Shown here: one piece after another, positions 1-50,737 of the stretch
How the letters are laid out: each line of letters opens with the position of its first letter
Position numbering within the stretch: position 1 is the first letter of the stretch
Origin: Candidatus Woesearchaeota archaeon
GTDB taxonomy: Archaea > Nanobdellota > Nanobdellia > Pacearchaeales > GW2011-AR1
Assembly (NCBI GenBank): GCA_964365855.1
Contig: CAYIRC010000001.1
Span: 1 to 50,737, forward strand
Length of the DNA: 50,737 nt
Direction: 5' to 3'
The notes under the pieces: generated by a model
Told to the model about the DNA's origin: nothing
Seen by the model: the letters and a program-made list of their open reading frames with translations, nothing else
Databases searched by the model: none
Made by a program: the position numbers and the translations under genes

Positions 1-83
1 TAAGATGGGTGACATATGTCATGAGGATGCACACCAGCTATTTGTTTAATAACATTTTTATAGGTTATTTTGTACAGAATACT

Positions 84-653
84 ATGGGAGGGATAATTTC
101 TACAATTTCAAGGCCAGGAATATTATTTTTGTTAGTTCTTGCTACAGTTGTAATATTTATAATAATATTAATAAAAATAAAAAAAAAGTTTAATCAAAAG
201 CTTATAGAAGAAACATTAGCAGATCCCTTTTATAAAAAAAGAATAGAAAAATTAAGGCAGAGTAATAAAACTGCAAAAGAAATGCTAGACGAGCTTGACA
301 CCATTGCCCGGGATTTTTTAAACAAAGAGTTTAATTTTGATAAAAATTTTGAGTATAACGAAGTAATTGAATTTTTTAAAAATAATGCAAGCATAAATAG
401 TTTTTGCAAGGCAATGCTTAAATTGCTGTATACAGGAGAGCCGGTTGATACTAATGAAGTGGACAAGATTGCATTGTATCTGCAGGAAATAATCATCAGG
501 GTAATAAGTGAAAAAGCAGGTAAAGAAAAGAAATCAAAAGTCAAAGAAGTTATAGATAAAATGATTGAAGCAGAAAATAAAGATAAAAAAATAAAACTGG
601 AAGACTCTGAAGACATAAAGAAGCTTCCTAAAGACTTGCCAAAGTTTGAATAG
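84..653 (+). CDS. hypothetical membrane-anchored protein (one N-terminal TM helix, K/E-rich helical C-terminal part)
   Basis: Track ORF 9..653 starts at GTG. The first ATG at 84 (MGGIISTISRPGILFLLVLATVVIFIIIL) directly precedes the TM helix. No family recognised. Confidence 0.5.
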   Translation: MGGIISTISRPGILFLLVLATVVIFIIILIKIKKKFNQKLIEETLADPFYKKRIEKLRQSNKTAKEMLDELDTIARDFLNKEFNFDKNFEYNEVIEFFKNNASINSFCKAMLKLLYTGEPVDTNEVDKIALYLQEIIIRVISEKAGKEKKSKVKEVIDKMIEAENKDKKIKLEDSEDIKKLPKDLPKFE

Positions 654-655
654 CA

Positions 656-1576
656 TTAAGGAAATATTTTATACCTTGTATTTGCTAATATATACTCAAA
701 AATAAACAAAAATATAGCTGTAACATTCAAATAATCCGAAAGATCTATTGTTACCCTTTTCATTTTAAGGTCAATTATTTCAGTAAAGCTTTTTAATAAT
801 TCTGCTTTATTTTCTGCCTTGAAAAATTTTCCATGGGTATTATATGCAATAGATTTCAACGCATCTTCATCCAATTTTGACATGCCATAGCTGGCCATTC
901 CGCCTTCTATAGTTCCAATACCAATTGTATGAATTATAATATCATTTTTATTTGCGTATAAAATCGCATCATCAAGATTGCCTACATTTGTTTGCCCATC
1001 GCTCAATAAAATAATGGATTTAGCATCCTCTTCTGCCAATAGGTTTGCTGAAGTAATAATAGCTTCGTATAAATCTGTGCCACCAACAGAGCTGACTTTT
1101 GTTTTGCTTATTGCTGTGTTTATTAAGTCTTTATTTGTTGTCATTTTTTGTTCAATCAATGAATTTCCAGAAAAAGAAATAATGCCTAAACTTGTTTCAG
1201 CAGGTAAAGCATTGACAAATTTGATTGCTGTTTCTTTTGCAGCATCAATTCTAGTTGGCAAAAAGTCAACAGCTTCCATGCTTCTTGAAGAATCTACTGC
1301 AAGCACATATGAAAACGAGCTTGCTTTAGCATCCTTTTTAACAGCCAATCCAGAAACAGACATTATTAATAAAAAAGCAATTAGAATGCTTAAAAACATC
1401 ACAACAATATTTTTTGAATATAGATCAATTCCCTTTATTCTGGCTATAGCTTCAAAATTCGCAAAATTTAATGCATATTTCCTCCTGCTTTTCAAAGATA
1501 TAAAATAAATTAAAATAATCATTGGAATAACGATTAATAAAAATAAATATGAGGGGTGCATAAATTGTATTTGCAT
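656..1576 (-). CDS. von Willebrand factor A domain membrane protein, BatA-like
   Basis: BatA-type N-terminus (MQIQFMHPSYLFLLIVIPMI) with two TM helices. MIDAS DxSxS motif (AVDSSRSM), GGTDLYEAI and ILLSDGQTN blocks, C-terminal TM. Start is 1 nt from the DUF58 stop. Confidence 0.85.
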   Translation of the reverse strand: MQIQFMHPSYLFLLIVIPMIILIYFISLKSRRKYALNFANFEAIARIKGIDLYSKNIVVMFLSILIAFLLIMSVSGLAVKKDAKASSFSYVLAVDSSRSMEAVDFLPTRIDAAKETAIKFVNALPAETSLGIISFSGNSLIEQKMTTNKDLINTAISKTKVSSVGGTDLYEAIITSANLLAEEDAKSIILLSDGQTNVGNLDDAILYANKNDIIIHTIGIGTIEGGMASYGMSKLDEDALKSIAYNTHGKFFKAENKAELLKSFTEIIDLKMKRVTIDLSDYLNVTAIFLFIFEYILANTRYKIFP

Positions 1577-1577
1577 T

Positions 1578-2480
1578 TTAAGATATTAATCTTGACTTCC
1601 TTTTCACCCTCCCGCGTAAGAATTCTGCTAAGGCAGGCACAAATAGCTTGTCAGTCATTAAGCTTAAAAGGTCTATATTAGCTTCAGTAAAAATCTTCTT
1701 TACTAAATTTTCCTGTTCTAAAGCATATTTCTCATAAGATTTTTTGGCTAATTTAGGATTAATAAGCATTTGTCCGCCAGATAAAGGGTCCTCAATAACA
1801 ACTTCGGCAGATATGTCGGGAAGCGTCTTATCAAGCGGGTCCTTAACCATCAAAGCCATAACTTCAAATTTTTTTGAAAGAATTTTAAAATTTTCTTTTG
1901 CATCTTCTTTTAGCTTTATAAAATCAGAAAGAAGTATTACTGCTGATGTGGATTCATCTAAATAGTTCAGAATAAATTTAATGACATTATTTATATCTGA
2001 TTTTCCTCCGTAATTTCTGGCATTAGAAAGAGCATCAGCAAACAATTCAAATTGTTTCAGCCCCTTTGAAGGCATTACATAATCCAAGACCTTGTCATTA
2101 AACAAAATAAATCCAATATTATCTCCCGAGCTTATAATCAGATAGGCAAGTGATGTCAAAACCTCAGTTGCATACTCGCATTTTAATTTAGCTGTTGAGC
2201 CAAAAACCATATGTTCACTTACATCAACAGCAAAAATAATTTTTAGATTTCTTTCTTCCTTATAATGTTTCATAAGCAATTTATTTGCCCTTACGCTCGC
2301 TTTCCAGTCTATGCTAGCAGCATCATCTTTAGGATAATAAGTCTGATAGCCATCAAATTCCAGGCCCTTGCCTCTGAATAAATTCCTGTATAACTTCGCT
2401 TTTATTTCAAATTCCTTTATAACTAACTGTAATTCAGTAATACTCCCAGGTATGTCTACGTTTAATCTATTTTTTTCCAT
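1578..2480 (-). CDS. DUF58 family protein (MoxR-associated)
   Basis: Typical DUF58 core (IDWKASVRANKLLMKHYKEERNLKIIFAVDVSEHM). Sits between the MoxR and VWA genes as in MoxR/Bat operons. Confidence 0.8.
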   Translation of the reverse strand: MEKNRLNVDIPGSITELQLVIKEFEIKAKLYRNLFRGKGLEFDGYQTYYPKDDAASIDWKASVRANKLLMKHYKEERNLKIIFAVDVSEHMVFGSTAKLKCEYATEVLTSLAYLIISSGDNIGFILFNDKVLDYVMPSKGLKQFELFADALSNARNYGGKSDINNVIKFILNYLDESTSAVILLSDFIKLKEDAKENFKILSKKFEVMALMVKDPLDKTLPDISAEVVIEDPLSGGQMLINPKLAKKSYEKYALEQENLVKKIFTEANIDLLSLMTDKLFVPALAEFLRGRVKRKSRLIS

Positions 2481-2483
2481 TAG

Positions 2484-5093
2484 TTAAGGGGCATTTATTG
2501 TTTTTAGGATATCCTCAACAATTTTACCAGGAGTTATGCCATCTGCTCTGGCTCGATATGATAAAATCATTCTGTGCCCCATAACCTCTTTTGATACAGT
2601 CCTAACATCTTGGGGTATTACAAAAATTCGCCCATTCATCAAAGCTTCTGCTTTAGATGCTATATACAAAGCTATAGTTGCCCTTGGTGAGCAGCCTAAC
2701 TCAATATACTGCCCATAATCAAAATTTTTATTTCGCGTCATTTTGACGATATTTAGAATATACATTTTTATTCTGTCATCAAGATATACTCTGTGCACTA
2801 ATTTTTGCATCTCTAAAATTTTATCAGGCGACACAATTGGCTTTAAATTATAGTCCTCAAATTTTTTAAAAGTTACATTTTCCTGCATTATCCTTGCTTC
2901 ATCTTTTTCATCAGGATACCCAAAAATTATCTTAAACATAAACCTATCAATCTGCGCTTCAGGAAGAGTATAAACTCCCTCTGTTTCAAGAGGGTTCTGG
3001 TTAGCCATAACAAAAAAAGGAGTAGGTAATTTAAAAGTAGTTTGGCCAATAGTTACCTGCTTTTCCTGCATTGCTTCAATTAAAGCAGATTGTGTATTAT
3101 GAGAAATTACTCCTCCAAATCCTGCAATGAATGAATGGTTTTCTTTCATAGAAAAATCATAAAGCCAATATTCTTCATCCGGCTCGACAATTTTATTTTC
3201 TTTAATAAAATCGCAATAAAAATCGCTTTTAACTATCTTATCAAGTTGCTCGAGAAGATAATTTTTTGCAGTTAGCATCTGCGCAATTCTGCCAAGTCTG
3301 TATCTGCTGTGCATTAAGGAATTATTTGGATTTTCAAGATTATGCGCATGCATTAATGTTTCTTCAAAAAATTCTTTATGGCTAATGCCGGATAATTTTC
3401 TAATAGCTCTTATCATTTCATGCATGCCCGGAATTAAGTCCATTTTTTCAAGTTCTGAATTTTTTAGTAATTCTTTTAGCTTTATATTCTTTTCATGTAA
3501 AAAGAACCCGATTCTTTCGAAAAAAATATTTAAATCACCTCCATAAAGCCTAAGATTATAAAACTTATTTTTATAAGAATATTTTCCAATATGTGTCTTT
3601 AATAGCTCGTGCCCTATTCTTGATACCAGTCCCATCCTTAGCAAAAGATAGGAAAGAGCATTCGCAATTTTCCTGCTTTTAGTAGTCACTTTAACACAAT
3701 CTCTTGAAACACAGCCATCGCATTCATAATAAAGTTTTAGAAATTCAGATATATTTTCATTAGCAGACTTTAAGATAAATCCTGGAATTTCTTTGTCCTC
3801 GGCTTTTTTATAAGGTTCATAGCCAATAGCTCGCAAAAGCTGAATTAACGCATCTGATCTAAATGCAACCCTATACTGGCTTCTCTTAGCATTATATAAA
3901 AGATTTGCTTTTATCCCAAATAAATTTTTAATAATCTTTAGAAACAATTCAGGAATTTCCTTTTCTTTCATTGTTAAATAAAAATAGCTTTTGTTTACGC
4001 TGCCTTCAGATAATAATATTGCAAAAAATTGTGCTAATTCTTTATTAACTTCATTAGGCATTTTAACGCAGCTAATCTGCCCAAATTGTTTTGATCTTGA
4101 AAAAAAGTAGTTAGTTCCAAACTCAGAGCATATGTATTGTGGCTTTAATTTCAGAAATGTCTTAAATAATTGGACATCCTCTTTTTCAATGTTTACTATT
4201 TCTTTTATCTTTTTTTCACTTAAACCATTAGCTTTATATTTATTTATTAAAAAATAAAGTTCTCTTCTTCTTTTAATCTCTACCGAGACTTCATTTGATT
4301 TTATCAAAGCATCTTTATCATACTTCAATTTATTAGAAGCATTTATTTCTAGCCTTTTCGGAACTAAAACACAATCTCCTTTTTTTAATTCATTCGCTTG
4401 AATCATTTCTACTTTGCCACTCCGTAATGTAAAAAAAGGATGGACTGTAGAGGTTTTTATTTTTCTTCCAGATTTTAAGATTACCTCATGATAAGGCCCC
4501 TTTGTTTTTTGTTTATAGAAATATTCAACTTCTCCAGGCTTTATTTTATAATCTTTAAGATCTAAAGACATAAGCTTAATAGTAGACTTTGGCTTAATCC
4601 AAAATTCATTGTTTTTATTAACAATCTCTCCTGAATTTTTATCTATTAACTCATCAATATCTAATATTTCCCCATTTTCTGTTATAACTGGCTCCCCTCT
4701 TAATAAGCATTTTGGGGGGCTTCTGTTTATTTCATCAGCTATTATAAAATTGGCAAATATCGGCCCTTTAACAACCTCAAATCCCCTTTGAGGGGTATAA
4801 GTAGTAAGCCCAAGTATATCTGTTGGAAGAAGGTCTACAGTAAACTGGATTCTTTTTGAAGTGCAGCCGCTTATTCGTGCTAAAGATTTAATAGCTAATG
4901 TTTTAGCTATGCCCGGAACACCTTCCAAAAGCACATGGCCATCGCACAATAAACTCCTTATTAAAGAAGCAACAACCTTATTCTGGCCAAAAAAGACCCG
5001 GCCCATTTCCTCTTTCATCATCATAATAATTTTTGAGCATTCTTGCACCTCAGAAACACTTAACCTCTTCTCACCAATTTTTGATTCTTCCAT
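2484..5093 (-). CDS. MoxR-family AAA+ ATPase, interrupted by an intein (spliced product 331 aa)
   Basis: Walker A GVPGIAKT. Walker B region IIADEINRSPPK is followed by the intein. The C-extein resumes TQSALIEAMQEKQVTIG...FFVMANQNP...LPEAQIDRF, which are canonical MoxR (AAA_3) blocks. Confidence 0.9.
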   Translation of the reverse strand: MEESKIGEKRLSVSEVQECSKIIMMMKEEMGRVFFGQNKVVASLIRSLLCDGHVLLEGVPGIAKTLAIKSLARISGCTSKRIQFTVDLLPTDILGLTTYTPQRGFEVVKGPIFANFIIADEINRSPPKCLLRGEPVITENGEILDIDELIDKNSGEIVNKNNEFWIKPKSTIKLMSLDLKDYKIKPGEVEYFYKQKTKGPYHEVILKSGRKIKTSTVHPFFTLRSGKVEMIQANELKKGDCVLVPKRLEINASNKLKYDKDALIKSNEVSVEIKRRRELYFLINKYKANGLSEKKIKEIVNIEKEDVQLFKTFLKLKPQYICSEFGTNYFFSRSKQFGQISCVKMPNEVNKELAQFFAILLSEGSVNKSYFYLTMKEKEIPELFLKIIKNLFGIKANLLYNAKRSQYRVAFRSDALIQLLRAIGYEPYKKAEDKEIPGFILKSANENISEFLKLYYECDGCVSRDCVKVTTKSRKIANALSYLLLRMGLVSRIGHELLKTHIGKYSYKNKFYNLRLYGGDLNIFFERIGFFLHEKNIKLKELLKNSELEKMDLIPGMHEMIRAIRKLSGISHKEFFEETLMHAHNLENPNNSLMHSRYRLGRIAQMLTAKNYLLEQLDKIVKSDFYCDFIKENKIVEPDEEYWLYDFSMKENHSFIAGFGGVISHNTQSALIEAMQEKQVTIGQTTFKLPTPFFVMANQNPLETEGVYTLPEAQIDRFMFKIIFGYPDEKDEARIMQENVTFKKFEDYNLKPIVSPDKILEMQKLVHRVYLDDRIKMYILNIVKMTRNKNFDYGQYIELGCSPRATIALYIASKAEALMNGRIFVIPQDVRTVSKEVMGHRMILSYRARADGITPGKIVEDILKTINAP
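3096..4709 (-). mobile_element. intein with LAGLIDADG homing-endonuclease domain, 538 aa, inserted after the Walker B block of MoxR
   Basis: First residue Cys (CLLRGEPVITENG, codon 4707..4709). Last residues ...GGVISHN (Asn codon 3096..3098). The +1 extein residue is Thr (3093..3095). Block B-like TSTVHPFF. Two LAGLIDADG-type motifs (FAILLSEGSV and LKLYYECDGCV). In frame; length is an exact multiple of 3. Confidence 0.85.
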
Positions 5094-5138
5094 AGTTCTC
5101 GTTTATATTCTTAAAAATTTATATTATAAAAGCTTTTC

Positions 5139-8100
5139 TTAAGATGAAATAATCAATGCCCTTCTTAATTTAATTCTTTTATAAAAATAATAAACAAAGC
5201 CCAGAGTCAAAGCCCCTATGCTTGCCAAGCCGGCATAATTAAACAAAACAGTTTGGATTTCAGGAGAGCTTTTTGCATTTGGCTTTTGGGAGATAGCATT
5301 TTTACAGGCCATGACAGCTTCTTCTATTTTAGCATTTGCCTGGGCAAAATCATTATTCGCAGCATACTTTCTGGCTTCATTAACCAGCTCTTTTATTTCT
5401 GCACATTCAGGATTAGAAGCAATTAATTCTTCAGTAAATAAAATTTTTTCTTCTAATTTTGTGCCCTCTTTTACAGTAAGATAAATTTTTCCCCAGTCAG
5501 TAAATGAGGGGCTGGCAACTTTTGCATTAATATTAATTTCATATACACCCAGCTCATCTGTATTAATTTCAATAGTCAAAGTTACATTCTCCCTTTGCCC
5601 AACATCCAAACTTGGAATTTGTGTTCTGTCAAATGAAGAAGCAAAATCTTTTCTAATGACCCCATTCTTTGCAACAGAATTTCCAAGAGTTATTCCATTT
5701 AAAGAGGTTTGGCCAGCATTATATAATTGTATTGGAAGCACAATTTTCTCGCCTTTGACTGCAGAAACAGGGTCAGGCAAAATTAATTTCAAAATAGCAG
5801 GAGTGCCACCTCCTCCCGATGATACTGTGGTTGTAGCCGGTGTTGTAGACGGTGTCGTGAAGCTAACAACAAAATTATTGCTTCTGGCAGAAGAAGAGCT
5901 GTCATTAGCTGTTATGTTTAAAGTCTCGCTAAATAACGAAGTAGAAGTAGTAGTCAAAGTTAATATCCATGCCGAAGAAATACTAGAGCTAATAGCAGAA
6001 GCATTGCTATTTACTGTAAAATTAACTGTCTGGTTGTAATAAGTGTCAGTATGGTCTATGTCTAAAAAATAATTTGTCAGATTAATTGTAATGCTTTGTG
6101 TATATTCCGCACTGCTGTCACCTATTGCTCCGGAAAAATTAACAGGAGCATTCGCATGGGTTATATTAACACTCCAGTTAGCACTTGTGTTTAAATCAGC
6201 ATAAATCGGATTAATCACAACCAACGTTAAATTCTGGAATCTTCCATAGGTCTCATCACTATAGCTCGGGGTAAAGCTCCATGTTAGATTAGTATTATTT
6301 CCATAATAAGTTGTGTTATATCTCAAAGCATTATTTATGTAAAAGAAATATGTAAGATTGTCAGATATACTATGATTCACAACAAACAAAGACAAATTAG
6401 AATTATTTCCTTCACTAAAATTAAACTGGTAAGAAGAATTTGGAAAATTAATAACCGGGCTGTTATAAACATAAATCCAGAAATAAGTTGACGAATAGTT
6501 TTGCTCGCTTTTATTGCTAAAAATAGTAACATTCAACTGATACCTTCCAGCAGAGCTGTCATTAAAAGTTACATTGATTACACCGCTTGTCGTATTAAAG
6601 GTTGTAGCATTAAATATACTGGGCCCAGAAATCATGCTATAATTAAACGTGAAATTACGATTTATAGAGCTCCACGAGTTGCCTAATTCAGTATCAGATA
6701 CGTTAAATTTGTAATAAAAAGTTCGGTTTATAGATGAGGTTAAATTTATTATATTAAGGAAAATAGGCTTGTGGCTGATAGCAGAAACAGTTAAATTAAA
6801 AGTAATACTAGAATTAAGTCCAGACCTGTCAGTTACATTAATAGTAATATTATAATTTCCAACATCATATTTAGAAGGAGTAAAATAAGCCTCATAAATA
6901 GACAAATTGCTTTCAGATTGAATAGTTGCGAGTGAAAAGTTAAGCAAAGTTGCATTCTTGCCTTGAATTGAGGTGATTAAAGTAAGGCTTTCATTATAAT
7001 AAATCTTCTGTGCAGCCGGAATCTTAAAATCTTCATCTCTTACATATAAACTAATTTTTGTTGCATTGTCCTCTGTTGTATTAACATTAGAATTAGCATC
7101 AATAATGGCATTGACTACAGAAGTTAATTTGTCAATTACAGGAGAATCAGGTATGTTTAATATAGTAAAATTAAAGCTTAAGCTTGCATTGACTTTTCCA
7201 TCAGAAGCATTGATAATTATAAAATGATATCCTACATCAGCATCTTCAGGAGCAAAGTTTATTATTCCAGCTAAAGAGCTTAAGTTGAATGAAGGAAAAG
7301 CGCTGAAGTTGCTGAATGAAAAAGTTATGTTGTCATTGTTCGAATCACTTACATTAGCAGTAAGATTCAGATAGAAATTTAAACTTTCATTAATTGAATA
7401 ATTTCTAATTATGCTTGAGTCCCATACAGGAGGAGAATTTATTAAAATAGTGACTAGAAAAACTTTTGAATCAATAGAATAATTATTAGCATCTATAACG
7501 CTGATATTTACAGAATGATTTCCAGTAGCAACGCCCGGAAAATTAGGATTTATTTCAATTCTTGCAATTGTGACATTGCCCACAATGCTATATGTGCTTA
7601 TATTTACAAAACTCTCATTTGAAGAAAAAGTCAGGGATTCATTATAAACTCTTTTGTCAGGTATAAGAAGGTCATCATCACTTGCATTGATATATACTGT
7701 ATAGTTGCTTGTTGTATAAACACTGATATTTGAAATACTGCTTAAATTTACACTGTCATTTTTATTTCCTACAAAAAACCAAAAACTAGTAGAATTGCCA
7801 AATCTTGGGCTGCCAGTATCATTAATTTTAATAGTCACAGACCAATTGCCAACAGATAAATCTGTTGCTGTGAAGTTAACAAGAGCAGAGGCATTTCCGC
7901 CAACTGTATTAATAACAGTATAATTAGAGAGAGTAGTGCCATTAAAAGTAAACCAACTGTAATTGGCTAGAAAAGTAATATTATTTAATTCATCACCATC
8001 AGAAACATTTATCCAGCAGTTAAAAATAGAGTCTTCAGTTGTATTTCGCTCGTTATTGCAGGCATAAATAAAAATCGGATAGTTATTTATATTTAAAACA

Positions 8101-8858
8101 CTAAAATTTACTATAACAGTTGTGCTTGCATTATACGGCGTAATATTATTATTAAGGTCAATTACAGTAAAGTTAATTGAATAATTTCCAACATCATTTC
8201 TGGATGGAATAAAACTTATATTTAACAATCCAGTTAAAGGGTTAAAGCTATATTGCGAGCTGTTAAATAAAGTGCAATTAGAGCTATTTCTTGTTGACCA
8301 TGTTGCAGTTGTACAGTTAATAAAGCTTATATTTAATGAAAAAGGGATATTATTTTCCTCATCTGTTACTTGAACTAGATACTGCCAAACTTCATTATTT
8401 ATAGAAACATTAAAAGATTGATTAGTTAAGTTTGAAAAAACAGGGGCATCGTTAGTAGCATTTGCAAAGAAATAAAACCAACGAGATTCTCCTCCACTGC
8501 TACCTCCCACATATACGTGGATACTAAAGTTCCCTGTCTGATTGTTTCTAGTTGCATTTATAGTCATAACACCTGTACTTGAATTTATGAATATCCAAGA
8601 ATAATTAGAAGGAATAGTAAAACCTAGGTCAGGCGATACAGTAATATTTTCAAATCTAAAAAATAAGGTCTCTCCAGCAGCATTGGTTACATTTTTTGTA
8701 AAATTATACTCAAAAATAGGCAATTGGTCTTCGCTTAAGCTTGAATTAGTCCCGCTCACATTAAAAGTTGGCGCAGCAACAGCTACCCCTGCAAATAGAA
8801 TGCATACTAAGAAAACTAATGACGTATAAACCAGATTAAATTTGCCCTCTTTCTCCAT
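5139..8858 (-). CDS. large surface protein: signal peptide, about 8 cadherin/Ig-like repeats, CARDB/DUF11-like domain, C-terminal TM anchor
   Basis: Signal peptide ...FAGVAVAA/PTF. Repeat boundaries have cadherin-like linkers (NDAPVF, NNYPIF, NSPPVW, PDSPVI, SHKPIF, NSPVINF, ANAPVNF). T/S/G linker (TPATTTVSSGGGG). C-terminal TM plus basic tail (...GFVYYFYKRIKLRR). N-x-S/T sequons are very dense (10 counted in one stretch of about 85 residues near the N-terminus). Confidence 0.75.
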   Translation of the reverse strand: MEKEGKFNLVYTSLVFLVCILFAGVAVAAPTFNVSGTNSSLSEDQLPIFEYNFTKNVTNAAGETLFFRFENITVSPDLGFTIPSNYSWIFINSSTGVMTINATRNNQTGNFSIHVYVGGSSGGESRWFYFFANATNDAPVFSNLTNQSFNVSINNEVWQYLVQVTDEENNIPFSLNISFINCTTATWSTRNSSNCTLFNSSQYSFNPLTGLLNISFIPSRNDVGNYSINFTVIDLNNNITPYNASTTVIVNFSVLNINNYPIFIYACNNERNTTEDSIFNCWINVSDGDELNNITFLANYSWFTFNGTTLSNYTVINTVGGNASALVNFTATDLSVGNWSVTIKINDTGSPRFGNSTSFWFFVGNKNDSVNLSSISNISVYTTSNYTVYINASDDDLLIPDKRVYNESLTFSSNESFVNISTYSIVGNVTIARIEINPNFPGVATGNHSVNISVIDANNYSIDSKVFLVTILINSPPVWDSSIIRNYSINESLNFYLNLTANVSDSNNDNITFSFSNFSAFPSFNLSSLAGIINFAPEDADVGYHFIIINASDGKVNASLSFNFTILNIPDSPVIDKLTSVVNAIIDANSNVNTTEDNATKISLYVRDEDFKIPAAQKIYYNESLTLITSIQGKNATLLNFSLATIQSESNLSIYEAYFTPSKYDVGNYNITINVTDRSGLNSSITFNLTVSAISHKPIFLNIINLTSSINRTFYYKFNVSDTELGNSWSSINRNFTFNYSMISGPSIFNATTFNTTSGVINVTFNDSSAGRYQLNVTIFSNKSEQNYSSTYFWIYVYNSPVINFPNSSYQFNFSEGNNSNLSLFVVNHSISDNLTYFFYINNALRYNTTYYGNNTNLTWSFTPSYSDETYGRFQNLTLVVINPIYADLNTSANWSVNITHANAPVNFSGAIGDSSAEYTQSITINLTNYFLDIDHTDTYYNQTVNFTVNSNASAISSSISSAWILTLTTTSTSLFSETLNITANDSSSSARSNNFVVSFTTPSTTPATTTVSSGGGGTPAILKLILPDPVSAVKGEKIVLPIQLYNAGQTSLNGITLGNSVAKNGVIRKDFASSFDRTQIPSLDVGQRENVTLTIEINTDELGVYEININAKVASPSFTDWGKIYLTVKEGTKLEEKILFTEELIASNPECAEIKELVNEARKYAANNDFAQANAKIEEAVMACKNAISQKPNAKSSPEIQTVLFNYAGLASIGALTLGFVYYFYKRIKLRRALIISS

Positions 8859-8900
8859 TTTTTCTCTAATGCTAAATGCACAAATACTATTAAAAGTTAT

Positions 8901-9830
8901 TTAATACTTAACCTTTAGATAGTAATTATAAATATCTTTCTCAATAGACAGCCGTCTTTTCTTGCTTAATTCATAATAAAGCCCGCGCATTTTCCTATAA
9001 ATCTTTCGCGCTTTGGTCAAATTATTCTTATTAACAGCTTTCTCACCTAAGCGTATAAGCCTTCTTATTTTATAGACTTTAAATATAGGTAGCATAGCTA
9101 TAAATCCTAACAGCAATATGCCAAATAATGTCCATGATGCAATCTCAAAATAATTAGATGCATTTGTATTTTCCTGCTCACATTTTTTGCATTGTCCGCC
9201 GCAGTCAACCCCCTCTTCATTTGCATCTTTCACTCCATTAAAGCAAGAAGAACAGTATAAACTCTTGCCCTGAACAAAAGATATATCTAATCGTCTGGAT
9301 TTCCATGATTCCAAATCTATCTTAGTTACAGGCTCATTTGACTGAGACGACATTGCAACAAGCACTTCATTCCCGCACTCATTATTTAAAGCAAAATTTA
9401 CTTTTTCTATTTCATTGCACTCTTTATCTTCAATATAACTTTTTACACATTTATTTGTGTCAGTGCAAGTTCTATGCTGAATTCCGGAAAATTTCAATTC
9501 ACCTTTCATTATATCTTCTGTTTTGCCCATATAATTGCATTGCTCCCATTCTAAGCATGCGTAATTAGAAGGGCATGTATTAGAGCACGGTCTTCTTTCA
9601 ATTTTTTCTTCTTTTCCGCATACTGTATCATTGCATACTCTCTTTTGGAAATTATTAGAGCATTGCTCCCATTCTAAGCATGCGTAATTAGAAATGCATG
9701 TGCTCATATTTTTAATTGTTTCAGCACTCTGATTAGCAGAATGATTAGAAAGTATACTGCCTCCACCGCTGGAACTCTTAGCAGAACTTCCCAAAACCGA
9801 TGAGGAAACTATTATCGCTTTCACATTCAA
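8901..9830 (-). CDS. Cys-rich ectodomain module with C-terminal TM anchor and basic tail; probably the C-terminal continuation of the upstream giant ORF
   Basis: No signal peptide, and the track start is TTG. The frame is open for 37 more codons upstream to the TGA at 9942..9944, in frame with 9942..15914. Duplicated CxSNYACLEWEQC modules, GVDCGGQCKKCE motif, TM WTLFGILLLGFIAMLPIF followed by a K/R-rich tail. Confidence 0.55.
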   Translation of the reverse strand: MNVKAIIVSSSVLGSSAKSSSGGGSILSNHSANQSAETIKNMSTCISNYACLEWEQCSNNFQKRVCNDTVCGKEEKIERRPCSNTCPSNYACLEWEQCNYMGKTEDIMKGELKFSGIQHRTCTDTNKCVKSYIEDKECNEIEKVNFALNNECGNEVLVAMSSQSNEPVTKIDLESWKSRRLDISFVQGKSLYCSSCFNGVKDANEEGVDCGGQCKKCEQENTNASNYFEIASWTLFGILLLGFIAMLPIFKVYKIRRLIRLGEKAVNKNNLTKARKIYRKMRGLYYELSKKRRLSIEKDIYNYYLKVKY

Positions 9831-9941
9831 GCTGAAATTCTGGCAGGTTGTTTTATTTAATCCAGTTTCACCGCATAAGCTTATATTCGGATGAATATAA
9901 GTAAGCGCTCTGTCAGTAACGCAGACACTTAAATTATAAAC

Positions 9942-12900
9942 TCATATATTACTACAACTCGTAGTCACCTTGACAGATCCAGAAGAGCTTGTATTAAAGA
10001 AAAATGTCCCGCTCAAGAAAGTTAGATTAAAGCTTAAGTTTCCTGAATTATAATTTCCATCTTCAATATCACTAACAGGTATCTGATAGCTGAATAAGCT
10101 CCCGGCAGTTACTTCTTTATCTCCAATAGTTTCTATTGAAGGAGCATTGTTTGTTTCAATAACACTGATATTAAATAATCTGCTGTCAGAAAGAATCTGT
10201 GTTCCATCATCCGAGACATTAAGCACCTTGCTGTAATTTGCCACATGACTCTTTGTCAAAACTCCAGAGAATAAGTCTACAGAAGAAGAGCTTTTCCCTG
10301 AAATCGATGAAACTGAAAGAAAGAAAGGATTTGTGCTTGATAAGCTCAATGTTAAAGTATCAGAATCATAATTTATTACAGTAAAGCTTTGCGTAAAAGC
10401 ACTGCTCTCACAGGCATAAAACTGCGAAGCAACTGTTCCTAAAACAGGCGCAGTATTAGATAAAGTAATTACATCACTAAGCCTGTTTCCCAAAAAGTTA
10501 AAGCTGTAATTATTGTAATACCGTGCATTATCTACAAAAACTGTATAATTTGAATAATTGCTCTTAAATCCAGAACTATTTTGAGAGTATTGCACTAACT
10601 CTCCTTTGTTAGTTAAGCCGCTTGCATTTGTTGTTAAGTTAGTAACATAATGATTAGATATATTATAAGCTGTTACATTCACCCCTGCTATCCCTGCGCC
10701 AAAACTGTCATTTACATACAACTGATAATACCAATTTCTTTTAATATAAGCATTTAACCCTGAAGCAAAGCTAATACTTGTATAATTTGAATTAACAACA
10801 GTTAAATCAGCATTATTTTCTATAATTATATCTCCACCTCCTGCACTAACTTCAGAAATATTAGAATCCTCAATTCGTGCTCCAGAAGCATAAACATGTA
10901 AATTTGCCAGCCCATTTTCATAAGCACTGTTTCTGATTCGTGAATTTGAAATCGTTAAATTAGGCGCAAGTAATACGACACCGCTATATCCTAATGTCAC
11001 TGTATTGTTATTAAATACTAAGCTGGAACTATTTATTGAAATTCCTTGCTGATATGGATTCAGAGAATTTCCAGCATAACCTATAAATGAGTTATTTATT
11101 ATTATACTAGACCCTCTTTCAGCATAAAAATAATAGGGATAGGTATTTCTGGAAGTCATATTTGAATAATTAAGTATTAAAGCGCCTGTTCCAGATATCG
11201 AAATAGTTCGGTCATAGTTATTATAAGGTAAAATTTCCATAGTGCAACTATCAATATTTAACTGATTAGTAACATTAATGCTGAAATTGGCTATATATCT
11301 GCAAGGCCTTGACGCATCAGAAATATTTGCAAAGCCATTGGAGTCATTTACATTAGCAAAAATATCATGCAATGTTTGCGGAGTATCAACAACATAAGTG
11401 CCATATTCTAAGCCAATGCTTTGAGATTCACTCGTGTTGCTTGAAATGCTTAATACTTTAGTCGTGAAAGGTGTGAAAATTGTTTGGGTGTCAAAAGCAT
11501 TATAAAAAATTGCTGTTCCATTTCTGGTATATTTTGTAATACTGCCAAAGCTGATTAATCCGCTTGCTGGAGTTGTTGAACTAGCAAGAACTGTTCCAGA
11601 AGAATTTCTTACATTAACTAACGCATTGTTTATCGGCGTCTTAGCCGCAGACCTTGTAACATTTACATTTAAATAAATTTTTCTTATCAACTGCGAGCCG
11701 GAAGCAACCCATTCAAGTGATTCATTATAAGTTGAATTTAAGAAAGTTGCATTTGATGTAGCAGTTAAAAAAGTGTCATTTTTACTGGCACCGCGCAATA
11801 TAACATTTGTAAACGTTAAATTTTTACTTCCTGTCGCATAGATAATATTGCTCTTAGAAACATTGACAAGCCCAAAAGTAAAATTATTATTATTGCTTGA
11901 ACTTAGATAAATCGAGCCTTCTGAAGTAGAAGTTGTAGTCGCATTCCACAAATTATTATTTACAAATGTATTATTTGAGCTTGAACTAATATAAATATTA
12001 ACGCTGTTTAGATTAATTGTATTATTTAACATAGTAGCTTCGCTTGTCCCCTGAGTGAGATAAAGCCCATAATACTGCCCTATAAGAGTATTATTTAAAA
12101 TATAAGACCTATCTGCATTATTTAATAGGATTCCATAACCCCCTGCTGCATTTTTCATAGTGATATTTGAATTTATTACAGTTGTATTTGCTCTGTTAGA
12201 ATTCACGCCAGAAAATGCACCAGAAGTTGCTTTTATTGTTACTCCGTCAATTGTAACATTCTGAGCTATAACATTAATGGCATTATAGCCATTATCATTA
12301 AGAATTGTATTTTGAATTAAAATACCAGAAGTTCTTTCAGGAGACACTGCACCAATATAAATTCCACTTTGTGTATTATTATTTATAGTTCCGCCTTTGA
12401 TAGAAACATTTACAGAATCACTTATATAAATGCCATACGCTAAACTAAAACTAGTTGTAGTATTTATTATACTGGTGTTATCAGAAGTCCCAACATCAAT
12501 TCCATAATTATTTGAATTTATAGTGGAATTAATTATTTTTGAATTATAAGTTTTATAAAAAAGTACTCCTCTACTATTTCCCGCAGACAAATTCAAATCT
12601 TGGATAGTTATATTATTGCATAATGGGCAATACACTATTCCAGCGCTTGAAGTAGTTGTAAGATTGAAATCAGCATTAGAAATACTGTAATTATAATATA
12701 CTTTTTTATTACTGCTCACCAAATTATTAGAAGTAATCGTATTGTTATAATTCTGATTTGAAGTAGAGACTATAACTAGATCATTACCTCCTGCTGTGCC
12801 GCTGATATTATTATTTACAATTATATTTTGCGCGCCGTCATTAATTTGAAGCCCGCCAGTAGAGCCGCTGGACTTTATGGTATTGTTAATTGCTTGATTA

Positions 12901-15900
12901 GAATTCGAACTGAATATTCCCAATCCCTCGCCGCAGCTGCTAATGGTATTATTTATAGCAAGGTTGCTATTTGAACTGCTGTCAAATTGTAAGCAGTCAT
13001 TAGGCGCAGTAAGAACACTATTCTCTATTTTATTTGAGCCAGAACTATAAAGCCTTATGCCATATCCGCTTCCAGAACTTGCCATGGTGCTAGTCACATT
13101 GTTGTTATTGCTTCCAAAAAGATAAATCCCGCTTCCACTGCTAGCCCCATTTGAGTTCGCAGTATTATTATGTATCACATTATACTCACTTGAGCTTAAC
13201 TTAATTCCAAATATGTCATTTGAATTAGCAATATTATTTGTAATATTATTTCTATTAGAGCCTTCTAAAGCAATTCCGCTTCCAGAACTTGTGCCACTGC
13301 CAATATTAGCATCTAAATTATTATTATGGCTGGATTCCAGATAAATTCCATTTTGTGAATTTGAGTTTGCGGTGTTGTTAATTAAGGTATTATTATTTGA
13401 ATTTTGTATGTAAATTCCATTTTGTGAATTTGAGTTTGCAGTATTTCTTGTTATTTTATTCAATGTACCACCATAAATATACACTGCATAAATGTTTGAG
13501 CTTGCAGTATTATTATAAATCATGCCATTTACTCCGCCAGTCAGATAAATTCCAATAGCATTTCCATTTATAGTATTATTCTCAATGCTTAGATTATACC
13601 CTGCTGCATAAATTCCATAGTATTGTGTGTTTAGAGTGTTGTTGATTACAAAAGATGCATTTGCAGAATCAAGTTTTATTGCTGAATTGAAAATCATTGT
13701 ATTTCCAGTTGTTATATTGCAATTTCTAACAGTTGTATTTTTGTATTTTGAATAAACTCCTGGAACTGTCAAGGAAGTATTATATATTGAATATCCTGCA
13801 CAATTCAAAGTTACATTTTCAGCTTGAATGTCTATGCATCCAGATGTCCCAGCATCAGGCAGAACATTTTCATTGAGAATGCTTTGGTTCATGCTATAAA
13901 CTCCTGAAAAAGTTATTGCCCCGCATGCATATACTGGATTTGTATCAAGAGTATAAGTGGGGTCAAAAATATAATCCAGTTCAATATTCCCTAAAACCTT
14001 CAAATCAAAAGTGCCATAGCTTTCATTTTCGCTTAAATTGCTCAAATAAATCTTATGCCATTCCTCATCAGAAATATTTTCAAAGCTTGCAATAACATCA
14101 TTTCCATTTTCAGTATAAACCTCAATTTCAGAATTATTTCCTCTCGCAAAAATAGTAATATCATTCTGGTTAGTTAAATTGCTTTCAAAACTAACTCTCA
14201 CATACTCTCCATTGCCAATAACCTCGCTCCAGTTATTATCTAAGGCTTTGACAGAATCATAAATATCAGAAATAAAAGTCCTGTTGCTGTCAAGGTGCTG
14301 TGCTTTTGTAATATAAATTATCTCATAAGTCTGATTTGAAAGATGAGGTACAACCCACTCAACATAATCAATAAACCCATCGCTATTTAGGTCATAAGCA
14401 TCAAACGTAACCTCTTGTTTCACAGGAGATTTATTGCTGATAAAATTCTTCAAGCTCTTATTAGCAGTTTCAGTCTCATTAATTGCTCCGCTTGTTTCTT
14501 CAATCAGAGTTTGTTCTGCAACATCCTCAACATTTTTTATGCTTTCATTTTCAGCATCATAATTATACCAATAAAGCTTAATCTTAAACTGGTCTTTAAC
14601 AAGAACCCGATTATCCAATCCAGTATGCGCAATTACATCAGTATAATTCAACTCGCTTAAAGCCGATATTGTTATTCTTTTGCCAAAAGTTAAATTTTCT
14701 TCAAATGCCTCTGGAGCAGGTGTATAATATTCAACAAGATAAGAAGTTGCATTCTCTTTAAGCGTAACTTCAACATTTGCAGAATTATTTGTTGAATTTG
14801 AAGAATCTAAAAGAGAAAAGCCAGTTATGCGTTTAAACAAACTGCTGAATAAGTTGCTTATCCAATAAATCAAACCCTTATTTTCACTTTCAGAAATAGC
14901 ACTTCCTGTAATTCCTCTTATTTCAGCATTGCTTTTCTTTTCAACTCCCTCTTCAACTTTAACAACCGAAATATTCTTGGCATTAGAAGGTAATTCTATA
15001 GTGAGCTTTTCAGGATTCACAAAAGAAATGTTCTTAATCCATTTTACAGGTTCGCCAACTTTTATTTTATTTCTTAAAGTTATTATATTTATATTACCTG
15101 ACGATACTAAAATATTAAATTCATTGCTCTCAAGACTTTCATTTCCATTGTATCCATTTATCTTGGCTTTTCTTGCACCCTTAAATCCATTTTCAGGACT
15201 CAAGCTCATTAAATTTCCTGAAAGTTCAGATATTATATTAGAAGCGCTTAAGCTATAATTTAAAGCATTTTCAAAATAATTATTTAAGTCTAAAACATAA
15301 CTCGCATTTTGAGCTATTCTGATTGTAGGAATATCCTGAATAAGTTTAATGCTTGAATTAGAAATATTGCTTTCAATAATTAAAGTGCTGGTCTCATTGC
15401 CCATAATATCTAATGTCTCATTTCCAATTGTTAAGTTAGATTCATTTGAGCCATTATTTGTAACATTAAAAAATGTAGCATTCTCAGGAGTTTGGTTATT
15501 TATTGCAGTTTGGGAGCCAGTATCATTAAAGATGCTGCTTTTATTAGATTCTAAACTGCTAGTTGTTCCACCATTATATTCATTCAAATTAGAAGCAGTA
15601 TTCTCTTGTTCACTTTGTAAATTCGCATTGTTATCAGCAATCACCTCAGTTGCATTACTCTCTCCAACAACCATTTGCTCTACAATATTTTTTGTTTCTT
15701 CAACAATCGTTTTTCCAGTAAAGGTAAGATATGCAAAATTTGCAATCACAAAACAAGCCAGAATTATAATAAAAAATTGTAGAGCAACTGATTTTTTATT
15801 AGGAAGTTTAGTGCCAATGTACCTTTTTTTAACGCTGTCTCCGTCACGATAAGACTCATAATAATAAGGACCATGCAATCTGCCATTTTTTCTTATAAAC

Positions 15901-15914
15901 CTCTTGTAAACCAT
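9942..15914 (-). CDS. giant adhesin-like protein: N-terminal basic motif plus TM, EF-hand-like loop, long parallel beta-helix (PbH1/NosD-like) region, C-terminal Ig/cadherin-like domains
   Basis: ATG at 15914 (track start 15923 is TTG). MVYKRFIRKNGRLHGPYYYESYRDG then TM (FFIIILACFVIANFAYL). DLNSDGFIDYVE loop at 14358..14393. Tens of 22-23-aa coils of type NNTxxSNxxxGIYL. Later NNAPSIE-type domain linkers. Ends at TGA with no C-terminal anchor. Confidence 0.8.
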   Translation of the reverse strand: MVYKRFIRKNGRLHGPYYYESYRDGDSVKKRYIGTKLPNKKSVALQFFIIILACFVIANFAYLTFTGKTIVEETKNIVEQMVVGESNATEVIADNNANLQSEQENTASNLNEYNGGTTSSLESNKSSIFNDTGSQTAINNQTPENATFFNVTNNGSNESNLTIGNETLDIMGNETSTLIIESNISNSSIKLIQDIPTIRIAQNASYVLDLNNYFENALNYSLSASNIISELSGNLMSLSPENGFKGARKAKINGYNGNESLESNEFNILVSSGNINIITLRNKIKVGEPVKWIKNISFVNPEKLTIELPSNAKNISVVKVEEGVEKKSNAEIRGITGSAISESENKGLIYWISNLFSSLFKRITGFSLLDSSNSTNNSANVEVTLKENATSYLVEYYTPAPEAFEENLTFGKRITISALSELNYTDVIAHTGLDNRVLVKDQFKIKLYWYNYDAENESIKNVEDVAEQTLIEETSGAINETETANKSLKNFISNKSPVKQEVTFDAYDLNSDGFIDYVEWVVPHLSNQTYEIIYITKAQHLDSNRTFISDIYDSVKALDNNWSEVIGNGEYVRVSFESNLTNQNDITIFARGNNSEIEVYTENGNDVIASFENISDEEWHKIYLSNLSENESYGTFDLKVLGNIELDYIFDPTYTLDTNPVYACGAITFSGVYSMNQSILNENVLPDAGTSGCIDIQAENVTLNCAGYSIYNTSLTVPGVYSKYKNTTVRNCNITTGNTMIFNSAIKLDSANASFVINNTLNTQYYGIYAAGYNLSIENNTINGNAIGIYLTGGVNGMIYNNTASSNIYAVYIYGGTLNKITRNTANSNSQNGIYIQNSNNNTLINNTANSNSQNGIYLESSHNNNLDANIGSGTSSGSGIALEGSNRNNITNNIANSNDIFGIKLSSSEYNVIHNNTANSNGASSGSGIYLFGSNNNNVTSTMASSGSGYGIRLYSSGSNKIENSVLTAPNDCLQFDSSSNSNLAINNTISSCGEGLGIFSSNSNQAINNTIKSSGSTGGLQINDGAQNIIVNNNISGTAGGNDLVIVSTSNQNYNNTITSNNLVSSNKKVYYNYSISNADFNLTTTSSAGIVYCPLCNNITIQDLNLSAGNSRGVLFYKTYNSKIINSTINSNNYGIDVGTSDNTSIINTTTSFSLAYGIYISDSVNVSIKGGTINNNTQSGIYIGAVSPERTSGILIQNTILNDNGYNAINVIAQNVTIDGVTIKATSGAFSGVNSNRANTTVINSNITMKNAAGGYGILLNNADRSYILNNTLIGQYYGLYLTQGTSEATMLNNTINLNSVNIYISSSSNNTFVNNNLWNATTTSTSEGSIYLSSSNNNNFTFGLVNVSKSNIIYATGSKNLTFTNVILRGASKNDTFLTATSNATFLNSTYNESLEWVASGSQLIRKIYLNVNVTRSAAKTPINNALVNVRNSSGTVLASSTTPASGLISFGSITKYTRNGTAIFYNAFDTQTIFTPFTTKVLSISSNTSESQSIGLEYGTYVVDTPQTLHDIFANVNDSNGFANISDASRPCRYIANFSINVTNQLNIDSCTMEILPYNNYDRTISISGTGALILNYSNMTSRNTYPYYFYAERGSSIIINNSFIGYAGNSLNPYQQGISINSSSLVFNNNTVTLGYSGVVLLAPNLTISNSRIRNSAYENGLANLHVYASGARIEDSNISEVSAGGGDIIIENNADLTVVNSNYTSISFASGLNAYIKRNWYYQLYVNDSFGAGIAGVNVTAYNISNHYVTNLTTNASGLTNKGELVQYSQNSSGFKSNYSNYTVFVDNARYYNNYSFNFLGNRLSDVITLSNTAPVLGTVASQFYACESSAFTQSFTVINYDSDTLTLSLSSTNPFFLSVSSISGKSSSSVDLFSGVLTKSHVANYSKVLNVSDDGTQILSDSRLFNISVIETNNAPSIETIGDKEVTAGSLFSYQIPVSDIEDGNYNSGNLSFNLTFLSGTFFFNTSSSGSVKVTTSCSNI
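13342..13439 (-). repeat. in-gene 29-nt perfect direct repeat with 69-nt period (beta-helix coil duplication)
   Basis: taaattccattttgtgaatttgagtttgc occurs at 13342..13370 and 13411..13439. It encodes NTANSNSQNGIY twice. Confidence 0.8.
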
Positions 15915-16006
15915 GTGGAACAACTCTTTTTATAGTTAAAGATTAGAAAAAAAGAATATATTTAAATTTACCGCAATTTTGCTTGCTTGTATAAATTAAA
16001 ATCATC

Positions 16007-16038
16007 GTCAAGCATCTTGACATAAAAAGGTTTAAATA
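16007..16038 (+). promoter_or_regulatory. palindrome GTCAAGCATCTTGAC, then 9 nt, then TATA box TTTAAATA, 22 nt before the ATG at 16061
   Basis: Read directly: palindrome 16007..16021, TATA 16031..16038. Same architecture as 32499..32531. Confidence 0.6.
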
Positions 16039-16060
16039 TCAATTAAAGGTAATTATAATC

Positions 16061-17212
16061 ATGCAAAATCAAGCTTTAAACACTAAAGTTGCATTAAAAA
16101 AGAATTATAAAGTTTTTACTCTTGCATTTTTATCTCTGGTTTTGTTGGTTGCTTCAGTCTATGGTGTAACCGCTGCAACAATAAATGTTGACAACACCCA
16201 AGACGTTGCAGCAATTAACACTGTAATAGCTTCATCTAATCCCGGCGACACGATTAATTTCAAAGCCGGAACTTATCAGCACGAATTAGGCGAATTTTAT
16301 GTATTTATAGGTGACAGAGATTATACTTTCGAAGATGGAACAACAATTAAAGGTATCGACCTTTCAGTAGGAATGATATTTCAAGTTATTGGCTCAAATA
16401 TACATATAAAAGGCACTGGTACAGTTAAATTAGAAAATACACAAAAAATAGGAGTTTTCGGTGATTCTGCCTTTAGTATTCCATATACAAACATTACAGT
16501 CGAAGGTTTAATAAGCCAAGCATCTAACGAGCATTATAGATGGTTGAATATTAGAAATACTGAAGATAGAATAGCTCCAGATATTAAATTTTCAAATATG
16601 ATTTTAATTGGAGGAATAACAGGATTCCACTTTCAGAGTCTAGGCAGAGGGATTAAAGACACAAAATCACCTTATATTTCACTAGACCATATCACAGCAG
16701 ACGGAGTACAAACAATCCTTGTTGATTTATTCTCAATATATGATTTAAATAATAATGTAGTAATAATTGGAGATAATGATATAACAAATATTGCGCTATT
16801 AAACACTCAGGCAATTGTAAGCGAGGGTCTTTGGCAGTATTTCCACTCTCCAAGCAATGTTGCCCAAGATTTAAATGTAACCTTCCCTTATATCAATCCA
16901 GCTAAAAATGACTTTGTTACAGCTGATATGAAACTAACAACAGGCTATACTCCTTCCCAAATATCCCCATTAGTTATTAGAGACGCAAGCGGAAAAATGA
17001 AAGGCTATATAGGAGCAGTTGCTCCAAAGTTAGCAAGTGTAGATGTTAATGGTGACAAAAAAATCAATATTTTAGACTTAATAGGAATAAGAAATCATCT
17101 AAATACAGATGTAAAAGTTGGAGATAACTGGAAATCTGATGTTAATAACGACATGAAGATTAATATTTTAGATTTAATAGCTGTAAGAAACCGATTAAAT
17201 ACAACACCGTAA
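16061..17212 (+). CDS. secreted beta-helix-like protein with C-terminal dockerin module
   Basis: Signal/TM LAFLSLVLLVASVYGVTAA. Two dockerin type-I-like Ca-binding repeats, DVNGDKKINILDLIGIRNHLN and DVNNDMKINILDLIAVRNRLN (about 17042..17203). Own TATA at 16031..16038. Confidence 0.8.
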   Translation: MQNQALNTKVALKKNYKVFTLAFLSLVLLVASVYGVTAATINVDNTQDVAAINTVIASSNPGDTINFKAGTYQHELGEFYVFIGDRDYTFEDGTTIKGIDLSVGMIFQVIGSNIHIKGTGTVKLENTQKIGVFGDSAFSIPYTNITVEGLISQASNEHYRWLNIRNTEDRIAPDIKFSNMILIGGITGFHFQSLGRGIKDTKSPYISLDHITADGVQTILVDLFSIYDLNNNVVIIGDNDITNIALLNTQAIVSEGLWQYFHSPSNVAQDLNVTFPYINPAKNDFVTADMKLTTGYTPSQISPLVIRDASGKMKGYIGAVAPKLASVDVNGDKKINILDLIGIRNHLNTDVKVGDNWKSDVNNDMKINILDLIAVRNRLNTTP

Positions 17213-17266
17213 GTTATTAATAAATATCTATCCCTATCTTTCCATTCACTGTTGAATAATAGTATT

Positions 17267-17697
17267 TTATGCCCTCTTTTTTGAAATTTCAAACTTAATC
17301 TTTCCTGAATAATTGCCAAAGGGCATGTCTTCTGGAACATCTAGTCTAACTGAAATAGAAGAGCTTTATTTATGCCTAAAATAATATCAGGCTGAAAGTA
17401 CAAAAATCCACTTATGCCTTTGCTGACTAAAGCTTTTACTTGTATTGAAAAATTATAGCGATTATAAATAAAAACATTCCTTGTAGAAGAGCTTCCTGGG
17501 GTAAGTTGGCCAAAATTTAGTAAGCTGTTATTTAAATTAAATCCTGGAGTATTGCCTACCTGAAAATTGACATTTAAAGTAAGTGTTTCAACTGGTTTTA
17601 AAAACAAAAGAGAGATAGAAAATATTAGAAGCAAACAACTAATTAAAAGTAGGGCATACACGCGAAATTTAGGGTTAAACGGTTTTTCAGGCATCAT
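17267..17697 (-). pseudogene. small TM-anchored Ig/CARDB-like surface protein, frameshifted near its 3' end
   Basis: ORF 17341..17697 (TM, then NFGQLTPGSSSTRNVFIYN beta-sandwich-like sequence) stops at TAG 17341..17343. The -1 frame continues from about 17366 as SSSISVRLDVPEDMPFGNYSGKIKFEISKKRA to a stop at 17267..17269, a typical end for such a domain. Track ORF 17095..17340 in the original frame looks like noise. Confidence 0.5.
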
Positions 17698-17735
17698 GTT
17701 TATTTTTTAATTTTTTAAGTCATATAATAGGCAGT

Positions 17736-17834
17736 CTATATGCCCTTAAACTTTAAGCCACCAACTCTCTTATTTCTATACAAATACAAACCATAAATCT
17801 TGCCATTCTTTCTTGTATATTTCTCGTACACCAC
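17736..17834 (-). CDS. 32-codon ORF carrying the same N-terminal motif as the giant adhesin; likely a detached 5' fragment of the decayed gene downstream
   Basis: GTG GTG TAC... translates to VVYEKYTRKNGKIYGLYLYRNKRVGGLKFKGI-stop. Compare MVYKRFIRKNGRLHGPYYYESYRDG at 15914. It is not in continuous frame with the ATG at 17697. Confidence 0.3.
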   Translation of the reverse strand: MVYEKYTRKNGKIYGLYLYRNKRVGGLKFKGI

Positions 17835-17900
17835 TCTTATAGGATAACCTCTCTTACAACTAAGAATTAAAAGAAAAAGTGAATTTATAAGTATTTCTCT

Positions 17901-18080
17901 AAATCACAAAGTCCTTGAGTTTGTTCGTGGACTTTGGGAGACAGAAAATAAAACGACAGGCATAACTCCAGCTTAAAAGCAGGAGTTTGTTTTCTGTATC
18001 ACAAAACCCTGAAGAGTTTCGTGGTTTTGTGAGAACCGAGAAAATCTACACCATAGACTCCCCAATGAATTGTAGATTTT
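17901..18080. other. cluster of four consecutive hairpins in a 428-bp intergenic region (possible structured RNA or repeat array)
   Basis: H1 stem 17907..17914 / 17929..17936. H2 outer stem 17941..17948 / 17990..17997 with inner stem 17964..17969 / 17982..17987. H3 stem 18000..18008 / 18023..18031. H4 stem 18041..18050 / 18071..18080. Confidence 0.5.
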
Positions 18081-18125
18081 AACGTGTATTCAATTTCCCC
18101 ATAAAATCAAGTAAAACTAGTTCTC

Positions 18126-18854
18126 CTACACTGAATTTTTGCAGCAGAAAGCACTTATTGGTTTATCAGCTGTATCTTTAACCTTAACAGTTAAATCATT
18201 GCCTGTAACACATTTGATTGTAGACCAAGCACCGCCAACACTAGCGCAAGTAATCTTGCAGCATAAAGCATTTGCATTAGGCTTATCATTTGTATCTGTT
18301 ACCTGGCTGGTTAAATCACTTTCAGCAGCTTTTGCAGCAATAACATCCGGGCAAACTTTAACATTACTAACAATAACAGGTGCAAGCCATGTTCCTCCAG
18401 CAATTCCGCAAGTCTTTCCAAGGCCAAATCTCAAGCTGCACTCTGTATTTTTATTAGTTATTGCAATGCCATTAATAGTAAATGTATCTTCTTTTATAGC
18501 TTTGCAGGACTCTACAATATTGTCTTTATAATTATCACAGTTAAATTGTTTATCCGCACTTAATTGACTTTTTATTCTTTCAGAATTACATGTTACATAC
18601 TCTTTCTTGCCACTAACTTTAATTGTTTTTAAATCAGCACAATAACTAGGGGAAGCTCCGTTTTCATTAATGCATGCAGTAACAGCATTAGATTCTAATC
18701 CTCCTCCCGAGCTAAAAATATTGCCTATAGAAGTGGTGATATCATTCCAATTAGGAACAACAAAAATTACAACAAGAACTAAAACAATTGCAGCAATTAT
18801 CAGCCCGACTACCCATCCTTTAGGGTCTGAATCCTGCCCCTTTTTATTCAACAT
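18126..18854 (-). CDS. pilin-like protein with class-III-type signal and Cys-rich tandem C-terminal modules
   Basis: ATG at 18854 (track start TTG 18863). MLNKKGQDSDPKGWVVGLIIAAIVLVLVVIFVV. Two tandem modules TCxxxGGxW...KxC...DLTxxVxDTxDKP...CCK (18138..18413). TTTATAAA box about 25 nt upstream of the ATG. Confidence 0.65.
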   Translation of the reverse strand: MLNKKGQDSDPKGWVVGLIIAAIVLVLVVIFVVPNWNDITTSIGNIFSSGGGLESNAVTACINENGASPSYCADLKTIKVSGKKEYVTCNSERIKSQLSADKQFNCDNYKDNIVESCKAIKEDTFTINGIAITNKNTECSLRFGLGKTCGIAGGTWLAPVIVSNVKVCPDVIAAKAAESDLTSQVTDTNDKPNANALCCKITCASVGGAWSTIKCVTGNDLTVKVKDTADKPISAFCCKNSV

Positions 18855-18897
18855 AAATATCAAAAAGGTTTTTTCTTTATAAATGTTTCTAACTTTT

Positions 18898-19689
18898 TTA
18901 ATTCGAAGCAGGAATTAAGAATTTTATTGCAATATTTTTAAAATTACCATCAATATTAAACTTTTTTTTGCTTGTCAGAGTAATTAAATTATATTCTCCT
19001 TTATTTTCACTCTCTTCCAAAAAATTAGGCAGCTCTTCTTTAAAGCAGTCATAAGCTCCAGTTCCTTTGCATTTTTCGGCAGTTGTATAAATTTTGCCAA
19101 AATCATCAAGTCCTTTTTCAGTTAAGTTAATTGTAACAAAATTATTATCTGGCATGTAATTAATCGCCATGTTAACATCAAGCTTCTCGCCTTCAGCTGC
19201 TTTTATAAGCCCGAACCATATCTCTATAGGTACTTTGGTTTTATGCACAAGCTGTGTTGAAATCAAAAAGTTTTCAACTTTAATTTTTACTAAGCCATCA
19301 CTGAATTCAATGCTTGCAGATTTTGAAGGATATTTTTTAATTTCCTCCGGAAAATTAAAATTCAGTTTGTCTAAAAACATTTTTTCAGCACTCTTCTTAT
19401 CAAAGTTATTTAGAATTAATATGCCATTCTTCATTGGATTTGTCTCGCCAAAAAGAGTTCCTTCTTTTGCCATTTGATTATAGCTTTTTGCTATAGAATT
19501 TTCTCCAGCTTGCTCAAGATAAAACTTAATCTGGTCTTCTTTTCCATAAGCAACATCCAAAAATCTTGAATGCATAATATGTGTCTCAAACCCATTTAAA
19601 TTAATAACAAAACTAAAAAGTGCTGCGCCAGAAATAATCACTGTTGTAATAACCAGTAAAACAATCGAAAGGTCTCCTCTTTTATTCAT
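18898..19689 (-). CDS. pilin-like protein (class-III signal peptide)
   Basis: ATG at 19689 gives MNKRGDLSIVLLVITTVIISGAALF. GGAGG lies 11 nt upstream. Track start 19707 is GTG. Confidence 0.65.
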   Translation of the reverse strand: MNKRGDLSIVLLVITTVIISGAALFSFVINLNGFETHIMHSRFLDVAYGKEDQIKFYLEQAGENSIAKSYNQMAKEGTLFGETNPMKNGILILNNFDKKSAEKMFLDKLNFNFPEEIKKYPSKSASIEFSDGLVKIKVENFLISTQLVHKTKVPIEIWFGLIKAAEGEKLDVNMAINYMPDNNFVTINLTEKGLDDFGKIYTTAEKCKGTGAYDCFKEELPNFLEESENKGEYNLITLTSKKKFNIDGNFKNIAIKFLIPASN

Positions 19690-19690
19690 C

Positions 19691-20290
19691 TTAATTGCTT
19701 CCTCCACAAATCGCTATTTTTCGGTCATTTGATAAAATTAATTCTGCAAATATGCTGCATTCTGCAGCTAGCTTTTTGCTTACAAGTTCAGCCTGCTCTG
19801 CCATTGAAGTATCTGTATTTATATTGCTCCATATGCTCTGCTTTTTAATAATCGCAAAATCTTTATATTTGCCAATTTGATTTGAATAAAATTTTTTATC
19901 AATTTCTTCATCAGCTACAAATACTCTTAGCCAAACTGACTTGTCTGGAAAATTTGTGTCCAAAAAAGCCTGGCTAAGTTCCTTAAATTTTTTAGCTGCT
20001 TCATTTCCAAGAGTAGCATCTTCAACCAGATTTTTAACCTGAATTTTTTTGCTATTAAGCTCAATAGGCATCACAACAAATTTAATAAGTCCTTGTTGCA
20101 TTTCAAAGCTGGATATTGCATCTTTTTCAAAAATATCTTCTGTCTGGCTTACACTAATATCTGGCTTTACACTCTCCTTTTGTGTTGCAATAAAAGTGCT
20201 TGCTGCAACATAAATAAGCATAACAAAAAAAACAATTATAAAAGCTATAACCCATGTTAATGTTACTCCTATCTGTCCTCTATAATTCAT
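19691..20290 (-). CDS. pilin-like protein (class-III signal peptide)
   Basis: MNYRGQIGVTLTWVIAFIIVFFVMLIYVAA. GGGAGG lies 6 nt upstream. The start shares one base with the upstream stop (TAATG). Confidence 0.7.
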   Translation of the reverse strand: MNYRGQIGVTLTWVIAFIIVFFVMLIYVAASTFIATQKESVKPDISVSQTEDIFEKDAISSFEMQQGLIKFVVMPIELNSKKIQVKNLVEDATLGNEAAKKFKELSQAFLDTNFPDKSVWLRVFVADEEIDKKFYSNQIGKYKDFAIIKKQSIWSNINTDTSMAEQAELVSKKLAAECSIFAELILSNDRKIAICGGSN

Positions 20291-20838
20291 TATGTGCCTC
20301 CCATAAAATTTCTTTTGCCAGCTTGATTAGAACCAGCTATTACACTAACATATCCTTGTGCAATCTCTCCATTTTTGTAATATAAAAATACTTTTTCATT
20401 TGTAACGCAAATAGGATAATGAACTGCTTTTGTCCCTTTTCCATTGCTCGAATCCGCAGTTATCTTGCAATCTGCAAGAAAGGAAGCCTGACCCCCGGAA
20501 ATTTCGTCTCTCATAAGTTTTTTAGATTCATTATAAACCCCGATTTTAAAATAAAAATTGCTTCCTTTACCAAATATATTACTGTTCAAGCCGCATTTTT
20601 CAAAAATACCAAAATCTTTATTTAAAACCACAGTATTGAGATGCCCTCGCTCAATAAAACAGTTAACTATTCTATTCGAAAGAACATCAGCTTCAACCGC
20701 TCTTATATCTACGTCGCTTGAATAAAAAACAAGTGTTCCTATAACTATCCCTGCTGCAATAATTATTAATACAAGAAACCACCAAATCGAAAGTAGCTTT
20801 TCCCCGCCTTTTTTATTAAGTTTTAGCATTGATATCAT
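20290..20838 (-). CDS. pilin-like protein (class-III signal peptide)
   Basis: M(ISM)LKLNKKGGEKLLSIWWFLVLIIIAAGIVIG. The ATG at 20829 is an alternative start. Confidence 0.6.
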   Translation of the reverse strand: MISMLKLNKKGGEKLLSIWWFLVLIIIAAGIVIGTLVFYSSDVDIRAVEADVLSNRIVNCFIERGHLNTVVLNKDFGIFEKCGLNSNIFGKGSNFYFKIGVYNESKKLMRDEISGGQASFLADCKITADSSNGKGTKAVHYPICVTNEKVFLYYKNGEIAQGYVSVIAGSNQAGKRNFMGGT

Positions 20839-21268
20839 CCTTCTTGTCAGAAATAATTATCCTCAATAAAACTCCCACTGGCTCTATCTTTATGTTATAG
20901 CTTGAAAAATACTGGAAGCTATAGCCCTGCCCCTTGCCACTCAAATCAACAATAACACGATTATTTTTTTGGTCAATTATTACTATATTTTTTATATTTT
21001 CTTTAGATGCTTTTTTCTGCGCAATTGTTATTCCATCGCTCATATCCAAATACAAAGTCATTTCAGGTTTTGCTCCGTCTATCATCAATGCAATTTGTTT
21101 TGCATAAGTTTGTTCATAAACACCTGCTCCGCTTGCAGACTTCCAGACAAAAAACATTAAAGCAGCAAAAAAAATTATATTTAAAACAATAAAAATCACT
21201 GTTTCAAAAACAACAGTATCTCCTTTTTTGTTGTATAATCCATTTTTTATCATTAAACCTTTAATCAT
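20816..21268 (-). CDS. pilin-like protein (class-III signal peptide)
   Basis: ATG at 21268 (track start TTG 21271). ...LYNKKGDTVVFETVIFIVLNIIFFAALMFFV. Confidence 0.65.
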   Translation of the reverse strand: MIKGLMIKNGLYNKKGDTVVFETVIFIVLNIIFFAALMFFVWKSASGAGVYEQTYAKQIALMIDGAKPEMTLYLDMSDGITIAQKKASKENIKNIVIIDQKNNRVIVDLSGKGQGYSFQYFSSYNIKIEPVGVLLRIIISDKKDDINAKT

Positions 21269-21284
21269 CAAAATATTATAAACT

Positions 21285-21357
21285 TATAGTTAAGGACATT
21301 AACAATTCCGCACATTGTCATTAACTATTTAAGGAAAGACTTATGTCTTTCACTATA
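21285..21357 (+). repeat. 73-nt structured intergenic repeat, copy 1
   Basis: tatagtTaaggacatt...ttAactatttaaggaaagacttatgtctttcactata. Begins 2 nt beyond the stop of 21359..22687. Confidence 0.7.
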
Positions 21358-21358
21358 A

Positions 21359-22687
21359 TTATGGAATATTTTCAAGTGTAGAGCAATACTGTCTTATAGT
21401 ATCTTCGTCATAATTAACCGCCCTAACAGCACTGCAGCCCTCTCTTGCAGAATCTCCAAAGCTTACATCCCCGCAATATCCTGCAGTAACGCTTCTTTGC
21501 CAGTAAACATTTGCCTGCTGCACAGCCCCAGTCACAACTGCCAGTGCAATAATAGCTTTGTCTATATAGCTAAGAGCGCTTAATACCTTCCTTGCGCCTG
21601 CTTTTGCTCCTCCACTGATAAGAGCTTTCTTCGGCACAGCACTTCCCATACTTGTAGGCACAAGTATCCCTCCCTTCGAGGTCTTGTATCCTGGAACAGA
21701 AATTTTAGGTACAGATGGTGTAGGAATGGGGGGCGTAGAAGGAAGTTTTGATTTTGCCGTAGTACGACCAAGACTAAATCCCAATACAGTCGAGGTAACT
21801 GACAAAAGATTGCTAAAAGTTTCTGCATGAGACGGCGAAGTTATCTGCATGAATACAATAGCAACATCATCCTTGCTAAAATCTATCTGCCTCTCTATTG
21901 AGTCATAAACTAAATTCGCTCCCTCTTTTTCAATATTCTTAGTTGTAAGAATTCCGTCGTCTATTTCACTCGAGCTATCAGCACTGTTAGATGTATTTGT
22001 CGAAGCACTCCCAGAACCATCCGAAGCACTCACATCAGCATCTGGTTCCATCTTTACAGCTGCTGAATCAGAAAGCAGATTAGCATCAACATTTATCTGC
22101 CCTCCTTCCTTAGTAAAATAATCAGCATAAGAAATATCCTTGTCCGGAAGCGCATGCGTTGCCATATATCCAAAAACATCAACATTCTTAAGCTGTTCAT
22201 TTCCAAGTCCCTGCTTATCCAGATTTTTCATGTCAAATGAAATTCTCGAACAAATCACACAGCTCGGATAAACATCTCCTAAGCCTGATGCTTGCGCCCA
22301 CCACTGCGAGAAAATGCTTACTTTTCCCTCGCCCATCATAGTCCAGCAGTCATACATCTTGCCAGTGATTACCTTTGCAACCTGGTCAGCATCTTTTACT
22401 TTTACTGTTGTAACACCAGGGGTATTCTCAAGTTGAGGGCACTTGCCGCCGATTAAACCTGAAGTAATGCATGTTTTGTCTGTTTTGCATTTTAATGGCA
22501 CATAATCTTTCAATTGTGCAAAAGAAGGCAATGTTGCTCTGTAAATAACACTCTGATGGCATACTTCTTTGTCAACCTTTCCAGTCCAGCTTAATTGCGA
22601 GATAATAAGCGCAACAATTCCAAATCCAATTACAGTTATAATTATCCATACAAGTGTTCCTGAAGTTATTTCCCCTCTCTTTTTCAT
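21359..22687 (-). CDS. large pilin-like protein (class-III signal, Cys-rich, S/T/P-rich linkers)
   Basis: MKKRGEITSGTLVWIIITVIGFGIVALII. Many Cys, low-complexity SASDGSGSASTNTSNSADSSS and STPPIPTPSVP segments, and a second hydrophobic segment near the C-terminus. Confidence 0.65.
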   Translation of the reverse strand: MKKRGEITSGTLVWIIITVIGFGIVALIISQLSWTGKVDKEVCHQSVIYRATLPSFAQLKDYVPLKCKTDKTCITSGLIGGKCPQLENTPGVTTVKVKDADQVAKVITGKMYDCWTMMGEGKVSIFSQWWAQASGLGDVYPSCVICSRISFDMKNLDKQGLGNEQLKNVDVFGYMATHALPDKDISYADYFTKEGGQINVDANLLSDSAAVKMEPDADVSASDGSGSASTNTSNSADSSSEIDDGILTTKNIEKEGANLVYDSIERQIDFSKDDVAIVFMQITSPSHAETFSNLLSVTSTVLGFSLGRTTAKSKLPSTPPIPTPSVPKISVPGYKTSKGGILVPTSMGSAVPKKALISGGAKAGARKVLSALSYIDKAIIALAVVTGAVQQANVYWQRSVTAGYCGDVSFGDSAREGCSAVRAVNYDEDTIRQYCSTLENIP

Positions 22688-22718
22688 GCTTATTTAAAAT
22701 TTGTTTATTATTTAATTA

Positions 22719-22844
22719 TTATGAAAATAATCTCTCTCTTAAAATAATGAGAGAATACGCCAATATGCCAAATAAAAGTATCCACGGGAAATACTCAATA
22801 AATGTTTCCCAAATGCTTTTTCCTTTTTTGTTTTTTATCGCCAT
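22719..22844 (-). CDS. 41-aa mini-pilin-like ORF (not in the supplied track)
   Basis: Hand translation: MAIKNKKGKSIWETFIEYFPWILLFGILAYSLIILRERLFS-stop. It has a KKG motif, Glu at +5 after Gly, and a hydrophobic helix. It begins 3 nt after the upstream stop. Confidence 0.5.
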   Translation of the reverse strand: MAIKNKKGKSIWETFIEYFPWILLFGILAYSLIILRERLFS

Positions 22845-22847
22845 TTT

Positions 22848-23774
22848 CTATAAATTCTTCGGGTCTTTCTTGCTGGAATATTCAATATAAAGTGTAAATT
22901 CATCCTCACAAATTTTTTCTTTGCTCTCAATCAAGATTCCATTTGCCATAGTGCTGAAGTAATCAATAACCTTAGATAATATTTCATGCTCTTTATTTTG
23001 CTTATCAACATAATACACTCTGATTTCCTCTCTGCTTTGCTTTATAATCTCATCAATATAAGCCTTAATTATCTCTTCTGCTTTAGCCTCGCTTTCACTT
23101 GAAGCCTGTACCTTCCCATTGTCATAATGGCAGTTATTGCCTATAAAAATTTTCAAGAAATTACTAAATAAAATATTTTTTTGTCCGTTAAAATCTATTT
23201 GTTTATTCAGCAGATTATTAAGTGTAGATTCGGCAAGTACAGGAGACATATCTGCAATTATAACGGTTTCACCTTGTTTCTTCAAATAAAGAGTATAAGG
23301 CACTTTGTCAAACAAGATAAATTGAGTTTTAAGACCCGAGGCAATTAAAGAAGTCTTGGATATATCAAGTTTAGTCTGAATTGGTTTGCATACCACACAC
23401 CGGTCAATTCCGGCTTTTTTATAAAAAGAGTTAGAAGAGAATTTCGAACCACAAATACACAAGCAGTCACTTCCTGCACACGCTTGAGGCATGCTTTTTT
23501 CTTTATCAGCGCTAACAACATCAAAATTGTAATAAACTAAATACCTGTCTTTTGGCGCATTTACAAAATACTTTGTAATTTCACCTTCTTTAGTAAGGCT
23601 ATTAACTTTGTTAATAATAGCATCAAGAGTCGCGCGTGTCTGCTCAATTTCAGATTTCTTTCTCATTAAGTCATACATAGATATTCCAAGATAAACTAAA
23701 GCTAAAATGCAAATCGCTGCGATAATTAATTTCAATGCTTCTGGCAGCAAAATCGCTTTTCTATTCAAATTCAT
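22848..23774 (-). CDS. pilin-like protein (atypical signal, Cys-rich)
   Basis: MNLNRKAILLPEALKLIIAAICILALVYLG (basic residues, then Ala instead of Gly). CAGSDCLCICGS and CVVC clusters. Overlaps the upstream gene by 14 nt. Confidence 0.55.
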   Translation of the reverse strand: MNLNRKAILLPEALKLIIAAICILALVYLGISMYDLMRKKSEIEQTRATLDAIINKVNSLTKEGEITKYFVNAPKDRYLVYYNFDVVSADKEKSMPQACAGSDCLCICGSKFSSNSFYKKAGIDRCVVCKPIQTKLDISKTSLIASGLKTQFILFDKVPYTLYLKKQGETVIIADMSPVLAESTLNNLLNKQIDFNGQKNILFSNFLKIFIGNNCHYDNGKVQASSESEAKAEEIIKAYIDEIIKQSREEIRVYYVDKQNKEHEILSKVIDYFSTMANGILIESKEKICEDEFTLYIEYSSKKDPKNL

Positions 23775-24306
23775 TTACCGCTTTCTCTTTGTATGTGCAA
23801 AAAGATATTTGTACACTGACTTTAATAAAAAGTGCATTATTAAGCTTATTAAATTCTTCCTGCGTGATATACTTGCTTATAGATTCATATTTTGCAGAAA
23901 TAATCAATTTCTTATTTTCAACCTTTCCAACCTCGCTACTGCTAAAACCCAAATAAGTCGGCATCAAGATTTTTACGCTGTCTGCACCTTCTATCCTCGC
24001 AAATAATCCTGTTTTCTCGTAACTGCCATGCCTGTAAATCAAAAGATTATGCTTGTCTCCGCTTACCGGTTTGCTTTCTACTCTCGCCACTTTTTCATTG
24101 CATTTAAATCCCAGAGCCATAAGCTTGTCAGGAGTCAATTCAATTACTTTATCGTTGTTGTCATAACTATACCCTGGTAGATTTCGAATGTACGAAATAA
24201 TATCCACTTTAAAGATAAATATCAATACAGCAGCAATAACAACGCATACTAAAAAAATAATAATTATTTTTTCTATTGCATTGCCTTTGCTGTTTAGCCT
24301 CTTCAT
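23761..24306 (-). CDS. pilin-like protein (class-III signal peptide)
   Basis: MKRLNSKGNAIEKIIIIFLVCVVIAAVLIFIF. The start is 1 nt after the stop of the 51-aa ORF. Confidence 0.65.
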   Translation of the reverse strand: MKRLNSKGNAIEKIIIIFLVCVVIAAVLIFIFKVDIISYIRNLPGYSYDNNDKVIELTPDKLMALGFKCNEKVARVESKPVSGDKHNLLIYRHGSYEKTGLFARIEGADSVKILMPTYLGFSSSEVGKVENKKLIISAKYESISKYITQEEFNKLNNALFIKVSVQISFCTYKEKAVNEFE

Positions 24307-24307
24307 T

Positions 24308-24463
24308 TTATCCTCTAAAAAAGTTTCTTAAAAAACCCGAAATATCAACTTTTCCCTTCAGAATAGCATATCCTAAAATCACAATGCCTGCAACAACTGC
24401 TGCAATACCCCAGTAAGCAAGGGTTTCAAAGTCAATAGATAGTTCCCCCCTTTTGAATCTCAT
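24308..24463 (-). CDS. 51-aa mini-pilin-like ORF, first gene of the pilin operon (not in the supplied track)
   Basis: Hand translation: MRFKRGELSIDFETLAYWGIAAVVAGIVILGYAILKGKVDISGFLRNFFRG-stop. KRG motif followed by a hydrophobic helix. Size and shape recall Flp-type pilins. Confidence 0.55.
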   Translation of the reverse strand: MRFKRGELSIDFETLAYWGIAAVVAGIVILGYAILKGKVDISGFLRNFFRG

Positions 24464-24575
24464 TTAAATCAAAATCATTTTGTATTATTAAATATTTGTT
24501 TGTCAATACAAAATTGCAAACCATATAATTTATAACATCTTTCTTCTTTAAATAACAAATTAAAAGAGGATAAAA

Positions 24576-26717
24576 ATGTCTTCAACAGACGAAATTTTAA
24601 GAAAGTACTCTAGAAAGATAGAAGAGCAATTTGATTCAGTTCCGGAATTCTCGCAGGAATATATTCAATTTAAAAGTGAGATGATTCCAGAAATTTCAAG
24701 ATACGAACGCTGGGTAAAATCTCTGGGTAATGTAATAAAGCTAAAAGTTGCGGAAAAAGACAGAATTAATATTAAAAAATATATTGACATCGCTCATCTG
24801 GATGTTACACCCGAGCAGTCTCTTGCATTGGCTATTCTCTCCCTTTTACTAATCGCATTTGCAACAATAGGAATCGTCACTGCAATTTCTATGATTAATA
24901 ATTCATTCGAAGCGCTTTTGTTATTCCTTGGTATAATCACAAGTTTTTTTGTTTTCTACTATGCTTATACAATGCCTCAAAGGCTGGCAAATGCCTGGCG
25001 TTTAAGAGCTTCGTCGCAAATGGTTCCAGCTATACTTTATATCGTAGTCTATATGAAGCATACATCTAATCTTGAGCGCGCAGTAGAATTTGCTGCCCAG
25101 CATCTTGAAGGTCCTCTGGCATTAGATTTCAAAAAAATATTTTATAATGTTGAAATAGGCAAGTTTACAACAATCAAGCAATCTATAGATAATTACTTAG
25201 AATCCTGGAGAGATTACGCACCGGAATTTGTGGAGTCATTTCACTTAATAGAGTCCTCTTTATTTGAGCCATCAGAATCACGGCGCATTCAGATTTTGGA
25301 AAAATCTTTGCAGGTAATTCTTGATGGGATATATGAAAAAATGCTTAAATACTCGCGTGAAATTAGAAGCCCTTTGACTAATGTTTACATGTTGGGAATA
25401 ATTCTTCCAACTCTGGGTCTTGCTCTTATACCCTTGGCATCAACTTTGTTAGGCGGGATAATTAAATGGCAGCATATAATCGTTATCTTTAATATAATAT
25501 TTCCTTTTTTGGTATTTTATTTAACATCCGAAATTTTATTAAAAAGGCCAGGAGGATACGGAGAGTCGTCTGCTCTAGAGCTTAATCCAGACTATGAAAA
25601 ATTTAAATCCAAAAAGCCATGGATTAAATCCTTTCTAATATCATTTCCTCTTTTGATAATTGGTTTGATTCCATTTATTTTCCAAATAAATGCTTTCACA
25701 AATTTTTTAGGCTTGCAGCATGATTACACACTTGGACAATTAGGCTTAAGCTTTTTCCAGGACATGAGTCTTTTCGATTTCAAAGTTTATAACGAAAAGC
25801 TTATCGGCCCCTTTGGTTTATTTGGCTTGTTGCTAAGCTTGCTTATCCCCTTATCAATCGCATTATTTTTTATCATGGCATATACTGAAAAAACAAGAGT
25901 CTTGATAAAAGCTAGAGAAAAAACAAAAATTCTTGAAGAAGAGTTCACAAATTCATTATTTCAACTAGGAAATAGGCTTGGAGACGGCATTCCTGCAGAA
26001 ATCGCTTTTGCTAAAGTTGCTGAATCAACAAAAGGGCAAATCACGCAAAGTTTTTTTGCAATAGTAAATCAAAATATTCAGCAATTAGGAATGTCTCTTG
26101 AGCAGGCGGTTTTTAACAGGAAAAGAGGGGCAATCATCTTTTTCCCCTCGGCGCTGATTTCTACATCTATGAAGATACTTGTAGAATCTGTTAAAAAAGG
26201 TCTTGAAGTTGCTGCTCGCTCCCTAATGTCAATTTCTGAATATGTAAAAAATATTCAAAAAATAAATCAAAGATTAAGAGATTTGCTTGCAGAAGTAGTT
26301 TCAGATATGAAGTCAAATATGACTTTCTTAGCTCCTCTTTTAGCAGGCATTGTTATCGGCCTCTCTGCAATGATTGTAACAATATTAAATAAGCTTCAGC
26401 TGCTTCAAGCCTCTCTTGGTGGCGAAAGCGGCTTGGAAGGTTTAGGTTCCTTTGCCACAATAACAAGCCTGTTTAACATAAACGAAATGATTCCAACATA
26501 CTTCCTCCAGATTACAATCGGAGTTTATATTATCGAAGTTATATTTATACTTACAGGCACTCTAGTCACTGTTGACTCTGGTAAAGATATGTTAAAAGAA
26601 AAATATGACCTGGCAAAAAATTTGAAGATTGGAATCGTTCTTTATCTTGGAGCAGGATTAGTTTCAATTCTAGCTCTTACCCTTCTAGCTCAGATATCCC
26701 TAGCAGGCCTGACTTAA
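24576..26717 (+). CDS. type IV pilus/archaellum platform membrane protein (PilC/TadC/FlaJ, T2SS-F family)
   Basis: 713-aa polytopic membrane protein with two soluble helical T2SS-F-like domains (e.g. EEEFTNSLFQLGNRLGDGIPAEIAFAKVAE...GMSLEQAV). Divergent from the pilin operon. GAGG lies upstream of the ATG. Confidence 0.75.
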   Translation: MSSTDEILRKYSRKIEEQFDSVPEFSQEYIQFKSEMIPEISRYERWVKSLGNVIKLKVAEKDRINIKKYIDIAHLDVTPEQSLALAILSLLLIAFATIGIVTAISMINNSFEALLLFLGIITSFFVFYYAYTMPQRLANAWRLRASSQMVPAILYIVVYMKHTSNLERAVEFAAQHLEGPLALDFKKIFYNVEIGKFTTIKQSIDNYLESWRDYAPEFVESFHLIESSLFEPSESRRIQILEKSLQVILDGIYEKMLKYSREIRSPLTNVYMLGIILPTLGLALIPLASTLLGGIIKWQHIIVIFNIIFPFLVFYLTSEILLKRPGGYGESSALELNPDYEKFKSKKPWIKSFLISFPLLIIGLIPFIFQINAFTNFLGLQHDYTLGQLGLSFFQDMSLFDFKVYNEKLIGPFGLFGLLLSLLIPLSIALFFIMAYTEKTRVLIKAREKTKILEEEFTNSLFQLGNRLGDGIPAEIAFAKVAESTKGQITQSFFAIVNQNIQQLGMSLEQAVFNRKRGAIIFFPSALISTSMKILVESVKKGLEVAARSLMSISEYVKNIQKINQRLRDLLAEVVSDMKSNMTFLAPLLAGIVIGLSAMIVTILNKLQLLQASLGGESGLEGLGSFATITSLFNINEMIPTYFLQITIGVYIIEVIFILTGTLVTVDSGKDMLKEKYDLAKNLKIGIVLYLGAGLVSILALTLLAQISLAGLT

Positions 26718-28987
26718 AAATTTTTAGAGTTTTCAATAGCCCATTTTTTCCATTCAGGAAAAACTCTTTCACTCAAGGGGATTCCGATTTCTTCTCTGAT
26801 ATCACCGCTTATTCTATGAAAAGCAGTATTGCTAAGTGAGTTAAATCTTGCTTCCATTAGTTCAGGCTTATTAAGCTTTTTAGATAAGTCAACAATTTCC
26901 TGTTTTATTTTTCCCCTTAAAATAATATTGTCATAAACAGCATCCCAGTTTCCAGCCCATCCTTTGATACTCCCTGCAATATTCTTGATAATTTGGGACT
27001 CGCCATTAATAAGGTCATCTGTTGGTTCAAGCTCATCTTTTTCAACATTATATCTCAATAAATCAACAAATCCTCTTTCTTCAACAGGGTCTTTTGTCCA
27101 ATGCTTTCTTACTTCAGAAATCTGTACAACTCTTTTCATTGAATGTAATCCATCAGGAGTTTTAATAGGATTCGCGACAATTATCAGGTCAGTTGCTTTA
27201 AAGCTTGTAGCTTGAACATTAAGGTCATTTACAACTCTGTCAAATACTCCATAAGGCGAATCTCCATGAATTGTGCCAGCAACTACATTAGCTAACGCTC
27301 CAACTCTCATAGCTTCATAAAGCGCTTTTGCTTCAGTACTTCTGACCTCTCCAACAATTAAAGCAGAATCTCCAAGCCTTAGGCTTGCTCTTATGCCCTC
27401 TGATGCTTCGATTTCTGTTGTTCCGCTCACAAGTGCGCTTCTGACTCTCATTCTTAAAATATCATACCCTATCGCCCTTAAGGCATCAACTGGAAGTTCA
27501 AGAGTGTCTTCGATAACTATTGTTCTGAATTTTGGCATTATCTCAAGCATTAAGCTTCCTAAAAGAGAAGTTTTTCCAGAGCTTCTTGTTCCTGCAACTA
27601 ATAAAGTCCGGCTTCCATCAATCATAAAGCTGAATAATCCAGCAGTAAAAGAATTAAGCATCTTATTATTTATAAACAAAGGAAGAGTCCACGGATTGTC
27701 CCTGTGTCTTCTTAATGCATAAGCTAATCCTGAAGGAGAAAGAGGTTCTTTAATTGCAGCAACTCTTGCTCTAACACTGCCAAAGCTCAAATCAGTATCA
27801 AGAATAGGATTAGCCTCATCTAAAGGTCTGCCCGATTGTAATCTTAATTTTCCTGCCCAGGAATCTGCATCTTCATAGCTTGGAAGAATGTTAGTCACGC
27901 ATTCATCATATTTTTCATGTCTTATAAAAATAGGATTCTGTGCAATAGGGGCATTTAATACAATATCCTGAATTTTTGTGTCCATTAAAAGAACTTCTAT
28001 AAGTCCAAAGCCAATAGTATATCTAACAAGGACTCTTGCCAATTTATTCAGCTCTCGATAATTCAGGCTTATCCCTTTGCTCTTGGAAAGTTCATTAAGA
28101 AGGTCTCTGGCAACATTAAAAAAAACCTGGCGGGTTCTTTCGGGGTCAGTAAATTCCTCAGCTTTAGGCCTGTGTTCTGTCAAAACATTTCTTGCTAAGT
28201 TTAAGAGCATATGTTGCTCCTCACTTAAGCTGTATTCAATAGGATTTATATGGTAAAAATATTTAGGGTCATCCTTTCTTTTTAGTATAGTCACTGTAAC
28301 GCTTTCATTTTCATTTTTTATTTCATACTGGTCAACAAGTTCAGAATTCTCAGGGAATTGCGAAACCAATCTTGTAAATGTAAAATTAGGTAAAATATCC
28401 GGTCTGAATATATTCCTATATATTTCTCTGCTTCCTCTCGAATAATCAATCAGTTTTGGAAAAATTGCTTTTATAAATTTAGTATTTTCAAGTATTGAAA
28501 AAAATCGTTCAAGTAACCTTAAGTAATTTGTTGCAGCAGGTTTATTTATCACCTGGCCGCTGTCAATCTGCTCTTTTAATGCTCTAATTCGTTTATTAAG
28601 CTCAGAATAACAAAGTACTGGGTCTTGCTTTAATAATTCTAAAAGATAAACTAGTTCAGAATGTAACTCTGCAACATTTCCAAATAAGCTTAGTTTTTCA
28701 GGAGATAAAATCGCTTCTTGTTTTGTAAGAAAAATATAGAGATAAGCAATTTCAGTAAGCAAAAAAACCTGGTCAGAAGGATAGTTAAAATTTCGCTGTT
28801 GTACAAAAACAAGTCTTGAAATTCCAGGATTGTCAATAAGAGCATCAATTGTCCGTGCCATCACAAATCCGTCATCTGCTATAGACGGAACAAAAGAGGC
28901 TCCCAAATAGTTCACATAAAGAATATTTTCACCCTCTCGTCGTTCAATCTCATTTGAATAAAGTTTTGAACCTGTTTTAAACATCAT
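26714..28987 (-). CDS. type IV pilus/secretion ATPase (PilB/FlaI/TadA, GspE-VirB11 superfamily)
   Basis: Walker A GTRSSGKTS, Walker B TIVIEDTLEL, Asp box GEVRSTEA, His box AGTIHGDSP. Long archaeal-type N-terminal domain. ATG at 28987 (track start TTG 28993). Its stop overlaps the stop of 24576..26717 (TTAA). Confidence 0.85.
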   Translation of the reverse strand: MMFKTGSKLYSNEIERREGENILYVNYLGASFVPSIADDGFVMARTIDALIDNPGISRLVFVQQRNFNYPSDQVFLLTEIAYLYIFLTKQEAILSPEKLSLFGNVAELHSELVYLLELLKQDPVLCYSELNKRIRALKEQIDSGQVINKPAATNYLRLLERFFSILENTKFIKAIFPKLIDYSRGSREIYRNIFRPDILPNFTFTRLVSQFPENSELVDQYEIKNENESVTVTILKRKDDPKYFYHINPIEYSLSEEQHMLLNLARNVLTEHRPKAEEFTDPERTRQVFFNVARDLLNELSKSKGISLNYRELNKLARVLVRYTIGFGLIEVLLMDTKIQDIVLNAPIAQNPIFIRHEKYDECVTNILPSYEDADSWAGKLRLQSGRPLDEANPILDTDLSFGSVRARVAAIKEPLSPSGLAYALRRHRDNPWTLPLFINNKMLNSFTAGLFSFMIDGSRTLLVAGTRSSGKTSLLGSLMLEIMPKFRTIVIEDTLELPVDALRAIGYDILRMRVRSALVSGTTEIEASEGIRASLRLGDSALIVGEVRSTEAKALYEAMRVGALANVVAGTIHGDSPYGVFDRVVNDLNVQATSFKATDLIIVANPIKTPDGLHSMKRVVQISEVRKHWTKDPVEERGFVDLLRYNVEKDELEPTDDLINGESQIIKNIAGSIKGWAGNWDAVYDNIILRGKIKQEIVDLSKKLNKPELMEARFNSLSNTAFHRISGDIREEIGIPLSERVFPEWKKWAIENSKNF

Positions 28988-29083
28988 TTTCAACCTAACT
29001 TACAACGAGTCTAATTAAATAAATTTCTGTTTTACAAGCAACACATCCAAACTATTTTAAACCCCAAAAGATTAATAAAATCC

Positions 29084-29383
29084 ATGGAAGAGGTATATTC
29101 AGGACAGTCGCAATTTTCAGATATAAGTATGAAGCTTAGGGACATTGAAGAAAAGCAAAGGCTTCTAAAAGAAAGAACTTTGCTTATAGGCCAGACATTT
29201 ATCGCTGACAGAGATAAAAATTTCGAAGAAATCCAGGAAATTAAAAAATCAATGATAAAATTAAAAGAAGAAACCGGCAGAATTAAAGAAATACTGCAAA
29301 GAGTGACAGAGCAACTTGGAAATGTTGCAAGAAAAGAAGAATTAATAATACTGCAGAGACAACTCGATTTAATTCGAAAATAA
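29084..29383 (+). CDS. coiled-coil protein, 99 aa
   Basis: Heptad-rich K/E/L sequence. Divergent from the ATPase gene. Antisense track ORF 29032..29463 is judged spurious. Confidence 0.6.
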   Translation: MEEVYSGQSQFSDISMKLRDIEEKQRLLKERTLLIGQTFIADRDKNFEEIQEIKKSMIKLKEETGRIKEILQRVTEQLGNVARKEELIILQRQLDLIRK

Positions 29384-29397
29384 CTGCCATACGCAAC

Positions 29398-30042
29398 ATG
29401 AGTACAATAGACGAAATAACAAAGATGCAGCAAGAAGGAAGGTCCGAACCTGAAATTGCACAAATTCTTAGAGAAAGAGGAATTTCTCCAAATGAGATTA
29501 TAAACGCATTGTCACAAACAAAAATAAAAGAGGCAGTTTATGGTGAAGAGTCTAGCCAAAACTCGATGGACGAAGAAGCCCAGTCAGCAGAAGGTATAAC
29601 TGGTATGCAGCCATCATTATTGCAGACAGTGCCTCAAGAGGATTATGCTCAGGGGCAGCAAACTTATCAGCTACCCTATCCAGAAGGCCAGCAAAATTAT
29701 CAAAATTATGAACAGCAAGAACCTTCATATTCAGGATACTATCAGCAAGGCTTAAGCTCAGACACAATAACCGAAATTTCAGAACAGGTAGTAGCTGAAA
29801 AAATGTCTCAAATAAAAAATCAATTAGAAAAAGCTCTAGATCTTAAAGCTTCAGTTGAATCAAAAATCGAATACATCGATGAAAGGTTGAAGAGAATCGA
29901 AAAAATAATTGATAGGTTGCAATTGTCAGTATTGCAAAAAGTAGGAGAATATGTAACAGACGTTAGTGACCTTAAAAAAGAGTTTATCGAAACTCAAAAA
30001 TCCTTTAAAACACTTGCTCATCATAAGCATCAAAGTTCTTAA
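29398..30042 (+). CDS. protein with small N-terminal helical (UBA-like) domain, Q/Y-rich low-complexity linker and C-terminal coiled coil
   Basis: IDEITKMQQEGRSEPEIAQILRERGISPNEIINALSQ, then QGQQTYQLPYPEGQQNYQNYEQQEPSYSGYYQQG, then a coiled coil. Family not recognised. Confidence 0.6.
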   Translation: MSTIDEITKMQQEGRSEPEIAQILRERGISPNEIINALSQTKIKEAVYGEESSQNSMDEEAQSAEGITGMQPSLLQTVPQEDYAQGQQTYQLPYPEGQQNYQNYEQQEPSYSGYYQQGLSSDTITEISEQVVAEKMSQIKNQLEKALDLKASVESKIEYIDERLKRIEKIIDRLQLSVLQKVGEYVTDVSDLKKEFIETQKSFKTLAHHKHQSS

Positions 30043-30045
30043 TTC

Positions 30046-30118
30046 TATAGTCAAGGACATTAATATTTCTGCAGTTTGTCGTTGACTAGATAGGGAAAGA
30101 CTTATGTCTTTCACTATA
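30046..30118 (+). repeat. 73-nt structured intergenic repeat, copy 2
   Basis: Hand alignment to copy 1 gives about 61 of 73 identical positions with no gaps, and the last 25 nt are identical. Begins 3 nt after the stop of 29398..30042. Confidence 0.7.
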
Positions 30119-30198
30119 AGTACAAGTAAAAAAGAAAAACTAATAAAAAAGAGAAAAGCGGTGCAAAATAAGCTATTGATGACAAATCAACAGGCATT

Positions 30199-30711
30199 TT
30201 AAGTATGCGATGGTATTGTTGTGTTAGACTCTTTGCCAGTGCTTACAACAACAGCAATAATTAAGCCTGCAATCAAAACAGCGCCAATAATAAATCCTGC
30301 ATTACTCTCAAAAAATCCGTATCCAGTCCATCCAAATCTTTCAAAAGACTGCACAACAATTACTATGCCAATAACCGCTCCAAGCGCTCCAAGCCCCCAC
30401 TTCCAGTATTTATCATCTTCCTTTCTAATAAATAATCCAACTAAAATAACAAAAGCAAGAATAATAGAAATTCCAACACCTAACCTTGAAAAAATCTGCG
30501 TGAAAAAATCAGAAAGAAAAAAATTCCATCGTATAGAAATTGCAGCAATAACAAATGCAATTATAACATGCACCCCTTTGTTCTTCCCAAAAATTTTTGT
30601 TTCTGATAAGATTCCAAAAACAACTGCAAAAATTAAAAGAAATGGCAGCAATAAATAAAAAAATCCAACAGATTCTAGTTGATAGACTATGCTTTGAATA
30701 TTAAACACCAT
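30199..30711 (-). CDS. polytopic membrane protein, paralogue of 31971..32477
   Basis: Shared block LLPFLLIFAVVFGILSETKIFGKNK versus ILPFLLVFALVFAVLQRSKILGDGK. TTTAAATA lies 19 nt upstream of the ATG. Confidence 0.7.
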   Translation of the reverse strand: MVFNIQSIVYQLESVGFFYLLLPFLLIFAVVFGILSETKIFGKNKGVHVIIAFVIAAISIRWNFFLSDFFTQIFSRLGVGISIILAFVILVGLFIRKEDDKYWKWGLGALGAVIGIVIVVQSFERFGWTGYGFFESNAGFIIGAVLIAGLIIAVVVSTGKESNTTIPSHT

Positions 30712-30729
30712 AGCTTAAATATCACTATT

Positions 30730-31809
30730 CTATTTAAATATGTTTCGCATCTTATTTACATCTTTTCCTATAGCTTCACTTATATTTTCATATCCATCTC
30801 GTTTTAATAATTTAGTTAAGCCATAATTTATCTCTCCAATTATATTTGGACCTTCAAAAATCATTCCAGTTATCAATTGTACAAGGCTTGCGCCAAGCCT
30901 TATTTTTTTGTAGGCATCTTCAGCAGAAAAAATTCCCCCCGCCCCAATTATAATAAATTCCCCTCCTGTCTTTTTGTAAATATAACTAATGAGTTCGTTA
31001 GCTTTCTTCTCAACAGCTTTTCCAGACAAGCCTCCTTTCCCATATTTATTTTTTCTCTTCGTCAAATTAGAGCAGATAAATCCTGCAATCGCATATTTTT
31101 CAGAAATCTCAATAATCCTGTCAATTGTTTTTTTATCTAAATCAGGAGATAATTTTACAAATACTGGTTTTTTTATTTTTAGCTTGCCAATTTCAGACAA
31201 AAGTTGTTCGTATAATTCAGATTTGGCAAAATCCTGCCCTCCAAATGAATTTGGACAGCTTATATTTATGTCAATATAATCTCCTATTCCTGCAAATTTT
31301 TTTATTGAAGCTATATAGTCTTTTATTCCCTTTTCTGCTTCTGCGCACTTTTTGCAGTTAGTTTTTGCAATATTAATTCCGATAGGAATCTTGAACTTTT
31401 TATCTTTTAATTTATTATAAATAGCATCTGCTCCCTTATTGCTTAGTCCATAATTAACCCAGATGCTTTTTTCTTTAACAAATCTGTCAAGTCTCTTTCC
31501 AGCGTTTCCCCCATAGGGTTTTGCAGTAATACTTCCAACCTCTGTAAAGCCAAAACCCACGTCTTCAATTACGCTGATTATTTCTGCATTTTTATCAAAA
31601 CCAGCAGATAATCCTACAGGATTTCTAAAATGAATTCCCAAAATATCCTGTTCTAAGTGCCTATTCTGATAATTAAACAAAAACGAAATTATTTTTTTAG
31701 TTATAAAATTCGAGCCAAAAATTCTCCCAATATCTATAAAAACATTGTGTACTCTCTCAGGGTCTATCAAAAAGAATATTCTTTTTGCAATATTCTTATA
31801 CAAAAACAT
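30730..31809 (-). CDS. pyrD: dihydroorotate dehydrogenase (class-2-like architecture)
   Basis: From the ATG at 31809: MFLYKNIAKRIFFLIDPERVH (compare E. coli PyrD N-terminus), FRNPVGLSAGFDKN, INISCPNS, GAGGIFSAEDAYKKIRLGASLVQ. The 42-codon track extension to 31935 runs through intergenic repeats and a TATA box and is rejected. Confidence 0.85.
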   Translation of the reverse strand: MFLYKNIAKRIFFLIDPERVHNVFIDIGRIFGSNFITKKIISFLFNYQNRHLEQDILGIHFRNPVGLSAGFDKNAEIISVIEDVGFGFTEVGSITAKPYGGNAGKRLDRFVKEKSIWVNYGLSNKGADAIYNKLKDKKFKIPIGINIAKTNCKKCAEAEKGIKDYIASIKKFAGIGDYIDINISCPNSFGGQDFAKSELYEQLLSEIGKLKIKKPVFVKLSPDLDKKTIDRIIEISEKYAIAGFICSNLTKRKNKYGKGGLSGKAVEKKANELISYIYKKTGGEFIIIGAGGIFSAEDAYKKIRLGASLVQLITGMIFEGPNIIGEINYGLTKLLKRDGYENISEAIGKDVNKMRNIFK

Positions 31810-31825
31810 TCCAGCTTTATTCTTT

Positions 31826-31864
31826 AAATCAAAAAGCCCTTGAGTTTGTTTGTGGACTCTGGGA
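31826..31864. repeat. copy of hairpin element H1 (35 of 39 nt identical to 17901..17939), stem partly degraded
   Basis: aaatcaaaaagcccttgagtttgtttgtggactctggga versus aaatcacaaagtccttgagtttgttcgtggactttggga. Confidence 0.65.
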
Positions 31865-31902
31865 TGCTCAAGATGCGACCACATCTTAAAAGATGGGTTT
31901 TC

Positions 31903-31917
31903 GTCAAGCATCTTAAC
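31903..31917. promoter_or_regulatory. third copy of the palindrome (GTCAAGCATCTTAAC), in the pyrD upstream region
   Basis: Together with its flanks it matches the 16005..16025 copy closely (TCGTCAAGCATCTT[G/A]ACATAA). Here it lies downstream of a TTTAAATA box relative to pyrD. Confidence 0.45.
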
Positions 31918-31970
31918 ATAAGTCAGTTTAGGCATATTTAAAAAAATAAAATATGATTTAAATACATTTA

Positions 31971-32477
31971 CTATTTTTTCTCTTCTTTATTATTGCCCTT
32001 TCCAAATCCGCCTACAATTGCAATCGCACCGACAACTAATCCGATAGAAACTATGCTTGTTAGTAAAGTCAAGCTGCTATCTTTAAATAAATCTGCTAGG
32101 TAATCTACTCCTCCAGTAACATAAAGAACAGCAATTATCACTGCAATTCCAAAAACAATTCCTAAAGCTACTTTTAATCCTATGGGTATTTTAAACTCTT
32201 CAGAAGGGAATACTGCGCCAAGTAAAATTAAGAATATCATAATTATCACTAAACTCACCGCGAGAAATGGCACAAGCTGAATTACAATTCCTACCGCCTT
32301 ACTGAATGCAACAAAAATAAGCCCAATAACTATTGATACAATTATATCTATTTGCTTCTTTCCGTCACCTAATATTTTTGACCTTTGCAAAACAGCAAAA
32401 ACAAGCGCAAAAACAAGCAAAAAAGGCAGTATAAACTCGCTGAAAAACGGGGTAGTTAAAAAAGTATTTACTGGCAT
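31971..32477 (-). CDS. polytopic membrane protein, paralogue of 30199..30711
   Basis: ATG at 32477 (track start TTG 32489). TTTAAATA (32499..32506, minus strand) lies 21 nt upstream. Confidence 0.7.
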   Translation of the reverse strand: MPVNTFLTTPFFSEFILPFLLVFALVFAVLQRSKILGDGKKQIDIIVSIVIGLIFVAFSKAVGIVIQLVPFLAVSLVIIMIFLILLGAVFPSEEFKIPIGLKVALGIVFGIAVIIAVLYVTGGVDYLADLFKDSSLTLLTSIVSIGLVVGAIAIVGGFGKGNNKEEKK

Positions 32478-32498
32478 AATTAAAATCAAACTTTTTAA

Positions 32499-32531
32499 TA
32501 TTTAAATCTTGTTAATGTCAAGGAACTTGAC
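32499..32531 (-). promoter_or_regulatory. palindrome GTCAAG-N3-CTTGAC, then 10 nt, then TTTAAATA, 21 nt before the ATG at 32477
   Basis: Read directly on the minus strand: palindrome 32517..32531, TATA 32499..32506. Confidence 0.6.
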
Positions 32532-32535
32532 AAAA

Positions 32536-32570
32536 AGTTCCTTGAGCACAAGAAAATCAGGTATTTTCTG
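32536..32570. repeat. 35-bp inverted-repeat arm (left)
   Basis: agttccttgagcacaagaaaatcaggtattttctg. Its reverse complement matches 32988..33022 at 34 of 35 positions. Confidence 0.8.
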
Positions 32571-32577
32571 TGCATCC

Positions 32578-32608
32578 AAAAAACTCACAAACTCATCAGA
32601 GTTTTTTT
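32578..32608 (-). terminator. hairpin plus T-run immediately downstream of the PRC-barrel gene
   Basis: aaaaaactc (32578..32586) pairs with gagtttttt (32599..32607). On the minus strand the stem ends in an oligo-U run. The gene's stop is at 32612..32614. Confidence 0.5.
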
Positions 32609-32611
32609 GAT

Positions 32612-32914
32612 TTATATCAATTCTTCAGAATTGTCTAAAGTCACTTCAGAAGGTTCTGCAGCCTCTTCCCTGAGACTAGGTAAAGATGCTTTGTTTATTA
32701 CAAATACATCACCAATTGCTTTGACAAACTGGTGGGGAATTATAACCCCTCTTGCGCCCCCAAGCAAATTAGCCATGCCCGAGCCAATTCTTATCTTCCA
32801 TCCATCAATTTTATTGTCTACAAGATTGACTTCTTCTATTTGTCCGAAAAAATCTCCTTCAGAAGTATAGACAGTCTTCCCCAGTATTTCACTTATCTTT
32901 TTTACTCTTAGCAT
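32612..32914 (-). CDS. PRC-barrel domain protein
   Basis: ILGKTVYTSEGDFFGQIEEVNLVDNKIDGWKI...GVIIPHQFVKAIGDVFVI is a typical PRC-barrel pattern. Own TATAAAAA lies 22 nt upstream. Hairpin plus T-run lies just downstream. Confidence 0.7.
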   Translation of the reverse strand: MLRVKKISEILGKTVYTSEGDFFGQIEEVNLVDNKIDGWKIRIGSGMANLLGGARGVIIPHQFVKAIGDVFVINKASLPSLREEAAEPSEVTLDNSEELI

Positions 32915-32987
32915 GAAAAATTCTTATTCATATCCCTTTTTATACTTTATGTTTTTGTAAAGCATATATCCTGAATAATTATTTGAA

Positions 32988-33022
32988 CAGAAAATCCCTG
33001 ATTTTCTTGTGCTCAAGGAACT
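32988..33022. repeat. 35-bp inverted-repeat arm (right)
   Basis: cagaaaatccctgattttcttgtgctcaaggaact. Ends 20 nt upstream of the TATA box (33043..33050) of the 33072 gene. Confidence 0.8.
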
Positions 33023-33071
33023 ACCACACCATAAACATAATATTTATATAAACTCTTCTTTTAAAAAATTT

Positions 33072-33719
33072 ATGAAGTTATCAGAATTGACAAATATCTT
33101 TGCAGCAGTTTTAATTCTGACAATTGTTATAGGATTTTCAGAAATTATCAAATCTCAATGGTCAGAATTTGCAAAAGCCTTTCTATTTGCAGTTGTCATT
33201 ATAACTGTTGCAGTTTCTGCAAAGAAATTAATGGCTTATTTATTAGATTCTGATGTAGAGCATAGAATTTGGAGTGCCTCGCGATACTGGTTTAGGCCAC
33301 AGCAGCACCTCAGCAAGGAAGTTCCGCTTGGAATTGTATTCCCCCTTTTTATTTCCCTATTTACTTTAGGCGTAGGTAAAGTTATGACTTTATTAACTTA
33401 TGAAACTAAAGCTTTGAAAGTGCGCGCAGCAAAAAGATTTGGCTACTATAGCTTCACAGAAATGACAGAATTTCATAACGGACTAATTGGTGCTGCTGGA
33501 ATTGTAGGAGTTCTTCTGGTTTCGTTCGTAAGTTATTTTCCCGGATTAGAGTTATTATCAAAAATGGCAGCATATTATGCTTTCTTTAATATGATTCCTA
33601 TAGCAAATCTGGACGGAGCTCAAATATTTTTCGGTTCAAGAGTTTTATACGTTGCTGTAGGGGTTGTTACTCTTATATTCGCAGGTTATGCAACAATAAT
33701 CACTTTGGGTCTTATTTAA
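33072..33719 (+). CDS. M50 (site-2 protease)-like membrane protein lacking the HExxH motif
   Basis: C-terminal NMIPIANLDGAQIFFGS matches the M50 NxxPxxxLDG motif, and GLIGAAGIVG is as in M50. Where HExxH is expected the sequence reads VAVSAKKLMAYLL. ATG at 33072 (track GTG start 33009 lies inside an intergenic repeat). TTTATATA lies 21 nt upstream. Confidence 0.55.
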   Translation: MKLSELTNIFAAVLILTIVIGFSEIIKSQWSEFAKAFLFAVVIITVAVSAKKLMAYLLDSDVEHRIWSASRYWFRPQQHLSKEVPLGIVFPLFISLFTLGVGKVMTLLTYETKALKVRAAKRFGYYSFTEMTEFHNGLIGAAGIVGVLLVSFVSYFPGLELLSKMAAYYAFFNMIPIANLDGAQIFFGSRVLYVAVGVVTLIFAGYATIITLGLI

Positions 33720-33749
33720 ATATAAATACCTAAAAAGATTTCTTGTTAT

Positions 33750-35279
33750 ATGACTAATATAGAACCCCGAGAGTATCAAAAAGCAATTTTCGAAACAGCT
33801 AAAGATAACAATACTTTAGTTGTCTTGCCAACAGGCCTAGGAAAAACTCTCATTGCTTTAATGCTCACAATAGAAAAATTAAAAAAATTTCCTGGAAAAA
33901 AAGCTCTTATTCTTGCTCCAACTCGCCCGCTTGTAGAGCAGCATTTTGAATCATTTAGAAAACAGCTTCCAGAACTTTTTGCAGACCTTCAGATTTTTAC
34001 AGGCGAAGTTCATGCAGAAAAAAGAAAAAAGATATTTCAGACAGCAGATATAATCTTTTCAACGCCTCAATGTATTGCCAATGACCTAAATAACCTGCTT
34101 TATGATTTAAATGAAGTCGTGCTTCTTGTAATTGATGAAGCTCATCGTTGTCTAAAAAATTATGATTATACAAAAGTCGTAGAGCATTATAAAAACCAGG
34201 CAAAAAATCAGAGAATTCTCGGCTTAACCGCTTCGCCCGGAGTAGACATAGACAAAGTCAAAGAAATCTGTAATCATCTTGATATAAATGAATTGGAAGT
34301 AAGAACTCGCGAGTCCCCTGATGTTAAGCCCTATTTGCAGGAAAGAGAGTTCCAGAAAATAGAAGTTCCATTTCCAAAAGAATTTATAGAAATCCGCGTG
34401 CTATTAAAAAAAATCTGGGATTCCCGCATTGAGCAGTTAAAAAACAGGAATCTCCTCTTCGGCCCGGCAAATAAAATAACTCTTTTAAAGCTTCAAAATT
34501 CACTTGCAGCAAGATGGAATAACAAAGATTTTAATGCAATGATTGGTATGTCATTAACAGCGCAGGCAATTAAAATTTCTCATGCAATAGAGCTTTTGGA
34601 AACCCAAACTCTTTCAGGTTTAAATGAATATTTAAATAAGCTAATCGAACAGTCAGCTCAAAAAAAGAGCAAGGCAGTACAAAATCTTGTAAAAATGCCT
34701 GAATTTAATGCTGCGCGTATTTCTTTAGAAGAATTATTAGCAAAAAAAATAGAACATCCAAAAATTGAAGAGCTCGCAGTTATTGTTAAAAATGAATTCA
34801 AAGAAAAGGAAAACGCAAAAATAATTGTATTTGCCCAATTTAGAGAAACAGCGCAGGCAATAGCAAAAAGATTAAATCAAATTCCAAAAATTAAAGCTTC
34901 AATCTTTATAGGGCAAGCAAAAAAAGCAAATTCAGGTTTATCTCAAAAAGAACAGAAAGAAGTAATCGAAAAATTCAAATCAGGAGAAATTAATGTTCTT
35001 TGTGCAACCTCAATCGGAGAAGAAGGTCTCGATATACCTGAAGTAAACGCAGTTGTCTTTTACGAGCCCATTCCTTCAGCAATAAGAAAAATTCAAAGAG
35101 CAGGAAGAACAGCAAGGCTTTCTCCCGGCAAGCTTATTATACTTGTTACAAAAGACACGCGTGATGAAATTCATCATTATGCCTCAAGTGCAAGAGAGAG
35201 GAAAATGTATAAAACAATAGAATTAGTCAAAAAAGAGTTGAAAAATAAACCTAAAACTCTTCAGGATTTTCAAAGATGA
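33750..35279 (+). CDS. hef: Hef/FANCM-type DEAH-box helicase (helicase part only)
   Basis: EPREYQKAIFETAKDNNTLVVLPTGLGKTLIA, VIDEAHR, GLTASPG, ATSIGEEGLDIPEVNAVVFYEP, QRAGRTAR. Close to the Pyrococcus Hef helicase blocks as I recall them. Confidence 0.8.
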   Translation: MTNIEPREYQKAIFETAKDNNTLVVLPTGLGKTLIALMLTIEKLKKFPGKKALILAPTRPLVEQHFESFRKQLPELFADLQIFTGEVHAEKRKKIFQTADIIFSTPQCIANDLNNLLYDLNEVVLLVIDEAHRCLKNYDYTKVVEHYKNQAKNQRILGLTASPGVDIDKVKEICNHLDINELEVRTRESPDVKPYLQEREFQKIEVPFPKEFIEIRVLLKKIWDSRIEQLKNRNLLFGPANKITLLKLQNSLAARWNNKDFNAMIGMSLTAQAIKISHAIELLETQTLSGLNEYLNKLIEQSAQKKSKAVQNLVKMPEFNAARISLEELLAKKIEHPKIEELAVIVKNEFKEKENAKIIVFAQFRETAQAIAKRLNQIPKIKASIFIGQAKKANSGLSQKEQKEVIEKFKSGEINVLCATSIGEEGLDIPEVNAVVFYEPIPSAIRKIQRAGRTARLSPGKLIILVTKDTRDEIHHYASSARERKMYKTIELVKKELKNKPKTLQDFQR

Positions 35280-35401
35280 AACTTATTAAATTCGTGCCAG
35301 CAGGAAGTGAAGACTACAAGCAACAGATAAAATTTATCAATCAAGGAGCTTATGCTGTCTCTGTGTTTAAAGTTAAAAAATTAAAAGAAATGATAAAATG
35401 A
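35276..35401 (+). CDS. 41-aa ORF bridging the Hef helicase and nuclease genes (not in the supplied track)
   Basis: MKLIKFVPAGSEDYKQQIKFINQGAYAVSVFKVKKLKEMIK-stop. Its ATG overlaps the helicase TGA (ATGA at 35276..35279), and its TGA overlaps the nuclease ATG (ATGA at 35398..35401). Confidence 0.45.
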   Translation: MKLIKFVPAGSEDYKQQIKFINQGAYAVSVFKVKKLKEMIK

Positions 35402-36060
35402 CCTTCTTTAATATCTTCTCAAAAAAACCAGAAAAAAAGCAGAATAAAGTGAAAATAGTCGTGGATAATCATGAAAAAAACTCCCTTGTTGCCTCATATC
35501 TTGCATCTTTAGGCTTTAATATAGAATTTCAGAATCTTCCTGTTGCAGATTATCTAATAAATGAAATTGCAATTGAAAGAAAAACGATTTCAGATTTTAA
35601 ATCCTCAATAATAAACAAGAGAATAATGCATCAGCTCATAGAACTAAAGCAATATCCAAAATATTTTCTGATTCTGGAAGGTTTTGAAAACGAAGATATT
35701 TATTCAGGAATAATTCATGAAAATGCGTTTCGGGGATTTCTTCTGTCAATAGCTCTTGAATACCAGATTCCGATAATTTTCACAAAAAACGAAAAAGATA
35801 CAGCAAAATATATTGAGGTTCTTGCAAAAAAATCGAAAGATAAATCATTTTCAATAAGGCCTAAAAAAATAATAAGAAATAAAGATGAGCGGGTTCAATT
35901 TATCCTGGAAGGATTTCCAAATATTGGCCCAAAAACAGCCAAAAAGCTCATCGACAAATTTGGTTCAATTAAAAATATAATAAATGCCCCAGCAGGAGAA
36001 TTGAAAGAAATCCTTGGCAAGCGCACCCAAGACTTTGCAAAGCTTATTGATGAAGTTTAA
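35398..36060 (+). CDS. ERCC4/XPF-Hef-type nuclease domain with C-terminal HhH2
   Basis: VVDNHEKNS, VADYLINEIAIERKTISDFKSSI (ERK motif), FPNIGPKTAKKLIDKFGSIKNI (HhH). Confidence 0.8.
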   Translation: MTFFNIFSKKPEKKQNKVKIVVDNHEKNSLVASYLASLGFNIEFQNLPVADYLINEIAIERKTISDFKSSIINKRIMHQLIELKQYPKYFLILEGFENEDIYSGIIHENAFRGFLLSIALEYQIPIIFTKNEKDTAKYIEVLAKKSKDKSFSIRPKKIIRNKDERVQFILEGFPNIGPKTAKKLIDKFGSIKNIINAPAGELKEILGKRTQDFAKLIDEV

Positions 36061-36427
36061 GTTTCTGCAAACCTCTTCTTCTCATTCCAAAATATTCATC
36101 AAGGTTAATCTCATAATAAAATTCAAAGCTTGTGCTATAAGCTCTTCCAATTACTTGCTTCTCTCGATGAGAATCATAAAATCTATCAGGCTTGGTATTG
36201 TTTGTTGCAGCCCATATAACTTTCATACCTCTCAATTCAAAGGCAATAGTTGTTTCTGCAAGATGTGAATAGCCTTTAAGTCTGACACCAGACCAGTCAT
36301 TCTCTTCAACAATATTCGTTGCTGTGTCTATAAGATCACTTATTACGCCTGAACCAAGAGTAAATTCCAATTTTTCAACAGCATCTCGCCTTAATTTAGG
36401 ATGCTTATTTATTTGTTCAACTTCCAT
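36044..36427 (-). CDS. hypothetical protein, 127 aa
   Basis: Clean ORF. Convergent 17-nt overlap with the nuclease gene. No family recognised. Confidence 0.5.
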   Translation of the reverse strand: MEVEQINKHPKLRRDAVEKLEFTLGSGVISDLIDTATNIVEENDWSGVRLKGYSHLAETTIAFELRGMKVIWAATNNTKPDRFYDSHREKQVIGRAYSTSFEFYYEINLDEYFGMRRRGLQKLKLHQ

Positions 36428-36507
36428 TAAAAAAAGAAATTAATTCACAGGTTTAAAAATAAATAGGTTATAGAAAATAAAAATTGGGAAGCAATAATTA
36501 TTTAAAT

Positions 36508-37092
36508 CTAGATTAGCTTTTTTATCTGTGTTTCATCCCAATTATTCAGATTATATTCTTTAATATTTGAATAAACAGGCCAAAGGGGATTTAATTCAGA
36601 TAGCTTCAGCTGAAACTTCTTGATTTTAAAGCCGATTTTTCTAACACTAATGCTCTCAATCATTTTTTTAAAATTTTTAATATCTTTCACATATTTAACC
36701 CTTCCAACAGTGATATGAGACATAAATCTTTCCTCAGGCTTAAAAAATCCTTTCAATAAATCATCAATCTTCTTTTGCAGTTCAAATAACTCTTTTCCAT
36801 TTAGTTTTATCCACACAATACATGAATTCTTGCGGCAAAAAGTTCCTATGCCTCCAAGCTTCGCAGTTATCTCATTTATTTTAATTTCCTCAAGTTTTTT
36901 TTGCACTTTTTCAGCCATTTCAAAGTCAATCTCGCCTAAAAATTTTAAGGTTAAATGAATATTCTCTAGCTCAGTCAATTTGCCTGTAAATTTTTGCTTT
37001 GAAATAAGCTTCTGGACACGTGCAACTTCTTTTATAACTTCATCTGAAAATTGAATTGCAATAAACATTCTAAAAAGCTTTTTGCCCTCCAT
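36508..37092 (-). CDS. thpR: RNA 2',3'-cyclic phosphodiesterase (2H phosphoesterase, LigT/ThpR)
   Basis: Two HxTx motifs: NIHLTLKFLG and SHITVGRV. Confidence 0.8.
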   Translation of the reverse strand: MEGKKLFRMFIAIQFSDEVIKEVARVQKLISKQKFTGKLTELENIHLTLKFLGEIDFEMAEKVQKKLEEIKINEITAKLGGIGTFCRKNSCIVWIKLNGKELFELQKKIDDLLKGFFKPEERFMSHITVGRVKYVKDIKNFKKMIESISVRKIGFKIKKFQLKLSELNPLWPVYSNIKEYNLNNWDETQIKKLI

Positions 37093-38283
37093 TTATTTAG
37101 GAATTATTACAGCAGAGCTGTATCTTTTTATTTTAGCTAAAGTCTTAACCTGTTGCAATGTAACTTTTCGAATATTTTTTTCATGTTTATAATAATCTCT
37201 GGCATCATTGGCAATTTCAGAGAAAAGAAGCTCATTCATTACATTCGAGCTTTCTTCGGCAGAGATTTTACTTAGCCCAATTAATCTTTCTTTAGCCTCT
37301 TCAAGGTCTTTTTTAGTCATATTGGCAATATTTTTGAATTCATCTAAAATTATTTTTTTAACTTCATCTAAGGCCTGAGCAGTTGTTCCAATATAAATGC
37401 TGTAATAAGAATAACTTTTTTCACAGGTTATACTGCTTCTTATTGAATAAGCTAATCCTTTTTCTTCTCTTATTTTTAAAAATAAACGTGAAGACATGCC
37501 ATTGGCAAGATAAGCATCTAAAACTTCTAACGCATCGGAATTTGGGTCATTGGCTAAAGGAGCATGAATTGCAAAAATAAAATGTGCCTGGTCTATTCCT
37601 GCCCTTTTTTCACTTGTTTCAGAGTTCTTCTTCTTAATAAAAATAGGCTTAATAAAATCTTTTCGAGGTTTAAAATTTTTCTCAAGATAACTGCAGACTT
37701 TGTCAAAATTCGCATTGCCCACAAGAGTTACAATATAACTCCTGGGATTATAGCTTCTCTTAAATAAGTTTGCTACAAAATTCCTTTTCATTGGAGAAAT
37801 TGTTTTTTCAGAGCCAGTAATGCTCTCGCCAAAAGGTTTTTTATAAAGATTTTCTTCAATCTTGTCATAAATATACTTCTCAGGTGAATCATGATACATT
37901 TTAATTTCCTCTAAGATAACCTTCTTTTCCTTTTCAAATTTAAGTTCGTCAAAAGTGGGATTATTCAAAAGGTCAGTAAGGATATCAAGTCCTGCAAAAA
38001 TATGTTTGCTCGGCAGCTTAAACCAAAAAGAAGTTATCTCATTTGCAGTAAATCCATTTAAAATTCCGCCCTTTTTTTCTATTTCTCTGGAAATATCTTC
38101 ATGGCTCCGAGTTTTAGTGCCTGTAAAAAGAAGATGTTCAATAAAATGTGCCGCACCCTTTATTTTAGATGTCTCATTGCCTGCTCCAAATTTATTGGTT
38201 ATGCTTAAGGAAATAACTGGAAGATACCTCTTTTCCATTAGCACAGTTGTCCCATTCTTTAATTTTCTTTTGAAGAATTTCAT
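37093..38283 (-). CDS. M16 (pitrilysin/insulinase) family zinc peptidase
   Basis: HxxEH motif in GAAHFIEHLLFTGT. ATG at 38283 (track start GTG 38289). Abuts the thpR start. Confidence 0.8.
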   Translation of the reverse strand: MKFFKRKLKNGTTVLMEKRYLPVISLSITNKFGAGNETSKIKGAAHFIEHLLFTGTKTRSHEDISREIEKKGGILNGFTANEITSFWFKLPSKHIFAGLDILTDLLNNPTFDELKFEKEKKVILEEIKMYHDSPEKYIYDKIEENLYKKPFGESITGSEKTISPMKRNFVANLFKRSYNPRSYIVTLVGNANFDKVCSYLEKNFKPRKDFIKPIFIKKKNSETSEKRAGIDQAHFIFAIHAPLANDPNSDALEVLDAYLANGMSSRLFLKIREEKGLAYSIRSSITCEKSYSYYSIYIGTTAQALDEVKKIILDEFKNIANMTKKDLEEAKERLIGLSKISAEESSNVMNELLFSEIANDARDYYKHEKNIRKVTLQQVKTLAKIKRYSSAVIIPK

Positions 38284-38313
38284 GAACACTAAAATTAAAA
38301 TTTATTAATAAAG

Positions 38314-38586
38314 TTATTGAATCTTGCTTTTCCAGAATTTTTCAGCCTGCTTTTCGAGCCTCTCAAGACGGTCATAATAGTCAGAAAGCTCATTTAAATG
38401 AGCTAAAGCAATTTTGCCGGTCATAATAGGGTTGTCATCTGTAATATTAGTTTTTTTTCTTATCTTGCCGTGTTCTAATTCAACATCAAGCCCCATTTTA
38501 AATTGTTTAATATCAAATTTATCCCATTTAATTCCTAATTTTTCTCCAATTATCTGCGCCTCTTTGGAGCTGAATTTTTTCTTCAT
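38314..38586 (-). CDS. small conserved protein with LDVELEHG motif (DUF5661-like from memory)
   Basis: MGLDVELEHG...TNITDDNPIMTGKIALAHLNELSDYY. The family name is recalled, not verified. Confidence 0.45.
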   Translation of the reverse strand: MKKKFSSKEAQIIGEKLGIKWDKFDIKQFKMGLDVELEHGKIRKKTNITDDNPIMTGKIALAHLNELSDYYDRLERLEKQAEKFWKSKIQ

Positions 38587-38637
38587 AGTAAAAGTAAATT
38601 ATAAAGATATTTATACTTTTCCAATTAAAATATTACT

Positions 38638-39540
38638 ATGCCTATAAACGCAGATTATCAGTATTTCGAAGCAGAAAAAAGATACCTCCAGGCTAAAACA
38701 ATCGAAGAAAAAATTGCTTGTTTGGAAGAAATGTTGAGAAAAGCACCAGCCCACAAGGGGTCTGAGAATCTTAGAGCCGAGCTCAAAACTCGCTTGAAAA
38801 GATTTAAAGAAAAGCTTGAAAAAAGCAAGAAATCAGGAGGTGCAAAAAAAGGCATTAGAAAGGAAGGATTTCAGTGCATCTTGGTTGGCTTGCCAAATTC
38901 AGGAAAAAGCTCATTGTTATCAAAGATTACAAACGCCAAGCCAAAAATAGGCGCTTATCCCTTCACAACCCAAATACCAGAAATAGGAACACTGGACTAT
39001 CAGGGAGTTAAAGCCCAGATTATAGATTTGCCAAGTATTGGTTCTGAAAATTTTGACATAGGAATTGTAAATACAGCAGACTGTATTATAGAAGTTATTG
39101 AATCCCTAGAAGATATTCCTAAAATAGAAAGTTACATAAAAAGAGCAAATAATAAAATTATTGTTATCAATAAATCAGATTTAATGTCAGATGAACAAAA
39201 AAGAAAGCTCGAAGCAACAATAAAGAGTAAAAAATTAAATGGGATTCTTGTTTCCTGCACCACCGGAGAAAATTTAGAAGAATTAAAAGAAAGAATTTTC
39301 AAAAGTATGAAATGCATTAGAGTTTACACAAAAGAGCCAGGAAAGTTGCATTCTCCCATTCCAGTTATGCTTCCTCAAAATTCAACAGTCAAGGATGTTG
39401 CAGAATCAATTCTTAAGGGCTTCTCACAAAGAGTAAAAGAAACTCGCTTAACCGGGCCAAGCTCAAAATTTTCAAACCAGATTGTTGGACTCTCCCATGT
39501 CCTCAAAGACAAAGATATCGTAGAATTTCACACAATCTGA
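38638..39540 (+). CDS. DRG/Obg-like GTP-binding protein with C-terminal TGS domain
   Basis: G1 GLPNSGKS, G3 DLPSIG, G4 NKSD. DRG-type N-terminal helical region. TGS-like C-terminus ([16 protein letters not shown]...KDKDIVEF). Confidence 0.8.
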
Positions 39541-39589
39541 AGGTTTACCAACCGAAGATTGAAGAATCTTAGAGATTTGCACAAAATAA

Positions 39590-40666
39590 TTATCTCGTTA
39601 CTTCAAAGCTTTTTACTTTTTCATAAAGAGCTTTGGCTTTTTTATTGGTTTTAAAATGATTTCTCACAGGTTCTATAAGTTCATTAATATATTTAGCAAC
39701 ACAATTCTTCAAATCTAAAGGATGTACTTCCTTCTTCACAAATTTATCCCTCAATTCTTCATAGTTTTTAATAACAAGATTGCCACCAAATTTTTCAGGT
39801 CTTTCAATTGTAATTTCTTTGAATTTTTCAAAAATAATATATTTGGTATATTCAAGAACAGGATTATCTTCTTCCTTTCCTTCAGGGCAATAAGCATTTT
39901 TAAATTTCCTGAAAATGTCTTCCTTTGAATCTGTCATAAAAATAGCTGTCTCTGGCTTAGACTTAGACATTTTTAGAGCAATTTTCCTATCAACCCCTTC
40001 AGCATCTGTCTCTCTAAATTGCAATCCAAGCAGCATATGATTATGTACTGCAACAGGAGGCTTATAACCTAGTTTTGGAAAAAGTTCTCTTGCAAGCACA
40101 TTAACTTTTCTTTGGTCCAAACCTAATTGTGCAATATCAACATTAAGATGAATCATATCTGATGCCTGCATTAAAGGATATAGTATTTGAGAACTTGGAT
40201 TGCTTGTATTTTCTTCTCTGCCCATAATTTGCCCGCATCTCAAAACTCTTTGTACAGTTGAATTCATGGATAATTTCAATACACTTTCCCAATATTCCGG
40301 GTGCGATTTAATAAAATCCGATGCCCAAACAAATTCAACTTTATCACAATCCATGCCGCATGCTTTCCAAACTTCAATAAAATATTCTCCAACAGTTTTG
40401 ATTTTATCTAAATCTCCTCCGAGTTTATTATTAATCATAGCAAACCAGTCAGCAACCCAAAATTTGAAAGTTATGCCAATTGAAGTTAGCTTGTTCACAT
40501 TTATCGCTTTCATTAATCCCTGTGCAATATGTAATTGTCCAGATGGCTCAAACCCATCATATGCAATAATCTTTTTCTTTGTTTTTAGTAGGTTAACTAG
40601 CTCTTCTTCAGTAAGAATCTCTTCTGCAAGGCTCTTGATAACATTAACTTTTTCATTAATATCCAT
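39590..40666 (-). CDS. tyrS: tyrosyl-tRNA synthetase (archaeal type)
   Basis: YDGFEPSGQLHIAQG (HIGH-type), KMSKSKP, NPVLEYTKYIIFE...ERPEKFGG...YEEL...HPLDLKN. Collinear with M. jannaschii TyrRS as recalled. Confidence 0.85.
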   Translation of the reverse strand: MDINEKVNVIKSLAEEILTEEELVNLLKTKKKIIAYDGFEPSGQLHIAQGLMKAINVNKLTSIGITFKFWVADWFAMINNKLGGDLDKIKTVGEYFIEVWKACGMDCDKVEFVWASDFIKSHPEYWESVLKLSMNSTVQRVLRCGQIMGREENTSNPSSQILYPLMQASDMIHLNVDIAQLGLDQRKVNVLARELFPKLGYKPPVAVHNHMLLGLQFRETDAEGVDRKIALKMSKSKPETAIFMTDSKEDIFRKFKNAYCPEGKEEDNPVLEYTKYIIFEKFKEITIERPEKFGGNLVIKNYEELRDKFVKKEVHPLDLKNCVAKYINELIEPVRNHFKTNKKAKALYEKVKSFEVTR

Positions 40667-40739
40667 AACTTCTTTTTAGGATAGCCTAATTTTAAATCTT
40701 GCTATAAAACTTTTTAAGCCTCTTAATTCTGTAATATTT

Positions 40740-41048
40740 ATGAAAAAAATAGCTTTTTCTATAACTATTATAGGCATATTTATTTTATTAGTTTTATTAA
40801 ATCATAGCAAGCCAATTATAAATCCATCAAATTTAACTGATTTACAGCCAAATCAAAAAGTTAGTGTAACTGGGGAGGTCTTAGAAGAAAAATATACAAA
40901 ATCCTCAAAAATTCTTTTAATAAATAATAAAGAAATCGTCTGTGACCTTTCCTGCCCTAAATATCTCAACAAAAATATTTCAGTCTTAGGCTTAATTGAC
41001 CTATACAATAGTAAAAAGCAGATTATAGCATTACGCATTAAAAACTAA
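40740..41048 (+). CDS. membrane-anchored small protein, possible OB-fold
   Basis: N-terminal TM, then QKVSVTGEVLEEKY...ISVLGLIDLYNSKKQI pattern. Weak call. Confidence 0.4.
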   Translation: MKKIAFSITIIGIFILLVLLNHSKPIINPSNLTDLQPNQKVSVTGEVLEEKYTKSSKILLINNKEIVCDLSCPKYLNKNISVLGLIDLYNSKKQIIALRIKN

Positions 41049-41071
41049 ACTAATTAAATTACTTGTAAAAA

Positions 41072-41695
41072 TCACAAAAAAGTTTGCTGAATTATTTGAG
41101 GTATCTCTGAAGGTGTGCGTGCAAATCCATAATCATTTACAGGTTTGAAATGTTTCCATCCCCATCCAACACCTCTAAAATGTATGCCTGCTTTCCCTGC
41201 AGCTCGTTCATCCCAAATAGTATCTCCAAATAAACAATGCTTGTGTTTAGGCAGGCCAAATTTATCGATTATTAACTGAAGCCCATCAGATTTCCTGCCT
41301 GCATTCTCTCTTGTTACAACATAATCAAACAAAGGAAGAACTTTTCTTCCAGTTCTCTCAACAAATTCTCTTCGGTTAGAGGAAATAAGGGCTAAATATA
41401 ACACCAAAGACTTACTCGCTTCAAGGGCTTCTTCCATGCCCGAAACAAGTGGATACGAACCATTAGAATAACTGCCCCCATGCCATATAGTTTGAACAGT
41501 TTCAATTAAATGCTCCGAAACTCTTCCAATCCCTCCCTTAAGTAAATGCAAAATTGCACTAACTGCATACTCTCCAATAATTTGCTTGCCTGGTTCTAGT
41601 TTAAATCCTTGGCAAAAAAGAACATCTGCAGGTTTTGATTCAACAATTGTTCCATCTAAGTCAATTATGACCACCACAGGTATTTTCTCAGCCAT
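41072..41695 (-). CDS. HAD-superfamily hydrolase
   Basis: Motif I VVIIDLDGTIVES. Later LISSN and GDTIWDERAAGKAG. ATG at 41695 (track start GTG 41698). Confidence 0.7.
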   Translation of the reverse strand: MAEKIPVVVIIDLDGTIVESKPADVLFCQGFKLEPGKQIIGEYAVSAILHLLKGGIGRVSEHLIETVQTIWHGGSYSNGSYPLVSGMEEALEASKSLVLYLALISSNRREFVERTGRKVLPLFDYVVTRENAGRKSDGLQLIIDKFGLPKHKHCLFGDTIWDERAAGKAGIHFRGVGWGWKHFKPVNDYGFARTPSEIPQIIQQTFL

Positions 41696-41829
41696 CACCG
41701 GAAAACATCAGGTCAATTTTTAAAATTATCGCAGGCTTTAACACAGTCCAAAAAGCATAAAGTATCTGAAAAATGTCCGATAAATAATACTAAAAGAAAT
41801 CTATATATTGCTTAAAGCTTGGTTAAATT

Positions 41830-43031
41830 ATGCTAATAGAGCTAATTCTTGCGTTATTCCTTGGAATACTTGCTGGCACATTCACCGGACTTGCTCCAGG
41901 CATCCATATAAATCTTATCTCTACAATTCTAGTTCTAAATCTTGCTAGCTTTAATTCAAAATTATCTCTCCCTCTGGCGATTTTTATTGTTGCAATGTCT
42001 ATCACCCATACCTTCCTGGATTTCATCCCTTCAATTTATCTTGGGGCTCCAGAAGAGGATAATTTTCTCGCAGTTTTGCCCGGACACAGACTGCTAAAAG
42101 AAGGACGAGGTCACGAAGCAGTAGTCTTCACTCTTTATGGGTCATTAATTGCTCTCCCATTAATCATAATAATAACACCTGTTTTTATTTATGCGCTTCC
42201 TCCATTATTTAGTTTAATAAAAACAATTATACCATTTATCTTAATTTTCGTTTCATTATACCTGATTTTCAGAGAAGAAAAAATTATAAATTCAGTCATT
42301 GTTTTTATTCTAGCAGGATTTTAGGATATGCTGCTTTTAATCTGCCAGTCAAAGAGCCCCTTCTTCCGTTATTAACAGGTTTATTCGGAACATCTGCTTT
42401 AATTATAAGTCTCAAAGATAAAGTGATTTTGCAGAAACAAAAAGTAAAATCAATTAAAGAAATAAAGATTCCAAAGGTACAGTTTATTAAGTCAGTTTCA
42501 GCTGCAGCAGTTTCAGCTCCATTTTGTTCTTTTCTTCCAGGTATCGGCTCAGGTCATGCAGCAGTAATCGGTTCAGAAATAACAGAACAGAATAGCGCGG
42601 GTTTTCTATTCTTAATCGGAATAATTAATACAGTTGTAATGGGATTAAGCTATGTTACTGCCTATTCTATAAATAAAACAAGAACCGGGACCTCTGCAGC
42701 AGTGCAGGAAATCTTAAAGAATATTTCATTTAGCAATTTACTAATCATTCTTTCAGCAGTTATTATTTCAGGGATTATGGCTTTTATAATCGGAATAAAA
42801 ATTTCAAAAGTTTTTGCTATTTATCTTAACAAAATTAATTATCAAAAATTGAGCCTAATTACTCTACTTGTTTTATTTCTAGTAAACTTGATTTTTTCAA
42901 ATCTCTTAGGTTTGGGAGTTCTTATAATAGCTAATTCTTTAGGAATTTTTGCTATCTCATCAAACTCAAGAAGAATAAACTTAATGGGCTGCTTGCTGAT
43001 TCCTTCTATTATGTATTATCTTCTTCAATAA
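41830..43031 (+). pseudogene. TctA/DUF112-like polytopic membrane protein, interrupted by a frameshift at a T-run
   Basis: Track ORFs 41830..42324 and 42423..43031. The second frame is open back to about 42310 and reads ILGYAAFNLPVKEPLLPLLTGLFGTSALI. One extra T in the run 42319..42322 would join the two frames. Both halves carry the GxxPGI motif (GLAPGIHINL and FLPGIGSGHAAV). Confidence 0.6.
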
Positions 43032-43065
43032 AAAGCTTTAAATAAAAAAATATCTCGATACTTAA

Positions 43066-43914
43066 ATGAAAAAGCCAGTGGTAGGATTTCTTTATGACGG
43101 GAATATCGATAAAGAGACAAAAATATTTATTAAGCTTGCAAAAAAAAAGAACATCAATCTCATTTTATTCAACATCTTCAAAAAAATAGATTGGGAGTCA
43201 TTCAATAAAAAGATTAAGCAGTGTAGCTTAATCTATAATAACACTGGAGAACCATTTGTAATAGAAGTTCTTAAAACAATAGAAGAGCTTGGTAAAACCG
43301 TAATTGACAAGTCTTCATTATATTACGACACTGAAGATAAATGGATGTTCTATATTAAATGCAAAAAGCATAATATCCCTACATTATCCACTATTCTTTT
43401 GTCAGAAAATATTAATATTGCACAAAAAGAATTAAAAGAATGGAGAAAATGGCCTATTGTTCTGAAACGAATAAATGGGACTATGGGAGAATATGTAGAT
43501 AAAGCAGATAACATTAAACAAGCAGTAAAAATAATAAACAGATTCTGGAAAAAAAGTTCTGAAAAGCTTCCGATAATAGCTCAAGAATTTGTATCTTCTC
43601 CCTCATATCGTGCAACAATTATAGATAAAAAAGTAGTTCAAACAGCAATTAAAAAAGGCAGGAGCTGGAAAGCGACAGGTGTATATGAAAAGGATTTTGA
43701 GAAATTTACTATAGACTCCGAGCTAGAAAAAATATTAAAAAAAATAACACAAGTTATGAAAATAAATATTTGCGGTGTTGATTTATTGAAAAAAGATGGC
43801 AAATGGCTTGTCTTAGAAGTAAACTGTGAGCCAGGTTTTGATTTTTTCAAAGAAGACCAAGAGAGGCTTGTTGGCTTGACCTTAAATTATTTAAAAAAAG
43901 AGTGTAAAAAATAA
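43066..43914 (+). CDS. ATP-grasp protein (RimK-like ligase family)
   Basis: WPIVLKRINGTMGEYV, IAQEFV, ICGVDLLKKDGKWLVLEVNCEPGF. Confidence 0.65.
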   Translation: MKKPVVGFLYDGNIDKETKIFIKLAKKKNINLILFNIFKKIDWESFNKKIKQCSLIYNNTGEPFVIEVLKTIEELGKTVIDKSSLYYDTEDKWMFYIKCKKHNIPTLSTILLSENINIAQKELKEWRKWPIVLKRINGTMGEYVDKADNIKQAVKIINRFWKKSSEKLPIIAQEFVSSPSYRATIIDKKVVQTAIKKGRSWKATGVYEKDFEKFTIDSELEKILKKITQVMKINICGVDLLKKDGKWLVLEVNCEPGFDFFKEDQERLVGLTLNYLKKECKK

Positions 43915-43915
43915 G

Positions 43916-46900
43916 CTATTTGAACCATTTGCCTAAAGCTTCTTGCTTTTCTTTCTCTTTTCCAAAAATGCTTTGTATATACATTTCAGTCAGTTCTAAG
44001 CTTTCTAATAAATACGGGCTGGCATGATATTTTCTCGCAAGATCTAGTGCGGGCTGCATATATTTCAAAACACTTCCTTCAGAAATTGTAAAAATTAATT
44101 TCCCACCGCACTTAGTGCATTTTCCAGTCAAAGGAGGTCGCCTATATTTGCTGTTGCATCCAACACATCGAAAGACTTGCATCGAGAATTTTCTTAAATT
44201 ACCCCTTGTGTCTCTGATAAAATGTCTCTCTATAATCAATCTTGAAACATCATCAGTATCAACCGCCCTTATTTTTTTACATAATTCCATCTGTGACTCA
44301 ACTTTATCGTGCATTGTTGGCAAAGTCTTATAGCTAGAGCATAGCGGCCCCCCGTTTATATTTTCAGTTTCATAGGCATATCCCAAGTCATAGAATTCTT
44401 TCTCTTTTCCAAGCCGGTTTCTAACCTGTTCCATCTTAACCTCATACGGGCTTTTCTCTTTTTCCGCAGCTTCATATAACTCTAAAGGAATTTTTTTTGA
44501 AACATCCACATCAAATATCATGTCATCAACCTCTCCAGCTCTTAAGCACGCATTTAAGACTAATGGAGCATCTTGTGTTCCTCCTCTATGTGAAGGCAGA
44601 AAACTTTTCGAAAAATTAAGCAGCATGTCCATTAACAGCATTGCTGCAGCCTCATCCCCATCACAATCACGCCTCATTGCTGCATGAATATAAGGCGAAG
44701 CAAGAAAAGCCTGAGTTTTAGAAAATCCAATTAATCTCCCAGTTACCGCAGCACAATTATGAGGAGCCATACATCCTAAAAATACTCCTATCAAATCCTC
44801 CTTTGTCTTTGCATTAAAATACCTTGGTAGCCCATATAATTTTTCAAGTTCATCATCAACAAACTGGCAGATTTTTAAAAATAAATCATCTGCTCTCTCA
44901 TCTTGGGAATTAGGGCAAGCAGGCAAAATTATATCATGTGGAAAAAGTTCTATAACCTGGTTATCATTTTCAATAGGATTTCCATTTAAATCCCATTCAT
45001 ATCCCAATTCCTTCAATTTTGAAATGCTTGTCCCAATTTCCTTAGCCTTAAAATGAGTTAAAGGCATTTCACTCATGTCATACCTTATTGTCCCATCTTT
45101 ATTTACATTTAAATTATGCTTTGCTCTCAATAAGCCCTTTGCTAAATTCTCGCAGCTGTGGTCTTTATTACTGGTCCCTCTTACGCCCTTTACTACAACA
45201 GGAATATCCTCTGTTCTCAAATTAGTTTGTTTCTTAGCAATGTCAAAATAATGTTTAATATCTATACGCTTCTTTTTGAATTCTAAACTCCTCTCATGTT
45301 GGGGGCATTTTCCAGTATAATTTTCATCGCAATCCGGGCAGTAATTCATTTTCTTGCATGTTGACTGGCAAATCTCACAGCTTGGATAAATTGTTTCGTG
45401 CTTGCATTTGTCGCAATAAAAAACAGCAAATTCAGCTTCAACCCTTCCATTGTCAATAGCTGCCTGAACACTTCTCAACCTTCCTCCTTCGTATCCAACA
45501 GGAAATAAAACATGCGGACTTCCAGTTAATTTTCTTAACTTGGCCTTTTCTGGTCTGCCCATTCTCGCGCCAATAAATGTCCCAGACTTATCCTTGATCT
45601 CTAAAGAGCATAACGATTTAATTATTTCAAGTATGGGCTTTCCAGTAGATTCTTTTAGCTTAATTATTAAATTCTCAATACTCTGTTCGAAATTTCCAGT
45701 ATAATCAATTCCTAAATTGAATAATAATGCCTTAGTGTCTTTTTCATTCAAAATAACATTTTCAATTGACACTTTATGCTCGCATCCAATTAGCTCTATG
45801 GCTCTTTTGCCCTTTGAGAATCTTGACTTGTCCAAATTAGTATAAGGCAAAACTAAAGTAGTTCTTATCTCGCCATGAGCAATCCAATCAACTAAAGCAT
45901 TCAAATCTTCATTGCTAATTTCTCTCCAATAATAAATATAACTCGGATGCAATGGTATTTTAAATTCTTGAGATAAGACAACAGCTTTCTCAAAATCTGG
46001 AAATAGCTCGCTCTGCCCTCCAGCCTTTAGAAGCTGTTCCATCCAATATTGTTCAACATACCCTGGCTTGTCAAGAGCATGATTCCTATTTAAATAATCC
46101 CCATACGGAACAAGTAAATCTCCTAAGTAAATTATTTCTTCAACATCTTTATAAATTTTTTTTGCTTCTTCAGGATTAAAAATCTGCTTTACATCGCCAT
46201 TCCTAAATTTCACAATGGGCCCGTCAATGCTTGAGCATACCGCAACAGTGCATCCTTTTGTAGGTTTTTCAATTTTTAACTGTGTTCCAATTGCTATAAA
46301 GTCATCGCAAATATGCATTGTAGCTGGATGTAATGCTAAAGCAGAATAGCCTGTATTTCTGCATCGCCCGTATCGTAGCCTAAATGCTCCGGAATAAGAG
46401 GGATGTCCAAAAACCGGCCTTCCTGCAACAAGGTCTTGAATATAAGTAGCACTTGCCCCGCTTCCAACAGTTTTATTTTCTTTTATCTTTTTTTGAAGAT
46501 TTACAAACTCTTCCATCCAGCTCCAGTCGCTTAGTTTAAATCCTTTTTCCCTTAATTTAATAATTCTTTTCAAAACCTTTGGAGCTTTTAGTGCAATTCC
46601 TTCATTTAAAGTCAAGCAAAATCCCGAGCGGATAAAATTAGTTGGAACTCGCTTTAAATCTTTAAAATTATAAACTTCTTTATCTTCACTCGGGTCGCCA
46701 GAAATCTGAACCGGAATGTTTCTCATTAAAAATTCAATCTCTTTCTCGCTTGGAAGGTACTGCAAGTTGCTGACTCTTTCATGATACATATAGGTTTCAT
46801 GAATCCCTCTTTTAACTTCATCTTCTGTAGGGTCATATCGTGCATATCCTAATATCTCTCTTAAATAATCCAAAATAACAACAGAAAATGCTGCCTCTGT

Positions 46901-47365
46901 TCCTCCGGCAGACCTTATTGGACCGGCATAATACGGGACAAAATACTCTTTCCCATCAGAAGTCTTCTCAAAATGTAACTCAACAAATCCCTCTATTGGT
47001 GAAGAAACAACTCCTAAAGTAAGATATGCAATTGCAATCCGTGCTCCTGCCTCAATCGCCTCTTTGTAGTCTTTAAATTTACAGAATTTCTCCTTAGCAA
47101 TTTCTTCAGCAATGCTCAAGGCAACAGCAGGGTCAAGTGAACCATATTGTTTTTCCAATTCTAAGATTCTGCTAACGATTCTCTTATCTGCTATTTGAGG
47201 ATATAATGTAGAAATTAATCCTGTCGCTCTTTCTGCAAGGGATAATGCAATTGGAATTTCTACTTCACTAATAGGATCTATGCCTTTGACTCGAGCTTTG
47301 TTTGCGAACTTATACATTTTTTTAACATCGCTTTCTATTTTTACAAAATACTCTTTAATATTCAT
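43916..47365 (-). CDS. polC: DNA polymerase II (family D) large subunit DP2
   Basis: 1149 aa. Characteristic Zn clusters CDKCKHETIYPSCEICQ...YCPDCDENYTGKCPQH and CVGCNSKYRRPPLTGKCTKCGG. MRRDCDGDE catalytic block. No intein. Confidence 0.9.
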   Translation of the reverse strand: MNIKEYFVKIESDVKKMYKFANKARVKGIDPISEVEIPIALSLAERATGLISTLYPQIADKRIVSRILELEKQYGSLDPAVALSIAEEIAKEKFCKFKDYKEAIEAGARIAIAYLTLGVVSSPIEGFVELHFEKTSDGKEYFVPYYAGPIRSAGGTEAAFSVVILDYLREILGYARYDPTEDEVKRGIHETYMYHERVSNLQYLPSEKEIEFLMRNIPVQISGDPSEDKEVYNFKDLKRVPTNFIRSGFCLTLNEGIALKAPKVLKRIIKLREKGFKLSDWSWMEEFVNLQKKIKENKTVGSGASATYIQDLVAGRPVFGHPSYSGAFRLRYGRCRNTGYSALALHPATMHICDDFIAIGTQLKIEKPTKGCTVAVCSSIDGPIVKFRNGDVKQIFNPEEAKKIYKDVEEIIYLGDLLVPYGDYLNRNHALDKPGYVEQYWMEQLLKAGGQSELFPDFEKAVVLSQEFKIPLHPSYIYYWREISNEDLNALVDWIAHGEIRTTLVLPYTNLDKSRFSKGKRAIELIGCEHKVSIENVILNEKDTKALLFNLGIDYTGNFEQSIENLIIKLKESTGKPILEIIKSLCSLEIKDKSGTFIGARMGRPEKAKLRKLTGSPHVLFPVGYEGGRLRSVQAAIDNGRVEAEFAVFYCDKCKHETIYPSCEICQSTCKKMNYCPDCDENYTGKCPQHERSLEFKKKRIDIKHYFDIAKKQTNLRTEDIPVVVKGVRGTSNKDHSCENLAKGLLRAKHNLNVNKDGTIRYDMSEMPLTHFKAKEIGTSISKLKELGYEWDLNGNPIENDNQVIELFPHDIILPACPNSQDERADDLFLKICQFVDDELEKLYGLPRYFNAKTKEDLIGVFLGCMAPHNCAAVTGRLIGFSKTQAFLASPYIHAAMRRDCDGDEAAAMLLMDMLLNFSKSFLPSHRGGTQDAPLVLNACLRAGEVDDMIFDVDVSKKIPLELYEAAEKEKSPYEVKMEQVRNRLGKEKEFYDLGYAYETENINGGPLCSSYKTLPTMHDKVESQMELCKKIRAVDTDDVSRLIIERHFIRDTRGNLRKFSMQVFRCVGCNSKYRRPPLTGKCTKCGGKLIFTISEGSVLKYMQPALDLARKYHASPYLLESLELTEMYIQSIFGKEKEKQEALGKWFK

Positions 47366-47366
47366 T

Positions 47367-48422
47367 TTAGTTTAGCAAAAGCATTGCAGCTTCAAATTTA
47401 GGTCTCACAATTTCTTTTGCAGAATCAGATAACTTTTCAAAAGAGTTAATCACCTTGTCTTTAACAGAACATAACGCCTCTTTTTTATCCTTTTTTTCAT
47501 AATGTGCTACAACCCAAATTAAGTTTCCAATATCATCAAAGTAGTTTATAGCATCTGCTTCTGCAATAATCTGTGCTTCGATTGATTTCCTTTCAATATA
47601 CTTGCTTCCTCTATGGGCAAAGATGCATTCTTTTACTCTCTCAATTTTTTCCTTCTCATAGCCCAATTCGTTTAGTTTCTTGTCAGCAACCTTGCTCCAG
47701 GTAATATGATGATTTTCTCTCCCATAAATTATTGAACCAATGTCATGAAGCCATGCAGCAAGTTCAACAATTTCAGCATTAGCATTTAATCTTTCAGCAA
47801 GTAACTTCGCATATTTGACAGTAGGAATAAAATGGCTTTCAAAGCATTCATAGCCATACTTGCTTTCAGGTTTTTTGCATTCATCTTCAACGTATTTTCT
47901 TATTTTTTCAGTTAGTAATTCATCTTTGTTAATTTTCTCGCCCCACTCCACTACCTTACTGCCTTTCAAAACCTTATCAAGCATTTCCAATTCTTCAAAA
48001 ATGCCGTCAATCATTTTATAATCCATGGCTTCTTCCAAATTTACCCAGGCATAATCGATAGACTCTTCACTTAACTTTACTTCTCCTCCAGCATAATCAC
48101 CATATAAGCTTATTACCACAACCGGAATTCCATCAGGCCTTATAAAAACCAAACTTGCTAAATATTTTATATTTCTTATTTTAATTCCAGTTTCTTCAAG
48201 TACCTCTCGTCTAACAATGTCTTCACAAATATTATACCACTGCCCAGCAGAAGTGTCTGCAGGCCTTTTAATATAATCTTCTTTCTCTAATTTGCCTCCT
48301 GGAACAGTCCATAAACTTGGAAAAGCTTTTTCATTTGCAGACCATTTTGTAATTAAAAATTTTCCATCTTTAATAACAATCCCTGTAACTGATACATAAT
48401 GTGCTTTGTTTTCATCCAGCAT
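47367..48422 (-). CDS. Nudix hydrolase - HD phosphohydrolase fusion protein
   Basis: Nudix box with an insertion (GGKLEKEDY...REVLEETGI). C-terminal HD domain (AAWLHDIGS ... FAHRG). Packed tightly between the DP1 and DP2 genes. Confidence 0.75.
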   Translation of the reverse strand: MLDENKAHYVSVTGIVIKDGKFLITKWSANEKAFPSLWTVPGGKLEKEDYIKRPADTSAGQWYNICEDIVRREVLEETGIKIRNIKYLASLVFIRPDGIPVVVISLYGDYAGGEVKLSEESIDYAWVNLEEAMDYKMIDGIFEELEMLDKVLKGSKVVEWGEKINKDELLTEKIRKYVEDECKKPESKYGYECFESHFIPTVKYAKLLAERLNANAEIVELAAWLHDIGSIIYGRENHHITWSKVADKKLNELGYEKEKIERVKECIFAHRGSKYIERKSIEAQIIAEADAINYFDDIGNLIWVVAHYEKKDKKEALCSVKDKVINSFEKLSDSAKEIVRPKFEAAMLLLN

Positions 48423-49968
48423 TTTTCACCTCACCTTCGTCTCCAAAGTCAAAAACCTTTAGTTCTCTTGTCTTAAGGTTTAAAACCGGAACTTTTGCAG
48501 GGTCTGGAAAATTGCCAGTTTTTTCCTCGAAATCAGTTTGTCCTTGCCAGCAGCTTCCAGTAATAATTAAAATCCCATTATAACTTTCTATATCAGACCT
48601 ATGAATTTCGCCTGTTGCAATAACATCAGGAACTTCTGAAATAATTAAAGGGTCCTTGTCCCTGTTGGGAATATAAACAACAGAAGAATGGGTTGGTGCA
48701 AGATGCCTCCTCTTCAGCATGTGCTTTACAGCCTTTGCAGGCGTTTTATGGGCTTTTAACTCTCTTAATTCTTTTATCTCATTTATGAAAGTATGCAGGC
48801 TGGCGCCGTGATATAGTAATACTTTGAATTCTTTATCGCCCTCAATTAACTTGACCATAGCAGGATTTGTAACAAGAGTTAAATTTTCAATTTCATAAAG
48901 TGCAGCAGCATATTCTCTGTCAATTATAGGTTGAGGTTCTGCAACTCTTGTTGCATCGTGCTGACCCGGGCACATAAAAATATTAATATTTTTTGGTATT
49001 CTTTTTAGATATGAAGCTAAAAGGCAATATTGCTCTTTCATGCTTTTCAGCTCTAAAAAGTTTTCTTGCCCTGGAAAAATTCCCACCCCATCCACATTAT
49101 CGCCTGTAAAAAAGATATATTTTATTTTCTTTGCAGTTTCATCATCGCTATTTATCCAGTCCAAAAACCTTTCAAAATTTTTTCCTAAATGCTTACAGCT
49201 TCCAGCATGCACATCAGATAAAAATGCAATTGCAACATCTTCATCAAACTTTACTTTATTATGTATAAATGCATCTGGAAAATAAATATCCTGCACAAAT
49301 AATATATCTCTATTTCCTGAAGCTTTTACGCCTACAACATCATCTAACTGCAACTCGCCAGCTTTCTCAAACACCTCTTCTTTATCAAATTTAACCAATG
49401 CACTAATTTCTCCAGTAAGATCCTCAAATTTGATTATCATATTTTTATTTTTAGTTACCCTTTTTTCACTTACTATGCCTATTATGCTCAAAGCCTGCCT
49501 GTCCCCTGAAATCTTGTTTATTGAAACAAGATTTTGAAGTTCGGGCCGGAACATTAATATCCTTTGCAACTGCTGGTATCTTGCTCTAAAATTATAAGTG
49601 AAATCAGAAACTTCTAATTTTTTTTCATTTTTTGTGTCTGCACAAAATATCTGGAAGTTTTGTTTCCTTAAAGTATTATCAACAACTCTTTCTTCCTTTC
49701 TTATCTCTAAACTAAGCCCAAGTTTTATTATAATATTTCCTACATAGGATTTGCTTTCATTCGGGAGGTTATTCACAATGCTTTTTACATATTCAAAATT
49801 TTTGTTAAGAACTGATTTTGTAATTAATTTTTGTCCAGAAAATCTTTCCAAATTAGTCAAAAAGTCTTTGGCTGTATTTATATCATTAAAACTATCTATT
49901 AAATCAAATATTTCTCTCTCAACTAAAAGCCCTCTTTCTTTGATGGTCTTCAAAATTTCTTGGTTCAT
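48412..49968 (-). CDS. polB: DNA polymerase II (family D) small subunit DP1 (Mre11-like phosphoesterase/exonuclease)
   Basis: FLSDVHAGS, FFTGDNVDG, PGQHDA, LLYHGAS, TGEIH calcineurin-like motifs. OB-like N-terminal part. The start overlaps the cdc6 stop. Confidence 0.9.
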   Translation of the reverse strand: MNQEILKTIKERGLLVEREIFDLIDSFNDINTAKDFLTNLERFSGQKLITKSVLNKNFEYVKSIVNNLPNESKSYVGNIIIKLGLSLEIRKEERVVDNTLRKQNFQIFCADTKNEKKLEVSDFTYNFRARYQQLQRILMFRPELQNLVSINKISGDRQALSIIGIVSEKRVTKNKNMIIKFEDLTGEISALVKFDKEEVFEKAGELQLDDVVGVKASGNRDILFVQDIYFPDAFIHNKVKFDEDVAIAFLSDVHAGSCKHLGKNFERFLDWINSDDETAKKIKYIFFTGDNVDGVGIFPGQENFLELKSMKEQYCLLASYLKRIPKNINIFMCPGQHDATRVAEPQPIIDREYAAALYEIENLTLVTNPAMVKLIEGDKEFKVLLYHGASLHTFINEIKELRELKAHKTPAKAVKHMLKRRHLAPTHSSVVYIPNRDKDPLIISEVPDVIATGEIHRSDIESYNGILIITGSCWQGQTDFEEKTGNFPDPAKVPVLNLKTRELKVFDFGDEGEVKNAG

Positions 49969-50737
49969 ATTTCAATTGATTTTTGCAAAATCTCTTTTGC
50001 CTTCTCCCGTATATTTTCAGAAAGCATTAATCTTATCTCTCGCGTTCTGCCTTGTCTTCCCTTGCTAATTACTCGGGCATTTATTATCCCTAACATATCA
50101 AATTCAGCTAAAATGTCAGAAACTCTTCTTTGTGTTAAGATTTCATTTTTCGTTCTTTCGCAGATTTCATTATATGCATTAAAAACATCGCCGGTAAATA
50201 TATGCCCATAGCCTTTTTTTTCATTTAAAGAAATTATAGCAGCCAAAACCAGCTGAAATTGTTTTGGTTCGCTCTCAATAATATCAAGCATTTTGTCTCT
50301 CTCTATTTTTTGATTTGCAAAGTCAATATGCCCCAAGCTTATTTTCTTGCTATTTTCTCTTTCAGCCAGCTCCCCCGCAACTCTCAACAAGTCTAACGCT
50401 CGTCGTGCGTCACCATGTTCTCTGGCGGCATAAGCAGCACATTTCGAAATAACCCCCTCTTCTAAAACACCATCTTTAAACGCTCTCTCGGCCCGCTCCT
50501 TTAATATATCTTGAAGTTGTAATGCATTATAAGGCGGAAAAACAAGCTCTTCCTCTCCTAAAGAACTTTTCACCCTTGGGTCAATATTATCCATAAAAGT
50601 TAAGCTATTGCTTATTCCTATTAAGCTAATCTGCGCGTTTTTTAATTCAGAATTCATCCTAGTAAGAGTATATATAAAATTATCTGAAATTTTCTTGACA
50701 GCCTGGTCTATTTCATCTAAAACAAGAATTATCATCT
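49965..50737 (-). CDS. cdc6: Orc1/Cdc6 replication initiator (N-terminus beyond the window edge)
   Basis: Walker B ILVLDEID, sensor ISLIGISN, GDARRALDLLR, C-terminal winged helix (GRQGRTREI). The frame is open to the window end. Confidence 0.85.
   Translation of the reverse strand, partial: MIILVLDEIDQAVKKISDNFIYTLTRMNSELKNAQISLIGISNSLTFMDNIDPRVKSSLGEEELVFPPYNALQLQDILKERAERAFKDGVLEEGVISKCAAYAAREHGDARRALDLLRVAGELAERENSKKISLGHIDFANQKIERDKMLDIIESEPKQFQLVLAAIISLNEKKGYGHIFTGDVFNAYNEICERTKNEILTQRRVSDILAEFDMLGIINARVISKGRQGRTREIRLMLSENIREKAKEILQKSIEI

What the first reader, a model, noticed from the sequence alone, without database searches (positions are those of the whole stretch)
18126..28987. 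Ten-gene prepilin-like operon with PilC/TadC-like and PilB/FlaI-like genes: an expanded type IV pilus (Tad/Epd-like) locus beside giant adhesins
Ten consecutive minus-strand genes (24463 down to 18126) are tightly packed, with 1-3 nt gaps or overlaps and GGAGG-type sites before internal starts. Each begins with a short basic N-terminus and then a hydrophobic helix. Nine of the ten carry [K/R]G immediately before it (RFKRG/E, NSKG/N, NKKG/K, KKRG/E, NKKG/D, NKKG/G, NYRG/Q, NKRG/D, NKKG/Q), which is the archaeal class-III signal pattern. Sizes run from 41 to 442 aa, and several are Cys-rich, which is unusual for archaeal pilins. The platform gene (24576..26717) is divergent from this operon. It converges on the ATPase gene so that the two stop codons overlap (TTAA at 26714..26717). 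No A24/FlaK/PibD-type prepilin peptidase is visible in the window. The locus sits within 1 kb of a dockerin protein and of about 15 kb of adhesin genes. In a putative episymbiont this cluster would be the obvious host-contact machine, and its composition (two mini-pilins plus eight large minor pilins) does not match any archaeal pilus operon I can name.
Basis: partly seen in the sequence, partly recalled or inferred. Interest (0 to 1): 0.75.

Follow-up and report, generated by a model that had tools for sequence, protein, structure and literature searches.

The report
Conserved DPANN type IV pilus locus
This is a real and complete-looking type IV pilus-like assembly locus of a tiny symbiotic archaeon (Pacearchaeota group); the same gene set recurs in hundreds of related genomes and was already flagged in 2024, so it is a solid example of a known kind, not a new system.

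Summary
Ten consecutive minus-strand genes (24463 to 18126) each start with a very short basic leader ending in [K/R][G/A], followed by a hydrophobic helix. They sit beside a 713-aa polytopic membrane protein and a 759-aa secretion ATPase.

The ATPase is a TadA/FlaI/GspE-superfamily member. The membrane protein misses Pfam T2SSF itself. It is still a divergent T2SSF platform: half of its distant full-length relatives hit PF00482, and its model matches the EpsF/OutF/PilC cytoplasmic domains.

The module is strongly conserved. About 590 stretches in species-representative DPANN genomes encode the platform. In the fetched loci the same ordered set of about ten prepilin-like genes recurs, including a ~50-aa and a ~37-aa helix-only protein. 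In most relatives a Peptidase_A24 gene follows the last pilin gene. That gene is absent from this window, where a genome-specific block (dockerin protein, giant surface proteins) takes its place.

Two coiled-coil genes next to the ATPase fit the description of the "CCP" type IV pilus loci reported for cluster-2 DPANN (Hamm et al. 2024). I did not compare sequences directly.

Best reading: a Tad/Epd-like filament machine, probably for cell contact. None of the ten pilin-like families is in Pfam or NCBIfam. Novelty is modest.

The parts
24308..24463 (-). mini-A: 51-aa prepilin-like protein (MRFKRG/ELSID...), helix-only; candidate filament subunit
   Evidence: In most complete gene chains of related loci the first gene is a ~50-aa ORF. 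It has a conserved acidic residue near +5 and a conserved C-terminal motif GKGxGAI[DE][YF]xKNLxRFG[RK].
23761..24306 (-). 181-aa prepilin-like protein (NSKG/NAIEK...), the variable 'second gene' (170-605 aa in relatives)
   Evidence: No Pfam or NCBIfam family, including for the large versions in relatives.
22848..23774 (-). 308-aa prepilin-like protein with alanine at -1 (NRKA/ILLPEAL), 9 Cys
   Evidence: Orthologues in 33 loci at about 30% identity. It lies before mini-B here and in L009, L020, L034, L051 and L062; in L001 and L003 its homologue lies after the w05-family gene.
22719..22844 (-). mini-B: 41-aa prepilin-like protein (NKKG/KSIWE...), helix-only, Glu at +5
   Evidence: Forty-one ORFs of 33-43 aa from related loci align with it (conserved LWI[IV]F core, acidic residue at +4/+5).
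21359..22687 (-). 442-aa prepilin-like protein (KKRG/EITSG...), the best conserved of the ten; Cys-rich domain of unknown fold
   Evidence: 104 homologues, E down to 1e-95, none annotated. Ten invariant Cys, CHQS and CVIC motifs. AF2 model pLDDT 62, with a confident N-terminal helix plus an alpha/beta domain at 40-195 and a second helix at 366-405. No PDB fold match.
20816..21253 (-). 145-aa prepilin-like protein (NKKG/DTVVFE...); the ORF extends to 21271
   Evidence: Orthologues in 47 loci at about 38% identity.
20290..20829 (-). 179-aa prepilin-like protein (NKKG/GEKLL...); the ORF extends to 20838
   Evidence: Orthologues in 47 loci.
19691..20290 (-). 199-aa prepilin-like protein (MNYRG/QIGVT...), GGAGG upstream
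   Evidence: Collinear orthologues.
18898..19689 (-). 263-aa prepilin-like protein (MNKRG/DLSIV...), GGAGG upstream; the ORF extends to 19707
18126..18854 (-). 242-aa prepilin-like protein (MLNKKG/QDSDPKGWVV...), 14 Cys; last gene of the operon; the ORF extends to 18863
24576..26717 (+). Platform: 713-aa polytopic membrane protein, divergent T2SSF (TadC/FlaJ-type), single fused gene
   Evidence: No direct Pfam, NCBIfam or PDB sequence hit. More than 3364 homologues, the best at 66-73% identity. 1166 clusters at 50% identity. T2SSF is hit by 7 of 30 close relatives and 31 of 62 distant ones. The AF2 model (pLDDT 75) matches EpsF, OutF and PilC cytoplasmic domains.
26714..28993 (-). Assembly ATPase, 759 aa (an ATG at 28987 gives 757 aa), TadA/FlaI/GspE superfamily, with about 200 extra N-terminal residues
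   Evidence: On reading the sequence: Walker A GTRSSGKT, IEDTLEL, Walker B LIVGEVR, His box GTIHG. 74 of 85 sequences (84 loci plus the window) carry an orthologue, median 69% identity.
29084..29383 (+). 99-aa coiled-coil protein (CCP), divergent from the ATPase gene
   Evidence: Found in 61 of 85 sequences at about 51% identity. It is divergent from the ATPase gene in every locus listed, in both locus layouts. Fits the CCP genes described by Hamm et al. 2024; no direct comparison was made.
29398..30042 (+). 214-aa protein: small N-terminal domain, Q-rich linker and coiled coil (second CCP)
   Evidence: Found in 58 of 85 sequences at about 42% identity. Weak coiled-coil family hits only.
30199..30711 (-). 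170-aa polytopic membrane protein, syntenic with the locus in relatives; role unknown, membership uncertain
   Evidence: Found in 52 of 85 sequences. A paralogue lies at 31971..32489.

Best explanation
The locus encodes a type IV filament (type IV pilus-like) assembly machine of a Pacearchaeota/Woesearchaeota-type DPANN archaeon. It is one instance of a module conserved across that lineage.

Proposed mechanism, with each step marked as shown or inferred:
1. The ten proteins insert into the membrane with the short basic leader (consensus M-N-K-[KR]-[GA]) in the cytoplasm. This is inferred from the sequence.
2. A FlaK/PibD-like A24 aspartyl peptidase removes the 4-10-residue leader after [GA]. 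This is inferred. The peptidase gene is adjacent in most relatives but lies outside this window.
3. The hexameric TadA/FlaI-type ATPase, docked on the cytoplasmic helical domains of the 713-aa T2SSF-type platform, extracts processed subunits from the membrane and stacks them into a filament. This is inferred from homology to Tad, Epd and PilB/PilC systems.
4. One or both of the two helix-only mini proteins (mature length about 45 and 33 residues, acidic residue near +5) form the filament shaft, as Flp does in Tad pili and EpdE in Epd pili. This is a hypothesis, about 40% likely.
5. The eight larger proteins, each single-copy and in fixed order, act as minor pilins. They would form an initiation or tip complex and carry the fast-evolving, partly Cys-rich surface domains. 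This is a hypothesis.
6. The two coiled-coil proteins next to the ATPase gene are cytoplasmic accessory or regulatory parts. This is a hypothesis.

The most likely role is attachment to a host cell or surface. Uptake of DNA or nutrients is a second possibility.
For: ATPase:
- PF00437 at 45.5 bits.
- TadA 1.5e-35 and FlaI 6.9e-35.
- PDB matches 2oap at 8e-30, CpaF at 3e-20, FlaI at 4e-16.
- Nucleotide-binding motifs are intact (read).

Platform:
- 31 of 62 distant family members hit T2SSF, best 3.2e-10, and no other family recurs except GspF-like SpoIIIAB.
- Foldseek gives probability 1.00 and TM 0.68-0.75 to EpsF, OutF and PilC domains.
- The best profile-versus-PDB hit is GspF, over the LxxLxxxGxPxxxAL motif, but at E 0.22.

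Substrates:
- 10 of 10 have class-III-like N-termini.
- Over 376 ORFs from related loci, the unconstrained positions are M 45% at -5, N 53% at -4 and K 75% at -3. Leaders are mostly 5 residues.

Peptidase:
- Peptidase_A24 lies within 2.5 kb of the operon end in 27 of 39 complete chains and somewhere in the locus in 33 of 39.
- Pfam PF01478 and a weak FlaK match.
- The GGGD/AGGD motif is visible in the sequences.

Synteny:
- The same ordered module appears in two layouts.
- About 590 genomic stretches in species-representative genomes encode the platform.

Evolutionary rates:
- Platform and ATPase are 65-69% identical across loci, the pilin-like proteins 29-42%. That contrast is typical of a conserved motor with variable surface parts.

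Literature:
- Conserved CpaF/TadC/CCP loci in cluster-2 DPANN, including Pacearchaeota, with proteomic detection in Ca. Nanohaloarchaeum antarcticus (PMC11291902).
- The Epd major pilin lacks a globular domain, like Tad (bioRxiv 10.64898/2026.04.22.720090).
Against: - No A24 peptidase is in the window, so processing in this genome is unproven.
- None of the ten proteins hits any pilin, Flp, TadE or class-III-signal family in Pfam or NCBIfam.
- On my recollection of the FlaFind motif, which I did not verify, only about four of the ten would match. The residues at +1 are unusually polar or charged (E, N, K, E, D, G, Q, D, Q), and the hydrophobic helix often begins 5-12 residues after the putative cleavage site.
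- The best conserved large protein (442 aa) has a second moderately hydrophobic helix at 367-389 and no pilin-like PDB match.
- The window's own platform protein fails Pfam T2SSF.
- No filament has been seen on any organism carrying this exact module.
- The motif statistics come from my own script, which fixes positions -2 and -1.
Confidence: 0.8

Rival explanations
1. The same machinery builds a short pseudopilus or cell-surface display and secretion device, in the manner of T2SS pseudopilins, the Com pseudopilus or the Sulfolobus bindosome. It would not build a long pilus. The eight large single-copy proteins would be its working parts, and the mini proteins would be membrane-embedded adaptors.
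For: - Eight of the ten substrates are large, and each is a fixed-order single copy, like GspG-K or ComGC-GG.
- No gene is duplicated or marked as an abundant major pilin.
- The hydrophobic helices start some residues after the cleavage site.
- Weak BasE and ComGA matches exist for the ATPase.
- SPIII-carrying binding proteins that functionalise type IV filament machines are proposed to be widespread in archaea.
Against: - No solute-binding or enzyme domain is found in any of the ten or in the large relatives.
- BasE scores 59.9 bits against a cut-off of 1000.
- The helix-only mini proteins with an acidic residue near +5 look like Flp/Epd-type shaft subunits.
- No ComEC or other DNA channel was found in the window.
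Confidence: 0.15
2. The ten ORFs are ordinary N-terminally anchored (signal-anchor or Sec) membrane proteins. They merely sit next to a secretion ATPase and platform pair and are not its substrates.
For: - No pilin family hit.
- Several would fail the FlaFind motif as I recall it (not verified).
- Positive-inside leaders followed by a hydrophobic helix are common in membrane proteins.
Against: - A fixed M-N-K-[KR]-[GA] leader of about 5 residues on all ten genes, and on about 376 orthologous or paralogous ORFs.
- Strict co-location with ATPase, platform and A24 peptidase in two different layouts.
- No other real gene in the window has the pattern.
- The neighbouring surface proteins use different signals: Sec-type leaders, or a long N-terminal anchor.
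Confidence: 0.03
3. The locus is an archaellum (motility) operon.
For: The FlaI model matches the ATPase at 6.9e-35 over most of its length. The relatives' peptidase weakly resembles FlaK.
Against: - The FlaI score is 120.8 bits against a cut-off of 550, and TadA scores equally well.
- No archaellin, FlaF, FlaG, FlaH, FlaX or FlaCDE family is hit by any gene in the window or the loci.
- The PDB match is better to afGspE and CpaF than to FlaI.
Confidence: 0.02

Closest known systems
Type IV pilus-like loci with coiled-coil proteins conserved in cluster-2 DPANN (Hamm et al. 2024, Nat Commun 15:6449, PMC11291902)
   Same: A CpaF-type ATPase, a TadC-type platform and adjacent coiled-coil protein genes. 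The lineage range explicitly includes Pacearchaeota, Woesearchaeota and Nanoarchaeota. The window has all three components in the described neighbourhood.
   Different: In the text I could read, that paper describes the loci only coarsely: ATPase, platform and CCP, with FlaF/PilA in one locus. The ten-gene prepilin module, the two mini proteins and the adjacent A24 peptidase are not described there. I could not compare sequences with the Nanohaloarchaeum proteins directly.
Epd pilus of Methanococcus maripaludis / archaeal type IV filament System 1 (Clade 1 of Makarova, Koonin and Albers 2016)
   Same: A large cluster (11 genes) with several essential minor pilins, a small major pilin without a globular domain, KG/Q-type processing sites and a dedicated peptidase. 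System 1 is reported in some DPANN.
   Different: Epd has two separate platform genes (EpdJ, EpdK), and EppA needs Gln at +1. Here there is one fused 713-aa platform. Gln at +1 occurs in only 20% of family members and in 2 of 10 proteins in the window. No DUF2341 adhesin or FleN/MinD gene is present. ATPase clade membership was not tested.
Bacterial Tad/Flp pilus (CpaF/TadA, TadB, TadC, Flp, TadE/F, TadV)
   Same: The ATPase matches the TadA model and the CpaF structures. The candidate shaft subunits are helix-only and about as small as Flp or smaller. Pseudopilin-like minor subunits sit in the same operon.
   Different: There is no Flp_Fap or TadE Pfam hit and no G/XXXXEY motif. Leaders are 4-10 residues, not the roughly 20-30 residues I recall for Flp. 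The platform is single and fused. As expected for an archaeon, there is no secretin or TadZ/TadG.
Archaellum (FlaB, FlaF/G, FlaH, FlaI, FlaJ, FlaK)
   Same: The same superfamily of ATPase, platform and A24 peptidase, with class III signals.
   Different: No archaellin and no FlaF, FlaG, FlaH or FlaX. The FlaI equivalog cut-off is missed by a wide margin.

Membership tests
Type IV filament superfamily (archaeal type IV pilus-like system) | Secretion ATPase of the PilB/GspE/TadA/FlaI family | tested here: met
   PF00437 at 45.5 bits (cut-off 24.9). TadA and FlaI models at about 1e-35. PDB matches to afGspE, CpaF and FlaI.
Type IV filament superfamily (archaeal type IV pilus-like system) | Polytopic platform protein with T2SSF (PilC/GspF/TadC/FlaJ) domains | tested here: met
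   The window protein itself has no PF00482 hit at E<=1. However, 7 of 30 close and 31 of 62 distant full-length relatives hit PF00482. The AF2 model matches EpsF, OutF and PilC cytoplasmic domains at TM 0.68-0.75 with probability 1.0. The feature is met by transitive homology and fold, not by direct score.
Type IV filament superfamily (archaeal type IV pilus-like system) | Substrates with class III signal peptides (short basic leader, [KR][GA] cleavage site, hydrophobic helix) | tested here: met
   10 of 10 pass my motif and hydropathy test. The leader M-N-K-[KR]-[GA] is conserved over 376 ORFs in relatives. FlaFind and PilFind themselves were not available. Actual cleavage is not testable here.
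Type IV filament superfamily (archaeal type IV pilus-like system) | Class III signal (A24 prepilin) peptidase | tested here: inconclusive
   Absent from the 50.7-kb window. Present next to the operon in 27 of 39 complete related chains. The rest of this genome could not be read.
DPANN cluster-2 type IV pilus/CCP locus (Hamm et al. 2024) | CpaF-like ATPase and TadC-like platform with coiled-coil protein genes next to them, in a cluster-2 DPANN genome | tested here: met
   The ATPase, platform and two coiled-coil ORFs (29084..29383, 29398..30042) are adjacent. The pairing is conserved in 58-61 of 85 sequences. Homologues carry Pacearchaeota, Woesearchaeota or Nanoarchaeota labels. Direct homology to the Nanohaloarchaeum CCPs was not tested.
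Epd pilus / archaeal type IV filament System 1 | Two separate platform genes (EpdJ/EpdK-like) | tested here: not met
   There is a single 713-aa platform gene here and in all fetched loci.
Epd pilus / archaeal type IV filament System 1 | EppA-type processing site with conserved Gln at +1 | tested here: not met
   Gln at +1 in 2 of 10 window proteins and 20% of 376 family ORFs.
Epd pilus / archaeal type IV filament System 1 | ATPase in Clade 1 of the archaeal secretion-ATPase tree | not tested
Bacterial Tad/Flp pilus | Flp pilin (PF04964, G/XXXXEY), TadE/F pseudopilins (PF07811), separate TadB and TadC | tested here: not met
   No Flp_Fap or TadE hit at E<=1 for any of the ten. One fused platform gene. 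The TadA model scores 123 bits against a cut-off of 373.
Archaellum | Archaellin (FlaB) with FlaF/G, FlaH and FlaI at equivalog score | tested here: not met
   No such Pfam or NCBIfam hits. FlaI scores 120.8 bits against a cut-off of 550.
Bindosome assembly system (Bas) | BasE-type ATPase and class-III-signal sugar-binding proteins | tested here: not met
   BasE scores 59.9 bits against a cut-off of 1000. No solute-binding domain in any of the ten or in large relatives.

The most novel reading that the evidence does not exclude
The module would be the universal host-contact organelle of the Pacearchaeota/Woesearchaeota radiation. Its shaft would be built from the smallest pilins known: mature mini-B of about 33 residues or mini-A of about 45 residues, essentially a single helix. 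It would be capped by a conserved complex of eight minor pilins made of uncharacterised folds, including a 10-cysteine domain. It would work with cytoplasmic coiled-coil partners that have no counterpart in characterised pilus systems. That would make it a distinct, lineage-defining class of type IV filament, more than a variant of Epd or Tad.
Probability: 0.2. Interest if true: 0.7.

Novelty: new member of a known kind. Interest (0 to 1): 0.4.

Why it matters
No Pacearchaeota or Woesearchaeota are cultivated, as far as I know, and how they contact hosts is unknown. One groundwater study even stated that type IV pili are missing in DPANN genomes.

This locus shows a complete-looking, strongly conserved filament machine. 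The platform and ATPase are about 65-70% identical across the fetched loci, and the surface subunits evolve fast. It gives concrete targets:
- a leader motif (M-N-K-[KR]-[GA]) for finding substrates genome-wide;
- two mini proteins as candidate shaft subunits;
- ten unannotated protein families that current databases miss.

The value is in annotation and in guiding cryo-ET and proteomics. No new principle is revealed.

Tried and rejected
- Direct Pfam, NCBIfam and PDB sequence searches of the platform gave nothing useful. The question was resolved through relatives and structure instead.
- hhalign of the N-terminal against the C-terminal half of the platform, looking for the T2SSF internal duplication, gave no signal (probability 0.2; the alignment was too shallow, Neff 1.7).
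- A profile of 79 diverse platform relatives against PDB sequences put GspF on top, but only at E 0.22.
- The AF2 model of the 442-aa protein reached pLDDT 62. Foldseek against PDB gave only noise, with probability at or below 0.09. Its fold remains unknown, and I cannot say it is pilin-like beyond the N-terminal helix.
- Pfam and NCBIfam on all ten pilin-like proteins, and on ten large 'second-gene' relatives, gave no family.
- An exact-sequence look-up of the window's platform protein, to reach the rest of the genome, was not on record.
- Rfam over the whole window gave no hit. The 428-nt spacer after the operon folds no better than shuffles (z -1.4).
- A link between the pilus locus and the neighbouring adhesins is rejected as a conserved feature. 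tblastn of the dockerin protein, the giant proteins, the 118-aa ORF, DUF58 and vWA against 84 related loci found nothing; MoxR gave only two weak hits at about 24% identity.
- The archaellum reading is rejected (see the rival explanations).
- ATPase clade assignment (Makarova clades 1-4) could not be done for lack of reference sequences.

Full report
**1. What is in the sequence**

Ten minus-strand ORFs run from 24463 down to 18126. Their sizes are 51, 181, 308, 41, 442, 151, 182, 199, 269 and 245 aa from the first possible start.

A 713-aa ORF (24576..26717, +) is divergent from them. A 759-aa ORF (26714..28993, -) converges on it, and the two stop codons overlap as TTAA at 26714..26717.

Packing is tight but less uniform than stated. 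Gaps are 1, -14, 3, 31, 87-105, -14/-23, -1, 1/-17 and 34-43 nt. Clear GGAGG/GAGG sites precede only four starts: 24306, 20290, 19689 and the platform gene.

The window is about 33% G+C. It carries archaeal replication genes: PolD DP1 and DP2, and Cdc6.

**2. The N-termini**

Nine proteins have [K/R]G after a short leader, and the 308-aa protein has NRKA/ILLPEAL.

I wrote a simple test: [KR][GA] within 22 residues, followed by an 18-residue window of mean hydropathy of at least 1.7. All ten pass, with values of 2.1-3.8. Among other ORFs of 110 aa or more in the window, only two marginal matches appear, at 1.76-1.79. One is an internal start in the platform gene and the other is the helicase.

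Each of the ten has a single strong N-terminal hydrophobic segment. The exception is the 442-aa protein, which has a second, weaker one at 367-389.

Cysteine counts are high in three of them: 14, 10 and 9.

The neighbouring surface proteins use other signals. Some have Sec-type leaders, one has a long N-terminal anchor, and one has a C-terminal anchor.

**3. The motor**

The ATPase hits Pfam T2SSE above threshold (45.5 bits). It hits the NCBIfam TadA (1.5e-35) and FlaI (6.9e-35) models about equally, and both scores are far below the equivalog cut-offs. Its best solved relatives are the archaeal GspE 2oap (8e-30), CpaF (3e-20) and FlaI (4e-16).

Walker A, Asp box, Walker B and His box motifs can be read in the sequence. 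About 200 N-terminal residues have no match. That fits a recent observation that variable N-terminal domains track subsystems of archaeal type IV filament ATPases.

Four results bear on it:
- T2SSF is hit weakly by 7 of 30 close relatives.
- T2SSF is hit by 31 of 62 distant full-length relatives, best 3.2e-10. The only other recurrent families are a membrane-protein tail and GspF-like SpoIIIAB.
- An AlphaFold2 model (pLDDT 75, pTM 0.73) matches the cytoplasmic helical domains of EpsF, OutF and PilC with Foldseek probability 1.00, target-normalised TM 0.68-0.75 and rmsd about 3 A. The top hit is the PilC chain of the type IVa pilus machine model.
- A family profile puts GspF first among PDB sequences, over the canonical motif, although only at E 0.22.

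I conclude that it is a divergent, fused two-domain-length T2SSF platform.

**4. Conservation**

The platform family is large:
- more than 3364 homologues in the word-indexed search, the top 120 at 66-73% identity;
- 1166 clusters at 50% identity;
- about 590 stretches in species-representative genomes, labelled Pacearchaeota, Woesearchaeota or Nanoarchaeota.

In 84 fetched loci the neighbourhood is conserved. The canonical module is, in order:
- a ~50-aa ORF (mini-A);
- a variable 170-605-aa ORF;
- a ~37-aa ORF (mini-B);
- a ~350-aa ORF (the family of the window's 442-aa protein);
- then ORFs of about 205, 140, 150, 190, 155 and 150-200 aa.

All of these have the same kind of N-terminus.

Two layouts exist among 39 complete chains. 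In 27, the pilin operon is divergent from the platform and the ATPase is convergent, as in the window. In 12, ATPase, platform, pilins and peptidase are co-directional.

The window's local order, with the 308-aa gene before mini-B, recurs in L009, L020, L034, L051 and L062.

Over 376 such ORFs, the positions my script does not constrain are M 45% at -5, N 53% at -4 and K 75% at -3. The position at -1 is G 71% and A 28%. Leaders are mostly 5 residues long.

Platform and ATPase are about 65-69% identical across loci. The pilin-like proteins are 29-42% identical.

**5. The peptidase**

No A24 peptidase is in the window (plus the Pfam scans).

In relatives a 275-aa Peptidase_A24 gene lies within 2.5 kb of the operon's end in 27 of 39 complete chains, and somewhere in the locus in 33 of 39. 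It hits PF01478, resembles FlaK weakly, and carries the GGGD/AGGD motif.

In the window that position holds a 428-nt spacer, a 118-aa ORF, the dockerin gene and the giant surface-protein genes. None of these occurs in any of the 84 related loci. The right flank is shared with relatives (coiled-coil genes, small membrane proteins, helicase, ERCC4).

The adhesin neighbourhood is therefore a genome-specific replacement of the usual left flank. It is not part of the conserved system.

**6. The subunits**

Both mini proteins are real, conserved genes.

Mini-A has an acidic residue around +5 and a conserved C-terminal motif, GKGxGAI[DE][YF]xKNLxRFG[RK]. Mini-B (mature length about 33 residues) has an acidic residue at +4/+5 and a conserved LWI[IV]F core.

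Helix-only subunits of this size recall Flp of Tad pili and the Epd major pilin, which also lacks a globular domain.

The 442-aa protein belongs to a family with ten invariant cysteines and with CHQS and CVIC motifs. Its model has a confident N-terminal helix and an alpha/beta domain, but no PDB match.

None of the ten, and none of ten large relatives, belongs to a Pfam or NCBIfam family.

**7. Comparison with what is known**

Hamm et al. 2024 (PMC11291902) reported two conserved type IV pilus-like loci across cluster-2 DPANN, including Pacearchaeota. The loci hold a CpaF ATPase, a TadC platform and coiled-coil 'CCP' genes. Several proteins encoded in the Ca. Nanohaloarchaeum antarcticus loci, including the coiled-coil proteins, were detected in its proteome.

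The window's two coiled-coil ORFs next to the ATPase gene (29084..29383 and 29398..30042) are conserved in 58-61 of 85 sequences. They are divergent from the ATPase gene in every locus listed. They fit that description. I did not compare them with the published CCP sequences.

Sivabalasarma and Albers (bioRxiv 2026) place an Epd-like 'System 1' in some DPANN, but it is defined by two platform genes. This locus has one.

Makarova, Koonin and Albers 2016 did not cover these lineages.

An earlier groundwater study stated that type IV pili are missing in DPANN. Other surveys simply list them as present.

In the papers I could search, I found no description of the ten-gene prepilin module, its leader consensus or the mini proteins.

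**8. Verdict**

The locus is a type IV filament machine of the Tad/Epd functional type (confidence about 0.8).

Three points are inferred, not shown: the shaft role of a mini protein, the tip-complex role of the eight larger proteins, and a host-attachment function.

It is a new member of a known kind. It belongs to a locus class already flagged in DPANN, and its subunit families are still unannotated.

Interest is moderate (0.4). The locus is useful for annotation and for targeting future imaging and proteomics of uncultivated DPANN, but it would not surprise a specialist.

Noticed in passing
window 2484..5093 (-), with 1578..2480 and 656..1576: A MoxR-type AAA_3 ATPase gene is interrupted by an intein with a LAGLIDADG homing endonuclease. 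It is followed by DUF58 and vWA/BatA genes. MoxR/vWA pairs are listed as pilus-associated modulators in archaea (abstract of Makarova 2016). This set is 13 kb from the operon. DUF58 and vWA occur in none of the related loci, and MoxR has only two weak hits at about 24% identity.
   Followed up: partly
window 17698..18125: An unusually long (428 nt) non-coding spacer follows the last pilin gene. It holds two similar hairpins (about 17895-17948 and 17990-18032, 95 nt apart). Overall folding is no better than shuffles (z -1.4), and there is no Rfam hit.
   Followed up: partly
window 30199..30711 (-) and 31971..32489 (-): Two paralogous small polytopic membrane proteins share the motif LPFLL[IV]FA.VF..L...KI.G..K. 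Two or three copies sit beside the coiled-coil genes in relatives. A dihydroorotate dehydrogenase gene (30730..31935) is inserted between them here. Their role and their link to the pilus locus are unknown.
   Followed up: partly
window 9942..15923 (-), 5139..8858 (-), 8901..9830 (-), 16061..17212 (+): A genome-specific block of surface proteins: a 1993-aa right-handed beta-helix/NosD protein with an N-terminal anchor, a 1239-aa protein with a Sec signal and a C-terminal anchor, a 309-aa Cys-rich protein, and a 383-aa dockerin protein. None is present in 84 related loci, and none has a class-III-like leader.
   Followed up: yes
window 41830..42324 (+) and 42423..43031 (+): [quoted passage not shown] It is either a split gene or a pseudogene.
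   Followed up: no
window 33750..35279 (+) and 35398..36060 (+): A DEAD/ResIII helicase and an ERCC4 nuclease with HhH motifs are encoded as separate adjacent genes. From my own knowledge, they are fused as Hef in many Euryarchaeota. The same arrangement appears in related loci.
   Followed up: no
window 21359..22687 (-): The 442-aa pilin-like protein carries a low-complexity Ser/Asp-rich insertion (about residues 195-266) and a Pro-rich insertion (about 300-372) that most family members (about 355 aa) lack. A 95%-identical 420-aa relative exists in an ENA assembly.
   Followed up: partly
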